Of a stretch of DNA of 64,000 bases, positions 1 through 64,000 are shown one piece after another. Numbering within the stretch: the first letter of the stretch is position 1; every line of letters starts with the position of its first letter. The translations under genes and the position numbers were made by a program. Source of the DNA: Heliomicrobium sp. (GTDB lineage: Bacteria; Acidobacteriota; Blastocatellia; RBC074). The notes beneath the pieces were generated by a model. The model ran no database searches and was not told where the DNA came from. It saw only the letters and a list, made by a program, of their open reading frames with translations. The stretch spans positions 8,378-72,377 of the forward strand of contig JAJNQA010000112.1 of assembly GCA_021155085.1 (NCBI GenBank), read 5' to 3'.

Positions 1-1695
1 CCACTGGATGTGTCTGGCGGCGTCATCAATGAAGAAGATTGCGCGAATTTGCTGGAATCGTTGAATGAATTGCGGCAGGCATACAACATCAACGAAGCCA
101 TCAGCTACGTCATGATTCCTTCCTGGGCAAATGTCGCACTGGCCACGCGTCATTGGGGATGGCGTGTCATTTACGATTGCATGGATGAATGGGAAAACTT
201 CCCCCAACTGAATCGTGCGGCGCTCGGACTGGAGAAACAATTGGTGAAGTCTTGCGACCTGGTGGTCGTCACGGCGCAGCGGCTTTATGACAAGTGGCAG
301 CCCGACAATTCCGCGATATTGCTCGCACGCAATGCAACCGATTTTGATTTTTACGCCCGGCGCTGCCAGCCGAACAATTTGTTGCCGGAAAGCCGCTCTC
401 CGATCATCGGTTACTACGGCGCGATTGCAGACTGGTTCGACATTGAGTTACTTGTCGAAGTAGCTCAAATGCGTCCCCAGTATACCTTTGTGTTATTGGG
501 GGGCGTCTTCGATGTGGACATTTCGCCACTACAGGCACTGCCGAACATCAGATTATTGGGGCAGCAACCATATGAAACCATGCCCCAATACCTGCATCAT
601 TTCGCGGCGTGCATGATTCCCTTCAAAGTGAATCCGATCACCGAAGCCACCGACCCGGTCAAATTGTACGAATACCTGAGCGGGGGCAAACCCGTTGTCG
701 CGGTCAAACTGCCGGAACTGGAACCTTATCGCGAGTATGTCTATTTCGCCGAAAACGCGGCGGATTTCGCCGCCCGGCTGGATACCGCACTGACCGAAGA
801 TTCGCCGCAACGCGTGGAAAGCCGCAAGCAGTTGGCACGGCAGCACACCTGGCCGCAACGCTACCGGGCGATTGCCTCAAAAATCCGATCCGCCGCGCCG
901 AAAACCAGCATCATCATCGTCACATACAATAATCTGGCATTGACCCGGTTATGCCTGGCCAGTGTGTTCCGTAACACGGAATATACGAATTTCGAAGTGA
1001 TCGTGGTGGATAACCAGTCAACCGACGGCACGCCTGAGTTCCTGAAATCCCTGGCCGGCAGCTACCCTGACTTGAAAGTTATTCTAAACAGCAAAAACCA
1101 TGGTTTCGCCAAGGCGAATAATCAGGGTATTGCCCAAGCCGACGGTGAGTATTTCGTATTACTGAATAATGACGCCATCGTGCCGCCGGGATGGTTGAGC
1201 CGGTTGCTCCGGCACTTGCGCGATCCCCGGATCGGTCTGGTTGGACCAGTCACCAACTCCATCGGCAACGAAGCGCGAATTGCCGTGCCGTATCAAACCT
1301 GGTCGGAGATGGAGGATTTCGCCCGGCAACACACCTGGCGGCATCATCAACTGGCAGCAGACATACACGTTTTGGCCATGTACTGCGTGGCGTTGCGGCG
1401 CGAGGTTTTTGAAGCCGTGGGGCCGCTCGACGAACAATTCGGCGTGGGGATGTTTGAAGATGATGATTACTCCGTGCGGGTGCGTCAGGCAGGTTTGCGC
1501 GTGCTGTGCGCGGCGGATGTCTTCGTCCATCATTTCGGTCAGGCCGCCTTTGGAAAGCTGATCCGGAGTGGTGAATACGATGCCATCTTCAACGAAAACC
1601 GGCGGCGTTACGAAACCAAGTGGAATATTGCGTGGCAACCACACCAGCAGGTGAAACTTACCTTCACCCCTCACATTTCAAGGGAACAATACTAA
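1..1695 (+). CDS. Bifunctional glycosyltransferase (GT4-like C-terminal Rossmann half + GT2 domain). The frame is open to the window start, so the gene is 5'-partial.
   Basis: ORF 10..1695 has no upstream stop in frame. The N-terminal part resembles a GT4 C-domain (GYYGAIADWFDIELL...KLYEYLSGGKPVV). From aa ~297 there is a GT2 signature (IIIVTYNN...VIVVDNQSTDGT). It is tightly coupled to the next gene. Confidence 0.7.
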   Translation, partial: PLDVSGGVINEEDCANLLESLNELRQAYNINEAISYVMIPSWANVALATRHWGWRVIYDCMDEWENFPQLNRAALGLEKQLVKSCDLVVVTAQRLYDKWQPDNSAILLARNATDFDFYARRCQPNNLLPESRSPIIGYYGAIADWFDIELLVEVAQMRPQYTFVLLGGVFDVDISPLQALPNIRLLGQQPYETMPQYLHHFAACMIPFKVNPITEATDPVKLYEYLSGGKPVVAVKLPELEPYREYVYFAENAADFAARLDTALTEDSPQRVESRKQLARQHTWPQRYRAIASKIRSAAPKTSIIIVTYNNLALTRLCLASVFRNTEYTNFEVIVVDNQSTDGTPEFLKSLAGSYPDLKVILNSKNHGFAKANNQGIAQADGEYFVLLNNDAIVPPGWLSRLLRHLRDPRIGLVGPVTNSIGNEARIAVPYQTWSEMEDFARQHTWRHHQLAADIHVLAMYCVALRREVFEAVGPLDEQFGVGMFEDDDYSVRVRQAGLRVLCAADVFVHHFGQAAFGKLIRSGEYDAIFNENRRRYETKWNIAWQPHQQVKLTFTPHISREQY

Positions 1696-1701
1696 TCGGC
1701 G

Positions 1702-2691
1702 ATGGGACAACACCTTAAAAACTTTGCAAATAGCCTGGTAGGCAGACTTACTGGACGCGGTTCCCTGGAAGTATCCGGCAACACTTCATCCGCCGACCAA
1801 TTGGCGGAGCATCAAGCTTTTCTTGCCGCGCTGGACATCAGACTGAATCGTTTTGCAGTAAATCAGCAACCCAACGAACTTTTTGCCAATGTTACGGATG
1901 ATCTGTGGTTCTGGTTATGCACGGAAGGTTACAGAAGCAGCGCCCCTTTAAGAAATGTTTTGCCCGGCCTGCCGGACGAAACGGTGCAGCTTACTTATAC
2001 AGGGGACAAGGGAGACTCCGTGCTCAAGGATGGTTGGGCGGCCTACAAATTGTTCAAGTCGCTGTACGAACGTCACGTTGGCCCCATTGCCGATTGCCGG
2101 AATGTTCTGGATTTCGGCTGCGGCTGGGGAAGAATCATACGTTTCTTTCTGAAGGATGTTGCCCCCTCAAAACTCTGGGGAGTTGATCCGGTCGCGGAAA
2201 TGGTGAGCTTATGCCGGCGGCAAAACAGGTGGTGCAACTTCGAAGCAATTCACACCAGCCCCCCCTGCCGTTTTCCAGAGAATACTTTCGATTTGATTTA
2301 CAGCTTCTCGGTGTTTTCCCATCTTTCCGAGGAAATGCACAAGAGTTGGTTGCTTGAACTCAACCGCATCCTGAAACCTGGCGGGCTGCTGATTGCAACC
2401 ACCCGGGGCCGGGAATTTATCGAACAAAGCGCCGTACCACGTAAATACGAGAACATTGATTCCCCGTTGTTACTCTTTACCGACACTGAGCAATGTCAGT
2501 CGGATTACGATAACGGCAGATATTGTTTCAGTCAGATCGTCCACGAAGGAGAATGGTCCTACTGGGGAGAAACAGCCATTCCCAGAGAGTATGTTCTAAA
2601 TCACTGGACTCGCTGGTTTACCTTTCTCGACTATATTGACGATCGGAATCTTTGTTCGCAAAACGTCATTGTGATGAGTAAACCGGCATGA
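1702..2691 (+). CDS. Class I SAM-dependent methyltransferase
   Basis: Motif I VLDFGCGWGRI and post-I LKPGGLLIATT. 7-bp gap from the upstream gene. Its stop overlaps the next start (ATGA). Confidence 0.7.
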   Translation: MGQHLKNFANSLVGRLTGRGSLEVSGNTSSADQLAEHQAFLAALDIRLNRFAVNQQPNELFANVTDDLWFWLCTEGYRSSAPLRNVLPGLPDETVQLTYTGDKGDSVLKDGWAAYKLFKSLYERHVGPIADCRNVLDFGCGWGRIIRFFLKDVAPSKLWGVDPVAEMVSLCRRQNRWCNFEAIHTSPPCRFPENTFDLIYSFSVFSHLSEEMHKSWLLELNRILKPGGLLIATTRGREFIEQSAVPRKYENIDSPLLLFTDTEQCQSDYDNGRYCFSQIVHEGEWSYWGETAIPREYVLNHWTRWFTFLDYIDDRNLCSQNVIVMSKPA

Positions 2692-4271
2692 CCAGGACTT
2701 ACCCTACGGATAGCATCCGGCGAATCAAATTCAAATTCCCCCTCATCCTCTTCGCGGCAACAGTACTGTTCTACCTGGCATTCTCCCCGGCAACCATCGA
2801 AGGGATGGGTTATTACGGAGAAAATCTGAATGCGGCGAATCAATTAGCATCGAATTTGATTAATCTTGCCCACGGACAATTCTTTATTCCGGTTACCTGG
2901 ACACGCCACGGCGGATTGGAATTAATCGTTGAACTGCCATTTGTATTGTTCAGCCATCTTTTTTTTGGGGCATCGGTCAAATGGGCCGGGCGGTTGCTGG
3001 CGTTGCAGCCCATTCTGGCAACCGCACTGATCGTTACGTTGCTGTTTGCCTGGTTCTCCCGGCTGACTGGAAATCGCCGCCAGAGTTTATTTCTGGCGCT
3101 GGTTGCCGCATTTACCACAATGCTCTGGCCCTACGCCTATATCGGCCTGGAAACGACACAATCCGTTTGCCTGTTAGGGGCCGGCTATTTGATTCTGGGG
3201 CGAAAGGCCCGCCATACCTGGCCGGAGGTACTGCTTGTTTCCGGTTGTTGCGCGATGGCGTTGGCGGTGAAATCCACCGGCTTATTCCTATTGCCCGCCC
3301 TGGCATACCTGGTCTTTTGTTATTTTTCCGCCGGGAACATTCACTCCCGAGTAACAAAACTCGCGGCCTTGCCAGGAATTGTTGCGTCAATTTTTATACT
3401 GAACCATTACCTTAAGGAAGGTTATTTTGCGGGCAGTCAGGGCGGGAGCACGGCATTTTTTAGCAGCCTGCTGGTGGACGGTCCGTCAGTTGTGTTAATG
3501 CAAGCCTTCTCTTTCTTCGGCTCGGCCAACAAAAGCCTGTTGATTTATGCGCCCGTGGTAGTTTTATGTTTGGCAAACCTGCCGGAAGCCTACCGCCTGC
3601 ACCCACGGCTGGTCATCTTTGCCTTACTGACGCTCGGAGGACTGGTCTCTGGATTCTCGCTGGTAACCGTGTGGGCGGAGGAAACCTGGGGACCGCGCTA
3701 CCTGCATGCAGCGATCCCCCCCTTGCTGGTCTGCCTGGCAGCAGCTCGACCATCCGGTAATGAATGGCAACAAAAATTTCTGCTGCCTGCTGCGGCCGTG
3801 TTGGGATTGTTAGTTACGCTGCCCGGGGTTCTGATAGCTTATCCCAGCCTGCACCAGGCAATGACAGGCAGTGGACGGGCGACGCTGCCGGCACTGCAAT
3901 ATGATCCTGTTTTCAATCATGTGCGCTTCAATTATCAACTGCTGCGCATCTGGCTGGTAACGGGCGATGGCTCGGTCAATTCTCCAGTGCCCTGGCCGCC
4001 GCCGCCGTCGTGGTGGTTTGAAAAACCCGCTGATGCGTCGCCGGAAAAGCAGGTTGATCTGCGCGAATGGGCGACCCCACAACCGGCGATACTGCGCGTG
4101 TGGACTCCGGCCATGAGCATTTCGCCCAAACAGCATTTTTTCCTGCGCCTGCTGCTCGTCGGCTGCCTGAGCCTCAGTCTGGCGTTGTTCTTTTGGCTGA
4201 CCATTTTGGTCCTCCGGGAGGCTGAATCGGCCTCGGAGTTTATAGAAAAACACGACGAACACCAGCGATGA
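2688..4271 (+). CDS. Polytopic integral membrane protein, probably a polysaccharide-biosynthesis membrane glycosyltransferase or polymerase-like protein
   Basis: 527 aa with at least 10 hydrophobic helices and a PPPSWWF-containing C-terminal tail. Start and stop overlap the flanking genes (ATGA), placing it inside the operon. Confidence 0.5.
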   Translation: MTRTYPTDSIRRIKFKFPLILFAATVLFYLAFSPATIEGMGYYGENLNAANQLASNLINLAHGQFFIPVTWTRHGGLELIVELPFVLFSHLFFGASVKWAGRLLALQPILATALIVTLLFAWFSRLTGNRRQSLFLALVAAFTTMLWPYAYIGLETTQSVCLLGAGYLILGRKARHTWPEVLLVSGCCAMALAVKSTGLFLLPALAYLVFCYFSAGNIHSRVTKLAALPGIVASIFILNHYLKEGYFAGSQGGSTAFFSSLLVDGPSVVLMQAFSFFGSANKSLLIYAPVVVLCLANLPEAYRLHPRLVIFALLTLGGLVSGFSLVTVWAEETWGPRYLHAAIPPLLVCLAAARPSGNEWQQKFLLPAAAVLGLLVTLPGVLIAYPSLHQAMTGSGRATLPALQYDPVFNHVRFNYQLLRIWLVTGDGSVNSPVPWPPPPSWWFEKPADASPEKQVDLREWATPQPAILRVWTPAMSISPKQHFFLRLLLVGCLSLSLALFFWLTILVLREAESASEFIEKHDEHQR

Positions 4272-6847
4272 ATTTCAATCCACTTCATCATCCTGTTATT
4301 TATCAGCAGTCACTGTGTATACCTCCTGCATCACAGGCAGAGCATGTGCCGTTTGTGCTGTTTTTGGTCAGCATATTACGACCCAGGTTAGTGGTCGAAG
4401 CCGGCACACAGGGCAATGGCTCCCGTGGCATGTTTGGCATCCCCTTCGAGAATCCGGCAACCGGCACCCGGCATTACGTGGTGAGCGACAATGACAACGA
4501 AACCACCGGCACGCCACAATTCGCCGACCGCACGGTTGACCTGCTGCAAATTGACGGACTGCGTGCGGTTGAAGCTGTTAAACGGGATTTTGACGCCTGG
4601 ATGCCTAAAGTCATTGAGCACGGCATCGTACTGCTTCACGGCATCAACGCCGACGCGAGTGCATCAGGGGGAAAACAGCTCTGGGCGGAATTGAAGTCCA
4701 GATACCTGCACTTTGAGTTTTTGCACGGGAATGGTTTGGGGATGGTAGCCACTGGAACCGTGGTAGCGCCGGAGCTGAAGGATTTTTTTGACGCTTCCGA
4801 ACTGGAAGGAGAACAAATTCGAGCTTTTTTCTCTGGGCTGGGTGAGCAGAATAAGGAGTTACAGGCTTACCGGGAGTTACAGGCATATCACCAGCAACGC
4901 GAACAGTATTATGCCTGGCGCGAGAAGGAATTCGCCGAAACCGCAACAACCCTGAAACAGCAAAATGCACGTAACGAAGAGGCCTGGCACGAATTACAGA
5001 GCCAGCTAACCACCATCACCGCCAGTCGTGGCTGGCAATTGTTACTTTTGCTTTGGCGAATGAGACGCCAAATCGCGCCTGAAAACACCGCGCGGCAGCG
5101 GTTGTTGCAGTGGGCAATTCGTATCGCCAGGCTTGCCGTTTCACGCATGCTGCCAGGCGGCACCGCGTCACGCCAGCTCAGTGAATACAATGAGTGGATT
5201 GCACAAAATGAAGCCGGCGCGGAGGAGCTTGCGCAGCAAAAAGCAGCATCAGAAAAATTCGCCTATCGGCCTCTGATCAGTTTTATTACTCCGGTTTATA
5301 ACACCCCGCCACGGTTGCTGGAGGAAATGATTCAATCTGTCCTTGATCAAACCTATACTCACTGGCAGTTGTGTCTGGCTGACGGAAATTCCGCCAATGA
5401 AGAAACCAGGGCGGTGTTGCAGAAATGGGCAAATAAGGATTCTCGTGTCGTGATCAGGCATCTGGAGCAGAATCTGGGAATTTCCGGTAACAGCAACGCG
5501 GCGCTGGCCATGGCCGAGGGCGAATTTATCGCCTTGCTGGATCACGACGATCTGCTGGCGCCTTTCGCGCTGCACGAAGTCGTCAAGCTTTTGAATAAAC
5601 AACCCGAGTTGGACTTCATTTACTCTGACCGGGATCTGGTCAGCGAAGACAGCAAACAGCGGTTCGGCGCGTTCTTCAAACCAGGCTGGTCGCCGGAAAT
5701 CATGCTTGCAGCGAATTACTTATGCCATTTGTGCGTCATTCGCAGGAAGCTGGCGGAGAAGGTCGGCGGATTCAATGCCGCGACGGATGGCGCGCAGGAC
5801 TGGGACTTTTTCCTGCGCATTATGGAATGCACCAACCGGTTTGCGCACATCCCGCAAGTTCTTTACCACTGGCGGCAATGGAGCAACTCCGCGGCTTCGG
5901 GAATATCGGCGAAGCCTTATGCAATTGCAGCCCAGAAGCGCGCGGTGCGCGAACATCTGCAACGCCAGGGCCTGGCGGCGGACACGGAGATTTACCCTGG
6001 CGGCTTTGTCCGAGCAACCTGGCCGATTTCCGGAAATACCAGGGTTTCAGTCATTATCCTGGCAGAAAACAACCTGGCTCGTCCGACAGCCTGCCTGGAG
6101 TCTTTATTAAAGCACACCGGCTACCGTAATTTTGAAGTGCTGGTCGCACGGCGCGAGGGAGAAGCTGTGGCTTCACTCAATAGCTTCCGAGAACTTGCGC
6201 CTGATATTCCGCTCACACTTATAACATATCAGCAAGCTTCGTCTTTTCCCGCAGCGTATAACTTCGCCGCGCAACAGGCGACCGGAGACTTACTACTTTT
6301 CCTCTCCGCGACGAATGAAATCGCAGGCGGCGGGTGGCTGGAAGAGATGGTACGTTGGGCGGAGTTTCCGGGCGTCGGCGTAGTTGGCGCCAAACTGGTG
6401 GAGGCTGACGGGAAAATCAAGCATACCGGAATTTTGTTAGGCCAGGACGGCCTGGCAAGCTATCCGATGGCGGGCAACCTGGAAGGTCACTATGACACTT
6501 TTGGTTCCACGGAATGGTACCGTAACTGGCAGGCGGTCGCCGGAGATTGCCTGCTCATCAAAAAACAGCTTTTCCAGCAACTCGGCGGCTTTGATGAAGG
6601 TTCAGCAAACAGCGATCTGGCGCTCTGCCTGAACGCACATGCCAGTGGCTGGCGTGTGGTCTACACCCCCTACGCCAAACTGAAGCACTCCGGTCCGCTT
6701 CGACGGCACTTTGTGAAGGATGGGCAAGCGCAGGCAGAATTCCTGGCGCAGCCAGGCCGGGTAGGCGACCCATTTTTTAATCCCAATCTTTTGCTGGCGG
6801 GGCCGGTGATAAAGTTGAAAAATAAGCGCGGCGGCGATGCCTCCTGA
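4268..6847 (+). CDS. Multidomain glycan-modifying enzyme: N-terminal TylF/MycF-type (Methyltransf_24-like) SAM methyltransferase, a coiled-coil linker, and two GT2 glycosyltransferase domains
   Basis: N-terminus LVVEAGTQGNGS...LLHGINAD. Coiled-coil ELQAYRELQAYHQQREQYY. First GT2 domain ISFITPVYNTPPRLLEE...DHDDLL. Second GT2 domain VSVIILAENN...LLFLSATNE. Confidence 0.7.
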   Translation: MNFNPLHHPVIYQQSLCIPPASQAEHVPFVLFLVSILRPRLVVEAGTQGNGSRGMFGIPFENPATGTRHYVVSDNDNETTGTPQFADRTVDLLQIDGLRAVEAVKRDFDAWMPKVIEHGIVLLHGINADASASGGKQLWAELKSRYLHFEFLHGNGLGMVATGTVVAPELKDFFDASELEGEQIRAFFSGLGEQNKELQAYRELQAYHQQREQYYAWREKEFAETATTLKQQNARNEEAWHELQSQLTTITASRGWQLLLLLWRMRRQIAPENTARQRLLQWAIRIARLAVSRMLPGGTASRQLSEYNEWIAQNEAGAEELAQQKAASEKFAYRPLISFITPVYNTPPRLLEEMIQSVLDQTYTHWQLCLADGNSANEETRAVLQKWANKDSRVVIRHLEQNLGISGNSNAALAMAEGEFIALLDHDDLLAPFALHEVVKLLNKQPELDFIYSDRDLVSEDSKQRFGAFFKPGWSPEIMLAANYLCHLCVIRRKLAEKVGGFNAATDGAQDWDFFLRIMECTNRFAHIPQVLYHWRQWSNSAASGISAKPYAIAAQKRAVREHLQRQGLAADTEIYPGGFVRATWPISGNTRVSVIILAENNLARPTACLESLLKHTGYRNFEVLVARREGEAVASLNSFRELAPDIPLTLITYQQASSFPAAYNFAAQQATGDLLLFLSATNEIAGGGWLEEMVRWAEFPGVGVVGAKLVEADGKIKHTGILLGQDGLASYPMAGNLEGHYDTFGSTEWYRNWQAVAGDCLLIKKQLFQQLGGFDEGSANSDLALCLNAHASGWRVVYTPYAKLKHSGPLRRHFVKDGQAQAEFLAQPGRVGDPFFNPNLLLAGPVIKLKNKRGGDAS

Positions 6848-7841
6848 AAATGATCAAAAGACCCAGGCGATAGCAATTTGCATGGCGACCTATAACCCGC
6901 CACTGCAACTTTTTCGCCGGCAGATCGAATCCATCCGCAATCAAACTTGCGCCAACTGGCATTGCTTCATTAGTGATGATGCGTCTTCGCCAGAAGCCAT
7001 TCAGCAAGTCCGGGAGACGATTGGCGCTGACAGCAGATTCACGCTGTCCGTTTCGGCAGCGCGGCAGGGATTTTTTCATAACTTTGAACGCAGCTTGCAG
7101 ATGGTTACGGCGGAATTTAGTTACGTTGCACTTGCTGATCAGGACGATTTTTGGCAACCGAATAAACTGCAAATGCTGCTGGAACAATTTGGCGCAAACA
7201 CCACGTTGGTGTACAGCGATGCGCGCATTGTTGACGCGGCCGGGAGAGTTATTTCCGAATCCGCTTTTTCCCAGAGAGAGAGTAATTGCTCTGACCTGCC
7301 TTCGCTTGTTCTAAGCAATTCCGTCACCGGGGCGGCGGCGCTTTTTTCCGCGGGAATTTTGCCGCGTGCGTTGCCATTTCCGGCGCTGACTGGCCGGTTG
7401 GCGCATGATCACTGGCTATCCTGTGTGGCGATGGCGTCCGGGCAGGTGAAGTATTTCCCGCTTTGTTTGTACGATTACGTGCAGCACGGCGGCAACGCAA
7501 TTGGCTACGATCATGCCGTTAAACCGTCGTGGCTCAAACTGCTCTATTTTGGATTGAGAGTTGCGGCGACGCGGCGCGGGCGACAGGCGGCTGAAGTTAT
7601 TTTCCGGCAGGATGTATCGAAAATAACCGTCCTGGCGAGTGAGATATTGCAACGCTGCAGCCCCCGTTTGAGCGTAGAGGATAGAACTGGTCTGCAACAA
7701 TTAGCCAACCTGGCACCAACCCTCCGGATGTTACTTTGGTTAGTCCGGAGGGGATTGAAAACTGCCCGTCTGACCGCTGGCGCTGAATATCATCTGGCGT
7801 TTGGTTTATGGGGGCAATATTTATCCAAATTCAAACTTTGA
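6837..7841 (+). CDS. GT2-family glycosyltransferase
   Basis: IAICMATYNPP...FISDDASS...ADQDDFW. Overlaps the upstream gene by 11 bp. Confidence 0.7.
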   Translation: MPPENDQKTQAIAICMATYNPPLQLFRRQIESIRNQTCANWHCFISDDASSPEAIQQVRETIGADSRFTLSVSAARQGFFHNFERSLQMVTAEFSYVALADQDDFWQPNKLQMLLEQFGANTTLVYSDARIVDAAGRVISESAFSQRESNCSDLPSLVLSNSVTGAAALFSAGILPRALPFPALTGRLAHDHWLSCVAMASGQVKYFPLCLYDYVQHGGNAIGYDHAVKPSWLKLLYFGLRVAATRRGRQAAEVIFRQDVSKITVLASEILQRCSPRLSVEDRTGLQQLANLAPTLRMLLWLVRRGLKTARLTAGAEYHLAFGLWGQYLSKFKL

Positions 7842-7850
7842 GGCATTTTT

Positions 7851-8492
7851 GTGATGAGCTTTATGGAAGACTGGCTGGACAAGCCATTGCGGCAGGTGCT
7901 GCCGGTAATGCAGCAACGAATCATGGAGCAGACGACTTACTTCGGCGTGACGGCGCTGAAAAACCCGCTTGATTTCTGGGTCTACCAGGAATTGATCTGC
8001 CAGCTCCGGCCTGATGTCATACTGGAAATCGGCAATCGCTGCGGCGGCGGCACGCTTGCCCTGGCTCACCTGTGCGACGCGCTGGGGAAAGGAAAGATTA
8101 TCGGCCTGGATATTACGCACGAACTGCTGGCTGACGCAGCCCGGCAGCATCCTCGGATTACCTGGATCGAAGGCGATGCCTGCGCATCCTATGAACGGGT
8201 CATCGAACTGATTGACGAGAATGACCAGGTGCTGATTATCGAAGACAGCGCGCATACATATGAAAATACCCTCAATGTGCTGCGCACTTACAGCCCCCTG
8301 GTTAAACCCGGCGGCTATTTCATCGTCGAAGACGGCATTTGCCATCACGGGCTGGATCTCGGCCCGCAACCCGGTCCATATGAAGCCACCGAAACTTTCA
8401 TTGCGGAAAACCCCGGCTTTGAAATTGACCGGGACAAGGAAAATTTCCTGATCACCTGGAACCCGAAAGGTTTTTTGCGGCGAGTGAAGTAA
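7851..8492 (+). CDS. Cephalosporin hydroxylase (CmcI)-family class I methyltransferase, i.e. a rhamnosyl O-methyltransferase-like protein
   Basis: YFGVTALKNPLDFWVYQELI...ILEIGNRCGGGTLALAH...IGLDIT is the hallmark of the CmcI fold. It is the last gene of the operon. Confidence 0.65.
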   Translation: MMSFMEDWLDKPLRQVLPVMQQRIMEQTTYFGVTALKNPLDFWVYQELICQLRPDVILEIGNRCGGGTLALAHLCDALGKGKIIGLDITHELLADAARQHPRITWIEGDACASYERVIELIDENDQVLIIEDSAHTYENTLNVLRTYSPLVKPGGYFIVEDGICHHGLDLGPQPGPYEATETFIAENPGFEIDRDKENFLITWNPKGFLRRVK

Positions 8493-8548
8493 TGGATTGA
8501 GTAAAGATGGAATCGCGGACAAAGTTGCCCGCGATTCCATCGCTCCCG

Positions 8549-11500
8549 TCAGGGCGCAAAGTAGCCAGACACGTCAATCACCAGATCGGTCGTCAATTGC
8601 GAGTAGATATTGAACGCGCCATCCGCCGCGCCCAACCCGACCGTGAAGTGGCGATTCAAGATCTGTCCGAAGCCGAAGTTTGAGGCCGCGACCAAAGGCT
8701 GCGGAACGCCGCTGGGCCAGAAAGTCAGATACCCGCCGTTCGCGTTGATGACAGTGGCGTTGCCGACAATGGCCAGCGCTGAATTCGCAATCACCACATT
8801 GTCACAAATACCGCGCGCCAACTGGAATCGGGTGCTTCCACCCACCAGTGGAAAGACAGGCGCAAAACAGCCTGTGAATCCCTGGCGTGTTTCCAATAAC
8901 CGCACCGGTCGCGGCAACGGATTAAACATCAGGCCGGCGCCATTGGCGTCGGTGGCATCCGGACTGAAATAGCCCAGCACATCTATCACCATGTCCGTCT
9001 GCGTGGTCGGAAAGATTTTGAATTCTCCCGACGCGGACAGCCCGACGGTGAAGGGAGCATTCATAATCTGGCCGGGCAGATAATTGGAACTTGCGGCAAG
9101 CGGCCGGGTGGCATCCGCTGGAAAGAGCGTCAGATATGGGAAGCCGGGTCCATTTGAGTTGACCGTCGTTCCATTGCCGACAATGGCCCGCGCCGTCGTT
9201 GGAATTGTGACGCCGTCACAGGTCAGCCGCGCCTGCTGCGTGGTTTCCACATTGCCTGGCAGCGGCGCGCCCGGCGCGTTACAGCCTGTGAATCCCGCGC
9301 GCGTTTCCAGCAATCGAATCGGCTTGGGCAGCGGATGAAAGTACAACCCGCCTGCTCCTGGCGGGGCGTAATAGCCTGTCACGTCAATGACAACGTGCGT
9401 CGCCGAAGTCACGAAAATATTGAATGCGCCATCTGAACTGCCCAGCCCAACAGTGAACACGTTGTTTAAAATTTCGTTCGGATTGTAGTTGGAGTTGGCA
9501 ACCAGCGGTTGCGCGGCCCCGCTGGGATAAAGCGTCAGATAGCCGCCGCCGGAATCCACCGTCGTGATGTTGCCGGTAATGGCCTGGGCGTTTGACGGAA
9601 TCGTCTGTCCACCACAGGTGCGGCGCGCCGTCTGCGTGCGTGAAGTGCCCGCGGAAATTGGCGCGCCAGGAGCGTCGCATCCCGTTTGCCCCGGGCGTGT
9701 GTCCAGCAGTCGAACCGGCGCGGCAAGCGGATAAAACAACAACCGGCTGACAACCAGCGAATAAGCGCGCGTGCCCGTGCAGCCATTGGCGTCTGTTATT
9801 TGAGCGTTGAAATTGAACGTGCCGGCGTCGGTTGGCATGCCGGAAAGCACTCCGCTGCTGCTTAATGACAGCCCGCCCGGCAGCGGGCCGTTGACGGAAA
9901 ACGTTACCGGCGCGATGCCGCCGGTTTGAGTCAGTGTTTGACTGTAGGCAGTGCTGACGGAAGCCGCGGGCAAAGTCGCCGGGTTGATCGTAATCACCGG
10001 GCAATTGATGGTCAGCGTGTAATTGCGGCTATCCGTGCAGCCGCTGGCGTCCACCACCGTTACCATGAAATTGAAATTTCCTGTTTGTGTCGGCGTCCCC
10101 GTCAGCGTGTCGCCTATCAGCATTAACCCTGCCGGAACCATGCCCGAAAGACTGTAATTGACGGGAGCCGCGCCGCCGGTTTGCGTGAAAGTTTGGCTGT
10201 AGGGAGTGTTGACGGTACCGGCATTCAGTGTGGGCGGAGTGATCGTGATATTGCCGCAGCCGTTGGCAACGCAACATATGGGCACTGAAGTGGTGATCGT
10301 CAAACTCCAACCGTTCAGCAGGTTTCCGACTTCTTCATCAGCGTCATCCACCACGTACAGCGACCAGTTGCCGTTGGGAACTCCGCCATTGAACACCGAC
10401 AAACGGGGATTTAGATATGGGCCGGCAGGTGCGGGCGAGGGGAAAATATCCGTCAGTCCGCCGTAATCGGCCGGACTGTAGGTGCCACTGGTAATTGCCG
10501 TCGCATCCGGGATGGGCACGCCGGAATCATCGAACGTGAGGAATCCGCCGGTGATGTCGGTGTTCCCTCCCGCGTCCGACATCAGAACCACGGCCTGGCC
10601 GGCCGGATTGACCAGGAGAATATCCACATCGTCGGGGAACGTGTGATTCACATTGTTCAGTGTGACGGTCACCTTGCTGATTGCGCCGTTCAGCCCTGAG
10701 ACATTGATCGCTGATGGATAAGGCGCCGCCGCGCCGGATGTCGCCGCCGGAGCGCCGCCTGGAATTGTGATCGAAGCATTGTTGGTAAACGTCGTCGTAT
10801 TTGTGATCGCCGCGCCCAGAGGAATGTTAAACGTGACCGAGCCTAAATTATTCGCGCCGTCCTGCAACGACAGTGTCGCCGCCAGCGTGCCGCCGCATAA
10901 TCCGCCCGCCGTAAAAGTAAATGGCATTGACGCCGATGCGCCGCCGGCAGGCAGCACGCCGTAGGTTTGCGAGGCGCTCGGATTGAGCACGCCACCGCCC
11001 GGTTGCAGCGTCGCAACCAAATTAGCGGTGCCCGCGGTGCCGACGTTCCGCAAGGTGAAATTGACCGTCACCGTTTCGCCCGGATCAACCGCGTTGTTGC
11101 CAGGAGCGCAACTTTCGGCAGTCACCGTTGAGCCAACGGTTTCGACCACCGGCAAAGGCGTCAACACGGCGTTGCTGACGACCAACGCAAAATCCTGATC
11201 AAGCGCTCCGCCGGAATTCGGCACGCCATCTCCGGCAATGCTGGCGGCGGTGATTTTGACGACGAAAGGCCCGGTCCCCCCTGCCGGGATAAAGACGCTC
11301 TCCGCATTATTACGAGGATCGGCAGCGCCACCCGTGACCGAAAGCGCGCCGCTGAAAACATTTCCCAAATAGGTCTGTCCGCCCACAGTCACTTCCAGAT
11401 TCAAGTTGTTGACCCAGGCATTGCCAACGGTCGAACCCGGCGCGTCTGACCAGGCCACGGTCACGCGGAACGGTTTGGTCGAATCGCTGATCATTCCCGC

Positions 11501-13741
11501 GTAAAGCCGTGTTTGCCCGGAAGCCGTGAACGTGTCCGGGGAAAGTTGATCGCGCAAAATCCCCGGCGTGGTCAGCACACTGAAGGCCGATGTCAGATTG
11601 ACCTCTCCCATGCCCTGCGCGTTCGACCATAGGTTGTCATTTGCTCCGGCGCCATTCAGATAACGCGCGGAATTCATCAGCACGGCTTTGGTCATGGCCG
11701 GGCTTGGCGGCGCTTGTCCCTGGTTAATGAATTGCTGCCGCACCAATGCCGCAGCGCCGGCAACTGCCGGCGTGGAATGGCTGGTGCCGGAAGAAGCAGT
11801 GTAAAACTGCTGCCCCCCTGGAAAGAAGACGCTGTTTGCGCCGCCGCAAACTCCGCCGCCGGTGTAACACGAACTCGGCTGTCCGTTGGCCGGCGACGAG
11901 GTTGAAAATTGCGGCACGCCGCCAGTGATGTGCGTGCCAGGCGCAACGATCTCAGGTTTCCTGCGCCCGTCAGTCGTCGGCCCGCGCCCGGAAAAATCCG
12001 CCATATCGTTGGCGTTGTTCGCGCCTGCATCGTCAATCTGGCAGGCATCCGTGCCGCCGATGGCCCGGACGTTTTCCGCCGCACCGACCGTGATGACGTT
12101 TTTCGCCGATCCCGGCGAGTTGACGGAATTGGAGCTGGGTCCCTGATTGCCGGCGGCAAAGACAATCACCATTTCCTGATTTCCGGCCTGCGGAAAGACT
12201 GCGCCGGCAGGCTGCGCGTCGCGGACAAGCGCGTCATAAGCCTGAGCGTCAATGTTGTACCCGCCATTGACGCTTGACCCCCAACTGTTGCTGCTGATGC
12301 GCGCGTTGTCGTTGTAGGCTTTCGATTCGACGTTCACCAGATTCGGAAACGTGTAGTTTCTGGGATCGAAAATGACCGTCGCACCGACTTTGACGAAGGG
12401 CGCGACTCCCAAACCGTACCGAAAGTTTCCGGCGTCAATGTGCGGGAAAGCGTTAAATGGGGAAAGGGAGGGGACAAATCCAGCCAGGATGTGCGCATTC
12501 AAATTCCCATGCCCATCACATCCCTGAACTGTGCTGTTGTTATTCGGCGTGCCTTCCAACCGGTTGTAAATAACACGGCTGGCATTCGCCGTATTGCCGC
12601 TGGTGTACAGCGCAAAGTGATTCGGCGTCGCCGTCCCATTATCAATGCCGCTGTCAGAGATGTTGACGGCAAAATTGGAAGCTGCGAATTGCGATTGCGT
12701 CAGGCCCTGCGCGTCCAGGTAATTCAGGTAATCTCCCGGCGAAGGCGAGCCGCCGTTCAGATTCCCGGCCATGATCACACTCTGCCGTTCGTCGGATTTC
12801 GTCGGCTCGACGTAGCGCATCACGGAAACGACATCCGAACGCAAAGCGATTTGCCGTTCAACCGCCGCAACCGGCAATTTCACGATCACATTGACGTAGT
12901 CCAGCACCGCAAATTGGCTGCGAATCGGCTCCGCTTTCAAATTGGTAATTGCCTGCAGCGTGGATTGATTCCCCTGTCCATCGGCAACCAACTGAACGGC
13001 AAAAAGTTCCTCTTTGCTCTCTCCGGCGGGCGAATTGTCGTTGCGGCGTTCGGCGTAAATGGCAGGATCAATCTTCAAGGCCGGATCGTATTCGCCGTCC
13101 CACTGAACGTAATCGGCGCGCGCCGTCCACTCCCGAAAGCGCGCCAGATTCCGGCCGCCGGCATAAATCAGATACGCGTTGTTCGGGATGTAAGCGACAA
13201 CCTTGACGCCGGTATTGCTTAACGCCTCGTGCCACTCCGGCTTGACGGGAGCGGCAAATTGAACCAGGTAAAGTGAATCTTCCCCGCGGGGATCACTGGC
13301 GCGCCGCCCCCGCTTCTGTTGTAACTCCGGACTCGTCGTATCCAGGGTTCCGGCATTGAGCAGTAGCAGATTATCTTCATCGCTGAGACTGACAGATTCA
13401 TTACCCGTCAGCGCCTGAGCCATCTTGTCGTCGGCGCTGAAAATGTGAAAAGCATCGTATTCGGCGATCAACCGGGCCCCGCGCCGTTTCAGTTCCGCGG
13501 CCAGTTGCGCATCCGCGACGCGCAGTTTGTGTTTACCGCTTGCACTGCGGTAACCAGTCCATTGCTGCGTGACCCGGGCCTGACTAGACGCCTGCCGCGG
13601 CTGTTGCCGCGCAGCGCGTGAAGAACTCTGCCATACCACAATAAATCCAAAGGCAATCGTCAAAGTCAGACTCAAAAAAAATACGGCACGAAGGCTGGAC
13701 CGGCGATGAACTAGGTTCGCGGGAAAGCGTGGAATCAGCAT
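8549..13741 (-). CDS. Giant secreted subtilisin-like (S8) serine peptidase (1730 aa) with a proprotein-convertase P-domain, Ig-like domains and a C-terminal triplicated unknown domain
   Basis: N-terminal signal anchor. Catalytic triad motifs DSGID, HGNLNAHILAG and GTSHSTP. P-domain (VTVTLNNVNHTFPDDVDILLVNPAGQ). Two Ig-like repeats (ITI.P.TL...YSQT.TQTGG). Three ~130-aa repeats fill the C-terminus. Confidence 0.85.
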   Translation of the reverse strand: MLIPRFPANLVHRRSSLRAVFFLSLTLTIAFGFIVVWQSSSRAARQQPRQASSQARVTQQWTGYRSASGKHKLRVADAQLAAELKRRGARLIAEYDAFHIFSADDKMAQALTGNESVSLSDEDNLLLLNAGTLDTTSPELQQKRGRRASDPRGEDSLYLVQFAAPVKPEWHEALSNTGVKVVAYIPNNAYLIYAGGRNLARFREWTARADYVQWDGEYDPALKIDPAIYAERRNDNSPAGESKEELFAVQLVADGQGNQSTLQAITNLKAEPIRSQFAVLDYVNVIVKLPVAAVERQIALRSDVVSVMRYVEPTKSDERQSVIMAGNLNGGSPSPGDYLNYLDAQGLTQSQFAASNFAVNISDSGIDNGTATPNHFALYTSGNTANASRVIYNRLEGTPNNNSTVQGCDGHGNLNAHILAGFVPSLSPFNAFPHIDAGNFRYGLGVAPFVKVGATVIFDPRNYTFPNLVNVESKAYNDNARISSNSWGSSVNGGYNIDAQAYDALVRDAQPAGAVFPQAGNQEMVIVFAAGNQGPSSNSVNSPGSAKNVITVGAAENVRAIGGTDACQIDDAGANNANDMADFSGRGPTTDGRRKPEIVAPGTHITGGVPQFSTSSPANGQPSSCYTGGGVCGGANSVFFPGGQQFYTASSGTSHSTPAVAGAAALVRQQFINQGQAPPSPAMTKAVLMNSARYLNGAGANDNLWSNAQGMGEVNLTSAFSVLTTPGILRDQLSPDTFTASGQTRLYAGMISDSTKPFRVTVAWSDAPGSTVGNAWVNNLNLEVTVGGQTYLGNVFSGALSVTGGAADPRNNAESVFIPAGGTGPFVVKITAASIAGDGVPNSGGALDQDFALVVSNAVLTPLPVVETVGSTVTAESCAPGNNAVDPGETVTVNFTLRNVGTAGTANLVATLQPGGGVLNPSASQTYGVLPAGGASASMPFTFTAGGLCGGTLAATLSLQDGANNLGSVTFNIPLGAAITNTTTFTNNASITIPGGAPAATSGAAAPYPSAINVSGLNGAISKVTVTLNNVNHTFPDDVDILLVNPAGQAVVLMSDAGGNTDITGGFLTFDDSGVPIPDATAITSGTYSPADYGGLTDIFPSPAPAGPYLNPRLSVFNGGVPNGNWSLYVVDDADEEVGNLLNGWSLTITTSVPICCVANGCGNITITPPTLNAGTVNTPYSQTFTQTGGAAPVNYSLSGMVPAGLMLIGDTLTGTPTQTGNFNFMVTVVDASGCTDSRNYTLTINCPVITINPATLPAASVSTAYSQTLTQTGGIAPVTFSVNGPLPGGLSLSSSGVLSGMPTDAGTFNFNAQITDANGCTGTRAYSLVVSRLLFYPLAAPVRLLDTRPGQTGCDAPGAPISAGTSRTQTARRTCGGQTIPSNAQAITGNITTVDSGGGYLTLYPSGAAQPLVANSNYNPNEILNNVFTVGLGSSDGAFNIFVTSATHVVIDVTGYYAPPGAGGLYFHPLPKPIRLLETRAGFTGCNAPGAPLPGNVETTQQARLTCDGVTIPTTARAIVGNGTTVNSNGPGFPYLTLFPADATRPLAASSNYLPGQIMNAPFTVGLSASGEFKIFPTTQTDMVIDVLGYFSPDATDANGAGLMFNPLPRPVRLLETRQGFTGCFAPVFPLVGGSTRFQLARGICDNVVIANSALAIVGNATVINANGGYLTFWPSGVPQPLVAASNFGFGQILNRHFTVGLGAADGAFNIYSQLTTDLVIDVSGYFAP
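8552..9742 (-). repeat. Intragenic tandem triplication, in three units of about 378, 417 and 396 nt, encoding the C-terminal repeated domain of the subtilase
   Basis: The protein repeats share a conserved motif (see the subtilase C-terminal triplication finding) and all three align along their length. Antisense ORFs at 8610 and 9084 mirror the periodicity. Confidence 0.75.
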
Positions 13742-14284
13742 GTCAAATACGTCTCTCTTGGTTCAGGGTTAATTTCTATCCGTCCACAATCAAACTGCTC
13801 CTTGGAAAAAACATCCATTGCCGCAAGGGTGTTTGCACACACGTGCAGAAACAACGCCGATTGTCAGGTGCAGATTTTGCCTGTGATCCAGTGATGAGAA
13901 CCGATCCATGACCATTGAAAAACATACTGCCGCAGCCACGGATTCGTTTCGATTACGTTTGAAGACTTGATGCGCTAGCCAGACTGCGAAGCAAATCGTT
14001 CAGCCGACCGCTGTCATGGGAGAGGATCGCTTCGATTTCAATGCCGGTGTGAGTGAAGTCCGCTAACGCGCGCGAGTGTACCGAAAACGCCTGAAGACAG
14101 TCAACTTAGGCAGCGGGCAAAGGTATGGCGAATCGGTTCTTCTGTGGTAGTATTCGTCACGCTTGTCACAAGCGATCATCCGTTGTAATCAATATCGCCA
14201 TCATTGAATTTGAGATTGAACTATCCGTCGAGAGCCGAACGCTCCATGAGCGCCGGTGAGCGAGTCAATTGAGGAGGTCTTCAG

Positions 14285-15376
14285 ATGCTGATCTGCCCTG
14301 TCTGCCGTAGCCAGAACATGGACACGGCGAAATTTTGCGGCAATTGCGGAAACCCGTTTCCGCGTCCTTCGATGCCGACATCGTCATTAATCAACTGCCC
14401 GCAGGGACACGTCTACAGTGCCGTGTACCAGTTCTGCCCGTACTGCCCGCAGCCGGAATCCGTGCCACAAATCAGCTCACAGCCTGATTTCGCGACGCGC
14501 ATTGAAGAACCGGTGACGGCCATCGAACCGCCAAGTCCGCGCCCAGTGACGGCGCAGATGGATTTCAGTACGCGTGTCGGAGAACCCTACGCGACGAATT
14601 TTGAAACGCGCATCAGTTCGGCCGAAATCTTTGAAACGCGCCTGAATGAGGTTGAGATCGAAGAGATTTCCATTCCTCCCGCAGGATCTGCCGGCGGGTC
14701 GGCGTCAATCACAACGATTACCGAACCGCCGCCAGCGGCGACCGAAGTCATCTCTTTTCTCGCCCAGACGACGATCTCCGAAATACCGAACGACCTATTC
14801 AAACCGGTTGCCGGATCATCATCCACCACGCTGGAAATACCAATTCCAGCCGTCACGTCACCACCACCACCCCAGGCTCCTCCGGTGGTGGTGCCGACGG
14901 CCGCCTCACCACCACCCTCGGCGCAGACGATCGTCTCGGCGCAAACCATCGTCGCTGATCCCGTGCCAATCGCGGCTCCGGTCAATCAGTTGCAAACATC
15001 GGCTGAAATTGATCGCCGCACGATCATCGTGGCCGATAGCGGCGCGCCGCAATCTTCTTCAAAAGGCAAGATTGTCGGCTGGCTCATCAGTTACAACCGC
15101 AATCCTGACGGTGAGGATTACCGGCTCTACGCCGGCTATAACCGCATTGGCGCAAATCCGGTCTGCGACATAGTGCTTGAAGACGAAACGGTCAGCGGTT
15201 CGCATGCCATCATCGTCTTCCGGGATGGACGATTCCTGATCAAGGACGACCTGTCGCGAAACGGCACTTTTGTGAACAGCCGCGAAATTAACGAGGCACA
15301 TCCGCTTCAAAATTACGACCAGATTCGCATTGGCAATACGTATCTGACGTTCATTGCCGCGCAACGCATCGCCTGA
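14285..15376 (+). CDS. FHA-domain protein with an N-terminal double zinc-ribbon and a Pro/Ala-rich linker
   Basis: CPVCRS...CGNCGN and CPQG...CPYCP zinc ribbons. C-terminal FHA domain (YNRIGANPVCDIVLEDETVSGSHAII...SRNGTFVN). GAGGAGG ribosome-binding site. Confidence 0.8.
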   Translation: MLICPVCRSQNMDTAKFCGNCGNPFPRPSMPTSSLINCPQGHVYSAVYQFCPYCPQPESVPQISSQPDFATRIEEPVTAIEPPSPRPVTAQMDFSTRVGEPYATNFETRISSAEIFETRLNEVEIEEISIPPAGSAGGSASITTITEPPPAATEVISFLAQTTISEIPNDLFKPVAGSSSTTLEIPIPAVTSPPPPQAPPVVVPTAASPPPSAQTIVSAQTIVADPVPIAAPVNQLQTSAEIDRRTIIVADSGAPQSSSKGKIVGWLISYNRNPDGEDYRLYAGYNRIGANPVCDIVLEDETVSGSHAIIVFRDGRFLIKDDLSRNGTFVNSREINEAHPLQNYDQIRIGNTYLTFIAAQRIA

Positions 15377-15385
15377 AGAAAGACC

Positions 15386-15454
15386 GGGAGACTGGAGGAA
15401 AAGGAGAAAGGGGATTGAAAAGCAATTCCCTCTCTTCCTTTCTCCTGGTCTCCC
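15386..15454 (+). terminator. Imperfect inverted repeat about 28 bp long (a purine tract followed by a pyrimidine tract) between the FHA and PP2C genes. Probably a terminator or attenuator-like hairpin.
   Basis: Left arm GGGAGACTGGAGGAAAAGGAGAAAGGGGA, a 12-nt loop, then right arm TCCCTCTCTTCCTTTCTCCTGGTCTCCC. It starts 10 nt after the FHA stop codon. Confidence 0.4.
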
Positions 15455-15493
15455 ATCCTCGCATCCGACCCCCCAAATGCCCACTGACCAAGT

Positions 15494-16258
15494 ATGCGTC
15501 AGCAGATCATCATCGCACATCGCACAGACACTGGACTTGAGCGAAAAGACAATGAAGATGCGATCAGCTACGTCGGCGACGAACGCAGCGGATGTCATTT
15601 AATTGTCCTTGCTGATGGGCTGGGCGGTGCGGCTTGTGGCCAGGTGGCCAGTCAACTTGCGGTGCAGACGATTCGTCAAAGTTTTTTCAGCACGGCGGAT
15701 TCGGAATTTTCAATCCACGATCGTCTCGCGCTGGCAATCGCCGAGGCCAATCGCCTGATCTTCCACCGTTCCACTCATGATCGTCACTGCCGTGGAATGG
15801 GTTCGACGTGCGCTGCCCTGGCGCTGTGTGATGACACGGCCCACGTTGCTCACGTTGGCGACAGCCGTGTCTACCTGCTTCGTGATGGGCGAATACGCCA
15901 ATTGACCCGCGATCATTCACGAGTTCAGCGAATGCTTGATGATGGGTTGATTACTGAAGAAGAAGCTGCAAATCATCCTGACCGCGACTGGCTTGACCGC
16001 GCGCTCGGTTTGCGCGAATACATCCTGCCGGATTTATTGACCGAACCAATTCGGCTGCGCCTGGAAGACACCTTTGTTGTCTGCACCGATGGGCTGACCA
16101 ATCTGGTGCGAGACGAAGAGATTTTTCGCCTTGTCCAGTACGCGCCCACCGCTCATGCCTGCGAAGCGCTGATTGCACTGGCCAATGAACGCGGCGGCAG
16201 CGACAACATCACCGTCGCCATCGCGCGTGTGGGCGCGGACATTACACTTACGTTCTGA
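15494..16258 (+). CDS. PP2C-family Ser/Thr protein phosphatase (Stp-like)
   Basis: RTDTGLERKDNEDA...VLADGLGG...GDSR...CTDGL...GGSDNITV are metal-binding PP2C motifs. Confidence 0.85.
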   Translation: MRQQIIIAHRTDTGLERKDNEDAISYVGDERSGCHLIVLADGLGGAACGQVASQLAVQTIRQSFFSTADSEFSIHDRLALAIAEANRLIFHRSTHDRHCRGMGSTCAALALCDDTAHVAHVGDSRVYLLRDGRIRQLTRDHSRVQRMLDDGLITEEEAANHPDRDWLDRALGLREYILPDLLTEPIRLRLEDTFVVCTDGLTNLVRDEEIFRLVQYAPTAHACEALIALANERGGSDNITVAIARVGADITLTF

Positions 16259-16268
16259 CCATCCAATT

Positions 16269-16886
16269 ATGACTACACTGCTCATCGCCACGTCCAATCC
16301 GGGCAAAGTGGCGGAGATCGCTTCCCTGCTTGAGGGACTGAACTGCCGCCTCATTGGTTTGGGCGACCTCCCTGAAGCTCCGCCAATTGTCGAAGAAACC
16401 GGCGCAACCTTTGCCGAGAATGCCCTCCTCAAGGCAGAGTATTACCATCGCCTGACTGGCCTGCCGACGCTGGCGGACGATTCGGGGCTCGAAGTGGATG
16501 CGCTTGATGGCCGACCCGGAGTTTACTCAGCCCGTTACGGCAGCGAAGGCATGACCAGCGCTGAACAAATTGAATTGTTACTTGACGAAATGAAGGACGC
16601 GCCGGATACACGGCGGAAAGCCAGGTTCGTTTGCTGTGTGGCAGTATTCGGGATGGTGGCGGGGAAAGAGATCGAACAGATTTTTGAAGACCGGTGCGAA
16701 GGCAGAATCGCTCGCCGGCCGCGCGGGAGCGGCGGCTTCGGCTACGACCCAATCTTCATTGACGAGGAAACCGGACACACCTTTGCGGAACTGACGCCGG
16801 AAGAAAAAGCATTGCGCAGCCATCGCGGCAAAGCCTTGCAACATACGCGTGAGTTTTTGGTTGAGTGCTTACAAAAAGAAAATTGA
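16269..16886 (+). CDS. rdgB: Non-canonical purine NTP pyrophosphatase (RdgB/HAM1 family, dITP/XTP pyrophosphatase)
   Basis: MTTLLIATSNPGKVAEI...ADDSGLEVDAL...GFGYDPIF. ATG at 16269; the upstream in-frame extension overlaps the PP2C gene. Confidence 0.8.
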   Translation: MTTLLIATSNPGKVAEIASLLEGLNCRLIGLGDLPEAPPIVEETGATFAENALLKAEYYHRLTGLPTLADDSGLEVDALDGRPGVYSARYGSEGMTSAEQIELLLDEMKDAPDTRRKARFVCCVAVFGMVAGKEIEQIFEDRCEGRIARRPRGSGGFGYDPIFIDEETGHTFAELTPEEKALRSHRGKALQHTREFLVECLQKEN

Positions 16887-16974
16887 GAAACAACCCGGAG
16901 TTCGAACTTGAACCTGCTAACGGCAACCGAACAGGCTCAAGCCTGAAACTCCCTGCTCTTTCTTGAAGATCTGC

Positions 16975-17385
16975 TCAGCCTGCGTGAATCAGTGTTTTCA
17001 GTTCCTTGCCGAACTTAACATCAATTTTGCTGGCCCGGACTTCTATCACGATACCCAAACCGAACTTCTGGTGCTCAAGCCGGTCCCCTACGGCAAAGCG
17101 CGCCTGCATGGAATAAGCACGCAACGGGCCAACGGCTTCGACCATCGAGGCGGAATCTTTTCTGGTTCCCCGCACCGTCCGCGTCGAAGTTGTTTTCGTC
17201 GCGGTTTTGCGCTCGCGGTAAATATGATTACTTCCGCAAGTGCGGCATTCCACACGCGCAATTCCACCTTTGTCATCGAGAGCCGCAATGACATGCTCCC
17301 GGACTTCTTTGCATTTTCCGCACCGAGCCTCAACATCTCCGCCCAATTGCGGACGTTTAACAATACCAAGTGATTGATTAAGCAT
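16975..17385 (-). CDS. Small protein with an N-terminal Cys4 zinc-ribbon and a C-terminal UvrD-C/Tudor-like motif
   Basis: CGKCKE...CRTCGS zinc ribbon, then FAVGDRLEHQKFGLGIVIEV...VKFG (F.GD.V.H..FG.G.V). Confidence 0.4.
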   Translation of the reverse strand: MLNQSLGIVKRPQLGGDVEARCGKCKEVREHVIAALDDKGGIARVECRTCGSNHIYRERKTATKTTSTRTVRGTRKDSASMVEAVGPLRAYSMQARFAVGDRLEHQKFGLGIVIEVRASKIDVKFGKELKTLIHAG

Positions 17386-17496
17386 TAGATTTCATTTGAA
17401 GGGCACAGGATACGCCGTGGAAGCGTACCCGTGAATTCTTTCAACATTCCTTTCATTGTCAACATTAAGCAAGCTTGAGAGGCTTGCCATTCAAGG

Positions 17497-18243
17497 CTAT
17501 TTCCCGGTCAATCCTAAGGCGACGCCTAGATTGAGACGAGCAAAATTCGCGTTCCGGCCAGCAACCGAGACTGTCAAATCCATGACACCATTATTGGCCA
17601 AAAAAGTTGGAAGTTGGAAAATCAGTTCATCTTGTCCCACAAAAAGCGGCGATGGATTTACCGATGCCACGGTGCATGGAATTCCGTTAAGTCGCACGGA
17701 GATATCACCACTGGCTTTTCCAAGTCTAAATCCCACTCCTTGCAAAATGACCAATGTCGGGCGACTTCGAGGACCAACCGGGATGGGGTCACTTGACACT
17801 ATCGTTCGATTAACTCCATCCAGTGTCCACTGCGCAAAAGGATAGAATAGTTCGGATTCACTGGCTTGATTCTGTACCAGGAGCCCCGGCCAAACCGTTG
17901 CCACGGCAATTGAAACCCGGTGAATCACATTAAATTTCGTGCGTAATTCAACTTCTCGAACTGCTCTTCCTGCTCCCTGCACAATGATTACCACTCGCGT
18001 GGGCGCAACCGACTGAATTTGCTGTAATACGCCATCAAGCCTGACCGTGACCCCCCCCAGCGAAGTTGGGGCAAAAATCGGATCATTTTCCTCTACATCG
18101 GTGAAACTTTGGCCTTCAATCAAAGCCAATGTTTGACGCGCCACTGGCGCATCTGGATTCAATAGATTACTAACCGTAATGGTCTGAGCCGTGGCGCCCA
18201 GGCTGAGTAACAGAAACAAACCCACGAATAAAACAGAACGCAT
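17497..18243 (-). CDS. Secreted hypothetical protein with two TIGR03437-like (Solibacter-type, IPT-like) beta repeats
   Basis: Signal peptide MRSVLFVGLFLLLSLGATAQ. Two ~100-aa repeats each end in a V.L.G...V.SV.P...V.....E....P motif. Confidence 0.4.
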   Translation of the reverse strand: MRSVLFVGLFLLLSLGATAQTITVSNLLNPDAPVARQTLALIEGQSFTDVEENDPIFAPTSLGGVTVRLDGVLQQIQSVAPTRVVIIVQGAGRAVREVELRTKFNVIHRVSIAVATVWPGLLVQNQASESELFYPFAQWTLDGVNRTIVSSDPIPVGPRSRPTLVILQGVGFRLGKASGDISVRLNGIPCTVASVNPSPLFVGQDELIFQLPTFLANNGVMDLTVSVAGRNANFARLNLGVALGLTGK

Positions 18244-18416
18244 AATTTCAATTTCACGAGTAAACGGGGGGCGATTACCGGAATTTCACAGGACTGAGTT
18301 GATTTGTCCGTCTTTTCAATCCTGCCAATTGCAATCTGGCTCTGAATCATTGGGGCAATCATCATCTGCCAGTTCGCCTGAACGTAAAGGGTAGGGCCAT
18401 CCCCTTCTCACCTGCT

Positions 18417-18968
18417 TTATCTAATCGGCTTGGTAGTTTTGCGAGGATTTTCCCCCGCGCTTTTCTGCTCCGCTACTTCTAATTTCACATTTTGCCAATC
18501 TCCACGAACAATCAATTCGCGAATCTCCGTTGAGTTTTTCCCTTCCCCAAGCAGCTTATGAACCAGCAACCCTTCTTTCAGACAGAGGGCGCAGCCGACA
18601 CTATGATCCGAAGCATAACAATCAAGCAGGCTTTTATGGCCAATCCCTGAATCGCAGTAGCAATAGCAGGGCTGCTGGGCGAAGACTTCAGGGTTTTCCT
18701 TGGCATAGCCGTATGCGGCAACGATCACTGGATCGGAAAACTGCTTGGGATCAAGCACCTCCGGCAACGGTTTAGCTTCTTCTGGATTATTGAAATGGGC
18801 AGGAATACGTGGCGTTGGATTGGCCGATGCCTGATGATTCGCATGAGAATCCTGCACCTTCGGGGAGGTGGCACAGCCTGCCAGCAATAAAGCAATGGCC
18901 GGCAGAAACAATGAACAGAACCAGACGCGCCGAGCTGGCTGAAATTGGTTGATCAAACTTCGATTCAT
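18417..18968 (-). CDS. PCYCGC-motif lipoprotein or secreted protein
   Basis: Signal/lipobox region LLLAGCATS. QQPCYCYCDSGIGHKSLLDCY...GCALC matches the PCYCGC domain family. Confidence 0.5.
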   Translation of the reverse strand: MNRSLINQFQPARRVWFCSLFLPAIALLLAGCATSPKVQDSHANHQASANPTPRIPAHFNNPEEAKPLPEVLDPKQFSDPVIVAAYGYAKENPEVFAQQPCYCYCDSGIGHKSLLDCYASDHSVGCALCLKEGLLVHKLLGEGKNSTEIRELIVRGDWQNVKLEVAEQKSAGENPRKTTKPIR

Positions 18969-19187
18969 TACTTCCTCAGATACGGTTACGGATTGAAAAC
19001 TAAATTTGATTTTCGATCAGAGTTTTTAGGTTCGGTGGTATTGTAACGGCGGCTTGCCTTCTTTGCCAGTCAAGATTGAGACAAAAAGCGGGACAAATGA
19101 TTAGTCTGGTGCTATCATCCATCCGCACTTGTCACCAAAGTGCCCCCTTACCAACCGCCCCACTTGCCGACTCCATCCTTGATCATT

Positions 19188-20966
19188 ATGAAACTGCAAA
19201 AAACCACCTTCCTGAATGTATTCTGCTCACTGGCTCTCGCCACCATCGGATTTTCTGTTTCCAGCCACGCGCAAGGCCGCAGCTTCGCTCTTCAAATTAG
19301 TTCAGTCACTTCCGAAACCGAAGCTCAAGCCGATGTCGCCGGCCTGAAAGCCAAAGGCGTCGAAGCCTACGTTGTAAAATCCGAAGTGCCCGGCAAAGGC
19401 ATGCGCTATCGAGTCCGCATCGGCAAATTCGCCACGATGCAGCAGGCCAAAGCCGCAGGCGACCGGTTGACCGGCGAAAAGATCATCCACGAATTCGCCG
19501 TAATGGTTTACGAAACGCCCGCTACAGCCGTTGCCCGACGCGAACCAAAAAAAACGCCGGCTGATCATTCTGACGCCAAAAAGCCATTGCCCGGCAATGA
19601 AGAAATTTCCGCCAGGGAAAACTCTGACGCCAGCCCTGCCAAGTTATCAGAAGAAACCAGGGCTTCTGTCGCCGAAGAAACGGCTCCGTCAACACAAACT
19701 GCAACGCCAATTCTGGCCAGGCCTGAAACCAAGTCTGAACCCCTCATCGCGGAAACAAAGCCTGCGCCTGTTACCGAAGCGCAACTGGAGCCGCAGCCGA
19801 AACCGGAAACGCCGTCAGCGCCTGCGCCCGCGGAAATTAACGCGAGCGTAGAACCCAAAATCGCCGCGCCGCCCATCGCCGATGCGCTAACCGAAGCCTC
19901 TTTCAGCAAAAGCAATTGGAAGATGGCACGCCGCAGCGCCGAAACCGATAAAAATCTCCGTGCGGTTCATTTCGTTGACACCATGACCGGCTGGGCGGCT
20001 GGCGATGCGGGCGCGGTCTATCGAACCACCGATGGCGGACGCACCTGGAAACCGCTGCTCAGCGGAGTTTCCGCCAACATCAATTTCATTCACTTCCTTG
20101 ATTGGAATCACGGCTGGATGATCGGTGAAGCGATCAAAGGCATTGGCGCACGAGACGAAGACGAAGGCGAAACCCTGCTGCTGAACACCATCAACGGTGG
20201 TCGCACCTGGATGATTCAGAAAATCCCGAATCTGCTCAGCGTCCACTTCACCGATCTGCAAAACGGCTGGGCCGTCGGCAAGAACGCGACCTTGTTGCGC
20301 ACAACCAACGGCGGCAACGACTGGAAGCCCGTCCCCGAAATTCAAAGCGTCATCGGATTGCCGGTTGAATCTTCAAATTACAATTTCGGGTTCCGCGACG
20401 TGTTTTTCCTGGACGCCAATCATGGCTGGCTGATCGGCAACTTCTATGGCCGCGCGCAAAGCAACATCGGCGGCCTGTTCGTCACCGAAGACGGTGGCGC
20501 GACCTGGAAACGAGTGCCAATCACATTGCAAACGCAAAAAGTCTCCGGACGATTCACGCCCGGTTTGCTGCATTCCGTGCGCTTCACCGATTCAAAGAAC
20601 GGTTCGGTCAGCGGCGAAATGACCGACGGCGAAGGACGTTATTTCTTCGCGCTGCACACTCACGATGGCGGCCAAACCTGGGAGCAATTCCGCACGCCCA
20701 GCCGCGCCACGCATAGCACGCAATTCCTCGACCCAACCAATGGCTGGATGGCCGCGTTCGCCCCGCGCGAAGGCAGCGCCGAAGCCGTCGTCTACGATAC
20801 CAGCCTGATGCGCACTGACAACGGCGGCCTTTCCTGGCAAAACGACTTCACCGCCAAAGGCAGCCGCATCCGCAGTGTTTTCTTTTTGTCGCCAAACAAA
20901 GGCTGGGCAGTTGGGGATCGTGGAATGATTTTGCGGTATGAAGAGAAGTCGAAGGCGATGAATTGA
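19188..20966 (+). CDS. Secreted SPOR-domain protein fused through a Pro/Ala/Glu-rich linker to a BNR/Asp-box beta-propeller (Ycf48- or sialidase-like)
   Basis: Signal peptide. SPOR-like motif (GVEAYVVKSEVPGKGMRYRVRIGKF...AKAAGDRL). Six S/T.DGG.TW Asp-box repeats, e.g. TDGGRTWK, NGGRTWM, TNGGNDWK, DGGATWK, HDGGQTWE, DNGGLSWQ. Confidence 0.65.
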   Translation: MKLQKTTFLNVFCSLALATIGFSVSSHAQGRSFALQISSVTSETEAQADVAGLKAKGVEAYVVKSEVPGKGMRYRVRIGKFATMQQAKAAGDRLTGEKIIHEFAVMVYETPATAVARREPKKTPADHSDAKKPLPGNEEISARENSDASPAKLSEETRASVAEETAPSTQTATPILARPETKSEPLIAETKPAPVTEAQLEPQPKPETPSAPAPAEINASVEPKIAAPPIADALTEASFSKSNWKMARRSAETDKNLRAVHFVDTMTGWAAGDAGAVYRTTDGGRTWKPLLSGVSANINFIHFLDWNHGWMIGEAIKGIGARDEDEGETLLLNTINGGRTWMIQKIPNLLSVHFTDLQNGWAVGKNATLLRTTNGGNDWKPVPEIQSVIGLPVESSNYNFGFRDVFFLDANHGWLIGNFYGRAQSNIGGLFVTEDGGATWKRVPITLQTQKVSGRFTPGLLHSVRFTDSKNGSVSGEMTDGEGRYFFALHTHDGGQTWEQFRTPSRATHSTQFLDPTNGWMAAFAPREGSAEAVVYDTSLMRTDNGGLSWQNDFTAKGSRIRSVFFLSPNKGWAVGDRGMILRYEEKSKAMN

Positions 20967-21013
20967 AGGTGGTAATCAACAACCACTTTTTTCATAATCA
21001 TCGGGGACCATCA

Positions 21014-21517
21014 ATGATAATAAATATCGAAGATGAACAGAAAATTAGAATCGCGAAATGGGGAGCAAACAAGCTCTTCGGAGACCCTGACAAACGCAAG
21101 CTTGAAATGAGTAACGACGACCTTGTTAAACTTTTTGACAAGGTCTGGGAACAAACTCTACAACGCGCGGTAACTACGGCTGACACCTGTAATCCGCAAG
21201 AAGCTTTTGCAAGGCTATCTGACAGAGAGAAAAGCTATTTTGATTTTGACCAAAAGCATCGGCAATTTCGCCTCAAGGATCACAACATAGAATTTATTGT
21301 GCAGTTGAGAGCAAACAGCGAAGACACCCTAGAGCTGACGCAACTCTGGAAAGTTTCATCAACAGATATAAATCCAAAAACTCTTTATGTGACATTCGAT
21401 TCGGTACAAGAAAGGGAACAATTTGGAGAGCTTGCCAATCAGCTTGGATGGAGCGATGAAGATTTAGGCCTTCAATTATTGCTTGATTTCATGAGAAAGC
21501 TTTCTAGACGACGCTAA
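21014..21517 (+). CDS. Hypothetical protein in a low-GC islet
   Basis: GC is about 40 %, against about 60 % in the flanks. No recognisable domain. ATG at 21014; an upstream TTG would overlap the previous stop. Confidence 0.4.
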   Translation: MIINIEDEQKIRIAKWGANKLFGDPDKRKLEMSNDDLVKLFDKVWEQTLQRAVTTADTCNPQEAFARLSDREKSYFDFDQKHRQFRLKDHNIEFIVQLRANSEDTLELTQLWKVSSTDINPKTLYVTFDSVQEREQFGELANQLGWSDEDLGLQLLLDFMRKLSRRR

Positions 21518-21563
21518 ATCCTCTGCCTTGACGTAACTACACGATGTAACTACAGTACCTCCG

Positions 21564-21839
21564 ATGAAATTCGAGTGGGACGAAGCCAAACGCCAGACCA
21601 ATATCAGAGATCATGGCATTGATTTTGCCGATCTGAAGCCTTTGTTTGAAGGAGAGACGGTGATTATGTTGGACGACCGCTTTGATTACGGCGAGTATCG
21701 CTTCATCACACTTGGCTTGCTCAATGAAATTGTGCTGCTGGTTGTCCACACGGAAACAGATGAGGTCATTCGCATCATCTCTGCTCGCAAAGCAACCAAA
21801 TATGAAGAAAAAAGATATTTCACCGAACTCGCAGACTGA
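21564..21839 (+). CDS. brnT: Type II toxin BrnT (DUF497, ribonuclease toxin)
   Basis: MKFEWDEAKRQTNIRDHGIDFADLKPLFEGETV...VIRIISARKAT is the canonical BrnT N-terminus. Confidence 0.8.
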   Translation: MKFEWDEAKRQTNIRDHGIDFADLKPLFEGETVIMLDDRFDYGEYRFITLGLLNEIVLLVVHTETDEVIRIISARKATKYEEKRYFTELAD

Positions 21840-22077
21840 CTGGGAACGCCTACGGGCGATGACCGACAAAGACATTGACCTTTCCGAAACTCCGGAATTG
21901 ACGCCGGAAATGTTCGCCCGCGCAGTGATCAGGCGCGGACTCAAACCGGTGATGCGAAAATCGCAAATTACATTGCGGATTGATGGTGAAGTTGTGGAAT
22001 GGTTTAAAGGGCAAGGCCAAGGCTACCAAACGCTGATCAACTCTCTCTTAAGAGCTTATATGGAAGCGCATAAATGA
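21802..22077 (+). CDS. brnA: Antitoxin BrnA (DUF4415 / CopG-like)
   Basis: ATG at 21802 overlaps the brnT 3' end by 38 bp in another frame. DKDIDLSETPELTPEMFARAV...TLRIDGEVVEWFKGQGQGYQTLINSLLRAYMEAH is the BrnA pattern. Confidence 0.7.
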   Translation: MKKKDISPNSQTDWERLRAMTDKDIDLSETPELTPEMFARAVIRRGLKPVMRKSQITLRIDGEVVEWFKGQGQGYQTLINSLLRAYMEAHK

Positions 22078-22089
22078 AACACTGAAAGA

Positions 22090-22128
22090 TTGCGGGCATC
22101 GCCGTCAACGATGCCCGCAATTCTTTTT
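22090..22128. terminator. Rho-independent, likely bidirectional, terminator between convergent brnA and pepP
   Basis: Perfect 12-bp stem TTGCGGGCATCG, 8-nt loop, stem CGATGCCCGCAA, followed by TTCTTTTT. Confidence 0.65.
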
Positions 22129-22145
22129 CCTGAACTGCTCATTCC

Positions 22146-23459
22146 CTAAACCGCCACCATTGCCGATTCCTTCATCGTGGCTTCAACTTCTCTCGCCTCT
22201 TTCGGTACGCCCGAAGTCAAAACCTCAGAGCCGCTTTCAGTCACCACCACATCGTCTTCGATGCGGACGCCAATGTTGAAAAACTCTTCCGGCACGTTTT
22301 CCGCGCCTTCAGCAATATACACGCCCGGTTCGACCGTGAAGACCATGCCGGGTTCGAGCGTTCGCCAGTCGTCGTCCAGCTTGTAGCGGCCCACGTCGTG
22401 AACGTCCATGCCCAGCCAATGGCCGGTGCGGTGCATGAAGAATTTTTCGTAGGCTTTCTTTTCGACGTTGTCTTTCAAACTGCCGGAAAGCAGGCCCACA
22501 TCAAGCAGGCCCTGCGTCACCACATCTACGCTGCGTTCGTGCAGTTTCATGAAGCTGACGCCGGGTTTGACCATTTTGATGACTTCCTTGTTGGCATTCA
22601 GAACAACTTCGTAAATGGCCTGCTGGGCTTTGGTGTATTTGCCGTTGGCGGGAAAGCTGCGCGTGATGTCGCCGGAAAAGACGTTGTATTCGGCTCCGGC
22701 GTCAATCAACACCATGTCGCCGTCCTGAATCTGACATTGATTGGTGTTGTAGTGCAGGATCGTCGTGTTGAAACCCGAACCGACAATCGAAGGATAGCCG
22801 ACGCCGGTCGCGCCGTTTTTGCGGAAGACATATTCGACGACGGCTTCCAACTCGTATTCGTACATTCCGGGTTTGCAATGCTTCATGGCGGCCACATGTC
22901 CTTCGGCACTGATCTGGGCGGCGCGGCGCAAGGATTTCAGGTCGTCTTCGTTTTTGCGCAGCCGCATTTCGTGAACGATCGTGGCCGGATCAATGATCGT
23001 CGTCGGCGCATAGACGCCTGTGCGGACGCGTTCGCGAATATGTTTGATCGTCCCGATGACTTTCAGGTCGAACTGCTGGTTCTGGCCGAAGCCGTAATAA
23101 AGCTTATGGGCGTTTTGCAGATATTTTGGCAACAGCTCATCGAGCCGGGCAATGTCGTAAGCGGCGTCCGCGCCATAATCGCGAATCGCGCCTTCAACGC
23201 CGGCGCGCAGTCCGGTCCAGATTTCCTCTTCGCGTTTGCGCGGGCGGACGAAGAGCACGTACTTGTGTTCTGGATGATTCGGCGCAAGCACGGCGACGCA
23301 ATCCGGCTCGTTCAATCGTGTCAAATAATAAAAGTCCGTATCCTGACGGAACTCAAAATCGGTATCCTGATTGCGGCGGATTTCGTGTGCACTGGCGAAG
23401 ACGGCGACGCTTGATGGTTCCATCTTGGCCAGAAACTCTGCCAAACGGGTTGGTTTCAT
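22146..23459 (-). CDS. pepP: Xaa-Pro aminopeptidase (M24B, PepP)
   Basis: AMP_N region followed by an M24 metal-binding pattern ([10 protein letters not shown]...[13 protein letters not shown]...GMVFTVEPG...EDDVV). Confidence 0.8.
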
Positions 23460-23518
23460 CGGTTGCTCCTGGATGAATTTGGGATTGATGCCCGCCTAGT
23501 ATAGCGAATCGGTCAGGC

Positions 23519-25990
23519 TCAGCGGAAATTCTCCATCTTCCAAATCTTGGTTGTTGCAGACTGTTTGCTGAAGAAGAGGCTTTTTTGATCCGGCGACCAG
23601 GCAAGTCCGGCGTAACGCATCTGCGAATCCTTGTTGTTCGTGAGTTTTCTCAAGCGGCGGTCATCAAGCGAAACTTGCCAGATGTTGTCGCATTTGTCTT
23701 GACGTGCGACAAATGCAACCGTCTTGGCATCAGGGGAAAGCCGCACACTGTTGAAATAGACTGAAGGGAGTTTTGCAATTGGCCCGGTTTCCTGTTGGCC
23801 GGGGGTAAGCTGTACCAATTCCATATCAACAATTGCTCCGGGCATTTCGGGCGCAACCAGCCCCGCCAAAAACTTGGTTCCACCCGCGGCCCATCCCACC
23901 ATGCGAATACGCAAATCGGTTTGAAGCAGCGTCTGCTCTCTGCCGCCAGCCGCATCGCGTTCGTTCATCAAAACGCTTCGGGGAATCCCTTTCAATCTGG
24001 AAGTCTGTGCCAGATAAGCTAACCGTTTTCCATCCGGTGACCAAATCGGACTCAGTAGTTGCAATCTGGGATCATTGTTATTTGAAATCATGATTTCCGC
24101 ACCGCCATCGGCGGGAACCGTCCAAATATTGATGACCTTTTCATCAATCGCACTAAACGCCAACAGGTCACCCTTCGGCGACCAACTGTAATTGTGGGGC
24201 TGCGCCCAATCGCATAAATTCGGGTTAAATCCATTGGTGACCAGTAATTTTTGCGTTAATTGCCGTTGATCAGCGCCATCGCTTCTCATCATCAATAAAT
24301 TGCTAAGGCTGCCTATCGTGCGGAGAAATGTCAGTCGCTCTGAATTTGGTGCCCAACGCGCATCAAATCCTTTCGCAAGTTGTTTATTGGCCGCGTTCTT
24401 GGCGTCAGTGCCTCGAGTCCAAATCAATCCTTCTAAAACCTGACCTTCGCTGGCAGCACGATGAAACACGATGTTTTTCCCAAGTGGCGAAACCTCTGGC
24501 AAGACTTCCAACAGGGCGTCCGAGGTAAACTGGCGTTCACTTCCCGTCACCAAATCCAGACGATAAACATCAGCCTCTCCCGTTAAAGTCGCATAGAAAA
24601 TTTTTCGCCCATCCAGTGATATGTGAAGCGGTTGGCCGTTTTCGTTAAAGGGAATGAGCTGGATTGGTGGGCGGCCATCCAAGAAGGCAACACAAAGCTG
24701 ATAAGAATCACCCCGTTTGGAGCTATAGAGAATTTGTTTACCGTTCGGGAACCAGGTCGGATAAACATTTATTTCGCCATCACTCGTGACTTGTTTTGGA
24801 GTACTGCCATCAAGCGGAGCGATGAAGATGTGGGCAGATTTGTTGACTGTCTCAACATAGGCGACTGATTTTTCGTCCGGAGAAGGAGTAAAATTGCGTC
24901 TGATCGGCGCGGATTCATCGAACTTTGTCAGTGGAATACTTTGACGAGTTTTCAAATCAAGGACAAGCACGTTTCGAAGGGTGACATAATAAATTTTAGT
25001 CCCGTCCTTCGACCAATTCAGCAATCGCACGTAAGCGTCATCGAACGAATGGATTTTCTCGCCTTTACCGCCAAATAAAGGCGTAACCCAAACTTCAAAA
25101 TAGTTTGGACGCGCAGAAAGGTAGGCGATTTTTTGATTATCCGGCGACCAAATGGGACTTAAGTCAGGCCACTCATCTTCGGTAATGGGCCTGGCTTCAG
25201 TACTGGCAATTTGTTGAACGTAAATGTCCGACTGCGCAGATTCACTTTTTGAAAAAGCAATGAAATTTCCATCTGGCGAAGCCTGAACTGACAACAAGTC
25301 CGATCCCAGCCCGGTTTTCCAGCTTGCAATCGCTTTAGTTTCCAACTTAGTCAGGTCGAAATCGCTGGAATCTTTACGAAGTTTGAACCAGAAAAAGAGT
25401 GCGGCCAGCGCTAAAAGTCCCACGGCTGCCAGTCCCCCTAGGTAAACTCTGACACGAGAGTTTGAAGGCCTTGGCACCGGAAAGCTCTCCGGGTTTGAGA
25501 GCACTGGCTTGGAGAGGAAATCGTTTGCGACTTCCACCTTGGCCATTGCGGAAGCTGTCGAATTCGCCTGCTCTGACGGAATAGCAGCGGACGTAATCGG
25601 GGTAGTTTGCCGGATTACCTTGGGAGGAGTAACTGTGATTTCCTCAACTGGATGAACGAATCGGTAGCCGAGTTTCGAGTGCGTGACAATATATTTATCG
25701 TTTTCCCCTGCTGACTTGTCCTGCCCATTCCCTCTGGTTGTATTCGCCAGCGTTTTGCGAAGGAAGGAAATATTCTTGGAAAGATTGCTCTCCTCCACTG
25801 ATATTTCCCCCCAGATATGCTTCATCAAATCGTCTTTCGAGACGACGGTCCCCCGGTGTTCAACCAGGAACAACAAAATCTCGAAAGCCTTCGGAGTCAA
25901 TGATACGTGGTCTTCGTTGTACAGCAGGGCTCGCTGCCGCAGATCCAAGGAAAAATTGCCAAACCGCAAAAGACTGATAGGACTTGACAT
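23519..25990 (-). CDS. CadC/OmpR-type winged-helix DNA-binding domain, one TM segment, and a periplasmic TolB-like WD40 beta-propeller. A membrane-bound one-component regulator.
   Basis: N-terminus RFGNFSLDLRQRALLYNEDHVSLTPKAFEILLFLVEH (trans_reg_C). TM helix LGGLAAVGLLALAALFFW. Repeated SPDG.FIAFS, SPDNQKIAYLS and SPDEKSVAYV blades. Confidence 0.7.
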   Translation of the reverse strand: MSSPISLLRFGNFSLDLRQRALLYNEDHVSLTPKAFEILLFLVEHRGTVVSKDDLMKHIWGEISVEESNLSKNISFLRKTLANTTRGNGQDKSAGENDKYIVTHSKLGYRFVHPVEEITVTPPKVIRQTTPITSAAIPSEQANSTASAMAKVEVANDFLSKPVLSNPESFPVPRPSNSRVRVYLGGLAAVGLLALAALFFWFKLRKDSSDFDLTKLETKAIASWKTGLGSDLLSVQASPDGNFIAFSKSESAQSDIYVQQIASTEARPITEDEWPDLSPIWSPDNQKIAYLSARPNYFEVWVTPLFGGKGEKIHSFDDAYVRLLNWSKDGTKIYYVTLRNVLVLDLKTRQSIPLTKFDESAPIRRNFTPSPDEKSVAYVETVNKSAHIFIAPLDGSTPKQVTSDGEINVYPTWFPNGKQILYSSKRGDSYQLCVAFLDGRPPIQLIPFNENGQPLHISLDGRKIFYATLTGEADVYRLDLVTGSERQFTSDALLEVLPEVSPLGKNIVFHRAASEGQVLEGLIWTRGTDAKNAANKQLAKGFDARWAPNSERLTFLRTIGSLSNLLMMRSDGADQRQLTQKLLVTNGFNPNLCDWAQPHNYSWSPKGDLLAFSAIDEKVINIWTVPADGGAEIMISNNNDPRLQLLSPIWSPDGKRLAYLAQTSRLKGIPRSVLMNERDAAGGREQTLLQTDLRIRMVGWAAGGTKFLAGLVAPEMPGAIVDMELVQLTPGQQETGPIAKLPSVYFNSVRLSPDAKTVAFVARQDKCDNIWQVSLDDRRLRKLTNNKDSQMRYAGLAWSPDQKSLFFSKQSATTKIWKMENFR

Positions 25991-26295
25991 AGGGGAAGTA
26001 AGAAAAAAGTCAATTTATCTTCAACAAAATCCCAAGACTATTTTGCGGCTTTATGTGACAAAAGTGCCGCGTCGTCAGCCTGATGATGTTGAGAGTTAAG
26101 TCAGAAAATTTTGGGACATACACCGCACTAGGATGGGCCTCAGCTCAGGCAGCGTCCTCAGCCAGTTATTTCCTTCAGCCTGGTTGAAGACAATGCATAG
26201 GGGCTCATTAAGCCAAACCGGGTAGAACTCGGTACAAACTATTTGGACAAGCCGTGTAGCCAACGGTTTGTTCCTTTTTCTCCAAAGGAGTCAAT

Positions 26296-26547
26296 ATGCC
26301 CAAACCTCAAGCCACAACCTATGAAGATGTGTTCGTAAATATGTTGAAGGCGTATCAGCAAGTCGCAGATAAAGCCTTTGAATTGAATCCGGATAAAGAG
26401 TACGTTTTGAAATTGATAAAATCACACGCTTGCCAGTTAAATCGAACAGGCGGTCCTGACAAAACCCCTCTTTTCAGCAGCAACTGTCCTGATGGATGGG
26501 TGCAATGCCCAGGCGGCGATTGTGTTCCCATCGTTCTGGGCTGTTAA
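26296..26547 (+). CDS. Small (83-aa) hypothetical protein with a Cys-rich C-terminus
   Basis: Strong AAAGGAG ribosome-binding site. GC about 45 %. C-terminus NCPDGWVQCPGGDCVPIVLGC. No similarity recognised. Confidence 0.35.
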   Translation: MPKPQATTYEDVFVNMLKAYQQVADKAFELNPDKEYVLKLIKSHACQLNRTGGPDKTPLFSSNCPDGWVQCPGGDCVPIVLGC

Positions 26548-26642
26548 GCAAACAACACTGACTTAACCACAAGCGTGTTTCGTTGCTGGCGGCTTCTTTT
26601 GCGGAATGATTTCAGTCCGCCATAGAAGCCGCCATTTTCGCT

Positions 26643-28775
26643 TTAACCGATCAAAGCCGGTTTCAGCAAATATTCCTGCAAGTTATAGGGCTTCGCATCC
26701 GAAGTGCGCGGGCGGGAATAGGTTCCGTCCATTTGCAGCCAGCGCATCTTTACGTTGTCTTCCAGCGATGGTTCCAGGATTTCCTGGATGATGCGTTCTT
26801 TCAGGCGCGGGTCTTCGATAGGAAACATGACTTCGACGCGGCGATCCAGATTACGATTCATCAGGTCGGCGCTGCCCAGATAAATTTCTTCGTCGCCGCC
26901 GTTGATGAACCGGTAGATGCGCGAATGCTCCAGAAAGCGCCCGACGATGCTGCCCACGCGGATGGTCGAGCTTCTGCCCGGCCAGCCCGGACGCAGACAG
27001 CAAATGCCACGAACAATCAAATCTATCGGCACGCCTTCGCGTGAAGCCGAGTACATTTCCTCGATCATCCCGGCGTCAGTAAAACTATTGAATTTGGCAA
27101 CGATGCCTGACGGCCGTCCGGCCTGATGATGCCCGATTTCGCGGCGAATCATTTCGGTGAAACTCTGTCGGAGATTGACCGGGGCAACCAGCAATTTACG
27201 ATAGCGTTCCTGCCGCGAATAGCCGGTCAGATAGTTGAACAGTTCGGAAACGTCCTTGCCGAAATTATCGTCGCAGGTCAGCAAACCCAGGTCAGTATAA
27301 ATGCGCGCCGTCACGGGGTTGTAATTGCCCGTGCCCAGATGCACGTAGCGGCGAAGTTTGTTCTTTTCCTGCCGCACCACCAACGTCAGCTTGGCGTGCG
27401 TTTTCAATCCGACCAGCCCGTAAACCACATGCGCGCCGGCCTGTTCCAGGCGTCTGGCCCATTGGATGTTGTTCTCTTCATCAAAACGGGCTTTCAATTC
27501 GACCAGCACGGCGACCTGTTTGCCATTTTCGGCGGCTTCGATCAGGGCTTCGACGATGGGCGAATCCTTGCCGACGCGGTAAAGCGTCTGTTTGATGGCA
27601 ACGACATTTTGATCACGCGCGGCCTGGCGCAGCAATTCGACGACCGGCGCAAACGATTCGTACGGTTGATGCAGCAGAATATCCTGCGTGCGAATGGAGT
27701 CGAAGATGGATTGGCCCGTCTGTAAACTCGCCGGTGTGGTCGGCGTAAACGGCAGGTCTTTCAACTGCGGCAGGTCGAGTTTGTGAAGCGACATTAAATC
27801 AGGAATATTGAGCGGCCCGTCCACTGTGTAAACATCCTGCTCTTCCATCTCCAGGGAATTGCGCAGCACCTTGATCATGCGTTTGCTCATGTCGGTTGCG
27901 ACTTCCAGCCGCACGCCGAAGCCGAAACGCCTGCGCCGCAGTTGCAGTTCGACGGTCTTGAGCAAATCCCCTGCCTCGTCTTCTTCAATTTCAATGTCGG
28001 CGTCGCGTGTGATGCGGAACGGCTGGCATTCCAGAATCCGCATGCCGGGAAAGAGCGATTCAATGTGCGCGGCCATCACTTCTTCCAGCATGACGAAGCA
28101 GTGGCCGTCGCCGCGCGCCGGAATCAGCCGCGGCACATTCGGCGGAAGTTTGACGCGGGCGAAACGGCGATCCTTTTCGTTCTCGTCGGGATTTTCCGGC
28201 ACGACCAGAATTCCCAGATTGAGGCTGATGTTTGAAATGTAGGGAAACGGATGACTGGGATCCACCGACAGCGGCGTCAGAATTGGAAAGACGCGTTCAT
28301 AAAAAAACTCCCGCATCTCCTTGCGCTGGTCGTCATTCAGTTCTCCGTAGGGCACGATCCGCACGCCATGGTGTTCCAATCCGGGCAAAATCTGTTTGCG
28401 CAAACAGCGCATCTGCACCTTCAGCAATTGATGCAGCCGTTCGGCGATCAGCCGCAGTTGCGTCGCAGGGGTCAACCCGTCCGGCGACAGCGTCATCGGG
28501 TTGGCTTCAAGCTGTTCCTGCAACCCCGACACGCGGACCATAAAAAATTCGTCGAGGTTGGTCGAAAAAATCGAAAGGAATTTCAGCCGCTCCAGCAGCG
28601 GCTGTGTCGGATCAAGCGCTTCATCCAGCACGCGGCTGTTGAATTCGATCCAGCTCAGTTCGCGATTGATCAGCGGATTATCGGCCAGGGAGCCAGTGCC
28701 TCTTCTTTCAACAGGCAAGACAACGGAAGTTGACGGGGCGGGAGACATTACTAAAGCCAGCGGAGCTGTTTCCAT
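26643..28775 (-). CDS. ppk: Polyphosphate kinase 1
   Basis: [13 protein letters not shown]...[13 protein letters not shown]...[12 protein letters not shown] and two PLD-like C-terminal domains. 710 aa. Confidence 0.9.
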
Positions 28776-28921
28776 AAACGATTCGCCTCACAAAACAATG
28801 GATTCGAGCAATCAATGGGGAAACGAACCGGATTGTATGTGAGTGCAACCGCTGGCGTCAATTTTTCGATTTTGGAGTGCGGCGGTTCTGGCGGTCGCCG
28901 CACTCCAAATTGGCTACGCGA

Positions 28922-30529
<1,608 letters not shown>

Positions 30530-30610
30530 TACATTTCCTCTGGTTTGGTTGGTTAGATCGAAATTTGAGTGAGTGTCCAGCGAAGTTCCGAAACTTTGCC
30601 GCGTGAATAG

Positions 30611-31588
30611 CTAACGACGAGGCGGCGGCGGAATCGGTTTCGCACTTGTCAGTTCAATGTACCTGACAAGCAAACTTTCTTTTTTCTCTCGCTCAACAGT
30701 CAGGTAGCGATGTCTGCCTTCCGCCGCATGGTTAAATTTTGTTCGGCCATCGTCGAGCACCTGAATCGAACCGGATGGAGATAGGTTGAAGCTCGGCTCT
30801 TCCGGCGTCACCGCGAACAAGGCAGCCGCCAGCGCGCCGGTCGGCGCATCGAAGGGCATCGTTTTGTAAGCTCTGTACGCATCCGCCACCGGATGCGCGG
30901 GCGACCACGAAAAATCCTTTTCAATACTCGATGCTGGAAAAACCACGCTTTCGCCGACCTCAGTTCCAACGGCGACAACGGGCACAGGCCATTCGGCAAA
31001 GACTTTTTTCATTGCCGCAATGTCCGTCTGAGTGGCGAAATCGGGACGGCGTTCCGGTGAATCTGAAAAGTTACCAGCGGCGATGACCAGGGATTTCGTT
31101 TTTTGGGCGATCAGTTGCTTCGCGCCGGACAGGTTCAGCAAGCGCGCGGCGTTGGTCGCCGGACCGGTGACAACGATGGTGGCGCTTTGGTCCGGCTGGC
31201 TGGCCAGCGCGTTGCGCATCAGCGGCAGCGGATCGGCGGTGTCCGTTAGTTGCTCAATGTTGTGACGGTAAACAGGCGCTCCCTCAGCCGTGAGTTTTGC
31301 CAGCGGAACGGAATTCATAAGCATTTCGCCCCGAAGCTTTGCGGAAGCGAGCAGACCAATCGGCAACGGGTCGCGAACTGTCGCCTGCCGGTAGAAGCGG
31401 CTGATGACGGCGCACATTCGCGCGGCGTTCAATTCCGCCGTGCTGACGCTCAAGGAAAGAATTCGGGCTTCGTTTTTGCCGTCGAAATGGTACAGCAACG
31501 CCAGCGCCAGCGCGTCGTCCGCGCGATGCCCAAAGGCCGAATCGAAAATGACCCCAAGCGGCGGTTTGCCTTTACTTGCATTTTGCAT
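30611..31588 (-). CDS. Nucleoside hydrolase (IU-NH)-like protein with a degenerate aspartate motif
   Basis: VIFDSAFGHRADDALALALL resembles the DxDxxxDD calcium-binding motif of IU-NH, with one Asp replaced. 325 aa. Confidence 0.4.
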   Translation of the reverse strand: MQNASKGKPPLGVIFDSAFGHRADDALALALLYHFDGKNEARILSLSVSTAELNAARMCAVISRFYRQATVRDPLPIGLLASAKLRGEMLMNSVPLAKLTAEGAPVYRHNIEQLTDTADPLPLMRNALASQPDQSATIVVTGPATNAARLLNLSGAKQLIAQKTKSLVIAAGNFSDSPERRPDFATQTDIAAMKKVFAEWPVPVVAVGTEVGESVVFPASSIEKDFSWSPAHPVADAYRAYKTMPFDAPTGALAAALFAVTPEEPSFNLSPSGSIQVLDDGRTKFNHAAEGRHRYLTVEREKKESLLVRYIELTSAKPIPPPPRR

Positions 31589-31737
31589 CTGAAACTTTAC
31601 TCCGGCTCAATGTGTTCGGATTAGGAGATACGCGATTAGGCTTTGTCAGTAGCCCGCCCGTCAGGAAGGTTTTTTTTCACTAAAATAAGCCCTTCCTGAC
31701 GGGCGGGCTACTGACACTAGCGTAAGTTTGGCCAGTT

Positions 31738-33852
31738 CTACAGCTTTGAAGGCAGCGCAAACGCCACAAAAATCCCGCCGCGCGGTTCGTCTTTTCTCGC
31801 CTTGCCGCCCGTGGCGTGAACAACGACGAACTGCCGCCCGCCGACTTGATAAGTCGCCGGCGTCGCGTTTCCGGCGAAGGGCAGCGTGGTTTCCCAAAGC
31901 AGTTTGCCGGTGAATTTGTCATAGGCGCGGAACTTCCGGTCGAAATTTGTCGCGGCGATGAAAACCAGTCCGCCTGCCGTGACAACCGGGCCACCGTAAT
32001 TTTCTGAGCCGGTATCTTTCATTCCCTTGGCCGCCAGTTCCGGGTATTCGCCCAAGGGAATTTTCCAGGCATATTCGCCCGTGTTCAGGTTGATCGCGTT
32101 CAGCGTTCCCCAGGGAGGCGCAATGGCCGGATAACCTTCGGGATCGAAAAACCTGTGATAGCCGGTGAATCGGTATTTTGCCTGCTTCGTTCCCGCGTCC
32201 TCACCGGCCATTTCCTTGTTTTCGCCGCTCAGCAGATATTGGACGATGGCGGCAACTTCCGGCTGCTGCAAATTCGGGAAGGCGGGCATGCGGCCTGCAC
32301 CCTGCCGAATGATATTTGTTACGGCGGCGGCGTTATGTTTGGCGTTGACCTTGTCCAGCGGCGGAGTTCCCTTCAAATCATCGCCGTGGCAAACAGCGCA
32401 ATTGCGCAAATACAATTCCCTGCCGGAATTCTGCGCCTGATTTTCGGCCAGGCTGGCGCGCCAGGCCATTTCGTTCGCGTTCACGTACAGCAAGCCTGTT
32501 TCCGGGTCGAAGGCCGAACCGCCCCACTCCGCGCCGCCATCAAAGCCTGGGAAAATGATCGTTTCCTGTCCCACCCTGAAAGGTAAAAACTGTCCGCCCA
32601 CATTGAACTTGCGAAACTCTTCCAGCGCCCATTTGTTCATTTCGGGCGTGCGATTGGTCAGCAGATTTTCGGTCAGTTCCTGCCGCGAAAACGGCGCGGG
32701 TTTGGTGGGCAGCGGCTGGGTTTCGGCAGTGATTTCGCCGGGCAGCGTGCTGGCCGGGTACTTTTGATATTCAATCGGAAAGAGCGGTTTGCCGTTGGCG
32801 CGGTCGAACAGGTAAACGTGGCCTGATTTCGTTGTCTGCGCGACGGCGTCAATTCGTTTGCCCTTGTGCCTGACCGTCACCAGCGTCGGGGGCGAAGGAA
32901 AATCGCGATCCCAGATGTCGTGTTTGACGGCTTGAAAATGCCAGATGCGTTTGCCGGTAGCGGCGTCGAGCGCCAGCAGGGTATCGGAAAACAGGTTGTC
33001 TCCCGTGCGATCCGCGCCGTAAAAATCGCTGGCGGCGGAACCGGTCGGCACGTACACAAGGCCGCGTTTTTCATCCACCGCCATCCCCGCCCAATTGTTG
33101 GCGGAGCCTGTGTATTTCCAGGCGTCCTTCGGCCAGGTGTCGTAGCCGAATTCGCCCGGACGCGGGATGGTGTGAAACGACCAGCGCAGATTTCCGGTGC
33201 GAACGTCATACGCGCGAACATCACCCGGCGGCGAAGGCAGGGATTCGGATTGGCGTCCGCCGACGATCAGCAGATCTTTGTAAATGACGCCCGGCGTGGT
33301 CATGGCAATGGAAATTTTCTGCGGGTCGCGTCCCAGACCTTCGCGCAAATCAATCCGCCCTTGCTTGCCGAAGCTGGGAATCGCCTCGCCGGTGATGGCG
33401 TCGAGCGCATAAATGTAATGTTGCGCCCCCGCAAAAATGCGCTGCTCGCGGCCATCCGTCCAATGCGTCACGCCGCGATTCGGCCCGCGCGCCGGCAGCC
33501 CGGGATCAAATTTCCATAACAGTTTTCCCGTCGCCGCATCCAGCGCGATGACCTTGTGTCTGGCGGTAATGCCGTACAGCACGCCATTCATCACGACGGG
33601 CTGATTCTGCGAATCGCCGGCGCCGTCCTCCGCGTCGAATTTCCAGGCCACCTGCAACTGCCGCACATTGGAGCGGTTGATTTGCCTGAGTCTGGAATAG
33701 CGCAATCCTTCCGGTCCGCCGCCATAAGCGAACGAGTCCGTTTTCAGGCTTGCCGCTCGCTGCGCGGCCGCATCTCGTGAATGGAATAAAACGTGGATAG
33801 TGAGCAGGAAAACCAGGCAGGAAAGCGGGGCGAATTTCAGGGCTTTTGTCAT
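31738..33852 (-). CDS. PQQ-dependent dehydrogenase (quinoprotein beta-propeller) with an embedded cytochrome c domain, i.e. a quinohaemoprotein
   Basis: Signal peptide. Repeated PQQ propeller W-motifs. CAVCHGDD (CxxCH haem site) near aa 483. Confidence 0.75.
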   Translation of the reverse strand: MTKALKFAPLSCLVFLLTIHVLFHSRDAAAQRAASLKTDSFAYGGGPEGLRYSRLRQINRSNVRQLQVAWKFDAEDGAGDSQNQPVVMNGVLYGITARHKVIALDAATGKLLWKFDPGLPARGPNRGVTHWTDGREQRIFAGAQHYIYALDAITGEAIPSFGKQGRIDLREGLGRDPQKISIAMTTPGVIYKDLLIVGGRQSESLPSPPGDVRAYDVRTGNLRWSFHTIPRPGEFGYDTWPKDAWKYTGSANNWAGMAVDEKRGLVYVPTGSAASDFYGADRTGDNLFSDTLLALDAATGKRIWHFQAVKHDIWDRDFPSPPTLVTVRHKGKRIDAVAQTTKSGHVYLFDRANGKPLFPIEYQKYPASTLPGEITAETQPLPTKPAPFSRQELTENLLTNRTPEMNKWALEEFRKFNVGGQFLPFRVGQETIIFPGFDGGAEWGGSAFDPETGLLYVNANEMAWRASLAENQAQNSGRELYLRNCAVCHGDDLKGTPPLDKVNAKHNAAAVTNIIRQGAGRMPAFPNLQQPEVAAIVQYLLSGENKEMAGEDAGTKQAKYRFTGYHRFFDPEGYPAIAPPWGTLNAINLNTGEYAWKIPLGEYPELAAKGMKDTGSENYGGPVVTAGGLVFIAATNFDRKFRAYDKFTGKLLWETTLPFAGNATPATYQVGGRQFVVVHATGGKARKDEPRGGIFVAFALPSKL

Positions 33853-34226
33853 GGTCGAATCTTCACTCCATTATTTGTGCTGCGACGAAAAAAACTCGCG
33901 CCACAGACCAAACCGCACTTGGAAACCCAAGGCAGCACTAAGTAACTGGTGGGAAGTTCGGGGCACTTTTTGTGGAACAAGATGCCATCTTGTCCCACAT
34001 TCGCGGCGCGAATTTTCCGCACCTTACTTAAAACGACAATTTGAGCGCGAATTGAATCTGGCGAGGTGTGTGGATTCCCGCCGTCGCGGTGATCTTACCG
34101 TAGTTCGCGTTTCCGAATGAAGTGTTCGGATGCACGAAAACCGTCTGATTCGGCAAATTGAAGGCTTCGATTGAATGCTTGAACCGGCCTGAGGCGCGGA
34201 CTATGATCCGCGCCGAAGAGGCTTTG

Positions 34227-37200
34227 ATGATCCCCAACAATTACGAACTCATCCAATACCTTCCGCTCAACGATTGGCAATGGTTTGCCCGTGGGCGGCG
34301 CATTTCCAGCGGCCAATCAGTGCTGCTCAAATCGCCACGCAGGGAAAGTCAGGGAGAAGGCGAACTGCTCGAACGCGAATTCGAATTGCTGCGCCAGCTT
34401 TCCGTGACGGGCATTCCCCGCCCGCTGGAGTTACTCGACACGGACAACGGCCTGTGCCTGGTGCTGGCTGACGGCGGCGTGCCGCTGCCGTCAGCCTTTC
34501 CGGCTGGCCGCCTGGAGTTGAAGACCTTTTTCAAACTCAGTCTTCAATTGGCGAACATTCTGGCCGAACTGCACCAGCGGGACATTATTCACCGAAACCT
34601 GAACCCGCGCGGCATTTTGCTGAATCCCGCAACCGGCGAAGTCTGTCTGGCGGATTTGAGCCTGGCGGTGCGCGCGGCGGATGAAATCCAGGAAGCGCTG
34701 CCAGCCCATCTGCTGCGCGGGATGCTCGCGTACGCTTCGCCGGAATTGACCGGAAGAATGAATCGCGCGGCGGATTACCGCACGGACTTTTATTCTCTGG
34801 GAATCACATTTTATGAATTGCTGACAGGCCGGTTGCCGTTTGATTTCACGGACCCGCTGGAATTGATTCACGCGCACATTGCCAAAACGCCGGAACCGCC
34901 CGCCAAAATTGATTCGCGGATTCCCGAACCGCTTTCCGAGATCATCATGAAGCTGCTGGCGAAAACCGCGGAGGATCGGTATCAAAGCGCACTCGGGTTG
35001 CGCGCCGACCTGGAAACCTGCGCCCGTGAATGGACCACGCGCGGACAAATCGAAGCATTCAAACTGGGCCGGCGCGATGTCCCGGATCGCTTCCTGATTC
35101 CACGGAAACTGTATGGCCGGGAGCGGGAAGTAGCGGAATTGCTCTCTGCGTTCGAGCAAACCTGCGAAGGCCGGACGTCAATGATGCTGGTGGCGGGTTA
35201 TTCCGGCATCGGCAAGACCTCGCTGATTCAGGAACTCTATAAACCCATTGTCCGCCAGCGCGGATATTTCCTTTCCGGCAAATTCGATCAGGTGGCGCGC
35301 AGCGTTCCCTTCGGCGCATTGATTCAGGCTTTTCGCGGTCTGGTGCGGCAACTGCTCGGCGAAAGCGAAGAGCAGCTCGCCCGCTGGCGCGCCCGATTGT
35401 CCGAAGCGCTGGGCTCAAACGGAGGCGCGCTGGCCGAGGTGATTCCGGAAATCGAACTGATCGTCGGCAAACAACCTTCGCCGCCCCGCGTCGGGCCGGC
35501 CGAAGCCTTGAATCGCTTTCAACTCATCTTTCAAAAATTTGTCTCCGCGATTGCCCAGCCCGGACGGCCGTTGGTGATCTTTCTAGATGACCTGCAGTGG
35601 GCGGACGCCGCAACCCTGAGCCTGCTTCAGCCTTTACTGTCCGGCGCTGACATTCAATCGCTTTTCCTGATGGGTGCATACCGCGACAACGAAGTGGATG
35701 CCGCTCATCCGCTAACGCGAACGCTGACTGCGCTGAAATTAGCGGGCGTTGAAGTACGCAGCATTTCTCCGGGGCCGTTACAGCTTCCCGAGCTGACGAA
35801 CTTCGTCACCGACACGTTGCGCTGTAAATTTGCGGAAGCTGCGCCACTGGCCCGGCTGGTTTGGGAAAAGACCGCCGGCAATCCGTTCTTCGTCATCCAG
35901 TTTCTGAAAACGCTCAAACAAGGAGATCTGCTGAAGTTCGATTATGAGCTTGGCCGCTGGACCTACCGCCTGGAAGACATCGTGAACGCGGGCGTCACCG
36001 ACAATGTCATCGCGCTGATGACGCAGAAGATTCAGCGGCTTTCCACCGAGGCGCAGCGCGCGTTGACGCTGGCCTCCTGCATTGGGAATTCCTTTGACCT
36101 GCCGACGCTGGTCATCGTCAGCGAACAATCGCCGGAAGACGCAGCGGAAGCGTTGAAAGAAGCAGTCGAGGAAGGATTGATCCTGCCGGTGGTAGAAGAA
36201 GACGGAGGGATGGGGCGACGGGGGGACGGGGGGACGGGGGGATCAGTGGAGATAGTAAAAGATGGAACAAATGATTTGTCTTTTTCGCCCCGTCGCCCCG
36301 TCCCCCCGTCCCCCCGTCCCAGTGCCTTCCCATCCCAATCCTACGCGTTCCTGCACGACCGCGTGCAGCAAGCCGCTTACGCACTGATTCCCGAAGAATG
36401 GAAGCAGCTTGTTCATTTGGCCGTCGGGCGATTGCTGCGCGACGGTTCCCCGCCGGAAGAACTCGAAGAAAAACTGTTCGACATCGTTCATCACCTGAAT
36501 CTGGGCAGCGGTTTGATTGTCGAAGCGTCTGAACGGCTGGCGCTCGCCCGCCTGAACCTGAACGCGGGACGGAAAGCGAAATCGTCAACGGCTTATGAAT
36601 CGGCGCGGGAGTATTTTCAGGCGGGCGCGGCGCTGCTCGGCGAAGAGCATTGGGCAACCGAGTACGAACTGGTTTTCGCGCTGCAACTGGAACTGGCCGA
36701 ATCCTTGCGCCTGTGCGCAGAGTTCATTGAAGCGGAAGCCGCGTGCGAACCTCTGCTGCGGCGCGCGCGGACCAAACTGGATCAAGCCCATGTTCACAAC
36801 CTGCACATTCTTCAATACGAAAATCAGTCGCGATATGCGGACGCGATGGTCAGCGCGCGCCGCTGCCTGCCGCTTTTCGGCGTCGCGTTTCCTGATTCCG
36901 CTGATGAACAAGAGTCCGCGCTGGAACGCGAGATTGCGACGATTCAGTTTTTGCTGGATGACCGCCCGATTGCCGCGCTGATCGAACTGCCGCTGATGAC
37001 CGATCCGGAAATCAAGATGGTTATGAACCTGCTGACGACGATCTGGTCATCGGCGTATATCTCCGGCCAGCAGGCGCTGACCCGGCTGATTTCCGCCACC
37101 ATGGTGCGCCTGTCGCTGATTCACGGGAATGTGGAAGAGTCCGCCTACGGTTATGTCACGCACGCGATTACCGTCGGCCCGGAGCGCGCGGATTACAAAT

Positions 37201-40200
37201 CAGCTTATGAATTCGGTTTGCTGGCGCTGCGGCTGAACGAACGGTTCAACGATTCGCGGCTGCGCGCCAAAATTTACCAGCAGTTTCAGGCGCACGTCAT
37301 GCCGTGGCGGCAACCGCTCGAAACCTGTCTGACTTATGCGCGAAAGGCGAGCCGCAGCGGATTTGAGAGCGGCGATTTTGCTTATGGGATTTATGGCGCG
37401 TTCACCGAAACCTGGACGGCCCTGGTCATTGCGCAAGACCTGGGCAAGTTCGTGCTCGAATATTCGCCCAATGTGGCGCTGTTCAAAAAGCTGAAAGCCG
37501 AGGCCATCGCCGATGGTCAGCAAATCCTGCTGAACTGGGCGCGCGCCCTGCGTGGCGAAACCAATGCGCCGCTGTCGCTATCGGACAAAAACTTCGATGA
37601 AGCGGAATACGTCCGGCGTTATCGCGGCAATCCGTTTTACACGATGTTTTTCGCGGCGGCGAAACTGCACCTCAGTTACCTGCTGGGGGAATACAAGCAG
37701 GCGCTGGAAGCTGCCCGGCAGGCGCGCGAAATCGTCCATCACCTGTCCGGAACCATCTGGACGGTTTTCTTCGATTTCTGGAATGGCCTGACCCTGGCCG
37801 CAAATTACGCGGAAGCTTCGGGAGAAGAACAAACGAAGCACCTTCTGGAATTGAAACGCGCGCGAAATTCACTGGCACTGCTGGCGGAAAACTGCCCGGA
37901 AAATTTCCGCTGCCAGTCACTGCTGCTTTCGGCGGAATGCGAGCGCATCGCCGGTCAGGAAAATCAGGCAGCCAACTTGTACGAGCGCGCCATCCGCCAG
38001 ACTGAAGAAACAAACGCCATCCAGTATCGTGCCCTGGCCAACGAGCTTTACGCGCGGTTTCAAACAGTGGCCGGGCAGGAAACCGCCTTGGCTCCGCTGC
38101 TGGCTGAAGCCCAGGCTTGTTACGGACGATGGGGCGCGGCAGCCAAAGTGGACCAGTTGAATCAACAATCTCCCGGGTGGGACAGGCTTCAGTCTGTCTT
38201 CAGCCGCGAAGGAAGCGTACGAACTGAAATCCGTTCCACAGCGGACGCAGGCGCGCTTGATCTCTTCAGCGTTGTAAAAGCCTCTCAGGCCATCGCCAGC
38301 GAAATGGAATTGGAGCGATTGCTGGCCCAACTGATGCGCATTGCCATTGAAAACGCCGGCGCGGAGCGTGGCTGTTTGCTGCTGGAACGCGGCGGCGACT
38401 GGTTCGTTCAGGCGGAAGGCTCCGTGAACGATGCGGAGGTGACGTTGCACGATGCATTGCCGCTCGGCGAATCCGCGAACCTGTCTTTAAGCATCGTCAA
38501 CTATGTCCGCCGAACTTCGGAGGGCGTCGTTCTGACGGAAGCGGCAAGCGACGACGGTTACGGCAACGATCCCTACATCGCGCGCTGTCAGCCGCGTTCG
38601 GTGATGTGCGCGCCCGTGCTGCGTCAGGGCCGCTTGATCGGCGCGCTGTATCTGGAAAACAACATCGCCGGCGGCGCCTTCACCGAAGCCCGCATTCAGA
38701 TCATTCAACTCCTGGCCGCGCAGGCTGCGATTTCTCTGGAAAACGCCCGGCTGTATCGCGAAATGCAACTGGCGGAATCCACGCTGCGCTCGGTGATGGA
38801 AGGCACTGCGGCAATGACCGGCGAGGATTTTTTCCGTTCAATGGTGCGGCATCTGGCCGCCGCCATTCCAGTCAAAATCGCCTTCGTCACGGAATGCGCC
38901 AACGTCCAGAAGACCCGCGCGCGAATGCTGGCTTTCTGCGACGGCAAGGGCCTGGCCGAAAATTTCGAGTACGACGTCAAGCACACCACCTGCGAAAAAG
39001 TCTACGAAGGCCACACCTGCACCTACGCCAGCGACATCCAGAAACTGTTTCCCGAAGAACCGGCGCTGCTGGAATTGGACGGGCAGAGTTACATCGGCCT
39101 GCCGCTGCACAGTAAAGCCGGGGAACTGATCGGCCATCTGGCGGTGATTGACGACAAGCCGATGGATCAGGGGCGCAGCAGTTCTATTCTGGACGTTTTG
39201 AAAATTTTCGCCGCCCGCGCCAGCGTCGAACTGGAACGCACGAAGGCCGAAGCCGAATTGCGTCTGGCCATGCAAGAAATCGAAAGGCTGAAGAACCGGT
39301 TGCATGCAGAAAACCTTTACCTGCAGGAAGAAATTCGCCGCGAACACAATTTCGAGGAAATCGTCGGCGGCAGTCCCGCCCTGCTGGAAGTGCTGCAACA
39401 GGTCGAGCGCATGGCGCCCACCGATGCCACGGTGTTGATTCTGGGCGAAACCGGAACCGGCAAGGAATTGATCGCCCGCGCCATTCACGACCGCAGCCCG
39501 CGCCATTCGCGCCCGCTGGTCAAGGTGAATTGCGGCGCGATTTCCGCCGGACTGGTCGAAAGCGAACTCTTCGGCCACGTCAAAGGCGCATTCACCGGCG
39601 CGCTCGATAAACGCACCGGAAGGTTTGAACTGGCCGATGGCGGCACATTGTTTCTGGATGAAGTCGGCGAACTGCCGCTGGAAACGCAGGTCAAACTGCT
39701 GCGCGCCCTGCAGGAAGGCGAATTCGAGCCAGTCGGCAGCAGCAAAACCATCAAAGTCAATGTCCGAATCATTGCCGCCACCAACCGCAATCTGGAAGAC
39801 GAGGTCAAAGCCGGACGCTTTCGCGCCGATTTGTTTTACCGCCTGAATGTGCTGCCGCTGCACAATCCGCCGCTGCGGGAGCGCCGCGCGGATATTCCGC
39901 AACTGGCAATGTTCTTTCTGTCGCGTTTTGCACGGCGGTTCGGCAGATCAATCAACGGCATTTCGCAGGAAACCATGGAACGGCTGATGAATTACAACTG
40001 GCCGGGCAACATCCGCGAACTGCAAAACCTGATTGAACGCGGCGTGGTGCTCAGCAACGGTTCGGCGCTGACGATTGACCGCAACCTGCTGCCCGCCGCG
40101 CAGACAACCGAAATCCAGCCTAAATCCGCAATCCAAAATGAAGTTCCGCCGGCAGTTCCCATTTCGCTGGATGACTTGCAACGCCAACATATTCTCAATG

Positions 40201-40322
40201 CCCTGGCGCAAGCCAACTGGGTGATCGAAGGTGAAAACGGTGCCGCCAAGCTGCTCAATTTGCATCCGAACACGCTGCGCAGCCGATTGAAAAAAATGGG
40301 AATTCAGCGTCCCAAACTTTAA
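34227..40322 (+). CDS. Giant (~2030-aa) signalling protein: Ser/Thr protein kinase - AAA_16/STAND ATPase - helical (TPR-like) region - 2x GAF - sigma-54 interaction AAA+ domain - Fis-type HTH
   Basis: Kinase motifs ([20 protein letters not shown]). Walker [16 protein letters not shown] domains around aa 1370-1700. bEBP motifs [14 protein letters not shown] and ESELFGH. C-terminal [15 protein letters not shown]. Start is at 34203 or 34227 (AAGAGG ribosome-binding site before 34227); the ORF track start is 34158. Confidence 0.85.
36212..36320. repeat. In-frame 109-bp palindromic insert inside the giant gene. A G4-motif arm and a mirrored C-rich arm flank a 46-bp AT-rich spacer.
   Basis: 36212-36241 GGGGCGACGGGGGGACGGGGGGACGGGGGGG (four or more G-runs). 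36288-36320 CCCCGTCGCCCCGTCCCCCCGTCCCCCCGTCCC. The spacer GC is about 30 %. Translation is [12 protein letters not shown]...[12 protein letters not shown], a low-complexity linker. Confidence 0.7.
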
Positions 40323-40356
40323 GTCTGAATCGCGGGTATTCTGCCCCCACTAGATG

Positions 40357-40417
40357 CCCACGAAATTTCGCGGGAGCGAGTTCCATAGCCACGAACCAAC
40401 CCACGAAATTTCGCGGG
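40357..40417. promoter_or_regulatory. Two copies of a near-palindromic 18-bp element (CCCACGAAATTTCGCGGG) spaced 43 bp apart. Candidate enhancer (UAS) for a bacterial enhancer-binding protein.
   Basis: Repeat 1 at 40357-40374 and repeat 2 at 40400-40417. Each is one mismatch from a perfect palindrome. They lie about 90-140 bp upstream of a sigma-54 promoter. Confidence 0.5.
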
Positions 40418-40499
40418 CACAGCATCTCCGCCAGCAATCTGCAATAACAATCTCTTCATTTTCAGCAAGTTGAAGAATATCAACCCACGCATTCCGTCG

Positions 40500-40515
40500 T
40501 GGCATCGCTATTGCA
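40500..40515 (+). promoter_or_regulatory. Sigma-54 (RpoN) -24/-12 promoter
   Basis: TGGCAT-CGCTA-TTGCA matches TGGCAC-N5-TTGCW, with the GG and GC dinucleotides correctly spaced. It is 36 bp upstream of the STAS gene's ATG, which has an AGGAGAAGGAG ribosome-binding site. Confidence 0.55.
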
Positions 40516-40550
40516 AATTCGCCAGTGTAAGCAGGAGAAGGAGAGAATCA

Positions 40551-40820
40551 ATGCTTCGAATTGCGGAAGAAAAAGGGACTGATGGTTCAACGATCTTGCA
40601 ACTGGATGGACGCATTGCCGGTCCCTGGGTGGAGGTGTTGCGCGCAAGCTGCGAACGAATTTCCCAGGAAAACAGCCGAGTGGTTCTTGATTTACTCGGC
40701 GTCAGTTTCGCGGATCACGTCGGCGTAAGATTTCTTCAGCAACTCGATCAACAGCAAATCGCGCTCATCAATTGCTCGCCGTTTTTACAGGAGCAAATGA
40801 AATTGTCTATGACCGAGTAA
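40551..40820 (+). CDS. STAS-domain anti-sigma-factor antagonist (SpoIIAA-like)
   Basis: MLRIAEEKGTDGSTILQLDGRIAG...VVLDLLGVSFADHVGVRFLQQL. 89 aa. Confidence 0.7.
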   Translation: MLRIAEEKGTDGSTILQLDGRIAGPWVEVLRASCERISQENSRVVLDLLGVSFADHVGVRFLQQLDQQQIALINCSPFLQEQMKLSMTE

Positions 40821-40894
40821 AAGCACGGTCCCCATAAACCCAAGTCAAACCAATTTTATTTCCGGCCTGGATTCGGGCCGAGGAGGGTAGAACT

Positions 40895-41434
40895 GTGTCC
40901 GTCCCACAAACGCTCGACGAATTTGAAAGCATCGCCATGCAGCATATGAATGACCTGTACCGGTCGGCGCGGCGCACACTGGGCAGTCAGACCGAAGCCG
41001 AAGACGTGGTGCAGGAAACGTACCTGCAAGCCTGGAAATCATTTCATCGTTTCGAGCCGGGCACCAACATCCGGGCGTGGCTGTTCAAGATCATGTTTCA
41101 TGTCATCAACCATCATCGCCGCAAAACGTACCGGCTGGTGACACTGAAGGAGGAAGAAGAGTTTATGTTCGAGCAGATGACCTATGAACCGCCGGTTTCG
41201 CCGGAGTTGCGCGACGAAGACATTCTGGCTGCGCTGGATCGCGTGCCGCAGAATTTTCGCGCGGTGATTTTGCTGGCGGACGTGCAGGAGTTTTCTTACA
41301 GGGAAGTGGCCGAAGCGCTTGGCATTCCGATTGGAACGGTGATGTCCCGGCTGAATCGCGGGCGGCAAATGCTCCGCGCACATCTGGCCGGTTTCGCCCC
41401 CGGGACAAAAATTCAGGCCGCGTTTGCGGCCTGA
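40895..41434 (+). CDS. ECF-subfamily RNA polymerase sigma-70 factor
   Basis: Region 2 VVQETYLQAWKSFHRFEPGTNIRAWLFKI. Region 4 FSYREVAEALGIPIGTVMSRLNRGRQMLR. Confidence 0.85.
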   Translation: MSVPQTLDEFESIAMQHMNDLYRSARRTLGSQTEAEDVVQETYLQAWKSFHRFEPGTNIRAWLFKIMFHVINHHRRKTYRLVTLKEEEEFMFEQMTYEPPVSPELRDEDILAALDRVPQNFRAVILLADVQEFSYREVAEALGIPIGTVMSRLNRGRQMLRAHLAGFAPGTKIQAAFAA

Positions 41435-41438
41435 AAAC

Positions 41439-42803
<1,365 letters not shown>

Positions 42804-43814
42804 TCTACACTCCGCTGGCGGCCAGTGTTTCGGTGGCCGCCGCCGCCATTTCCACCTTGGGCAGCCAGATTGTAAATACAGCGCCGCCTTCAACCAGCAT
42901 GGCAGCCAGCATGGCAGCCAGCATGGCGGCCAGCATGGCGGCCAGCATGGCGGCTTCGATGAAACCGCCAGGCTCTTCCACGATACGGCGCGATCCGAAA
43001 TCAGAAGCACTGAAAATGGCTTGCCGTCTCGCGGGAATCCCTGTTCCGAAACTTTGACACGCAAATGGCCGCCTATTTTCATTGCCTGCACGACATTCAA
43101 ACAAATATTCATCAACACCTGATGCAGTAACTCTCCGTCCGCAAGAATCCGCTCCTGGCTGTGAGCAAGACACTCTAGCTGAATTCCTGACTTCGCGGCG
43201 CCGTCTTCGATCAACTCAAAAACGCCCTACACCAATGAAGCGGCGTCCACCGGTTCGCAATGATTACTGAACGGACTCCCCAGATTCAGCAGTTCCCGCA
43301 CGATGCGGGCAATGAACATCGGCCTGATGATTGATGCTTGACAGATTGCGTTCGACTTTTTCGCACGGCGTATCCGTGCGTTCGCGCAATAGTTCGATGC
43401 GGCCCTTGATGACATTGCGCGGCGCGCCCATCTCGTGCGCGACGCCCGCGGCCAGCCGTCCCAGCGAAGCCAGCCGTTCGGCCTGCAGCAGTTGCTGTTC
43501 CAGCGCCAATCGCTCTTCCGCCGCCTGGACAATGGCCTGACGCTGTTCGCCCAGCCGATCCGCCATCCGGTTGACAGCGAAAACTCATTCCAACGGCCCG
43601 GCACGATGACGCGGTAATTCAGGTCGCCTTCGCCCAGCGCCGCCGCGCCCGTCAGCAACTCCTTGATTGGCCGCGCCAGATTCGTGCGCATCACCACCAG
43701 CACGCCCAGCAAAATTACCGCAAACAGCGTCAAGGTGAGCAATGCAATATCGCGGCGCGCGCGCGAAATCAGCCCGGATGAGCGAGCGCGGCTGCGTGAT
43801 TTCAAATGCCCCAC
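42804..43814 (-). pseudogene. Degraded sensor histidine kinase (TM + HAMP + HisKA + HATPase_c split across two frames, with an internal stop)
   Basis: HAMP in frame A (43227-43814). HisKA H-box [12 protein letters not shown] in frame B (43264-43566). HATPase N-box NICLNVVQAM back in frame A after a TAG at 43227. G2/C-terminal part FGTGIPA...GGAVFTIWLP in frame B (42805-43173). That implies at least 3 frameshifts, plus what looks like a truncated sensor N-terminus. Confidence 0.5.
42894..42953. repeat. 12-bp tandem repeat CCAGCATGGC(A/G)G x5 inside the kinase remnant
   Basis: Five contiguous units. They translate as AAML x5 (kinase frame), PPCW/LPCW x5 (RR-ORF frame) or MAAS x5 (plus strand). 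Confidence 0.8.
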
Positions 43815-44184
43815 GCTGCGCCTTGCGAAGTTGCACCGGCATGATGATTGAAAAAACTTCCCGCTTGCCGATGCGCCGCACCAGTTCCGCCGTCCAGTAT
43901 CGTAACAGCAGAATCAGTCTTGTGCTTGTACCCATCGGTTTTTCCCGCCCCTCCCGGCAGAGCAATTCCGCTGCCAGGCAAAATCCCCGGACTTTTGCCG
44001 CTTTCAGCGACAGCCTTGCCCTTTTTCGCCACATGCTTCCCCGCCCGCGGCGAGCATGATTTTTGGCCATCACCTTTTCTTCACAGGGAATAGCCTGCCA
44101 GATTACTGCTGGCACGGGAGTTGTCATTGAGATTCGTGACAATCAAAAAATGATTTCTTCATTTTTGATGTCGGGAGAACTGCC

Positions 44185-44772
44185 GTGAATCAAGAACAAA
44201 TTATCAATGTCGCCAGAGAACTCAAAGGCAGCCCCCTTATTCTTTCCGATTCCGGGCGGAAGATCGGGCAGGTTTCGGATGCCATTGTGCATCCGACCGA
44301 AGGCTCGCTGCTGGGCTTGGTGGCAACGAATCTAGGAGTGGAGCGGTTGCTGCTGGCCGAAGACTTCCACCTGTTCAGCGCCACCGGCGCGGTCATCATG
44401 CCGGAAGACACGCACCTGAACCTGGACAAAATCAACGGGGCCCTTCGGGACGGTGTTTGCGTTTGCCGCGATTTGATCGGGGCCGAAGCGATCACCAACT
44501 CAGGCAAGCTGCTGGGCCGCGTGATCGAGGTGTACGTGATGAAAGAAGAACTGCGGACGATTTACCGTGTGGCTTCTTCCCGGCTGCAAAGGATGTTTGG
44601 CGGCGGTTTTTTTGTCGCCGGGAACCTGCCGCACGCCTGGTCAAAAATTGGCGCGCGGCTGATTTTCAATGCTGAAGTCAACAGGCCAGGGCCGTTTGCC
44701 TCGCTTGATGAAGCGGCGTACTTCGTCCAGCGAGGCAAACGGCGGCTGGCTTTTGCTGGAGATAAACGATGA
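44185..44772 (+). CDS. PRC-barrel domain protein (two tandem PRC-like barrels)
   Basis: G.V.D..V....G..LG.V...L pattern seen twice (KIGQVSDAIVHPTEGSLLGLV and KLLGRVIEVYVMKEE). 195 aa. Confidence 0.5.
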   Translation: MNQEQIINVARELKGSPLILSDSGRKIGQVSDAIVHPTEGSLLGLVATNLGVERLLLAEDFHLFSATGAVIMPEDTHLNLDKINGALRDGVCVCRDLIGAEAITNSGKLLGRVIEVYVMKEELRTIYRVASSRLQRMFGGGFFVAGNLPHAWSKIGARLIFNAEVNRPGPFASLDEAAYFVQRGKRRLAFAGDKR

Positions 44773-44993
44773 AAAATGATTCTGACCGAATACTGATGAA
44801 TTTGAACCTGAACGATTCCGCTCCGCTGTATCAATGCCCGAACTGCCAGACCAAATGGCTGATCATCGGCCTGGAGCAATTGCGCGAGCACATCTGCAGG
44901 ACCTGCTCCCATCGCTTTAACCCGGACAGCGCACGCTTCAATTTCAAGAGGCTGACGCCGGAGGAACGCAGTGTCTGGTCCGACGCCGCCTGA
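44769..44993 (+). CDS. Small Cys4 zinc-ribbon protein
   Basis: CPNCQ...CRTCSH. ATGA overlap with the upstream gene. 74 aa. Confidence 0.35.
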   Translation: MKNDSDRILMNLNLNDSAPLYQCPNCQTKWLIIGLEQLREHICRTCSHRFNPDSARFNFKRLTPEERSVWSDAA

Positions 44994-45016
44994 TCAGACC
45001 GGTCGGAATACCGAGA

Positions 45017-46456
45017 ATGCTTATGATTTCAGTGATTATTCCCGTATTGAACGAATCCACCACCGTCAGCGCGGTGGTTCGCTTTGCATCATCTTCCCCC
45101 CAGGTCAGTGAAGTCATCGTGGTGGACGACGGTTCGATTGACGGCACGCCGGAACTGGCCAGAGAAGCTGGCGCGCGCGTCATCACCAGCCGATTGCTGG
45201 GCAAGGGCTTTTCCATGCACGAAGGCCTGCTGGCCGCCAAGAACGAACTGCTGGTTTATCTCGACGGCGACTTGAGCGGCCTTAACCGCAACTTGATTGC
45301 GCGCCTGACCGCCCCGCTGATTTCTGGGAAAGCCGACCTGGTCAAGGCCAGCTTCACTCGCGATGCCGGACGAGTGACAACGCTGACCGCGCGGCCTCTG
45401 CTGCAAACCTTTTTCCCCGAACTCGGCCATATCCAGCAGCCGCTGGGCGGGATCATCGCCGCGCGGCGCGCAACGCTGGAACGGCTGCGATTTGAAGACG
45501 ATTACGGAGTGGATGTGGGCTTGCTGCTGGATGCTTCACATTATCACGCGCGAATCGGTCAGGCGGACATCGGACACATTGAACACGATTCACAACCGCT
45601 GGAGGTGCTGGGCGATATGGCCACGCAGGTGATGCGCGTCATTCTGGATCGTGCCGCGCGTTATGGACGGTTGCGTTCCGAGCAGATTCGAGAGGTGCAG
45701 GAAGTCGAACGCCACATGTGCGCCGAACTTCCGCTGCTGCTGCAAAAAGTCGCGCACGCCGACCGGCTGGCCTTGATTGATATGGATGGCGTGCTGCTGG
45801 ATGGACGCTTTGTCATCGAACTGGCGCGGCGCACACATAAACTCAGCGCGCTGACGCATTATTTGGATCATCCGACGCTGTCCGCCGAATCGCGCACCCG
45901 CTTCATTGCGTCGCTGTTTCAAGGCGTGCCCAAGGAAACCTTCATTGAAACCGCGCGGGCAATGCCTCTCCTCCCCGGCGCGGTGGAAGCGGTCGTCGGC
46001 TTGCGCAAACTGGGTTACCGCGTGGGAATCGTGACGGATAGTTACTTCGTGGCTTCGGAAATCGTGCGCCGCCGGGTCTTCGCCGACTTCAGCGTTGCGC
46101 ACGTGCTGAAGTTCCGTCACGAAAAAGCCACCGGAGAAGTCACGCTCGCCCGCGCAATGATGGCGCATCCGCGCGGCTGTGCCGAACACAGACTCTGCAA
46201 ACTGAATGTGTTGCGTCATCTGACGGAACAGACAAGGCTCGAGCCTTCAGGCTTGATCGCGGTGGGCGATGGCGAAAACGATGTTTGCCTGCTGCGCGCG
46301 GTTCCCACCTCGTTCGCCTTTCAACCCAAAAGCAAAAACGTCCGCGCCGCCGCGCAATTCGTCATTGACGGGGAGCTGTCCGAAATACTGAATTTCGTGC
46401 CCCAATCAGAAGATTTCGCACAGGAATTTGAAGAAGAACTGCTCGCGACGGCCTGA
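45017..46456 (+). CDS. Fusion of a glucosyl-/mannosyl-3-phosphoglycerate synthase-like glycosyltransferase (GT81/GT2) with a HAD-superfamily phosphatase (PSP-like)
   Basis: N-terminal half ISVIIPVLNE...VIVVDDGS...YLDGDL...GRVTTLTARPLL...YGVDVGLLLD, close to the GpgS/MpgS pattern. C-terminal half LIDMDGVLLDGRF...GIVTDS...AVGDGENDV (HAD motifs I-IV). Confidence 0.65.
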   Translation: MLMISVIIPVLNESTTVSAVVRFASSSPQVSEVIVVDDGSIDGTPELAREAGARVITSRLLGKGFSMHEGLLAAKNELLVYLDGDLSGLNRNLIARLTAPLISGKADLVKASFTRDAGRVTTLTARPLLQTFFPELGHIQQPLGGIIAARRATLERLRFEDDYGVDVGLLLDASHYHARIGQADIGHIEHDSQPLEVLGDMATQVMRVILDRAARYGRLRSEQIREVQEVERHMCAELPLLLQKVAHADRLALIDMDGVLLDGRFVIELARRTHKLSALTHYLDHPTLSAESRTRFIASLFQGVPKETFIETARAMPLLPGAVEAVVGLRKLGYRVGIVTDSYFVASEIVRRRVFADFSVAHVLKFRHEKATGEVTLARAMMAHPRGCAEHRLCKLNVLRHLTEQTRLEPSGLIAVGDGENDVCLLRAVPTSFAFQPKSKNVRAAAQFVIDGELSEILNFVPQSEDFAQEFEEELLATA

Positions 46457-46486
46457 TCTGGCCGCCGCTTTCTTAAGGGAGATCCT

Positions 46487-46969
46487 ATGAACAGACTGAC
46501 TTTACATTCCCTGATTCGCCTGGCCGTCATCATCCTGGCATGCTGCATTCCCGGAATCGCTACGGCTCAGGCACAACAGCAGGGGCAGGAACAAAATCCC
46601 CCGCCGGAAACTCCTCCCCGGAAAGTGATGCGCGAATACCAGGGCGTCAGACTGGGAATGACAGACGCCGAAGTTCGCGCCGCCGTGGGAAAACCGAAAT
46701 CCGATGGCAAGGACCGCGACGAGTACGACCTGAAAGACGACGGCTCGCTCACCATCCATTACGACAATGGCAAGGTAAAAGCCATTCAGCTTTACTTTGC
46801 CAATGCCAAAAACGCGCCGCCCTGGCCGGAAGTTATTGGCGATGCGGAAATCGTTCAAAATGAGAATGGCTCAAAACACGCCCGCGTCGTTATCCCCGAA
46901 GAACGCTTCTGGGTCGCCATGTTTCAGAACAAGGATCAATCCATGACCACCATCACCATCAGTCAGTAA
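46487..46969 (+). CDS. Secreted hypothetical protein
   Basis: Signal peptide LAVIILACCIPGIATAQA. 160 aa. No recognised domain. Confidence 0.4.
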   Translation: MNRLTLHSLIRLAVIILACCIPGIATAQAQQQGQEQNPPPETPPRKVMREYQGVRLGMTDAEVRAAVGKPKSDGKDRDEYDLKDDGSLTIHYDNGKVKAIQLYFANAKNAPPWPEVIGDAEIVQNENGSKHARVVIPEERFWVAMFQNKDQSMTTITISQ

Positions 46970-47010
46970 TCAGAGGCTGCCGGGGAAACGCTGTTTCCCC
47001 GGCAGCGCAC

Positions 47011-47580
47011 TTATTTTTTCATCAAAACTTCCAGCAACTCCGATGCTTTGGTCCGGCCGCCGTGCGATTTGCTGACCTTGGAAAAGAAGACAACGCCTTT
47101 TTGATCAATCAGGAAGGTTGAAGGATAAGCAGTTTCCTTCGGCGCATCCCAACGCAGCCCGTACAGATTGGTGAATTCGTAACCGGGATCGAGCAGCAAT
47201 TCGAAATGTTCCGGCAGTGTTTTATTGGTCAAAAACTCCATGGCGCGTTCATCCAGTTTTTCCGGCGGGCCGGGATAGACCAGAACAACCTGGGCCTTGG
47301 CGTCCGCAAAGGCTTGCGCGTTTTTGATAAAGTCCTGCACCTGTATATTGCACAGTGGACACTGGTAGCCTGGATACCCGCGAAGCGCGACCAGCACGAC
47401 CGTTGATTTGGCGGTCTTTTCAGAAAGACGGACCTTCTTTCCCTGCAAAGTTGACAACGTGAAGTCAGGCGCTTTTTCCCCGACCGCGGGCGGCGTCGAA
47501 GCCGTGTTTGCCGAAACGGCGCTGACCGTCATTAAACAAGCCAGCAGCAGCGAGAAAAGAAACTGTTTCAAGGCGTTCAT
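47011..47580 (-). CDS. Thioredoxin-fold redoxin (AhpC/TSA-like) periplasmic protein
   Basis: Signal peptide MNALKQFLFSLLLACLMTVSAVSA. GEKAPDFTL...VVLVALRGYPGYQCPLCN carries a redox CxxC. Confidence 0.6.
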   Translation of the reverse strand: MNALKQFLFSLLLACLMTVSAVSANTASTPPAVGEKAPDFTLSTLQGKKVRLSEKTAKSTVVLVALRGYPGYQCPLCNIQVQDFIKNAQAFADAKAQVVLVYPGPPEKLDERAMEFLTNKTLPEHFELLLDPGYEFTNLYGLRWDAPKETAYPSTFLIDQKGVVFFSKVSKSHGGRTKASELLEVLMKK

Positions 47581-47785
47581 CTCCTGTGAATGAAATTGAT
47601 GATTGAAGGGTTGATGCGAATGCATGCCTTCCGAAGATCGTCGTTCGTGTATCCCTGAATGGCGCGATTGTATTCCCGCGTCGGCATATTTTCCGGACGA
47701 ATGTCTTTCGGCAGCGGCAAAAAAGCACAGCCTCAAGGCGATGGGCATCGCCTTGAGGCTGCCTTCTCAATCGGTTTTTCGGCAA

Positions 47786-50182
47786 TTATTCTTCGACCCG
47801 ATAGACTTTGCCTTTCCAAACAACGATCACGCGTTTATCCAGCGCGAAGCAATCGGCCAGTTTCGGCTCCTGCCCGATCAGATTGAAGTAGTCTTCGCTG
47901 GCGAATTTCAAGTCCGTGACCGGCAGTTTGTCATCAGGTCTGAATTCGCTGTCGGTCCACACGCCATCGCGCAGGTAGAAAGTCTTGCCTGCCGCTTGCC
48001 GCACCCCCTCCCCGCTTGCGCTGCCGGCGGAGACGCCGACTTTATCGGCGCGACGCAAAGCCTCTTTCTCTTTGCTGAATTCGACAGCGCTCTGACCGGA
48101 TGCAATTCCTGGAATGGCCATCTGGCGCGAAGCCGGTTTGGGTTCTTGCGAACGGCGGCCTGGGCTAACAGTCACGGTTTCACTAACCGCGCCCGGCATT
48201 CCGGCCACACGCATGCCCGGTTCCAGCACCAGATAAGACGTGTAAGGCGTGACGATGCCATATCGGGTTCCAAGCTCGACGATTTCGTCGCGCACTTCTT
48301 TCGATTCCCCGTTGGCCCGAATCTGATCGAGCAAATAACCGACTCGCCGCATCGCCCACAAATGCGGGAGGAATTCATTCTCGGTTTGTTTTTCAGGGAA
48401 TGACAAATTCTCATACGTGAAGCGGCGTTCGCGCCCATTGACCTGGCCAGTCAAACCGAGCCGGAGTTTGTCTTTGGATCCTGCGCGATAACGTCCGACC
48501 AGCACAAGCTGCGACCCATGAAAGATGTCCGGCATCGAGCGCGGATAAACCAGTTCGGTTTGGACGCCCCCCCAATCCAGCTTTACATCATTCAGCACGG
48601 GGTGATTCACCTTGGCGAAGAAGTTCGAGACTTTTACTTCCAAATCTTCATTGGGTTCGATGTAGCCCACCGTGCCGCGATTGTCGTTTGCCAGCGCGTC
48701 CAGCAACAGCGTGTTGACGTCATAACCGACGCCGAAAGTGAACAGCCGGACAGAAGCGTTTTTCTTCTGTTTGACGTTTTCGAGAATGCGCTTCGGCTGC
48801 GTTTCGCCAACTGTCGGCTGGCCGTCGGTAATCAGCACAATCAATTGCGGACGGTCGTTTGATTGAATTTGTTTATACGCGGCGGCCAGCGCGTCGTTGA
48901 TGTTTGTGCCGCCCGTGGCTTTCATGCGTTCGATGAACTCGCGGGCGTCCTTCTTTCCGGCGTCGTTTCCGGCAATCAGACGTTCGCTCATCAAATGCTC
49001 TTCACCGGCGAAGGAAATAATGTTGAAGCGGTCGCGCGCGTCCAGCGAACTGACGCCGTGGCGCAAGGCCGCCTTGGCTTTATCCATCTTGTTGTCTTCG
49101 GCCATCGAGCCGGAGGTGTCGAGCACGAAGACCACATCTTTGGCCACCACTTCGCGCTCGTTCAACTGCGCCTTTGGCGAAACCAGCAGCAGGAAATATC
49201 CATCCTTTCCCGGCTCCCGAAAGGTCAGCAGCGAAACCCCGAAATCCTGCTCCGAAAAATTATAGAAAAGCTGGAAATCCGGCTGCGCCGACCAAGCGCG
49301 GGTTTCGAAGCTAAGGCGAACCTTTCGTTCGCCATCCCGTTTCACTTCGATTTCGTGCGAAGGCGAGTAAATGTTTTTGATCGGCACGCGCGAAACGATT
49401 TCGACTTCCGCCGAAATGCTGCCGGGCGCGGTTCGCGGCGGCGGAATTTGCCGATCCACTTCCCGCCTCGGTCCCGGCATGGGAACCGGGCGCGGCGGCG
49501 GCGGCGCAAAGCCATTCGCGCGCCAGCCAGTGCCCAGCGGATAGCGATAGCCAACGGTTCCGTTTTCGCCGGTCAGCACCTGGCTGTAGGTCAGTTCGAT
49601 CTTCTTGTCGCTGTGCGGTTGAATCGGAAAGATACTGGCCTGAAACAAATTCCTGCCAGCGTATTCCAGCAGGGCCGGATCGCGCCTTGATCTGACGATG
49701 CTGTCGTAAATCCGGCGCGCTTCTTCTTTCGAGCGGACTTCGCCGACCAGCCGCTTGTCGCCGTCCCACATCGCAAATTCCGTGATCGAAACGTTCTCTG
49801 GCAGCGGAAAGAAATAGACGCCTTCGAGCACGAAAGGCGTGTCGTTTTCAAAGACTTGTTCGACGTGCGTAGTGGCGACCTGATCGTTGATCTTTGTGGA
49901 GATTTTTATGCTTTTGACTTTCAGCGGTTGCTGCGGCACTTGCGGCGGCGGCGGGCAGTGTGGAAGCGGGCGCGGACAAGGCCGCGGCAAAATAATTCCC
50001 TGCCCTTTCGCAGTGGCGACAACGAGCAGCGATGCGAGCAACGCGGCCAATAAAACAGCAGGCAAACTGGAAACCTTCATAACTCCTCCTCGATTCGGCT
50101 TACAACTGAGGTCTGACATTGAGACTGAAGAGCGGGACAGTCTGAGAACGCAGCGGCGAGCCGCGCCTTGCAACGTTCGCAA
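47786..50182 (-). CDS. Secreted VIT-domain + von Willebrand factor A (VWA) domain protein
   Basis: VIT-like N-domain (IKISTKINDQVATTHVEQVFEN...FFPLPENVSITEFAMW). MIDAS motif DVVFVLDTSGSM. 798 aa. Confidence 0.75.
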   Translation of the reverse strand: MRTLQGAARRCVLRLSRSSVSMSDLSCKPNRGGVMKVSSLPAVLLAALLASLLVVATAKGQGIILPRPCPRPLPHCPPPPQVPQQPLKVKSIKISTKINDQVATTHVEQVFENDTPFVLEGVYFFPLPENVSITEFAMWDGDKRLVGEVRSKEEARRIYDSIVRSRRDPALLEYAGRNLFQASIFPIQPHSDKKIELTYSQVLTGENGTVGYRYPLGTGWRANGFAPPPPRPVPMPGPRREVDRQIPPPRTAPGSISAEVEIVSRVPIKNIYSPSHEIEVKRDGERKVRLSFETRAWSAQPDFQLFYNFSEQDFGVSLLTFREPGKDGYFLLLVSPKAQLNEREVVAKDVVFVLDTSGSMAEDNKMDKAKAALRHGVSSLDARDRFNIISFAGEEHLMSERLIAGNDAGKKDAREFIERMKATGGTNINDALAAAYKQIQSNDRPQLIVLITDGQPTVGETQPKRILENVKQKKNASVRLFTFGVGYDVNTLLLDALANDNRGTVGYIEPNEDLEVKVSNFFAKVNHPVLNDVKLDWGGVQTELVYPRSMPDIFHGSQLVLVGRYRAGSKDKLRLGLTGQVNGRERRFTYENLSFPEKQTENEFLPHLWAMRRVGYLLDQIRANGESKEVRDEIVELGTRYGIVTPYTSYLVLEPGMRVAGMPGAVSETVTVSPGRRSQEPKPASRQMAIPGIASGQSAVEFSKEKEALRRADKVGVSAGSASGEGVRQAAGKTFYLRDGVWTDSEFRPDDKLPVTDLKFASEDYFNLIGQEPKLADCFALDKRVIVVWKGKVYRVEE

Positions 50183-50288
50183 TGCAAAAGGTCCGATGCA
50201 TTTTCATGAATCCTTGCGCTCCCCCCGCTTCAATGCAGTAAACTAACCGCCGGGACGAAATCCAACTTATCATTTCTCAGGAGTCAAA

Positions 50289-50894
50289 ATGTCGGACAAA
50301 AACATTTTTTCGGAGCGCGAGCGCGGGATTGAGGCGGAATACTTTCTGAAAAGAGAGCAGGAACTAATCGCCAAAATGCGCGAACGAGTTGCCCGCGAAG
50401 AAGAGCGCCATCAGATGGCCGAAGCCATTGGCGTGGCGGATGAAGAAGTGCTCGAAGCATTGCAGGATTTGGGTTACACGGCGGACACGGTCAAATTACT
50501 GTCTGTGATTCCGCTGGTGCAGGTGGCCTGGGCCGAAGGCGGCGTCTCGGACGCCGAGCGGAAGTTGATCTATGAAGTCGCCGCCTCACGCGGCGCGACG
50601 GAAGGAACGACGGCTTTTCAAAAGTTGAACGAATGGCTGACCGTGGAACCGCCACAAGAGTTCTTCGACAATTCACTGCGCGCCGTCAGCTATCTTTTTG
50701 AATCCCTGCCGGAAGACCAGCGCGCCACCAGCCGCCAGAGTCTGGTTGAATACTGCACCCGGATTGCCGAAGTCTCTGGCGGCATTCTGGGTTTCGGCAA
50801 ATTCTCCGATGGAGAACGCATGGCGATTGCCCGCATCGCCTCTGAAATCGGCCAGAATCGCGAGACTGCGGTGAAACGAGTAATCGAAGCGTAA
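50289..50894 (+). CDS. TerB-like (tellurite-resistance / DjlA-N-like) domain protein
   Basis: LLSVIPLVQVAWAEGGVSDAERKLIYEV resembles the TerB ADG..s..E motif. Weak. Confidence 0.35.
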   Translation: MSDKNIFSERERGIEAEYFLKREQELIAKMRERVAREEERHQMAEAIGVADEEVLEALQDLGYTADTVKLLSVIPLVQVAWAEGGVSDAERKLIYEVAASRGATEGTTAFQKLNEWLTVEPPQEFFDNSLRAVSYLFESLPEDQRATSRQSLVEYCTRIAEVSGGILGFGKFSDGERMAIARIASEIGQNRETAVKRVIEA

Positions 50895-50967
50895 TCCCTG
50901 TGCGTATCAGTAGCCCGCGCGTCAGCAGGGGCGCAAACCTCCCTGACGGACGGGCTACTGGCACAAA

Positions 50968-51228
50968 TCAGCCTCCGCTCAAAGCCTGCAGGATATGCAC
51001 CTCATCCGCCGGTTGCAGTGCAATCTGCAATCCCTGCACCTGCTCCCCATTGACGAAGATTTTCATGTGCGGGCGAATCGCATCCTGTTCGTCAATCATC
51101 CGGAAACGAATGCCGGGATAGCGCCGGTTCAAATCGTCCAGCAGTTCAGCAATCGTTTGCCCATCGGCTTCGACCTCTTTCGATTGGTTCGTATAAGTGA
51201 GCAGCGGACTGGGAATAATCACTCTCAT
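50968..51228 (-). CDS. MoaD/ThiS-family ubiquitin-like beta-grasp protein with a C-terminal Gly-Gly
   Basis: MRVIIPSPLL...ADGQTIAELLDDL...IFVNGEQV...ILQALSGG-stop. ATG at 51226-51228. The ORF-track extension overlaps the upstream gene's stop. Confidence 0.55.
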   Translation of the reverse strand: MRVIIPSPLLTYTNQSKEVEADGQTIAELLDDLNRRYPGIRFRMIDEQDAIRPHMKIFVNGEQVQGLQIALQPADEVHILQALSGG

Positions 51229-51263
51229 GGCTTTCCTCGCTTTCCAGGGTGATCTGGCTGGCT

Positions 51264-52460
51264 TCAACCGGCAAGCTCAACCGCTTCAACCGCGTAAACG
51301 TGCGGCAGATGCCGGGCAATGCAGGACCATTTTTCGCCTTCGCTCGCGCTTCCCCAGATTTCACCGCAAGTCGTGCCGAAATAGATGCCAACCGGATCGC
51401 GCGCATCAGCGGTCATCGCCTGGCGAAAGACCGTGAACCAGGCCTGCTCCGCCGGCAAACCGTTGTCCAGCCGTTGCCACTTCTTGCCGCCATTTCGCGT
51501 CACATAAGCCGCGGGCTTGCCGCCGGGACTGGTTCGTGGCCAGACCTGGGTTCCGTCCATCGGAAAAACCCAGCAAGTATTCGGGTCGCGCGGATGCAGC
51601 ACCATGGGAAAACCGATGTCGCCAATCGCCTTCGGCATCTTTTCGCCGATGCGAATCCAGCGATTGCCATCCTGCGGTGAACTGCGGTCCATCCGGTAAA
51701 TTCCGCAATGATTCTGCTGGTACAAGATGTCCGGATTCAGCGGATGGATTCGGACGCAATGCGGGTCCTGACCGAATTCCGGCAATGGATCGGGAAAAAA
51801 ATCCGCCCGGCTTCCGGCATTGAGCGGTTTCCAATCCGCGCCCTGGTCCGTGCTTTCAAACACGCCGCCGCCGGACATCCCAAGGTACATATGATTGGGG
51901 TCACGGGGATCAACAATGATCGAGTGCATTTTCGGCCCGTCGGGCGTGCCGTCGCCCAATCCGCCGATCCATGTCATCCGCATCGGATGATCGTTGAAGC
52001 CCGAAACCGATTCCCAGGTTTCTCCGCCATCTTCCGACCGAAACAACCCCTGGGGCGAAGTTCCTGCGTACCAGACATTCGGTTCGCTGGCGTGCCCCGG
52101 CGTCAGCCAGAAGACGTGATCCACGGTCATCCCCTTTTCCCCTTCCGGCGCCTTCGGGAACGCCGGCGGCTTCGCCGCTTCTTTCCAGGTCTTGCCGAAA
52201 TTGGTCGAACGAAACACCGTCGGCCCCAAATGGCCGGTTTTCGCCGCCAGCAGCAGCGTCCGCCCATCACGCGGATCAAGCATCATGTGATGCACGATAT
52301 TGCCCAGAAAAATCGGGCCGCGCGTTTCCCATTGGCGGCGTTTGGGATCGGAAACCAGAATAAAACCACCTTTCTTGGTGGCAACGAGTAAGGCGACAGA
52401 ACCTGAAGCGGACTTTGCGAGCTTTATTGGTGCGGCTTTCTTTTTGACAGCGTTCTTCAT
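51264..52460 (-). CDS. BNR/Asp-box repeat beta-propeller protein (sialidase-fold, Ycf48-like)
   Basis: STNFGKTWK, EDGGETWE, TDQGADWK, RNGGKKWQ and ASEGEKWS Asp-box motifs. Its stop overlaps the MoaD-like ORF extension. Confidence 0.6.
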   Translation of the reverse strand: MKNAVKKKAAPIKLAKSASGSVALLVATKKGGFILVSDPKRRQWETRGPIFLGNIVHHMMLDPRDGRTLLLAAKTGHLGPTVFRSTNFGKTWKEAAKPPAFPKAPEGEKGMTVDHVFWLTPGHASEPNVWYAGTSPQGLFRSEDGGETWESVSGFNDHPMRMTWIGGLGDGTPDGPKMHSIIVDPRDPNHMYLGMSGGGVFESTDQGADWKPLNAGSRADFFPDPLPEFGQDPHCVRIHPLNPDILYQQNHCGIYRMDRSSPQDGNRWIRIGEKMPKAIGDIGFPMVLHPRDPNTCWVFPMDGTQVWPRTSPGGKPAAYVTRNGGKKWQRLDNGLPAEQAWFTVFRQAMTADARDPVGIYFGTTCGEIWGSASEGEKWSCIARHLPHVYAVEAVELAG

Positions 52461-52617
52461 GCCATTTATCTCCGGGTTGTGAATGGAATTTCGATGATTG
52501 AAAACTATCGGTCAACGACCGGGAAAATGTAATCATCCCAACTGACAAATGCAACACCCGTTTCGCCGATAAAACAGTTTTTTCGGCGTCGCCCCCACTG
52601 AATCCCTGTTTTGGAAA

Positions 52618-53286
52618 TTACTGGAGGCTTTCCTCCTTCAGACGCCATTGTCCCCCAGTGTCCAGGAAAAATTCCGCCGAGGAGGTTTTGGGAGTTTCAT
52701 CAATGCCACCAATCGCTTTTCCAACCGTGGTGGGAGTCCATTTCCATTGAAAATCGCAGATGGCTCGGTTACCGGTAATAACCGGGACAGTTCCATGTAC
52801 CCATGCTTTTCGAGCAGTGACGATCAACCAGGCCTTTTCGCCAGCAGGGCCTGTGGTGCTTTTCCATTCGCTGGAAGCAGCTTCGCTTTCTCCCTCGGGT
52901 GTCAGCCGGAAAACCGCGCCAATATCCTGACCAAGCGCCACCGTGTTTGGTTTTGTGGTAACCCAGCCTTTGGCCAGATAGGGCTTTATCTCCGGGTGTT
53001 CCGCAATCAAGTCTTTCTCCAGGAAAACCTTATTCTCAAACAACACCAGTGTGGTGGAGATGGTCTTTTTCATAAAACTGGAGGCGCTCAGAAGCTCCTT
53101 CGCCGACACGGGCGCCGGAGCCTGAGTCGTCAGGCCCGGGGTGCAATTGCTGAGCAGAAAACCTGCCAGGATCAGGACACAAAGCTGACTGAGCCTGCTG
53201 AAACAGGCCTTGCCTTGGGTGAGTAAAGTGACTGAATTTGTTTTTGATTTTGCGGCTGCGGTTTTTATTTCAACAGTGAATTTCAT
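52618..53286 (-). CDS. Hypothetical lipoprotein or secreted protein
   Basis: Hydrophobic segment LCVLILAGFLLSNC (lipobox-like). GAGGAG ribosome-binding site before the ATG at 53284-53286. The upstream in-frame extension may belong to a frameshifted SRPBCC gene. Confidence 0.35.
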   Translation of the reverse strand: MKFTVEIKTAAAKSKTNSVTLLTQGKACFSRLSQLCVLILAGFLLSNCTPGLTTQAPAPVSAKELLSASSFMKKTISTTLVLFENKVFLEKDLIAEHPEIKPYLAKGWVTTKPNTVALGQDIGAVFRLTPEGESEAASSEWKSTTGPAGEKAWLIVTARKAWVHGTVPVITGNRAICDFQWKWTPTTVGKAIGGIDETPKTSSAEFFLDTGGQWRLKEESLQ

Positions 53287-53606
53287 GGTAAAGCTCCTCG
53301 TCATCACCTGAAAACAGTGACTGGCAAAAGGTGAATCGTCGGATCCACCGTCACGATGGCGATTTCCCTGCACCAACCCCTGGCGGATGATAATTCGGTT
53401 GGACGGCTTTTGATGGCTTGCAGGAACTTGGCTGATCTGAAAACGCTTGGGTTCAACAAGCGGCAGGTCAGTGATCAAGGATCTGTTTGACCAGGCGCGA
53501 GCGATCAATTCTGCACGCGAACCGATTCTTTCCCAGCCAGTTGGTGATGTAAAGCCAAAGGGGTGGAAGAAGCGTTTTTTTTACCATTCAGTACGTCACG
53601 CCGTGT

Positions 53607-53828
53607 TCAACATGGAATTTCATCCCCGCCGTTTTCGCCCGTGTAGCGGCTGTAGCCCCAGTCTTTCCAGTGAAGTTGAATCTTGCCGCCAGGCCGAGCA
53701 TCAATCAAAGCATCTGTGGTAAACCAGGCGTTCACTCCCTCCGCCATGGCAATGGCATCGTAAACACGTTCGGGTATTGCACGAACCAGTGTCGTGACAC
53801 GAACTTTTTCATCAATCATTTTTTTCAT
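53607..53828 (-). pseudogene. SRPBCC (AHSA1/START-like) family gene, apparently truncated or frameshifted
   Basis: MKKMIDEKVRVTTLVRAIPERVYDAIAMAEGVNAWFT...GGKIQLHWKDWGY is the N-terminal half of an AHSA1-type domain. Stop after 73 aa. The missing ~75 aa would fit the open frame at 53287-53508. Confidence 0.35.
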
Positions 53829-54044
53829 GGCACTTCCCTTCCGCGTTGTTTGTCGCAGTGCGTCAACAGCCGCAGCGATCATCGCGATTGACTTCGCGCT
53901 TCGCAGTGATTTTCGCGCCCTTTTCACGGGGCAGGCGGCTTCTGCAGAATCGGTCACCATCAAATGACCAGCAGGAAAAGTTTCATGTGATCGCTCCTCT
54001 GACACTCAAGGCTGATTGAGCCTGCCAGGTTCAGCGAAGAAATC

Positions 54045-55472
54045 TTATTGGAGAGCATCCAGCAGCTTCTGATGAATTCCGCCAAAGCCTCCGTTCGACA
54101 TCACCACCACCACATCGTCCGCGCGCAGTTCCGGCGCAAGATGCTGGACAATCGCCTCCGCGCCTTCAATCGAATACGCCAGTTTGCCCGCCGCGTGGAG
54201 GTCGGTGATTAATTCATCCACCGACAGTTGTTCTTCAGCCGCAACGCGGAAGGATTCAAACAGCGGCGCGATGACGACGTAATCCGCCGGGGCGAAGGAT
54301 TGCGGATAGACTTTCTGGAAGATCTTCTTGCGTGTGGTCCACGAACGCGGCTCGAAGATGGCGACGATGCGGCGTCCGGGGTATTTCTGCTGCGCGCCGA
54401 GCAGCGTTTCGCGAATCGCCGTCGGATGGTGGGCGAAATCATCAATCACGGTGACGCCATTGACGACGCCGCGAATCTGCATCCGGCGTTTGACGCTTTT
54501 GAAGGTGGCCAGCGCTTCAGCGACGGCTTCGCGCCGGATTCCCAACACCTCCGCGGCAGCGATCGTTGCCAGGCAGTTTCGGATATTGAACATTCCAGCC
54601 AAGGGCGTGCGGATTTCTCCCCATTCCTTGCCTTCGCAGAGCGCTTTGAATTTCGTGGCCTCGGGCTGAAATTCGATCTGGCGCGCCGTCCATTTCGCGT
54701 CCGGATGTTCCACGCCGAAAGATTCGACCGGGCACCAGACGCCCTGCGGCTCAATCACCTTTTCGATAATTTCACGCACCACGGGAGAATCCCAACCGGC
54801 GATCAATCGTCCACTGGAAGGGATCAGATTGACCAGCAGCCGGAAGACCTTTTTCACCGCATCGAGCGAAGGATAAATATCCGCGTGGTCGTATTCGATG
54901 TTGTTCAGGATGACCAGATCAGGCAGGTAGTGCAGATACTTTGGCCCCTTGTCCCAGTATGCGGTGTCGTATTCGTCGCCTTCGATCACGAAATGATTGG
55001 AGCCTGTCACTTTGAAACTGGCGCCGAAGTTCTCCGCCACGCCCCCAACCAGAAACGACGGATCGAGTCCACCGACTTCCATCACCCAGGCCATCAGCGA
55101 AGTGGTGGTGGTCTTGCCGTGCGTGCCGGCAACGACGGTCGAATGCTTGCCGCGGATGAACTGCTCGCGAATGACCTCGGGCATCGAGGCGCAGCGCAGC
55201 TTGTGGTCAAGCGCATATTCGATCTCCGCGTTGCCGCGCGAAGTGGCGTTGCCAACAACGACCAGGTCGGGCGGCGCTCCGCCGAGTTGCAGATGCGCGG
55301 CGTCGAACCCTTCGAAGGTTTCAATGCCCAGCCGCTTCAGTTCGTCGCCCATCGGCGGATAAAACGCCTTGTCCGAACCGGTGACGCGGTGGCCTTGTGT
55401 TTTGAGCATTCCAGCCAGCGATCCCATCGCCGTGCCGCAAACGCCGATCAAATGGAAATGTTTTTGCTGCAT
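54045..55472 (-). CDS. mpl: UDP-N-acetylmuramate:L-alanyl-gamma-D-glutamyl-meso-diaminopimelate ligase (murein peptide ligase)
   Basis: HLIGVCGTAMGSLAGMLKTQGHRVTGSDKAFYPPMGDELKRLGIE is the Mpl-type N-terminus. Mur-ligase central and C-domains follow. Confidence 0.8.
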   Translation of the reverse strand: MQQKHFHLIGVCGTAMGSLAGMLKTQGHRVTGSDKAFYPPMGDELKRLGIETFEGFDAAHLQLGGAPPDLVVVGNATSRGNAEIEYALDHKLRCASMPEVIREQFIRGKHSTVVAGTHGKTTTTSLMAWVMEVGGLDPSFLVGGVAENFGASFKVTGSNHFVIEGDEYDTAYWDKGPKYLHYLPDLVILNNIEYDHADIYPSLDAVKKVFRLLVNLIPSSGRLIAGWDSPVVREIIEKVIEPQGVWCPVESFGVEHPDAKWTARQIEFQPEATKFKALCEGKEWGEIRTPLAGMFNIRNCLATIAAAEVLGIRREAVAEALATFKSVKRRMQIRGVVNGVTVIDDFAHHPTAIRETLLGAQQKYPGRRIVAIFEPRSWTTRKKIFQKVYPQSFAPADYVVIAPLFESFRVAAEEQLSVDELITDLHAAGKLAYSIEGAEAIVQHLAPELRADDVVVVMSNGGFGGIHQKLLDALQ

Positions 55473-55590
55473 CCCTTATCGCTTTGTTGTTTGATTTGAT
55501 CGTTCTGTGGGGAACGCCGGGATTATAGCGGTGGCGAGATGATTTCGGTAGCAATTTGAATTTGCCGTATTGATTCGATAGATTGCCGCC

Positions 55591-55680
55591 GCTGGCAGGT
55601 TTCCAAATTCCAGCAGTCGCACAAAAGCAGGGCAGCAGGTTTCCAAGTTCCGGAAGTCGCACAAAAGCAGGGCAGCAATG
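55591..55680. repeat. 40-bp tandem direct repeat (2.25 copies) that runs into the start codon of the downstream gene
   Basis: GGCAGCAGGTTTCCAAATTCCAGCAGTCGCACAAAAGCAG, then GGCAGCAGGTTTCCAAGTTCCGGAAGTCGCACAAAAGCAG, then GGCAGCAATG. Four mismatches between the two full copies. Confidence 0.7.
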
Positions 55681-56010
55681 AAATCCACGCACGTTCCGAG
55701 ATGGTCCATTGCCGGGATGGTGTTCATCCTTATTGCCATTCCAGCGATTCTCGAAAAGATTCCCCCTAACCGTTGGTATGGCTTTCGCGTGGCGAAGACC
55801 TTATCTGACGAGCGAATCTGGTACGCGGCCAATCGAGTCATGGGAATTGACTTGTTGATCGCGGGCATGATCATTGTGACTGGCGCCTTTATCACGGCCC
55901 GGTTGATTCGATGGAATCCGCACCGCGCCAATCGAACCTGTTTTCTGATTTTTCTGCTTTCGTTGTCTGCCGCCCTGGCGCATGGCTATTGGGCGCTTGG
56001 CCGCATGTGA
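55678..56010 (+). CDS. SdpI/YhfL-family small membrane protein
   Basis: IPPNRWYGFRVAKTLSDERIWYAANRVMG with three TM helices. Confidence 0.5.
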   Translation: MKSTHVPRWSIAGMVFILIAIPAILEKIPPNRWYGFRVAKTLSDERIWYAANRVMGIDLLIAGMIIVTGAFITARLIRWNPHRANRTCFLIFLLSLSAALAHGYWALGRM

Positions 56011-56019
56011 GCAATCGTT

Positions 56020-56535
56020 ATGAAATCACTTCGCAGAGATTTTCTCGCCGCCGCGCTGTCGCTGGGCGCGGTTTCCTTTCCGGCACAGGCGCGGAACCTT
56101 CCCGTCCATTCCGAAGAAGTCCAGGATATTTCGCTGCGCGGACGGGTGGTCTGCCTGACCGAAGAATTGGACAAACGATTCAACGTGCTGCCGGATTGCG
56201 ATAATCGCGGTCACGTGTACAGCCTGAAAACCGCTGACGGCAGGATTCATCCCTTCCTGCCCACGGATTCCGCCGCCGCCATCTGGATGGATGAGCGTTT
56301 CCGTCAACGCGAGTTGCAAGTCACCGCACGCAACTTTCCAAACACCAACTTTATTGAAGTCATCAAGCTGCAATCCTGGAAAGACGGCAAACGGCACGAT
56401 CTGTATTACTTTTGCGACATCTGCTACATCACTGCCTTCAAACCCGGCCCGTGCGAATGCTGCCAGGAACCCATCGAATTTCGCGAAACGCTTGCCGAAG
56501 AAGATGGAGGAAAGGGGAGACTGGGAGAAATTTAA
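56020..56535 (+). CDS. Tat-signal hypothetical protein with a Cys-rich C-terminus
   Basis: RRDFLAAALSLGAVSFPAQA twin-arginine leader. C-terminus YYFCDICYITAFKPGPCECCQEP. Confidence 0.4.
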   Translation: MKSLRRDFLAAALSLGAVSFPAQARNLPVHSEEVQDISLRGRVVCLTEELDKRFNVLPDCDNRGHVYSLKTADGRIHPFLPTDSAAAIWMDERFRQRELQVTARNFPNTNFIEVIKLQSWKDGKRHDLYYFCDICYITAFKPGPCECCQEPIEFRETLAEEDGGKGRLGEI

Positions 56536-56623
56536 GTTCAGATTATCTCCCAACCTCCCCAACTCCCAATCTCCCTGTCCCCTTGTCTCCTCTTCACCTC
56601 GTCCCCCAGTCTCCTTCTCTTCA

Positions 56624-57466
56624 TTATTCAGCCGATCCCGTTGATCTTGCGGCGTGGCGAAAGGCGTTTGGTGTCATCCCCGTCGCTTCCCGGAATATTT
56701 TGGTGAAATGGCTCTGGCTGCCGTAGCCGACCTGTGCGCCCACTTCAGTAATCGGCAGATCGCTTTCCGCCAGCAAGCGCCGCGCGCGTTCGATCCGTAA
56801 TCCGGCCAAAAAGCCGTGCGGCGTTGAGCCGGTAATCTTTTTGAACAACCGGGCGAAGTGGAATTCGCTGAGGTAAGCCGCCGCCGCGATTTCCGACAGC
56901 GACAATTCCCGCCCGCAGTTGTCGTGCATGAATTCAATCGCCCGGCGCAACCGCCGGTCAACAACGCCGACGCGGGAAAGTTCGATTTCGTCCGAAGGCT
57001 GCACATTGATATGCGCCCGCAACAGGTAAACCGACAATTGATTGATGTGGGAACGAATGACTTCGCGCCAGCCTGCCGCGCTGCTTTCCATTTCACCGGC
57101 AATCGCTTCCAGCACGCCGCGCAGTTTCCTGTCGCCGGATACGGAAGTCAGCGGCAGACGAAAAAGCAGATTCGCGCCGCGGCGATTCAGCCGCAGTCTG
57201 GTGGCCGTTTCAATCAATAACGCCGGCGCAATGCGCACCAGCAAGAACTCATTTTGTTTTTGATTGAGAGAGAGCCGCGCGGTTTGATTTGGATTGATGA
57301 ACAGGCTCGTCCCCGTAATGTAATCTGGATTTTGCGATTTCAGAAAATGCAGGACCAGAAAGTCTGGCACCGGCGCCAATTCAAATTCAGATCGGGCAAA
57401 TTCGCGCCCGGCAACAATACGGTGTTCAATTGAAAAACCTGGTTCGATGAAAAGATGGGGAGTCAT
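56624..57466 (-). CDS. AraC/XylS-family transcriptional regulator
   Basis: C-terminal double HTH LSEIAAAAYLSEFHFARLFKKITGSTPHGFLAGLRIERARRLL...VGYGSQSHFTKIFREATGMTP. Confidence 0.8.
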   Translation of the reverse strand: MTPHLFIEPGFSIEHRIVAGREFARSEFELAPVPDFLVLHFLKSQNPDYITGTSLFINPNQTARLSLNQKQNEFLLVRIAPALLIETATRLRLNRRGANLLFRLPLTSVSGDRKLRGVLEAIAGEMESSAAGWREVIRSHINQLSVYLLRAHINVQPSDEIELSRVGVVDRRLRRAIEFMHDNCGRELSLSEIAAAAYLSEFHFARLFKKITGSTPHGFLAGLRIERARRLLAESDLPITEVGAQVGYGSQSHFTKIFREATGMTPNAFRHAARSTGSAE

Positions 57467-57690
57467 AAAAATAGAATATGCCCGGCACTGACATCGCGGA
57501 GTTACAGACAGAGATTCGTATTATCCACGTTCCCCTGCCATCTGAAATGGTGAACTTCGGCTCTATTTTTCAAATGGCAGAGCTGCCCCCCCTTGTTTGT
57601 AAGGCGCGAAACATGTAAAGTTCAGTCCTCCCTAGAATTCAAAAAAATACCCTAAACCACTCATCACAAATTTTCGGAGTAGTTTTATTG

Positions 57691-59523
57691 ATGAGCAGAC
57701 CAAAAGCTCGCCTGCGGCCGGAGATCAAGGAATTCCCCAAAACTTCAACAGGCAACAATGGCTTGGATGAGATTACCAGCGGAGGTTTGCCCCAGGGGCG
57801 GCCGACGCTGGTTTGTGGCGGAGCCGGATGCGGAAAAACACTTTTCGCCATGCAGTTTCTGTTGAAGGGCGCGCTGGAATATGACGAACCTGGCGTGTTT
57901 ATGGCCTTTGAAGAAACGGCGGAAGAACTCGCGCAAAATGTCTCGTCGCTCGGATTCGATCTTGAGGACCTGATTCAACAAAAGCAGATCGTAGTTGATC
58001 ACGTGCATCTGGATCGCCGCGAGATTCACGAAACCGGAGAGTTCGATCTGGACGGACTGTTTGTCCGGCTCAATTACGCAATTGACGCAATTGGAGCCAG
58101 GCGCGTGGTGCTGGATACCATCGAGACGCTTTTCAGCGACCTGCCCAACGAGACGACACTCCGCGCCGAATTGCGCAGGCTTTTCCGATGGCTGAAAGAC
58201 AAGGGCGTGACCGCCATCATCACAGCCGAACGCGGCAGCGGGACGCTGACGCGTTACGGGTTGGAAGAATACGTTTCCGATTGCGTCATCCTGCTGGATC
58301 ATCGTGTGGAAAACCAGCTTTCCACACGCCGAATTCGCGTCATTAAGTATCGCGGCTCCACCCACGGCACGAACGAATATCCGTTCCTGATTGATAACGA
58401 CGGCATTTCCGTCCTGCCAATCACGTCGCTGGGTTTGTCGCACCAGGCAGTGTCGGAGCGGATTTCGACCGGTGTTGAGCAGTTGGACGAAATGCTCGAA
58501 GGGAAAGGCTATTTTCGTGGCAGCAGCGTGCTGATCTCCGGCACCTCCGGCACGGGCAAAACCAGCCTGGCCGCGCTGTTTGCCGCCGCCACCTGCCAGC
58601 GTGGAGAGCGTTGCCTGTATCTGGCCCTGGAAGAATCGCCGAGCCAGGTGATGCGCAACATGCGCTCCATTGGCGTGGATTTGGATCACTGGGTGAAAAA
58701 AGGACTGTTGCGATTTCAGGCGGCCCGTCCGACTGCATACGGCCTGGAAATGCATCTGGCGATTGTGCATAAAACCATCAATGATTTTGCACCGCGCGTC
58801 GTTGTCGTTGACCCGGTGACGAATCTGATGTCGGTCGGCAATGTGGATGAAGTCAAAGCCATGCTGACCCGGCTGATTGATTTTATGAAAGGGCGGCAGA
58901 TTACAGGGCTTTTCACCAGTCTGACTGACAGTGAAGGCGAGCAGGAAAGGACGGATGTCGGTATCTCTTCATTGATGGACACCTGGATTCTGCTGCAAAT
59001 GATCGAAAGCAACGGGGAACGCAACCGCGGGCTGTACGTGCTCAAGGCCCGCGGGATGGCGCACTCCAATCAGATTCGAGAATACAAGATGTCGCGTCAG
59101 GGAATTGAATTGGTTGAAGCTTATCTCGGTTCGGCCGGTGTGCTGACGGGTGCGGCGCGGCTGGCACAAGAGGCCAGGGAGAAAGCCGAGGCGCTCAATT
59201 ATCAACAGGAAATAGAACGAAAACGCCGCGAGTTGGAACGCAAACGGAAAGCGCTGGAGGCACAGATTGCTCTCTTGCGGGCGGAGTTTGAATCCGAGGC
59301 GGAAAACCTGCTCAGACTGGGCCAGCAAGAGTCGGAGCGGGAAGAAATGATCGGGCGCGCACGGTCGGAAATGGCGCGCATTCGCTATGCAGCTCCCCCG
59401 CAAAACATTACGCAAGGAGAATCTGATGGCATCCTCAACCAAAAAGGTGAGCGCAAAAAAGCGGACAAAAACCACTCTTCCGGGCGGCCTTCAAACGGCC
59501 GTTCAAACAGACGTCCAAAATGA
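57691..59523 (+). CDS. kaiC: KaiC homologue (double RecA-like ATPase) with a ~90-aa C-terminal coiled-coil extension
   Basis: CI Walker A GGAGCGKT and CII Walker A GTSGTGKT. Phosphosite-region [14 protein letters not shown]-terminal [28 protein letters not shown] coiled coil. ATG at 57691. Confidence 0.9.
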
Positions 59524-59800
59524 TGAAATCTGGCGATTACGGCTGTATGTCGCCGGACAAACGCCCAAATGTTTGAAAGCATTCGCCAACCTGAAACAGA
59601 TTTGCGAAGACCACCTGGCAGGCAAGTATCAAATCGAACTGATTGATTTGCTGGTCAATCCCCAACTGGCCCGGGGCGATCAAATCCTGGCCATCCCCAC
59701 CTTGGTTAGAAAGCTGCCGGAACCGGTCCGGAAAATCATCGGCGACCTCTCCGACGCCGAGCGCGTACTGGTCGGACTTGACCTCCGGCCGATTCAATAA
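59426..59800 (+). CDS. kaiB: KaiB homologue (copy 1, with an N-terminal Lys-rich extension)
   Basis: [26 protein letters not shown]...[31 protein letters not shown] ribosome-binding site. Overlaps the kaiC 3' end by 98 bp in another frame. Confidence 0.85.
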
Positions 59801-59824
59801 ACGCTCCCCGGCCAAGGACCTTGT

Positions 59825-60169
59825 ATGGCGACGATGAACACATCACAAGAAACTCTCGCCGACTTTGAAGAGTCATTGGAAAAGTCGAAAAATGAGATGT
59901 ACGTGCTGCGGCTGTACGTCAGCGGCGCTTCTCCGAAGTCCTCGCGCGCGATCCTGAACGTCAAGAAAATGTGCGAAAAACGCCTGGCGGGCCGCTACGA
60001 ACTGCAAGTAATTGACGTTTATCAAAAAACCACGCTCGCCGTCGGCGAGCAAATCATTGCCGTCCCCACACTCATCAAAAAGTTGCCCGAACCTTTACAG
60101 AAACTGATTGGGGACATGTCCAACGTCGAACAGGTGTTGCTGGGCATGGATTTGCTTCCCAAAGCCTAG
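59825..60169 (+). CDS. kaiB: KaiB homologue (copy 2)
   Basis: YVLRLYVSGASPKSSRAILNVKKMCE...IIAVPTLIKKLPEPLQKLIGDMSN. Confidence 0.85.
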   Translation: MATMNTSQETLADFEESLEKSKNEMYVLRLYVSGASPKSSRAILNVKKMCEKRLAGRYELQVIDVYQKTTLAVGEQIIAVPTLIKKLPEPLQKLIGDMSNVEQVLLGMDLLPKA

Positions 60170-60180
60170 AGAAGAAGCAC

Positions 60181-62280
60181 ATGAGCAGAGTCGAGACGTC
60201 GCCAATGCCGCGACCAGGGTATGAAGAGCTTGAAGCGCGGCTGTTGGAAGCCGAAGAAACATTGCGAGCCATCCGTTCCGGGGAAATTGATGCGCTCGTC
60301 GTCTCAGGACCGGAAGGCGAGCAGATTTACACGCTGAAGACGGCGGAGCATCCTTACCGCGTCCTGGTCGAAGCGATGAATGAGGGAGCCGTCACGCTCA
60401 ACCAGGACAGCACGATCCTCTATTCCAATCAGAGCTTCGCCAATCTTCTTAAAATTTCGTCCGAACGGGTTCTCGGCTCTACATTCAGCCAATTCGTCGC
60501 TCCCGCCGACCGGTTGCGGCTGGAGGCCCTGCTCTGTCAGTGTGCGAATAAAGCGGCAAAGGGCGAGATCACACTGGTCTGCGGAGACGGTAGCGAGGTC
60601 CCGGCGCACCTTTCCTTAAGCCCGCTCCCTTCGGAAGAAGTGCAAAGTGTCAGCGTCGTGGTCACCGATCTGACCGAGCAAAAGCGGCAGCAGGAACTGG
60701 TTGCGTCGGAAAAACTGCTGCGCTCCATCCTGGAGCAGGCGGCGGAGGCGACGGTGGTTTGCAATGAATACGGAATCATCATTCACGCCAGCCGCAGAGC
60801 CTATGAGCTTTGCGGCTGCAATCCGGTGCTGCATTCTTTTGATGAGGTGTTGCCACTATGCACCTCCTCGCCGGAGAGCGAATCCAGGCGGGAGAGCCTT
60901 TCCTTCTCAGCCATTGTCGAGAGCAAGGAATTGCAGGGAATGGAAGCGGTTTTTGATCGCGCTGATGGCCAGGTCATCAATCTGTTGCTGAGCGCGGGAC
61001 TGGTCCTGGACTTCCAGGGAAAAATGCTCGGCTGCGTCGTCACCATGCGGGACATCACACGGCGCAAGGAGGCGGAGGCGGAGCGCGAGCGGATGCTGAT
61101 GCGCGAGCAAACACTTCGCATCAAGGCCGAAGAAGCGAGCCGCCTGAAGGACGAATTCCTGGCCGTCGTTTCGCACGAACTGAAGACGCCGCTGAACGCC
61201 ATCTACGGCTGGGCCGAAATGCTGCGCGGCGGCCTGCTCTCTGCCGCGCAGGGGCAGCAGGCCATCGAAACCGTTGCCCGCAACGCAAAGGCGCAGGGTC
61301 AGATTATTGATGATCTGCTCGATGTATCGCGAATCATTACGGGCAAGATGCGGCTCAACACGAAGAGCCTTTCACTGGCCAATGTCATTGAGGCTGCCGT
61401 CGAAACCGTCCGTCACGCTGCTGAAGCCAAAAAAATCCGGCTCGAAGTAACTACCGATCCTGAATTGGGACCGGTGATGGGCGACGTTGACCGCCTGCAA
61501 CAAATCGTCTGGAACCTGCTTTCGAATGCGATCAAGTTCACCCCCAAAGGCGGCCTGGTGCTGATCAAAACCATTCAGGTGGGTTCCCAGGTCGAAATTA
61601 ACATCAGCGACAATGGCCAGGGCATCAAACCCAATTTTCTGCCTTATGTTTTCGACCGCTTCCGGCAGGAGGACGCAACGACCAAAAGGCAGCACGGCGG
61701 TTTGGGTTTGGGCCTGGCGATCGTGCGCCAACTGGTGGAATTGCATGGCGGAACGGTGCATGTCGAGAGCGCCGGAGAAGGACAAGGCGCGACCTTCACC
61801 ATCTCGCTGCCGGTGCCTGGGAAAAACTCCGGCGCGCTTCATCGAGTTGACAGACTGAATGGGAAAAGTGTTGCCCCTGCCCTATCCGAGACCCTGGCCG
61901 GAATCATTTCGGGAATTCGTGTGCTGTTGGTGGACGACGAACTGGACACGCTCGTGCTCACCGCCCTGATCCTGGAAAGAGGCGGCGCGGAGGTCAGGAC
62001 GGCAGACAACGCCGCCGAAGGCTATCTCTTGTTTTCTGAATGGAAGCCCGATGTCATCGTCTCGGACATCGGCATGGCGCACGAAGACGGCTATGACTTT
62101 CTACGCCGTGTGCGAGAGCAGGACAAAATCGTTCCGGCCGTGGCGCTGACGGCTTATACGCGCACCGAAGATCGCATCCATGCATTTTCAGCCGGCTTCC
62201 AGATGCACGTTTCCAAGCCGGTTGAGCCGAAGGAACTGCTGACGGTGGTCGCCAGTCTGACCACCCTCAACAAAAAATAA
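60181..62280 (+). CDS. Hybrid sensor histidine kinase (coiled-coil - 2x PAS - HisKA - HATPase_c - C-terminal REC)
   Basis: H-box VVSHELKTPLNAI. G-boxes DNGQGI and GGLGLGLAIV. Receiver LLVDDE...DVIVSDIGMA...K. 12 bp downstream of kaiB-2. Confidence 0.85.
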   Translation: MSRVETSPMPRPGYEELEARLLEAEETLRAIRSGEIDALVVSGPEGEQIYTLKTAEHPYRVLVEAMNEGAVTLNQDSTILYSNQSFANLLKISSERVLGSTFSQFVAPADRLRLEALLCQCANKAAKGEITLVCGDGSEVPAHLSLSPLPSEEVQSVSVVVTDLTEQKRQQELVASEKLLRSILEQAAEATVVCNEYGIIIHASRRAYELCGCNPVLHSFDEVLPLCTSSPESESRRESLSFSAIVESKELQGMEAVFDRADGQVINLLLSAGLVLDFQGKMLGCVVTMRDITRRKEAEAERERMLMREQTLRIKAEEASRLKDEFLAVVSHELKTPLNAIYGWAEMLRGGLLSAAQGQQAIETVARNAKAQGQIIDDLLDVSRIITGKMRLNTKSLSLANVIEAAVETVRHAAEAKKIRLEVTTDPELGPVMGDVDRLQQIVWNLLSNAIKFTPKGGLVLIKTIQVGSQVEINISDNGQGIKPNFLPYVFDRFRQEDATTKRQHGGLGLGLAIVRQLVELHGGTVHVESAGEGQGATFTISLPVPGKNSGALHRVDRLNGKSVAPALSETLAGIISGIRVLLVDDELDTLVLTALILERGGAEVRTADNAAEGYLLFSEWKPDVIVSDIGMAHEDGYDFLRRVREQDKIVPAVALTAYTRTEDRIHAFSAGFQMHVSKPVEPKELLTVVASLTTLNKK

Positions 62281-62301
62281 GCCGCCATCAGAGCAATGCC
62301 T

Positions 62302-63591
<1,290 letters not shown>

Positions 63592-63619
63592 CGTAGCTCC
63601 TTAGAACGTGGAACAGACT

Positions 63620-64000
63620 TCAGTCTGTTCGCGCTGTGGACAGACTGAAGCCTGCTCCACGGGTAACTCGGCGCAGCAACAAATCCAGCCCGGCGATTGC
63701 GCCCGTGTTGAACGTCAGCAGCACGCCAACAGCCGCGGCTTCGATCAACGTTTTGTTGACGATTAAATAGGAACCTTCGCTGCCGGGCTGCGGCGTTCCG
63801 GCAAAGGGAATCGCCGCCAGATAAAACATCGCCAGCAGCAGCAGCGCCCCCCAGCACCCCAGCCGCGTCAGCAGTCCCAGCATCAGCGACAAGCCAACCA
63901 GCAACAGGCCAATCTTGACCGTCCAATCCATCCACCCGATCCAGCCCGAACCGGCCATCCACTGAAACAACCGCCCCAGCGGACCCGAAGCCGCCTTCAA
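63620..64000 (-). CDS. DoxX-like multi-pass membrane protein, N-terminally truncated by the window edge
   Basis: The frame is open to the window end. Three or more TM helices ([37 protein letters not shown]). Weak DoxX resemblance. Confidence 0.35.

Follow-up and report, generated by a model that had tools for sequence, protein, structure and literature searches.

A giant sigma-54 activator (bEBP) of an Acidobacteriota genome, a pair of enhancer palindromes, a sigma-54 promoter, and a two-gene operon encoding a STAS protein and an ECF sigma factor probably form a self-contained transcriptional cascade. All of these elements lie in a 64-kb window, by which we mean the whole stretch of DNA that was analyzed (Table 1). 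Comparison with related DNA strongly supports reading the region downstream of the activator gene as enhancer, sigma-54 promoter, and STAS-ECF operon. The cassette was detected in about 200 related loci from genomes and metagenomes, and this distribution shows it to be a widespread regulatory unit of soil bacteria that has hitherto gone uncharacterized. An earlier note, made from the letters of this DNA, had positioned every element as we find it, the STAS start codon (ATG at 40551) excepted.

Table 1. Coordinates of the cassette and its neighborhood in the 64-kb window
Feature	Position	Strand	Basis or remark
Giant sigma-54 activator (bEBP) gene	34158..40322	+	Longest ORF, domains; 2054 aa from TTG
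Pseudokinase domain of giant protein (aa 47-276)	34296..34985	+	Pfam Pkinase, PknB alignments
STAND-type NTPase of giant protein (AAA_16, aa 317-503)	35106..35666	+	Pfam, motifs
GAF domain of giant protein (aa 1384-1527)	38307..38738	+	Pfam
Conserved domain of giant protein (aa ~1540-1720), directly N-terminal to AAA+ module	38775..39317	+	tblastn
AAA+ sigma-54 interaction module and lid of giant protein (aa 1735-1975)	39360..40082	+	Pfam, motifs
Fis-type helix-turn-helix of giant protein (aa 2004-2046)	40167..40295	+	Pfam HTH_8
Distal enhancer palindrome CCCACGAAATTTCGCGGG	40357..40374	.	Centre ~-160 from predicted transcription start
Extra CCACGAA half-site between palindromes	40389..40395	+	Runs of 1-3 conserved in aligned regions
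Proximal enhancer palindrome CCCACGAAATTTCGCGGG	40400..40417	.	Centre ~-117
A/T-rich block TAAyC..CCTT..TTTTCAG..TTAAA, enhancer-promoter interval	40437..40480	+	Conserved in alignment A2
Predicted sigma-54 promoter TGGCATcgctaTTGCA	40500..40515	+	GG 40501-2, GC 40513-4
STAS gene, 89 aa	40551..40820	+	Pfam PF01740
Intercistronic hairpin immediately 5' of ECF ribosome-binding site	40862..40881	+	Alignment covariation
ECF sigma factor gene, 179 aa, GTG start	40895..41434	+	Sigma-70 regions 2 and 4
Hairpin at ECF gene end	41412..41435	.	T-run on minus strand
Convergent NtrC-type regulator	41439-42803	-	Receiver, AAA+ and HTH_8 domains (Pfam)

The giant protein ends, as the earlier note had recognized, in a complete sigma-54 activator module and a Fis-type helix-turn-helix (HTH). 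Pfam matches to Sigma54_activat (aa 1735-1901; PF00158, E 6e-76), AAA_lid_14, and HTH_8 (aa 2004-2046) are accompanied by Walker A (GETGTGKE), Walker B (LFLDEVGE), and the GAFTGA loop, so that the protein combines the AAA+ domain of a bEBP with a C-terminal HTH for which candidate sites lie upstream of the promoter. GAFTGA was present in 28 of 29 activator orthologues checked and read GAFSGA in the remaining one. Translation likely starts at the ATG at 34203 (2039 aa), which has GAGG 9 nt upstream, and giant orthologues of 1980 to 2085 aa are encoded directly 5' of STAS genes in nine other loci. The STAND-type NTPase carries Walker motifs GYSGIGKTS and VIFLDDLQW and is followed by about 800 aa to which no domain was assigned. 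The domain at aa ~1540-1720 had no match in a Pfam search, is 55 to 87% identical between loci (tblastn), and is found too in short (~700 aa) activators of the same family, relatives that have PAS/GAF sensors.

The kinase-like domain at the N terminus had been read as a Ser/Thr-kinase sensor. It retains the kinase fold (PF00069, E 3.9e-19; aligned to PknB structures), but its catalytic loop is HRNLNPRG in place of HRDLKPxN (HRDVKPAN in the PknB alignment), DLS replaces DFG, and the Gly-rich loop is gone, with LNDWQ where GxGxxG is expected. The HRD Asp is missing in all 10 of the giant orthologues aligned with PknB. The losses of this Asp, of the catalytic-loop Lys/Asn, and of the Gly-rich loop rule out an active Hanks-type Ser/Thr kinase, and the domain is a conserved pseudokinase.

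The two near-palindromic 18-bp sites described right after the giant gene proved to be identical copies of CCCACGAAATTTCGCGGG, 43 bp apart. No further match was found in the 64-kb window at ≤3 mismatches, and none of 100 shuffles gave 4 matches. Phylogenetic footprinting of 22 aligned regulatory regions yielded the consensus CCCACGA-N4-TCGTGGG, with conserved arms and variable centers in loci of Blastocatellia and other Acidobacteriota, and in orthologous loci the distal and proximal palindromes lie 133 to 138 bp and 92 to 96 bp, respectively, upstream of the -24 GG. Of the 59 palindromes (≤1 mismatch) found in 1.35 Mb of related DNA, 56 fall in the 330 bp that precede a STAS gene. Where a gene for a Kelch-repeat protein takes the place of the activator upstream, STAS-ECF still has its enhancer. 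The conserved A/T-rich block between enhancer and promoter could be a site of DNA bending or of the IHF type.

Variation in the activators points to the protein that reads these sites. At the 25 loci whose activator has the recognition helix HP(N/S)TLRSR, the best site had 0 to 3 mismatches in every case and ≤1 in 23; the 4 loci with other recognition helices had no site at ≤1 mismatch (best, 2 to 5), and one of them had the symmetric variant CCCACCA..TGGTGGG. All loci with CCACGA palindromes share one helix, which differs where the palindromes are absent. The palindrome tracks the recognition helix of the activator encoded upstream, and in the window the giant protein would be its binder. The earlier note had also offered the convergent NtrC-type regulator for this role, which we regard as very improbable: it has all the domains of an enhancer-binding activator and lies 900 bp from the promoter, but no other locus has it, an IS110 transposase, dehydrogenases, or other genes coming after the ECF gene there, and its recognition helix differs from the one that tracks the palindromes. 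We give hardly any credence to the idea that the palindromes are RNA-level elements or genomic repeats (a terminator of the giant gene, or REP-like) rather than enhancer sites. They are hairpin-capable and lie just 3' of the giant-gene stop; however, no T-run follows them, and conserved arms around a varying center are the reverse of hairpin covariation. Their distance from the promoter is fixed, they are kept with STAS under a different upstream gene, the window has no further copies, and elsewhere in the 1.35 Mb of related loci they are nearly absent.

The predicted promoter TGGCATCGCTATTGCA begins 83 bp after the proximal palindrome. The near-consensus TGGCAT-N5-TTGCA called earlier at this position stands and is conserved in position between loci, although its distance to the STAS gene is 35 nt and not 36 bp, since the ATG lies at 40551 and not at 40552. 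Its GG and GC are 10 nt apart, in the TGGCAC-N5-TTGCW frame and on the right strand for a sigma-54 promoter, with a transcription start predicted at ~40526. A match of this kind alone is not rare (3 one-mismatch matches to TGGCAC-N5-TTGCW in 64 kb, against 3.3 expected), and the significance of the promoter comes from its position and conservation. TGGCAY-N5-TTGC was found 27 to 46 nt 5' of the STAS ATG in loci of Blastocatellia and other Acidobacteriota, about 45 loci of several phyla keep the promoter at this place, and GTGG and TTGC are invariant in alignment A2. The promoter is always preceded by TCG, so that a TCGTGG overlaps the -24 element.

We found no sigma-70-like site in 40250-41550 and no conserved promoter between STAS and ECF. 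No terminator was found after the giant-gene stop, so read-through from the giant gene into STAS-ECF is possible. Searches for an RpoN box gave no match in the 64-kb window, nor in 2 Mb of DNA from related loci; the two GAFTGA activators in the window would imply that the host has sigma-54.

A scan of metagenomes by DNA pattern only (palindrome plus promoter) returned 120 stretches, 95 of which had STAS as their first ORF. ECF came next in 75 of these, and the activator was encoded upstream in 76 of 81 with enough flank. The search that the earlier note had proposed in other Acidobacteria was likewise positive, the palindrome and TGGCAY-N5-TTGC recurring as a pair before STAS genes. Footprinting, the restriction of palindromes to STAS upstream regions, and the metagenome scan thus agree on the geometry of enhancer, -24/-12 promoter, and target operon. 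Adjacency of activator and STAS genes extends over Acidobacteriota, Rokubacteria, Planctomycetota, Gemmatimonadales, and Anaeromyxobacter, and STAS and ECF are linked without an adjacent activator in six further loci.

The gene order first described (STAS, ECF sigma, then the convergent regulator) was confirmed by Pfam domains. The ECF protein matches PF04542 and PF08281 and scores 93 bits with TIGR02937, above its cut-off; the nearest NCBIfam model, SigH_actino, falls below its own cut-off. The acidic sigma-2.2 motif is kept as EAEDVVQE, and a C-terminal extension is absent. No anti-sigma gene is co-transcribed, a convergent gene following in the window, and no conserved gene was found after ECF among 82 loci. 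With the acidic motif kept and no co-transcribed anti-sigma, the sigma factor is probably controlled mainly by its synthesis, as HrpL is. By the definition in PMC8999054 it is a non-canonical ECF. It does not fit the phosphorylation-activated ECF43 type, which has lost the acidic DAED motif of sigma-2.2 and has an active Ser/Thr kinase beside it (PMC8999054): here the motif is kept as EAED, and the kinase-like domain next to it has lost its catalytic residues. The intercistronic hairpin has modest support from covariation (68.5% of cells paired; 5 of 7 pairs changed on both sides). A second hairpin closes the operon at the 3' end of ECF; its T-run is on the minus strand, which makes it the terminator of the convergent regulator gene.

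The STAS protein has a SpoIIAA-like fold in an AlphaFold2 model (pLDDT 89.7), and the best Foldseek matches were SpoIIAA with SpoIIAB (1th8_B) and RsbV with RsbW (6m36), at TM 0.75 to 0.79. At the start of helix 2, where these proteins have the phosphorylatable Ser of the DSSG motif, the window protein has His (FADHVG), and among 23 homologues the residue is H, Y, Q, F, R, or A but never S/T. STAS-ECF fusions occur in three lineages, one a locus in Rokubacteria and the others 18 metagenome loci of two clades, and have P, L, or R at this position. Over their N-terminal 84 to 87 residues the fusions match the profile of the STAS family, with E values of 1e-21 to 1e-26. About 25 protein clusters have STAS_2 and sigma-70 r2/r4 on one chain; the AlphaFold2 model of one natural fusion reached pLDDT 44. 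No fusion of STAS to the activator was seen. We found no anti-sigma Ser kinase or PP2C phosphatase in the cassette, either in the window or in related loci; a PP2C gene elsewhere in the window is considered below. The same STAS family also heads sigma-54-linked operons whose second gene encodes a histidine kinase, a CRP/FNR regulator, or an RND efflux pump.

The fusions suggest that STAS acts directly on the sigma factor, although both the partner and the sign of its action are inferred. We tentatively propose, in the knowledge that this may well prove wrong, that a non-phosphorylatable SpoIIAA-like domain, encoded adjacently or fused N-terminally, binds the ECF sigma directly and without an anti-sigma kinase to form a two-input gate, and that the same STAS module is reused for histidine kinases, CRP-type regulators, and efflux pumps in other phyla. 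Since the second gene varies, the partner of STAS may not be ECF in general, and mirror-tree analysis did not favor ECF over the activator as the co-evolving partner (partial correlation of STAS divergence, 0.48 with the AAA+ domain and 0.38 with ECF). STAS could instead be a feedback modulator of the upstream activator, the promoter driving its own governor and then variable cargo. Feedback of this kind is exerted by PspA on PspF and by HrpV on HrpS; PspA, the first product of a sigma-54 operon that lies beside the activator gene, is an analogy in design, although it is not a STAS protein. The correlation just given is in keeping with such a modulator, as is an adjacency that persists over five groups while the second gene changes (ECF, soluble histidine kinase, CRP/FNR, RND pump). 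We nevertheless think it unlikely, since STAS is fused to ECF in three lineages and to an activator in none, and since STAS-ECF linkage is kept where no activator is adjacent.

The canonical anti-anti-sigma role first assigned to STAS is more doubtful still. In that scheme a SpoIIAB/RsbW-type kinase encoded elsewhere would sequester the ECF sigma and a PP2C phosphatase would reset STAS, as the closest solved structures might suggest. Partner switching with an ECF sigma exists in Bordetella, where BtrU/V/W act with BtrS. The cassette shares the STAS fold and the tie to an alternative sigma with SpoIIAA/SpoIIAB/sigma-F and RsbV/RsbW/sigma-B, but unlike them it has no phospho-Ser, anti-sigma kinase, or PP2C, and its STAS is sometimes fused to sigma. 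Neither a kinase or phosphatase gene nor any other third gene is conserved at the loci examined, and the PP2C gene in the window (15494-16258) lies 25 kb away and is paired with an FHA protein. We consider this role quite improbable.

Under the cascade that we favor, the giant protein would be a cytoplasmic signal integrator in which the pseudokinase scaffold, the STAND NTPase, the long unassigned region, the GAF domain, and the second sensor-like domain jointly gate an AAA+ activator of the NifA/FhlA class. Dimers of its Fis-type HTH would occupy both CCCACGA-N4-TCGTGGG palindromes on the same helix face, and the CCACGAA half-sites beside them would probably help template the active hexamer. 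The DNA would loop over the conserved A/T-rich block, and the hexamer, using ATP, would open the sigma-54 holoenzyme complex at the promoter to start a bicistronic STAS-ECF mRNA. We infer the dependence on sigma-54 in vivo and the input signal of the cascade. STAS, which serine phosphorylation could not switch, would act directly on the sigma made alongside it, inhibiting or stabilizing it, and add a second checkpoint. In some lineages STAS is the N-terminal domain of sigma itself.

Wiring of this type had been thought undescribed; however, in Pseudomonas syringae the activators HrpR/HrpS drive, through sigma-54, the ECF sigma gene hrpL (ECF32), and HrpL has no anti-sigma and is controlled mainly through its synthesis (PMC8999054, PMC5263251). 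Both systems have an enhancer-binding activator, a sigma-54 promoter, and an ECF product without an anti-sigma. HrpR/S lack sensory domains, whereas the input of the cassette is a pseudokinase-STAND-GAF giant or its short PAS/GAF relatives; hrpL also lacks the STAS gene that precedes or is fused to ECF, and the lineage differs. The cassette is an Acidobacterial counterpart of the HrpL paradigm, a new variant of a cascade known from plant pathogens, where the likeness lies in an ECF gene predicted to be transcribed by sigma-54.

In Vibrio fischeri, SypG acts through sigma-54 and a defined enhancer on the operon beginning with sypA, which encodes a single-domain STAS whose direct target is unknown (PMC4517449, PMC8256260). 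As in the cassette, a sigma-54 activator and enhancer induce an operon headed by STAS, but SypA has a phosphorylatable Ser56, a dedicated kinase/phosphatase (SypE), and polysaccharide-locus cargo, in contrast to the missing Ser and the ECF cargo here. Rrp2, RpoN, and RpoS of Borrelia burgdorferi form a three-tier cascade of activator, sigma-54, and alternative sigma (PMC4014564); its output is RpoS rather than an ECF, its enhancer architecture is another, and it has no STAS. Regulatory extensions fused to ECF, such as those of CorE and the SnoaL-type extension of ECF41, are mostly C-terminal, and none is a STAS (PMC8999054). The fusions reported here likewise carry a regulatory domain on the sigma chain but carry it N-terminally, and the pair exists in split and fused forms. 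The 2021 ECF re-classification makes no mention of STAS in its main text.

The cassette offers a testable circuit with a 16-18 bp enhancer motif, a promoter and predicted start, an activator helix that tracks the motif, and an output sigma. Acidobacteriota rank with the most abundant bacteria of soils, and to our knowledge their regulation is almost unstudied. A bacterial pseudokinase-STAND module would here serve as the input of a sigma-54 activator. If our reading is correct, an activator with interchangeable sensors (pseudokinase-STAND-GAF or PAS/GAF) sets when the STAS-ECF pair is made, and the STAS domain sets whether the sigma is active, which would be a previously unrecognized form of ECF control. 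Current reviews of ECF sigma factors and of STAS do not mention the split and fused STAS-ECF proteins. These hint at what could be a new way of controlling sigma factors, and they may help to explain the role of non-phosphorylatable single-domain STAS proteins.

The cassette proposed in the earlier note, in which a giant activator gene is followed by twin palindromes, a sigma-54 promoter, a STAS gene, and an ECF sigma gene, is real, conserved, and widespread. Each of these elements was found in the window where it had been placed. Close relatives of the STAS protein form a small set, every one from Blastocatellia metagenome-assembled genomes; on their contigs the ECF gene follows the STAS gene every time, and most carry a sigma-54 activator directly upstream of STAS on the same strand. 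A scan with the STAS alignment, taking one genome per species, yielded 80 loci. Metagenome contigs were scanned with the DNA pattern only (palindrome plus promoter), with no protein query, and gave 120 stretches, in 95 of which a STAS family member was the first open reading frame (ORF) after the promoter. The ECF gene came next in 75 of those 95, and an activator lay upstream in 76 of the 81 stretches with enough flank. The pairing of the palindrome with a downstream sigma-54 site, which had been suggested as a pattern to search for in other Acidobacteria, recurs across loci and metagenome contigs.

Features of the cassette in the window, domains of the giant activator, and metagenomic loci with fused STAS-ECF genes
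Feature	Position	Strand	Remarks
Giant ORF	34158-40322	+	domain search; likeliest start ATG 34203, after GAGG
Pkinase domain, giant protein	aa 47-276
AAA_16 domain, giant protein	aa 317-503
GAF domain, giant protein	aa 1384-1527
Sigma54_activat + lid, giant protein	aa 1735-1975
HTH_8, giant protein	aa 2004-2046
Twin 18-mer palindromes	40357-40374 and 40400-40417		identical, CCCACGAAATTTCGCGGG; no similar site elsewhere in the window
Sigma-54 promoter	40500-40515		TGGCATCGCTATTGCA; predicted to start one STAS-ECF transcript near 40526
STAS gene	ATG 40551 to 40820		strong GGAGAAGGAGAG 5' of start
ECF gene	GTG 40895 to 41434		regions 2 and 4 only
Fusion loci, part 1			L086, L091, L093, L115, L117, L119, L125, L133, L135
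Fusion loci, part 2			L136, L140, L141, L153, L157, L161, L169, L177, L179

Matches to the sigma-54 consensus with one mismatch are not rare by themselves (3 observed in the window versus 3.3 expected), and the case for the promoter therefore rests on context and conservation. TGGCAY-N5-TTGCW lies 27 to 46 nt 5' of the STAS ATG in the related loci L001 to L042, L045, and L083. The centers of gCCCACGA-N4-TCGTGGGc palindromes fall 92 to 96 bp and 133 to 138 bp upstream of the -24 GG in related loci, with the spacing between the two conserved at 42 to 43 bp. Across 22 aligned regulatory regions, column identity averages 55%, with sharp conserved blocks set in variable DNA, in the order distal palindrome with extra CCACGAA half-sites, proximal palindrome, A/T-rich block, TCGTGGCAY-N5-TTGC, and leader with ribosome-binding site. 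Within the palindromes, the arm sequence is conserved and the central four bases vary, as would be anticipated for a site bound by protein but not for an RNA hairpin. The 1.35 Mb of related loci contain 59 sites matching CCACGA-N4-TCGTGG with at most one mismatch, and 56 of these are within 330 bp 5' of STAS.

Because enhancer and promoter are retained even where the upstream gene is no activator, they are part of the STAS-ECF operon rather than of the giant gene's 3' end. An adjacent activator is absent from L001, L002, L006, L007, L026, and L032. In the Blastocatellia lineage shared by L001 (3037-3993) and L002, an IS110 transposase follows the ECF gene and the locus is rearranged, with enhancer and promoter kept; in L002, a 1637-aa Kelch/He_PIG giant (4855-9768) sits 5' of the enhancer. 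Neither an ECF-type nor a sigma-70 promoter was found upstream of the cassette operon, an Rfam scan of 40250-41000 returned no match, and a search for an RpoN box over the window and the fetched related DNA gave none. The footprint over the 22 regions and the placement of the palindromes upstream of STAS bear out the proposed geometry of enhancer, promoter, and operon, and we regard this cis-regulatory architecture as very probable. TCG stands nearly always directly 5' of the -24 element (window 40497-40502; alignment columns 147-153), so that the -24 GG is shared with TCGTGG, which is a half-site of the enhancer palindrome; the overlap may be a clade-specific promoter preference or an activator-promoter contact site.

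Judging from recognition helices, the upstream activator is the best candidate for the protein that reads the palindromes. The helix LHPNTLRSR(L/M)KK(M/L)GI is constant in loci carrying CCACGA palindromes, and four loci with an HPNTLRHR or KRTTLNSK helix are without them, one of these having instead the symmetric variant CCCACCA-N4-TGGTGGG. The convergent NtrC-type regulator 3' of the ECF gene, also put forward earlier as a possible binder, has a different recognition helix and occurs in no other locus among the related loci examined, which argues against it and for the upstream activator.

Separate parts of the giant protein were used as tblastn queries against the loci. The full pseudokinase-STAND-GAF-activator form precedes STAS in L003, L008, L010, L012, L014, L016, L017, L018, L022, and L069, the last an Anaeromyxobacter locus. 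Elsewhere, shorter activators of 555 to 1184 aa take this place; they share the AAA+ module and helix-turn-helix, and their inputs are PAS, GAF, PAS plus GAF, or two GAF domains. The giant protein itself has no specific family match in NCBIfam. Its Walker A, Walker B, and GAFTGA motifs are all intact on inspection, as are the Walker motifs of the STAND module. Compared with PknB, the kinase-like domain has an altered HRDVKPAN catalytic loop, DLS in the place of DFG, and no Gly-rich loop; in the alignment, the HRD Asp is missing from all ten full-length orthologues, and the beta-3 Lys and alpha-C Glu are retained. By these residues the domain is a pseudokinase. Because the HRD Asp is absent from every orthologue and the Gly-rich loop is missing, sensing by phosphotransfer is unlikely, and the idea that the giant protein senses through Ser/Thr-kinase activity is not supported. 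The pseudokinase-STAND module has the look of a nucleotide-dependent scaffold, or else of a switch that precedes the GAF-gated AAA+ domain.

The AlphaFold2 model of the STAS protein is confident (pLDDT 89.7) and has SpoIIAA bound to SpoIIAB and RsbV bound to RsbW as its best structural matches; no specific NCBIfam family matches the protein. A canonical anti-anti-sigma role in SpoIIAB/RsbW-type partner switching is nonetheless made unlikely by the position of the phosphorylatable Ser, which is H, Y, Q, F, R, or A and never Ser in 23 homologues, and by the lack of an anti-sigma kinase or PP2C gene in the window's cassette or with the cassette in related loci. Another reading starts from STAS and ECF being a single polypeptide in three lineages: Rokubacteria (L048, 10001-10891, 296 aa) and two metagenomic clades (18 loci, 273 to 347 aa). 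In at least three lineages, the genes for these fusions directly follow the same enhancer and sigma-54 promoter. With their N-terminal 84 to 87 residues, the fusions cover the whole STAS family profile (E values of 1e-21 to 1e-26), and sigma-70 regions 2 and 4 come after the STAS part. A protein search recovered this architecture in about 25 clusters, one named from Candidatus Acidoferrum, together with unfused ECFs, about 225 aa long, at 80 to 88% identity.

Such fusion and fission are an argument for STAS acting directly with the sigma factor. A live rival is that STAS is a feedback modulator of the activator, and it draws support from STAS family members that head operons with non-ECF second genes while an activator is still nearby. 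The second gene is a soluble, sensor-less histidine kinase in Acidobacteriaceae (L030, L031, L033, L036, and L040) and an RND efflux system in Nitrospira (L043 and L049 to L085); other such operons occur in L041, L065, and L083, and second genes across the set include CRP/FNR regulators. The sigma-54 activator lies upstream of these operons or, in Nitrospira, a few genes away. These second genes count against a universal STAS-sigma pairing. A mirror-tree analysis of STAS, ECF, and AAA+ over 23 loci gave pairwise correlations all between 0.87 and 0.89, with partial correlations of 0.38 and 0.48, values that do not separate the two readings. A natural STAS-ECF fusion modeled by AlphaFold2 with 26 homologues reached pLDDT 44 and pTM 0.31, values at which the docking of STAS is not readable. 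We give a direct STAS-sigma mechanism an even chance. An apparent STAS-kinase fusion in Acidobacteriaceae L038 was rejected: relative to L030, a one-base difference in a T run about 235 nt after the STAS start shifts the frame at the STAS C terminus and produces a longer ORF. The two genes are separate, and the difference is probably a homopolymer sequencing error carried in the assembly.

The ECF factor matched no specific NCBIfam equivalog. No conserved gene, whether for an anti-sigma factor or otherwise, follows it in 82 loci, and no conserved internal promoter separates it from STAS; on this genomic evidence, it fits the transcriptionally regulated type. Phosphorylation by the neighboring kinase, as in the ECF43 group, which is defined by loss of the acidic sigma-2.2 motif (PMC8999054), was rejected, as the kinase is dead and the motif is kept as EAEDVVQE. 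A short hairpin (40862-40881), which abuts the ECF ribosome-binding site on its 5' side, recurs at equivalent positions in L003 to L037, its arms varying with some compensation (GCCGGCTC/GAGCCGG, GCCAGCTC/AGCTGG, and GCCGGCGC/GCGCCGG). Paired cells make up 68.5% in the alignment, and a covariation score as high as the observed one arose in 1 of 500 shuffles; RNAalifold predicted no structure in the region, and the hand-drawn helix is modestly supported. The hairpin may set the STAS:ECF ratio. In L029 (10246-10448), the STAS-ECF spacer is 201 nt, versus short spacers elsewhere, and carries CACGGGG direct-repeat arrays facing CCCCGTG repeats.

Several neighboring features of the window deserve mention. 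A sensor-kinase gene would be expected upstream of the NtrC-type regulator, and the one there (42804-43814, minus strand) looks broken: a separate ORF (43227-43814) holds a HAMP fragment, and a HATPase N-box-like stretch is in frame with the regulator ORF, followed by 5.1 copies of a 12-nt tandem repeat, CCAGCATGGCGG (42894-42954), that reads PPCWPPCW. This could reflect a pseudogene, repeat slippage, or assembly error. A second sigma-54-like site, TGGCAGCGGAATTGCT (43976-43961, minus strand), lies about 150 nt 5' of the HAMP ORF, and the neighboring kinase/regulator operon may, from that match, itself be sigma-54 dependent; a third (31494-31509), within a nucleoside hydrolase gene, is probably due to chance. 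At 14285-16258, a PP2C phosphatase adjoins an FHA-domain protein whose N terminus carries a zinc ribbon; the two form a Ser/Thr-phosphorylation signaling pair 25 kb from the cassette and with no evident link to it. At 57688-62280, a double-domain KaiC-like ATPase and, after it, a receiver-bearing PAS hybrid histidine kinase may be a KaiC-based, clock-like signaling pair.

The wiring had been thought never to have been described experimentally, but the route from an activator through sigma-54 to an ECF factor is already established for HrpR/S and hrpL (PMC8999054, PMC5263251), and an analogous cascade leads to RpoS in Borrelia (PMC4014564). As proposed here, the sigma-54 activator SypG induces an operon headed by a single-domain STAS protein, SypA, whose target is still open in the literature (PMC4517449, PMC8256260). 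The earlier interpretation is partly supported, and we consider our explanation of the cassette as a whole likely to be correct. We found no description in the literature of STAS with sigma-54 and ECF or of N-terminal STAS extensions of ECFs. The combination, the defined enhancer motif, the pseudokinase-STAND input, the nonphosphorylatable STAS found here, and the occurrence of STAS-ECF in both split and fused form all appear to be undescribed.

Follow-up and report, generated by a model that had tools for sequence, protein, structure and literature searches.

MalT self-associates in a ligand- and ATP-driven manner. In PknK of Mycobacterium tuberculosis, an N-terminal kinase domain precedes a MalT-like region, and HstK-type 'dual kinases' with the domain order Pkinase-AAA_16-GAF-(PAS)-HisKA-HATPase_c have been described in cyanobacteria (PMC1262709). 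The CP1 pseudokinases (O'Boyle et al. 2025), no member of which has been studied experimentally, are reported mainly from cyanobacteria and proteobacteria; a 2025 review lists them as joined to COG3899 in every case and to an FhlA module in many (PMC12599244), with PAS modules also among the partners. Autoinhibition by a GAF domain is an established mode of control in bacterial enhancer-binding proteins (bEBPs) of the NifA, FhlA, NorR and PexR type (PMC2941729; PMC12754779), with PexR as a precedent (PMC12754779). In Pseudomonas syringae, the bEBPs HrpR and HrpS and a sigma-54 promoter drive hrpL, the gene of an ECF sigma factor (ECF32) (PMC8999054).

We analysed a 64-kb stretch of DNA (hereafter, the window), in which positions 34227-40322 of the plus strand, stop codon included, constitute one gene for a protein of 2,031 aa, hereafter the giant protein. 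ORF calling and translation revealed an uninterrupted ORF from 34158 to 40322; the start at ATG 34227, from which all amino acid positions are counted, is supported by the N-termini of the homologues, most of which begin with MIP or MTP. The domains follow one another as Pkinase, AAA_16 (STAND), helical repeats, GAF, putative divergent GAF, Sigma54_activat and HTH_8 (Table 1). Thus, the order of kinase, STAND, GAFs, bEBP core and HTH proposed in the earlier note agrees with the Pfam calls and motifs, and a domain search recovered both the Pkinase domain (aa 24-253, 69.5 bits) and the Sigma54_activat domain (aa 1712-1878, 254 bits).

Table 1. Features of the giant gene and of the region downstream of it, with positions in the window
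Feature	Position	Strand	Basis
Gene, pseudokinase-STAND-GAF-GAF-sigma-54 activator, 2,031 aa	34227..40322	+	ORF, Pfam and NCBIfam domains, homologue N-termini
Predicted pseudokinase domain, aa 1-272	34227..35042	+	
Retained beta3 Lys within LLKS	34323-34334	+	
Degenerate catalytic loop HRNLNPRG	34590-34613	+	
DLS replacing DFG	34650-34664	+	
STAND-type P-loop NTPase (AAA_16), aa 294-513	35106..35765	+	Pfam, motifs, AF2 parallel beta/alpha topology
STAND Walker A, GYSGIGKTS	35196-35222	+	
STAND Walker B (hhhhDD type)	35574-35606	+	
Helical and winged-helix region of STAND module, aa 520-655	35784..36191	+	AF2 secondary structure, invariant residues
GxP-like motif AGNPFF	35874-35891	+	
Hypervariable disordered loop, aa 657-702	36195..36332	+	TRF, pLDDT < 50, gaps
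8-mer tandem repeat GACGGGGG x5, in frame	36201-36242	+	TRF
8-mer tandem repeat CCCCGTCC x4, in frame	36288-36320	+	TRF
Conserved motif ahead of the helical arm	36348-36380	+	
Conserved motif and all-helical TPR-like repeat sensor arm (aa ~711-1330)	36348..38216	+	AF2, alignment
GAF domain 1, aa 1361-1504	38307..38738	+	Pfam GAF 75.7 bits; AF2 pLDDT 75-90
Putative divergent GAF domain 2, aa ~1533-1642	38823..39152	+	Homologue hits, AF2, invariant columns
Long helical linker from GAF2 to AAA+ core, aa 1648-1705	39168..39341	+	Continuous AF2 helix, segment 309-366
Sigma-54 interaction AAA+ core and lid, aa 1712-1952	39360..40082	+	Pfam, NCBIfam, PDB, Foldseek
AAA+ Walker A GETGTGKE, intact	39444-39467	+	
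GAFTGA loop, aa 1787-1792, intact	39585-39602	+	
AAA+ Walker B LFLDEVGE, intact	39648-39671	+	
R-finger stretch, intact	39819-39851	+	
Fis-type HTH_8 DNA-binding domain, aa 1981-2023	40167..40295	+	Pfam 26.1 bits, cut-off 22
Candidate enhancer (UAS) copy 1, palindrome CCCACGAAATTTCGCGGG	40357..40374	.	Two exact copies in 64 kb
Candidate enhancer (UAS) copy 2, same sequence as copy 1, 43 bp downstream	40400..40417	.	
Sigma-54-type -24/-12 promoter TGGCATcgctaTTGCA (TGGCAT-N5-TTGCA), 35 nt before STAS start codon	40500..40515	+	
STAS-domain protein, 89 aa, preceded by RBS AGGAGAAGGAGAG	40551..40820	+	Pfam STAS 27.3 bits, cut-off 22.6
ECF sigma factor, 179 aa	40895..41434	+	Pfam Sigma70_r2 and Sigma70_r4_2

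The fusion is common and belongs to an already catalogued family. When proteins are clustered at 90% identity, the full architecture is displayed by more than 120 clusters, with 100% query coverage and the same Pfam set; they are mostly from Blastocatellia/Acidobacteriota MAGs and are annotated as 'sigma 54-interacting transcriptional regulator'. At JGI, homologues carry the COG3899 and COG3604 names. Given these numbers and the previously listed linkage of CP1 to COG3899 and FhlA (PMC12599244), the rarity of the fusion implied by the earlier note was overstated. By architecture and motif resemblance, the giant protein appears to fit the CP1 family: it is predicted to be cytosolic, with no transmembrane segment, a predicted ATPase of the COG3899 type and a module of the FhlA type (GAF, sigma-54 AAA+ and Fis HTH) come after its kinase-like domain, and the catalytic motifs are variably degraded (VLIK, HKSLCPGN and DFS in a Leptospira member versus LLK, HRNLNPRG and DLS here). 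Unlike most of the reported CP1 members, the clade considered here comes from Acidobacteriota and Gemmatimonadota, and whereas published CP1 work names no target, cis-element or function, what is new here is a probable target, namely, a conserved candidate enhancer, a sigma-54 promoter and a STAS-ECF operon.

With the HstK-type proteins, the giant protein shares the sensor chassis through GAF1, the STAND and helical parts being 31-65% identical in the fetched relatives. That this Pkinase-AAA_16-GAF chassis ends elsewhere in HisKA/HATPase_c outputs, as previously suggested, was confirmed in four relatives; there the output is a histidine kinase, whereas here it consists of GAF2, the sigma-54 AAA+ core and the HTH. 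Furthermore, the HstK-type kinase domains lose the beta3 Lys and the DFG Asp and keep HKD..N. In the giant protein, as in MalT/LAL regulators and PknK, a P-loop of the AAA_16 type that bears Walker A and Walker B (DD) motifs precedes a helical-repeat sensor. The output of the giant protein differs, however, in that a second, sigma-54-directed ATPase (AAA+) takes the place of a LuxR-type HTH acting with sigma-70, and its kinase domain, unlike that of PknK, is predicted to be inactive. The GAF, helical linker, AAA+ core with GAFTGA and Fis-type HTH are also found in NifA, FhlA, NorR and PexR, whereas the pseudokinase, STAND module, repeats and second GAF, which add approximately 1,500 residues at the N-terminus here, are not.

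The N-terminal domain preserves the protein-kinase fold in fold searches, with a Pfam match that begins only at profile position 19. The Gly-rich loop GxGxxG is missing, with P-L-N-D-W-Q in its position (family consensus [SAG]-R-N-D-W-[QY]). In comparison to the canonical HRDLKPxN/HRDxKxxN, the catalytic loop has N for the catalytic Asp, N for the loop Lys and G for the Mg-binding Asn, and these three residues are thus absent. Across the 97 homologues, the HRD Asp position is occupied by N (51), S (13), G (10) or H (6) and by D in only 5. Because the loss of the catalytic and Gly-rich loops is conserved across these homologues, we classify the domain as a catalytically dead pseudokinase. By contrast to what the earlier note had assumed, namely, a eukaryote-like kinase steering sigma-54 by phosphorylation in cis, the domain would provide a non-catalytic regulatory or interaction surface, with no phosphotransferase role. 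The beta3 Lys (K35), alphaC Glu (E51) and DFG Asp (D143, as D-L/F-S) are kept in 90, 96 and 85 of the 97 homologues, respectively, and the pseudokinase may therefore bind a nucleotide. The SPE motif is also retained, and the C-lobe is better conserved than the other half of the domain.

In the following module, the AAA_16 match (aa 294-480, 160 bits) is accompanied by weak nSTAND6 and nSTAND1 matches, and Walker A, Walker B, GNPFF and FLHDR are invariant in the homologue alignment. The helical and winged-helix elements of aa 520-655 presumably correspond to STAND sub-domains, as placed from general knowledge of STAND proteins. The arm beyond them is built of helix pairs throughout, modelled by AF2 with pLDDT mostly between 75 and 93, and is conserved in 97/97 homologues; it yielded no Pfam match and no PDB relative by sequence-profile search. 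Similarly, the PDB profile search detected no sequence relationship between the STAND module and any solved STAND structure, and kinases dominated every fold search. The combination of AAA_16, helical region and repeat sensor identifies the module, at the level of sequence, as a STAND NTPase.

Of the two GAF domains proposed earlier, GAF1 is recognized by Pfam, whereas the second needs a qualifier: the window copy has no Pfam match even at E<=10, although 12 of 22 homologues match GAF or GAF_2 (best E 4e-7). The GAF2 profile weakly matches the PtsP GAF domain 3ci6, hhalign pairs the domain in register with the C-terminal portion of GAF1 (E 1.3e-3, with a probability of only 18%), and its AF2 model shows an alpha/beta fold at a pLDDT of about 80-90. 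It contains conserved C1557, C1589, C1598, H1637 and D1642, all invariant except C1598 (~90%), and this Cys3-His-Asp cluster could function in metal binding or redox sensing. The proximal GAF differs from those of NorR and PexR in being highly divergent and in its candidate Cys3-His site, which does not correspond to their published ligand sets. In the AF2 model, the tandem GAFs are connected by long helices, and the linker leading to the AAA+ core includes an invariant 16-residue stretch.

The output module is intact, as the earlier note had claimed for the GAFTGA loop, with GAFTGA, Walker A, Walker B, R-finger and HTH all present; motif reading also recovers sensor II, and GAFTGA is invariant in the homologues. 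The core is followed by an AAA_lid_14 match (aa 1884-1952). The best NCBIfam match is nifA (424 bits, under the cut-off of 529), and no NCBIfam equivalog cut-off is reached by the giant protein. Among PDB entries, the best match is Azotobacter vinelandii NifA (8e-95), and ZraR is also matched (2e-86). In the AF2 model, confidence is low over the AAA+ part.

The palindrome CCCACGAAATTTCGCGGG has only two exact copies within the 64 kb, and both fall in the intergenic region past the stop codon of the giant gene (expected count 0.14 in 64 kb at the <=3-mismatch setting), and its core 14-mer is likewise restricted to these two sites. Across the loci, the octamer CCCACGAA occurs 2.69 times per kb downstream of sigma-54-output genes versus 0.037 times per kb elsewhere, a 73-fold difference. 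The palindromes lie 85-145 bp upstream of the -24/-12 element, the match to which is non-significant when taken alone in the window (3 matches versus 3.3 expected). In ~22/26 orthologous loci, a GG-N10-GC element precedes the STAS start by a constant spacing of 30-43 nt, and TCGTGGC...TTGC is invariant in the footprint alignment, in which four conserved islands (UAS1, UAS2, -24/-12 and RBS) stand in surrounding DNA that has diverged. Gemmatimonadales loci carry a different palindrome, TTCCCAA..TTGGGAA, in the same place, and their HTH is only 44-47% identical. The rpoN gene is absent from the window. Based on its core, GAFTGA, HTH and the candidate cognate enhancer and promoter, the giant protein is assigned as a bEBP, and its target is probably the downstream STAS-ECF operon. 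The enhancer, promoter and operon, the most informative feature of the locus, did not figure in the earlier note.

The STAS gene is also called in three assemblies of a 96%-identical giant gene (L084-L086). Its product lacks a phosphorylatable Ser at the SpoIIAA/RsbV position (ADHVG here and AD[HR][ED]G in orthologues, versus DSSG), scores 17.9 bits against the anti-sigma antagonist family TIGR00377 (cut-off 53), and has no RsbW-type kinase gene adjoining it in the window or in the surroundings of L001, L002 and L004; these features do not fit a SpoIIAA/RsbV-type anti-sigma-factor antagonist. The ECF gene product comprises sigma-70 regions 2 and 4 only (TIGR02937, 93 bits, cut-off 42.9). Its closest solved structures are M. 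tuberculosis SigH/SigE (SigH 1e-29), with weaker partial matches to Streptomyces coelicolor SigR, a resemblance to the SigH/SigR/SigE type. Equivalog-level assignment to the SigH/SigR (ECF12-type) group is not supported: the TIGR02947 score is below the cut-off (142.6 versus 251.55 bits), and in the window no zf-HC2 (ZAS anti-sigma) gene adjoins that of the ECF factor. Promoters resembling those of SigH/SigR were also sought, and none recurred.

The STAS-ECF pair lies downstream in 23 of 30 sigma-54-output STAND-GAF relatives versus 0 of 31 relatives with other (histidine-kinase) outputs. Linkage of the giant gene to the UAS, the promoter and the STAS and ECF genes persists across MAGs of Acidobacteriota and Gemmatimonadota and one labelled Candidatus Eisenbacteria. 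Seven of the 30 sigma-54-output loci, among them L005 and L006, the nearest relatives that are not conspecific, have no adjoining STAS-ECF pair or promoter, indicating that the adjacency is not obligatory. As in the HrpRS/hrpL system, a bEBP would activate the sigma-54 promoter of an ECF gene that no cognate anti-sigma gene adjoins, so that the ECF factor would be controlled at the level of transcription. However, HrpR and HrpS lack sensory domains and form a hetero-hexamer, whereas a single giant multi-sensor protein is found here, the ECF factor is SigH/SigE-like rather than HrpL-like, and a STAS gene is predicted to be co-transcribed.

The architecture, motif states, conserved cis-element and operon arrangement are established by sequence and comparison; palindrome binding, GAF gating, STAND-driven oligomerisation and the signal are inferred. 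The STAND NTPase and helical-repeat arm would form a nucleotide-dependent switch controlling self-association in the manner of MalT and, we propose, thereby assembly of the AAA+ ring. As is the case for NifA, NorR and PexR, the adjacent GAF would gate the AAA+ core; here GAF2 would do so through the long helical linker, with GAF1 as a putative second ligand-sensing module. For the C-terminal HTH_8, the most likely binding sites are the two palindromes directly past the stop codon of its own gene, and the core, via GAFTGA, would remodel sigma-54 RNA polymerase at the TGGCAT-N5-TTGCA promoter some 100-150 bp beyond them, which in turn would drive the two-gene operon for the STAS protein and the ECF sigma factor. 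By activating this operon, the giant protein is proposed to head a sigma-54 to ECF sigma cascade; on balance, we favour its being a cytoplasmic multi-input bEBP atop such a cascade.

The downstream promoter might instead be served by another activator, such as the convergent REC-AAA+-HTH bEBP at 41439-42803, with the giant protein regulating distant targets. Both in the window and in L084-L086, this second bEBP comes directly after the ECF gene, and the dispensable adjacency in 7/30 relatives fits such an arrangement. However, this NtrC-type neighbour is missing around the trio in L001, L002 and L004, the linkage of all five elements spans two phyla and the Candidatus Eisenbacteria MAG, and the UAS sequence shifts together with the HTH clade of the giant protein, making a different activator unlikely. 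An active Hanks-type Ser/Thr kinase at the N-terminus, with its auto- or trans-phosphorylation gating the AAA+ core in cis, is improbable, too. Although the fold and the Lys, Glu, Asp and SPE elements are kept, Myxococcota relatives have canonical VVLKV, HKDLKPxN and DFG motifs, and some Gemmatimonadales sigma-54-output members retain HKD..N, the window protein has N, N and G at the key catalytic-loop positions and conserved L-N-D-W-Q instead of GxGxxG, only 5 of 97 family members have the catalytic Asp, and CP1 members of this kind are classed as pseudokinases in the published classification (PMC12599244).

A STAND protein that has an accessory domain on its N-terminal side and a repeat sensor on its C-terminal side also recalls bacterial NLR-like proteins, and PADLOC returned domain-level matches, as would suit an anti-phage (Avs/NLR-like) defence protein with the kinase-like or AAA+ domains as effectors. 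Yet these matches are to a generic kinase and an RtcR-type AAA+ only, with none on the NTPase or repeats, the bEBP output is complete with a candidate cognate enhancer and promoter, and the neighbours are housekeeping or stress genes rather than a defence island, so that a defence function is very improbable. Finally, the ORF could be thought an assembly chimera or mis-join in which a kinase-STAND gene was fused to a GAF-bEBP gene, considering the repeat-rich low-complexity stretch at 36201-36320 and the lower conservation at the helical-to-GAF1 junction (aa ~1320-1360). However, the 97 homologues show conservation over the full length of the protein, the sole break being the hypervariable loop (aa 641-720, nt ~36150-36390), which varies in length in all homologues with the reading frame kept; GC content is even across the gene; and the full architecture recurs in the >120 independent clusters. 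The three independent assemblies, with the same neighbours as in the window, already refute a chimera, which we regard as scarcely conceivable, and the mis-join near 36200 or 38200 that the earlier note had named as a possible refutation is without support.

Returning to the giant protein as the activator of the STAS-ECF operon, a broader reading can be offered tentatively. It might be a 'two-engine' activator, in which a signal-controlled STAND oligomerisation switch, read via the pseudokinase and helical arm, assembles the sigma-54 AAA+ ring, the Cys-rich proximal GAF acts as a redox or metal veto, and the STAS protein, co-transcribed and lacking a phosphorylatable Ser, either exerts feedback on the activator or binds and retains the ECF sigma factor. 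If so, sigma-54 would have an NLR-like input of a kind not described before, and a stress cascade leading from sigma-54 to an ECF factor would be widespread in soil Acidobacteriota and Gemmatimonadota.

The loop between the STAND module and the arm (aa 657-702) differs even from that of the 96%-identical P0001, and the gap fraction among the 97 homologues reaches 0.36-0.44 in this loop and nowhere else in the protein. The hypervariable segment at nt ~36150-36390 coincides with the position near 36200 that the earlier note had named for a possible mis-join.

The interval 34158–40322 on the forward strand is open throughout, without a stop codon, and the start proposed in the earlier note, the ATG at 34227, giving a 2,031-aa product, is backed by the MIP or MTP N-termini of most homologues. 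A chimeric assembly, with a mis-join near 36200 or 38200, is ruled out by continuous conservation and by the agreement of independent assemblies. Conservation is unbroken along an alignment of 97 sequences, with aa 641–720 as the sole gap-rich stretch, and three independent metagenome assemblies carry a 96%-identical gene whose neighbours match those seen in the window (in order, PQQ dehydrogenase, the giant gene, an 89-aa STAS protein, a 179-aa ECF sigma factor, a convergent REC-type bacterial enhancer-binding protein [bEBP], PRC, GT2-HAD, AhpC and VIT-VWA). GC content is uniform over the giant gene. Protein searches yielded no fewer than 120 clusters, formed at 90% identity; the majority span the query in full (100%) and carry an identical set of Pfam domains at 53–96% identity, and most consist of metagenome-assembled genome (MAG) proteins from Acidobacteria, Blastocatellia and Pyrinomonadaceae named "sigma 54-interacting transcriptional regulator". 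Seven loci (L005, L010, L020, L024, L028, L036 and L038) come from MAGs titled "Heliomicrobium", "Heliobacteriaceae" or "Clostridia" and carry Blastocatellia-like copies, 57–75% identical in the query region; all of these MAGs are binchicken co-assemblies, so the titles are probably taxonomic mislabels.

The C-terminal third has A. vinelandii NifA (8e-95) and ZraR as its best solved relatives, and the NCBIfam NifA model matches aa 1578–2030 with 424 bits, which is below the equivalog cut-off. The sigma-54 output described in the earlier note is intact, with all bEBP motifs unbroken. At the sequence level, the giant protein has every feature expected of a bEBP and would act like a GAF-gated member of this class; it is no equivalog of NifA, FhlA or NorR.

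The kinase domain requires a different reading from that of the earlier note, which had placed a eukaryote-like kinase in cis control of sigma-54 activation. Both the catalytic loop and the Gly-rich loop have degenerated in a manner conserved in the clade: the Pfam match begins only at profile position 19, the Gly-rich loop position is taken by a conserved [SAG]-R-N-D-W-[QY] stretch, and the catalytic loop has HRNLNPRG where HRDLKPxN is canonical. In 97 family members, the residue at the position of the catalytic Asp is N in 51, S in 13, G in 10, H in 6 and D in 5, the catalytic-loop Lys position is N, S or T, and the Mg-binding Asn position is S in 50, G in 17 and N in 16. Retained are the beta3 Lys, the alphaC Glu, the DFG Asp (as D-L/F-S) and the SPE and DxYSLG motifs, and the C-lobe is better conserved than the N-lobe half. 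On this motif evidence, an active kinase is rejected for the clade of the giant protein, and the domain is a predicted pseudokinase; the conserved pattern of degeneration suggests a scaffold or ligand-binding role, and the domain may bind nucleotide. Relatives with histidine-kinase outputs have decayed differently, with the VAIK Lys and DFG Asp gone and HKD..N retained, and the motifs of Myxococcota members look canonical.

The layout of kinase, COG3899-type and FhlA-type modules and the motif decay match those of the published bacterial family CP1, in which approximately 40% of the members are pseudokinases, a COG3899 predicted ATPase is linked to every member, FhlA or PAS modules are linked to many, and the members are cytosolic (PMC12599244; bioRxiv 10.1101/2025.01.12.632604). 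The N-terminal half of the giant protein belongs, judging from these features, to the catalogued CP1 pseudokinase/COG3899 class. Thus, the architecture has already been catalogued by bioinformatics and is not rare, contrary to what the earlier note implied, and the giant protein is less surprising than supposed there because its kinase is predicted to be dead and its family is common. None of the bacterial CP1 pseudokinases and COG3899 STAND modules has an assigned function (PMC12599244).

In the STAND module, Walker A (GYSGIGKTS) and Walker B are intact, and the GNPFF and FLHDR motifs are invariant. The AF2 model of aa 1–1190 (mean pLDDT 77.7) comprises a kinase fold, a P-loop alpha/beta domain, a helical/winged-helix region, a disordered loop and a long helical-repeat solenoid, a modelled succession corresponding to that of a STAND NTPase equipped with a repeat sensor. 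Single-sequence and profile searches of the PDB with the STAND and helical regions gave P-loop-level noise only, and the top matches in the fold search with the N-terminal model were kinases alone, which swamped the STAND part. The gap-rich stretch corresponds to a loop within the winged-helix part of the module that differs in length in every homologue and, in the window, is wholly unlike that of even P0001, the 96%-identical protein. It contains two in-frame tandem arrays of 8-mers, GACGGGGG and CCCCGTCC, which are roughly mutual reverse complements, and seems tolerant of repetitive-DNA insertion; insertions resembling "CGLRIADCG / PQSAIRNPQS" occur in the same loop of several homologues.

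The second GAF domain (GAF2) claimed in the earlier note can be retained in part. Direct Pfam scanning is silent on the window copy. GAF or GAF_2 is matched in 12 of 22 homologues, the GAF2 profile weakly matches the PtsP GAF, and the segment can be aligned in register to the final part of GAF1. The AF2 model of aa 1340–2031 (mean pLDDT 69) contains two alpha/beta domains with pLDDT of approximately 80–90 bridged by a long helix, with a second long helix running into the AAA+ core; a fold search with this model returned bEBP AAA+ domains alone. We accept the second alpha/beta domain as a probable divergent GAF. Its residues C1557, C1589, H1637 and D1642 (the first Asp of IGHLAVIDD) are invariant and C1598 is near-invariant, and, by analogy with NorR and PexR (PMC12754779), this cluster could hypothetically form a metal, Fe-S or redox site. 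Elsewhere, the same sensor chassis carries histidine-kinase outputs. One such homologue, 53–56% identical in the STAND and helical regions, is encoded by the isolate Variovorax sp. MHTC-1 and may result from horizontal transfer.

Main features of the giant gene and its downstream region (nucleotide positions in the window unless given as aa)
Feature	Position	Strand	Remark
Pkinase	aa 24–253	+	Pfam; predicted pseudokinase
AAA_16	aa 294–480	+	Pfam
8-mer array GACGGGGG	36201–36242	+	5 copies
8-mer array CCCCGTCC	36288–36320	+	4 copies
GAF	aa 1361–1504	+	Pfam
Putative GAF2, conserved Cys/His/Asp segment	38889–39155 (aa 1555–1643)	+	divergent GAF
Sigma54_activat	aa 1712–1878	+	Pfam
AAA_lid_14	aa 1884–1952	+	Pfam
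HTH_8	aa 1981–2023	+	Pfam
Candidate enhancer, copy 1, CCCACGAAATTTCGCGGG	40357–40374		palindrome; with copy 2, sole two in 64 kb
Candidate enhancer, copy 2, CCCACGAAATTTCGCGGG	40400–40417		identical to copy 1
Candidate −24/−12 element TGGCATcgctaTTGCA	40500–40515		sigma-54-type motif
STAS gene	40551–40820	+	ATG at 40551, strong RBS ahead
ECF sigma gene	40895–41434	+	
REC-AAA+-HTH (NtrC-type) bEBP, with the histidine-kinase-like remnants preceding it	41439–44142	−	convergent, adjoins ECF gene

Downstream of the giant gene and in the same orientation lie a small STAS gene and then an ECF sigma gene, not only in the window but also in the related loci L001 (68% identical protein), L002 and L003 (60%) and L004 (55%). 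The 228-bp spacer between the giant and STAS genes in the window carries the two palindromes, for which 0.14 matches would be expected by chance when up to 3 mismatches are allowed, and the −24/−12 element, the match of which is by itself not significant. When genomes were scanned with the helical region specific to the family, 79 loci were recovered. Among those with enough downstream DNA, STAS and ECF genes were found within 1.5 kb in 23 of 30 loci with sigma-54 outputs and in none of 31 loci with other outputs (Fisher 5e-11, without correction for phylogeny). Within the 450 bp downstream of genes with sigma-54 outputs, exact CCCACGAA octamers reach a density of 2.69 per kb, compared to 0.037 per kb elsewhere, and a GG-N10-GC element (TGGCAY-N5-TTGCW) lies 30–43 nt (mode 36) ahead of the STAS start in approximately 22 of 26 loci. 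When diverged spacers are aligned, conservation persists in four islands, namely the two candidate enhancer palindromes (UAS1 and UAS2), TCGTGGC-N7-TTGC, and the RBS plus start codon. Loci from Pyrinomonadaceae and other Blastocatellia contain two copies of (G)TCACGAAATTTCGTGA(C), and those from Gemmatimonadales, where the HTH is only 44–47% identical, have TTCCCAA..TTGGGAA palindromes at the equivalent position. In three Gemmatimonadales MAG loci (L019, L022 and L014), the distance from promoter to STAS gene is unchanged and the CACGAAA..TTTCGTG enhancer is swapped for TTCCCAA..TTGGGAA alongside the diverged HTH. A cognate enhancer would be expected to change together with the HTH, as the putative enhancer does here.

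The association is not universal: 7 of the 30 sigma-54-output relatives, including the closest ones, L005 and L006, are without an adjacent STAS-ECF operon, and scanning these seven loci for other nearby promoters or UAS gave none except UAS-like remnants in L028. No rpoN gene is present in the 64-kb window. Control of the STAS-ECF promoter could also be attributed to the convergent NtrC-type bEBP, which adjoins the ECF gene in the window; it is not kept beside the ECF gene in L001, L002 and L004, and is therefore a weaker candidate than the giant protein. Its true start is probably near 42803, because the protein has 454 aa in L084–L086, the loci carrying the 96%-identical giant gene. It is preceded by histidine-kinase-like remnants, a HAMP fragment in the ORF at 43227–43814 and a HATPase-like stretch in frame with the bEBP ORF; near-identical assemblies also have only 54-aa and 95-aa ORFs called here, so the decay of the histidine kinase looks real. 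Five tandem copies of a 12-bp unit, CCAGCATGGCGG, lie at 42894–42954, and a sigma-54-like site, TGGCAGCGGAATTGCT, at 43976–43961 on the reverse strand.

The ECF sigma factor consists of regions 2 and 4 only, is nearest to SigH and SigE of M. tuberculosis and, by partial matches, SigR of S. coelicolor, falls below every equivalog cut-off, and has no conserved anti-sigma gene adjoining it. The STAS protein carries H-V at the phospho-Ser position of SpoIIAA/RsbV (H/R-E/D in orthologues) and two conserved Cys (..SCE.. and ..NCSPF..), and neither an RsbW-type kinase gene nor an anti-sigma gene is adjacent. With the phospho-Ser missing, it does not qualify as an anti-anti-sigma factor of the classical phospho-regulated kind; it may feed back on the activator or be a partner of the ECF sigma factor. 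In the distantly related genomes of L001 (6196–25162), L002 (3432–26114) and L004 (3856–25772), the giant, STAS and ECF genes are surrounded by a shuffled but recurrent gene set (GMC oxidoreductase, two-domain glyoxalase, GH63/MGH1-like hydrolase, GDE-type debranching enzyme, FMN reductase, MIP channel, ADH/SDR, YHS and HbpS-like), which may represent a stress island or the regulon of the ECF sigma factor. The window contains none of these genes, and a search upstream of them for SigH/SigR-like GGAAT-N-GTT promoters revealed nothing recurrent.

The usual bEBP is controlled by a single small sensory domain, for example REC, GAF, PAS, V4R or CARF. Here, approximately 1,700 sensor residues, comprising the pseudokinase, the STAND ATPase, the repeat arm and two GAFs, stand ahead of the AAA+ core. 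We favour, with some reservation, a mechanism in which the giant protein is the sigma-54 activator of the STAS-ECF operon. The HTH would bind the two palindromes, a step with strong comparative support, and the AAA+ ring, touching sigma-54 via GAFTGA, would open the promoter, leading to synthesis of the STAS protein and the ECF sigma factor; HrpRS and hrpL provide a precedent for a bEBP driving an ECF gene (PMC8999054). By analogy with NifA, NorR and PexR, GAF2 and the helical linker would keep the AAA+ core inactive until a signal is received. The STAND NTPase, repeat arm, GAF1 and pseudokinase would supply further inputs, most plausibly through nucleotide-dependent self-association leading to hexamer assembly, as in MalT; this is the most speculative step, and we propose it tentatively, with doubts outweighing confidence.

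No earlier description appears to exist of the conserved association between the sigma-54-output version and an enhancer with a sigma-54 promoter, of the STAS-ECF operon under this predicted promoter, or of a STAND switch coupled to a sigma-54 AAA+ engine. Our literature search found no paper joining Pkinase with Sigma54_activat; the main text of the ECF classification paper is silent on STAS and sigma-54, and a 2025 survey of sigma-54 regulons on Acidobacteria and ECF. The comparative data suggest a recurrent sigma-54-to-ECF cascade in abundant, little-studied soil phyla. The locus would offer a testable read-out for a CP1 pseudokinase and a COG3899 STAND module, with a predicted enhancer, a predicted sigma-54 promoter and a predicted two-gene output, making the giant protein a clean entry point to two uncharacterised module types. 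One sensor chassis wired to either a histidine kinase or a sigma-54 activator also constitutes a natural domain-swap experiment.

An anti-phage defence system was considered and rejected, PADLOC yielding only generic domain matches. Elsewhere in the window, the gene at 23519–25990 on the reverse strand encodes an 823-aa protein that combines an N-terminal OmpR/PhoB-type winged helix (Trans_reg_C) with TolB-like PD40 beta-propeller repeats, and it adjoins a polyphosphate kinase 1 gene (26643–28775).

Follow-up and report, generated by a model that had tools for sequence, protein, structure and literature searches.

A putative KaiA-independent KaiBC timing operon with two KaiB paralogues and a PAS hybrid histidine kinase

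Introduction

The KaiBC hourglass of Rhodobacter (Cereibacter) sphaeroides KD131 is encoded by kaiC, kaiB, and an HWE kinase gene on plasmid pRSKD131A, and its structures are available as PDB entries 8DBA, 8FWI, and 8FWJ (Pitsawong et al., 2023). The published mechanism is driven by the ATP/ADP ratio (PMC10076222). KaiC proteins with a C-terminal extension were placed mainly in the kaiC2 subgroup, which carries a Ser-Ser phosphosite (Pitsawong et al.). Rhodopseudomonas palustris possesses a kaiC-kaiB-PAS/histidine kinase operon (Ma et al., 2016, PMC4794148) that confers a fitness gain under light/dark cycles, while a sustained free-running rhythm is absent (PMC4794148).

A sequence-only reading of a 64-kb stretch of DNA (the window, 64,000 nucleotides in full) had described a kaiC-kaiB-kaiB-hybrid histidine kinase cluster. 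Our analysis confirmed this observation: the locus is a four-gene bacterial timing operon of a KaiA-independent kind already known, and the ORFs for kaiC, kaiB1, kaiB2, and a PAS-PAS hybrid histidine kinase were found on the plus strand where they had been placed. The cluster had also been called KaiA-less, and this holds within the window, where no KaiA domain was detected in the 47 ORFs of at least 100 aa. We consider it likely (probability about 0.7) that the four genes form a single operon encoding a KaiBC timer that is independent of KaiA, is of the KaiC2 type like those of R. sphaeroides and R. palustris, and has two KaiB paralogues, referred to below as alpha (KaiB1, first position) and beta (KaiB2, second position).

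The locus resembles that of R. sphaeroides in the order kaiC, kaiB, PAS kinase (checked directly) and, as far as the 64-kb window extends, in having no KaiA, as well as in KaiC (domains, Ser-Ser phosphosite, and C-terminal coiled coil; 57% identity by tblastn), in KaiB (KaiB1 is 64% identical, and both fall in the alpha clade), and in the homologous N-terminal PAS module of the kinase. However, R. sphaeroides has one KaiB of 89 aa without an N-terminal extension, whereas two are present here, the alpha protein with a basic extension of 35 aa. KaiC is also about 40 aa longer here and its gene overlaps kaiB1 by 98 nt, the kinase core consists of HisKA plus a receiver instead of HWE, and both KaiB proteins carry the cyanobacterial G-x-D in place of the N-x-K of R. 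sphaeroides KaiB. The R. palustris system shares the KaiA-less operon logic but, according to its published description, has a single kaiB. Cyanobacterial KaiABC is related through KaiC (about 354 bits), KaiB (80-97 bits), and the coupling of a histidine kinase to Kai proteins; unlike it, this locus has a KaiC with a coil and lacks KaiA in the 64-kb window.

Results

Organization of the locus

The features of the locus are as follows.

56624..57466, minus strand: AraC-family regulator, divergently transcribed neighbour (Pfam HTH_18/HTH_AraC)
57467..57690, no strand: intergenic region from the divergent AraC-family gene to kaiC, presumed promoter and 5' UTR (ORF map)
57691..59523, plus strand: kaiC, assigned to the KaiC2 type (Pfam PF06745, NCBIfam NF006799, PDB 8DBA match, motifs)
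59426..59523, plus strand: kaiC/kaiB1 overlap, 98 nt (three-frame translation, here and in four related loci)
59426..59800, plus strand: kaiB1, alpha-type KaiB, 124 aa (Pfam KaiB, R. sphaeroides KaiB match, conserved Shine-Dalgarno sequence and ATG)
59825..60169, plus strand: kaiB2, beta-type KaiB, 114 aa (Pfam KaiB; groups with second-position KaiBs from other phyla)
60181..62280, plus strand: hybrid sensor histidine kinase, 699 aa (Pfam domains; H-box and receiver residues from the sequence)

The arrangement is of the purple-bacterial type, with kaiC, kaiB, and a PAS histidine kinase gene on one strand and separated by short gaps, plus an extra kaiB. Following the 98-nt overlap of kaiC and kaiB1, gaps of 24 nt and 11 nt precede kaiB2 and the kinase gene, respectively, and no terminator-like site was found on the plus strand inside the operon. 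Upstream of kaiC, a 13-nt inverted repeat (57535-57547/57568-57580, 92% complementary) was present, and a sigma-70 consensus scan of 57467..57690 found no promoter. The AraC-family gene occurs at this position only in contigs of the same species, relatives having different genes there. The identical arrangement was recovered at 99-100% identity in three contigs that had been assembled independently from other samples, and the locus is therefore not an assembly accident.

KaiC and its C-terminal extension

Translation of kaiC may start at 57688 (TTG) or 57691 (ATG) and ends at 59523, giving 611 or 610 aa; the database twin of the protein (P0001) begins at the ATG. Two RecA-like domains of the Pfam KaiC/ATPase family (PF06745; E = 3.6e-116, 387 bits) were identified, and the protein passed the NCBIfam KaiC equivalog model NF006799 with 768 bits (cutoff 408). 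Its best PDB match was R. sphaeroides KaiC (8DBA, 681 bits, residues 18-554), whereas cyanobacterial KaiC scored about 354 bits. Both Walker A sites (GGAGCGKT at 43-50 and GTSGTGKT at 284-291) and the phosphosite motif that the sequence-only reading had reported were found, the latter as Ser426-Ser427, which aligns with S413-S414 of R. sphaeroides; these motifs and the catalytic Glu-Glu pairs at 74-75 and 314-315 were invariant among 22 homologues. Judged from its sequence, KaiC is of the KaiC2 type and belongs to the R. sphaeroides coiled-coil clade, with every catalytic and phosphosite motif present.

The C-terminal extension comprises about 80 aa (about 486-566) that are heptad-rich and poor in Pro and Gly, with no Pro and three Gly in 488-566 and an a/d hydrophobic fraction of 0.50-0.75 in windows starting at 485-555. 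A Pro-Pro break follows the coil and leads into a 42-aa basic tail of disorder-like composition (aa 569-610). The extension had been likened to the coiled coil of purple-bacterial KaiC, and this comparison proved sound, since the coil of 8DBA aligned through query residue 554; the alignment identifies the segment as homologous to the coil joining two R. sphaeroides KaiC hexamers.

kaiB1 starts within kaiC

The longest ORF of kaiB1 begins at 59387, but the likely start is the ATG at 59426, located 6 nt past an AAGGAG, which gives a protein of 124 aa and, consequently, an overlap of 98 nt with kaiC. The only other in-frame ATG, GTG, or TTG ahead of the first beta-strand is the GTG at 59447. The gene thus starts inside kaiC in the +1 frame, and the A-rich DNA of the overlap encodes the basic tail of KaiC and the 35-aa basic N-terminal extension of KaiB1 together, the ribosome-binding site being read as Gln-Gly-Glu codons in the kaiC frame. 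In three-frame translations of four related loci, the 98-nt overlap, the AAGGAG, the ATG, and the basic KaiB1 N-terminus recurred, so that the Lys-rich N-terminus and the overlap of roughly 100 bp described earlier are not only real but conserved in relatives. RNA structure across the overlap was not significant (z = -0.62). The start of kaiB1 within kaiC probably couples synthesis of KaiB-alpha to translation of kaiC.

KaiB1 and KaiB2 matched Pfam KaiB (PF07689) with 89.4 and 82.2 bits, respectively (cutoff 27), and the best PDB match of KaiB1 was R. sphaeroides KaiB with 109 bits. Against the NCBIfam KaiB equivalog cutoff of 110 both fell short (106.6 and 89.8 bits), and the NCBI name would therefore be "KaiB family protein". 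The G-x-D residues, implicated in KaiB fold switching, are kept in both. AF2 models of the two proteins were of low confidence (pLDDT 61 and 49) and showed a ground-state-like topology, with alpha and beta alike in fold state.

Alpha and beta KaiB families

As the sequence-only reading had stated, the two KaiBs are distinct paralogues (51% identical, separate families). Its remark that tandem kaiB genes beside a single kaiC are uncommon was wrong: two kaiB genes follow kaiC in 53 of 85 related loci, a figure that rests on the 80 loci whose KaiC comes closest to the one here and is not an unbiased census. These loci span many phyla (Acidobacteriota, Bacteroidota, Planctomycetota, Verrucomicrobiota, Proteobacteria, Nitrospirota, Chloroflexota) and Methanoperedens. 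The four-gene order is common to the closest relatives and also occurs on a plasmid of a cultured Pararhizobium, annotated by PGAP.

A single bipartition divided all 106 paired KaiBs into first-position (alpha) and second-position (beta) proteins; this split was perfect in 76 of 100 bootstrap replicates, with never more than 4 sequences misplaced. The nearest neighbour from another locus shared the position for all 53 alpha proteins and for 50 of the 53 beta proteins, and the families were reciprocally monophyletic when the tree was rooted on cyanobacterial KaiB. The tree thus identifies the pair as ancient paralogues and not as a local duplication. Invariant columns numbered 38 in alpha and 18 in beta, and eight positions were at least 80% conserved for differing residues, six of them in the C-terminal half (joint-alignment column 127 on); Tyr66-Gln67 is specific to beta. 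KaiB2 also carries an N-terminal F-E-x-x-L helix motif (DFEESL, aa 14-18); among 80 homologues, 82% had the F and 89% the E, and AF2 placed a low-confidence helix at residues 7-20.

Loci with a single family contained only alpha in 20 cases and only beta in 6, so each KaiB can apparently work alone. In a Leptolyngbyaceae MAG (L020), an extended KaiC is followed by a beta-type KaiB, the only intact one, with fragments of an alpha gene between kaiC and kaiB. R. sphaeroides KaiB falls within alpha, and R. sphaeroides, having alpha only, apparently lost beta; the two-KaiB complement is apparently the full, ancestral set.

Natural alpha-beta fusion proteins were found in several independent metagenomes. 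P0243, P0244, and P0245 (P0243 and P0245 in three samples each, six in all) lie between kaiC and a PAS kinase gene wherever the contig is long enough (L092-L094), and further clean fusions with differing linkers are P0361, P0364, and P0365. Alpha and beta therefore probably act jointly on KaiC. Our search found no literature describing the pair, which the model organisms studied do not have; the locus belongs to an under-described variant of a known system.

The hybrid histidine kinase

The kinase (PAS-PAS-HisKA-HATPase_c-REC by Pfam) carries the segment LxEAEETLxAIRxGExDALVV ahead of its PAS domains, the H-box SHELKTP, and a canonical receiver with the acidic pair DD, an acceptor Asp (VSDIGM), Thr (ALTAY), and Lys (SKP). 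Its N-terminal 160-170 aa are 38-50% identical in most related loci, and identity with the R. sphaeroides kai-operon kinase was 31% over 302 aa; on these alignments, the N-terminal PAS module is conserved across the kinases of kai operons in related loci. The kinase had been proposed as an analogue of SasA or CikA, which its operon position favours but its architecture does not. A SasA-type kinase was rejected because the N-terminus consists of PAS domains without a match to the SasA KaiB-like domain, the match to PRK09303 covering the kinase core alone; a CikA-type kinase was rejected because no GAF domain was matched and the receiver is canonical and not a pseudo-receiver.

Discussion

By analogy with R. 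sphaeroides, KaiC would assemble through its coil with the A-loop kept exposed and would autophosphorylate on the Ser-Ser pair without KaiA. KaiB would then bind the CI ring of phosphorylated KaiC and accelerate dephosphorylation as the ATP/ADP ratio drops, and the outcome would be an hourglass that environmental conditions reset. Given the fusions and the conservation of the pair, alpha and beta may constitute one heteromeric KaiB unit acting on KaiC and not alternatives; they could, for instance, occupy adjacent CI subunits or form a heterodimer away from KaiC. Because adjacent KaiBs make no contact in the R. sphaeroides complex (PMC10076222), the known structure does not imply a ring in which alpha and beta alternate. 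The hybrid kinase could connect the state of KaiC to a phosphorelay or pass a PAS-sensed signal into the KaiC system. The earlier proposal that the pair gives day/night- or redox-differentiated sequestration is not supported, and the 64-kb window shows no KaiA that could be sequestered.

If the two KaiBs were instead condition-dependent alternatives, differing in affinity, fold-switch kinetics, or expression and adjusting the timer to temperature, redox conditions, or energy status, the eight family-distinguishing positions, the beta-specific Tyr66-Gln67, the alpha-only and beta-only loci, and the cyanobacterial beta gene beside a decayed alpha would find an explanation. We consider this quite improbable: the genes lie 24 nt apart in one operon, which makes independent expression unlikely, the repeated fusions impose 1:1 co-expression, and the predicted folds are alike. 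It is also unlikely, in our view, that KaiB-beta is a free-standing output adaptor that, like the KaiB-like N-domain of SasA, binds the CI ring and recruits the PAS kinase, possibly through the F-E-x-x-L helix. That helix motif is indeed specific to the beta family, kaiB2 is only 11 nt upstream of the kinase gene, and KaiB2, but not KaiB1, weakly matches the N-terminal section of PRK09303, the model for SasA (E = 2.6e-6). However, this match is far under the cutoff (27 versus 342 bits), kinases of this family also stand downstream of kaiB where beta is missing (L009, L053, L056, and R. sphaeroides), and fused beta lacks the N-terminal helix and is joined to alpha rather than to the kinase.

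The Kai parts might also make up a switch that responds to energy state or stress and not a daily timer, as has been suggested for the KaiC homologues of Legionella and Pseudomonas, a reading that we regard as possible but do not favour. Kai homologues of these two genera are linked to stress resistance. The host is apparently an acidobacterium that is not phototrophic, probably a Blastocatellia-like one (among genomes, a Pyrinomonadaceae MAG matched best, and a 99%-identical KaiB is named from Blastocatellia), and acidobacteria are not known to require a day/night timer. R. sphaeroides KaiBC is driven by the ATP/ADP ratio (PMC10076222), and PMC10808063 cites a role of Legionella kai in stress. 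Against this, KaiC is much closer to that of R. sphaeroides, and KaiB1 and KaiB2 scored 109 and 83 bits with R. sphaeroides KaiB versus 59 and 52 bits with Legionella KaiB (Lpp1115); moreover, a stress switch bears on physiological role rather than on molecular mechanism and is compatible with a KaiBC timer. An artefactual origin of the long KaiC tail or of kaiB1 (frameshift, sequencing error, or pseudogene) is extremely improbable. Gene callers did miss kaiB1 in three same-species contigs, calling an antisense ORF of 86 aa, and the PGAP annotation of a related MAG gives the protein as 90 aa (P0247), but four independent assemblies agree, an identical 124-aa protein was annotated in further assemblies (P0241), orthologues match the KaiB1 core at 87-90% identity, 38 columns are invariant in the alpha family, and the Shine-Dalgarno sequence and ATG are conserved, with no alternative start present 3' of the kaiC stop. 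The KaiC tail, for which a frameshift check had been advised, is conserved as protein (KaiCs of 68-77% identity share QG..D.I..QK..RKK), and the artefact reading is refuted at the sequence level.

Returning to the two-KaiB timer, we offer as a speculation of low probability that an obligate alpha-beta KaiB heteromer was the ancestral state of KaiA-less KaiBC timers and that the single-KaiB systems of R. sphaeroides and R. palustris are reduced derivatives. Beta would add a step of regulation, for instance by keeping alpha inactive within a hetero-complex or by delaying binding to the CI ring; if so, this step could let some systems oscillate or keep time beyond a one-KaiB hourglass. The KaiB2 of the cyanobacterial, Synechocystis-type KaiC2-KaiB2 pair may also be a beta-type protein.

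Organization of the kai operon

The ORF map showed four + strand open reading frames in a tight head-to-tail array between 57.5 and 62.3 kb:

57691-59523, + strand: kaiC, with ATG as start codon (TTG at 57688) and two Pfam KaiC ATPase domains
59426-59800, + strand: kaiB1, Pfam KaiB domain
59825-60169, + strand: kaiB2, Pfam KaiB domain
60181-62280, + strand: histidine kinase gene (699 aa), Pfam PAS-PAS-HisKA-HATPase_c-receiver

The first-position KaiB was named alpha and the second-position KaiB beta. From kaiC to the kinase gene, the junctions were, in order, a 98-nt overlap, a 24-nt gap, and an 11-nt gap. The four-gene unit is bounded by an AraC-family gene lying upstream on the opposite strand and a convergent Gfo/Idh/MocA oxidoreductase gene downstream, and the identical arrangement was found at 99-100% identity in three contigs from other sequencing runs. 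A scan of the operon detected no terminator-like site on the + strand inside the unit, and the sigma-70 promoter and terminator scan gave nothing beyond shuffled expectation; the absence of an internal terminator-like site and the short junctions are compatible with a single transcript. No Rfam match was obtained for the whole window, and domain searches found no KaiA domain within the 64 kb. The kaiC-araC intergenic region contains a 13-nt inverted repeat (CTGCCATCTGAAA / TTTCAAATGGCAG, spacer of 20 nt, 57535-57580), a candidate operator or 5'-UTR hairpin.

Paired kaiB genes among related loci

KaiB1 and KaiB2 were 51% identical to each other, and the best match of both was the KaiB of R. sphaeroides (109 bits for KaiB1 and 83 bits for KaiB2). 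Related loci were collected by a one-genome-per-species scan, which yielded 80 loci from many phyla with KaiC 58-70% identical; the best match came from a Pyrinomonadaceae MAG. When 85 non-redundant loci were examined, a sample of those most similar to the window KaiC and not an unbiased census, kaiC was followed by two kaiB genes in 53, by one in 26, and by none in six; where fewer than two were counted, the available sequence ended within 1 kb after kaiC in seven loci. The sequence-only reading had considered tandem kaiB genes beside kaiC uncommon, which these counts show to be wrong for this KaiC subfamily.

Among the closest KaiC relatives, the order kaiC-kaiB-kaiB-PAS kinase was found in all but one (L009, KaiC 70% identical), where the second kaiB was lost. 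At the expected kaiB-beta site of L009, about 400 nt of non-coding sequence (8089-8496) separates kaiB-alpha from the kinase gene, which looks like a recent loss. Direct inspection of the R. sphaeroides plasmid pRSKD131A revealed kaiC-kaiB-HWE kinase with a single kaiB; a Pararhizobium plasmid carries two annotated kaiB genes.

KaiB-alpha and KaiB-beta as separate families

For 50 of the 53 second-position KaiBs, the nearest neighbor from another locus occupied the same position, and the nearest neighbor of the first-position KaiBs was a first-position or solo KaiB in all 53 cases. Neighbor-joining (distance method, 93 columns) placed all 53 second-position KaiBs and six solo KaiBs on one side of a split, with all first-position KaiBs, 20 solo KaiBs, R. 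sphaeroides KaiB, and the cyanobacterial KaiBs on the other. This split was perfect for all 106 paired KaiBs in 76 of 100 bootstrap replicates, and no replicate misplaced more than four. Rooting with cyanobacterial KaiB made the alpha and beta groups sister clades. Judged from these alignments, the two kaiB positions represent two families. Since the alpha-only loci, R. sphaeroides among them, were nested in the alpha clade, the simplest reading of the tree would be that they lost beta.

Both families are under strong constraint, with 38 invariant columns in alpha and 18 in beta, and a small number of fixed differences distinguish them.

Residues distinguishing KaiB-alpha from KaiB-beta (alpha / beta)
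W36 / Y26
I70 / L60
D85 / E75
V94-R95 / I84-K85
L108 / M98
Beta-specific: Y66-Q67

An F-E-x-x-L motif, about 12 residues ahead of the first strand, was also conserved in beta. AF2 with family-specific alignments gave low confidence for both KaiBs (pLDDT 61 and 49); the models were similar, both with a ground-state-like strand-helix order, and at this low confidence no difference in preferred fold state was seen between alpha and beta. Such low confidence is compatible with metamorphic proteins and does not discriminate the two families.

In a Leptolyngbyaceae MAG (L020, 2314-2620), an extended kaiC and an intact beta-type kaiB are separated by out-of-frame fragments. They resemble an alpha KaiB over its C-terminal half (PTVMRKLP..., ...IIGDLFDTKRVLLGIYLR) and look like a decayed alpha gene; this locus hints that the cyanobacterial KaiC2-associated KaiB is of the beta type.

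Alpha-beta fusion proteins

The KaiB1 search retrieved three proteins of 202-203 aa (P0243-P0245) in which an alpha domain, a linker of roughly 10 residues, and a beta domain follow one another. P0243 and P0245 came from six independent samples, three each, the P0243-bearing contigs being only 1.1-1.3 kb long. The 202-203-aa fusion genes were located as follows:

L092, 5001-5609
L093, 3766-4374
L094
L095-L097

Where the contigs were long enough (L092-L094), the fusion gene was flanked by kaiC and a PAS kinase gene. The kaiC upstream of the fusion in L092 and L093 was called at 510 aa only, a length suggesting that this KaiC lacks the coiled-coil extension. Searching exhaustively with P0245 added further clean alpha-to-beta fusions with other linker lengths (P0361, P0364, and P0365). 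Many other two-domain matches of the representative search (P0363, P0367, P0369, P0370, P0375, P0404, P0440, and P0461) were gene-call run-throughs with one garbled domain and were not counted as fusions. Repeated fusion in genomic order is a classical sign of two proteins cooperating in one complex.

KaiC extension and the kaiC/kaiB1 overlap

Comparison with solved structures identified R. sphaeroides KaiC (8DBA) as the top match of the window KaiC, with 681 bits over residues 18-554, an alignment that includes the coiled-coil extension; cyanobacterial KaiCs scored about 354 bits. Both Walker A motifs, both catalytic Glu pairs, and Ser426-Ser427, aligned with R. sphaeroides S413/S414, were present and invariant across 22 homologues. 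Residues from about 486 to 566 follow a heptad pattern with Pro and Gly nearly absent, and after a Pro-Pro break the protein ends in 42 basic, Gly/Ser/Asn-rich residues. In R. sphaeroides, the extension forms a 12-helix bundle linking two hexamers, the A-loop is kept exposed and autophosphorylation proceeds without KaiA, and dephosphorylation is driven by KaiB binding and a fall in ATP/ADP (Pitsawong et al., PMC10076222). The extended KaiC is thus of a known kind, as the extension marks a large kaiC2-type clade (PMC10076222) and the database search returned thousands of relatives of 570-620 aa from Acidobacteria, Planctomycetes, Bacteroidota, Methanoperedens, and others.

The sequence-only reading had named a frameshift or sequencing error as what would undo the C-terminal extension. 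The tail proved genuine: its motif QG..D.I..QK..RKK recurs in KaiCs at 68-77% identity, so it is not a frameshift product, and this protein-level conservation together with identical independent assemblies ruled out an artefact. When the window and four relatives were translated in three frames, the kaiB1 start fell at a conserved ATG after AAGGAG, within the kaiC tail in the +1 frame, followed by a conserved basic N-terminus (M-x-S-P-T-K-K...). A start downstream of the kaiC stop was ruled out, as no canonical start codon occurs there; the internal start is obligatory because the only other canonical start ahead of the first β-strand in the window is GTG 59447. A programmed frameshift producing a KaiC-KaiB1 fusion was disfavored, since kaiB1 lies in the +1 frame and has its own conserved Shine-Dalgarno sequence and ATG, and in the related locus L004 the kaiC stop precedes the kaiB1 ATG. 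There the earlier kaiC stop leaves the kaiB1 extension intact, so the kaiB frame is the one always kept.

The N-terminal extension of alpha, compared over 72 loci, had a median of about 24 aa and was basic more frequently than acidic; in 57 of these loci the final 25 aa of KaiC were basic. The kaiC/kaiB junction elsewhere is usually a 4-nt ATGA overlap; longer overlaps of about 55-100 nt recur mostly among acidobacterial relatives. No RNA structure masking the kaiB1 start was found (z = -0.62).

Because of the conserved kaiC/kaiB overlap, automatic annotation sometimes loses kaiB-alpha, and genomic inventories of clock genes would be skewed as a result. Gene callers omitted kaiB1 in three same-species contigs and called an antisense 86-aa ORF instead, while the 124-aa KaiB1 was called in other assemblies (P0241). 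In the window, a 92-aa antisense ORF without a Pfam match lies opposite kaiB1 (59537-59815, - strand) and is almost certainly spurious. PGAP called a 90-aa KaiB-alpha, 99% identical and starting MWRLRLYV, in a Blastocatellia MAG (P0247); the window codon at that start position is ATC (Ile), and the call in that MAG reflects either an ATG at this site or a non-canonical start.

The hybrid kinase

In the kinase, the H-box is intact and the receiver canonical. Pfam searches found neither a KaiB-like nor a GAF domain, so its architecture is not that of a SasA or CikA homologue. Its first 160-170 residues, an LxEAEETLxAIRxGExDALVV segment and a PAS domain, were 38-50% identical to the kinases of most related loci; identity to the R. 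sphaeroides kai-operon kinase, which has an HWE-type core, was 31% over 302 aa. This N-terminal module accompanies kai genes, whereas the output end is variable. Since comparable segments are also present in PAS proteins that have no connection with Kai, the module was not read as a Kai-binding domain. KaiB-beta might have served as an adaptor of the kinase, an idea weakened by the finding that the kinase family is present both with and without beta; among the related loci and R. sphaeroides, the occurrence of beta showed no relation to whether, and in which form, the N-terminal module was present.

Significance of the second KaiB

KaiA-less Kai systems are the main model for the origin of biological clocks, and to our knowledge their mechanism has been worked out solely in R. 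sphaeroides, an organism with a single KaiB. Most of the close relatives sampled, in bacteria and at least one archaeal lineage, possess an additional KaiB family that is conserved in its own right, and alpha and beta have been fused in nature more than once. If this pattern holds more widely, the "primordial clock" model misses a component, and the paired and fused forms offer simple constructs for probing the role of the second KaiB.

Earlier publications cover the extended KaiC together with its mechanism (PMC10076222), the kaiC-B-PAS/HK operon (PMC4794148), and the rule that signaling genes follow non-cyanobacterial kaiC-kaiB clusters (PMC3164672). Our literature search, with most subscription journals outside its scope and hence giving absence of evidence only, turned up no account of a conserved pair of kaiB families, of alpha-beta fusions, or of tandem, duplicated, or paralogous kaiB beside kaiC. 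With its published parts known and the pair and fusions not found described, the locus is a typical representative of a little-described variant of a known system, and it is the paired-KaiB variant, not the window locus as such, that is of interest.

Other features of the window

A single 2054-aa ORF (34158-40322, + strand) combines a Ser/Thr protein kinase, a STAND-type AAA_16 NTPase, GAF, a sigma-54 activator AAA+ domain, and a Fis-type HTH. It is followed by a STAS protein and an ECF-type sigma factor, with a second sigma-54 response regulator on the opposite strand. At 8549-13741 (- strand), a 1730-aa subtilase with a proprotein-convertase P-domain and He_PIG Ig-like repeats adjoins a glycosyltransferase/methyltransferase gene cluster (10-7841).
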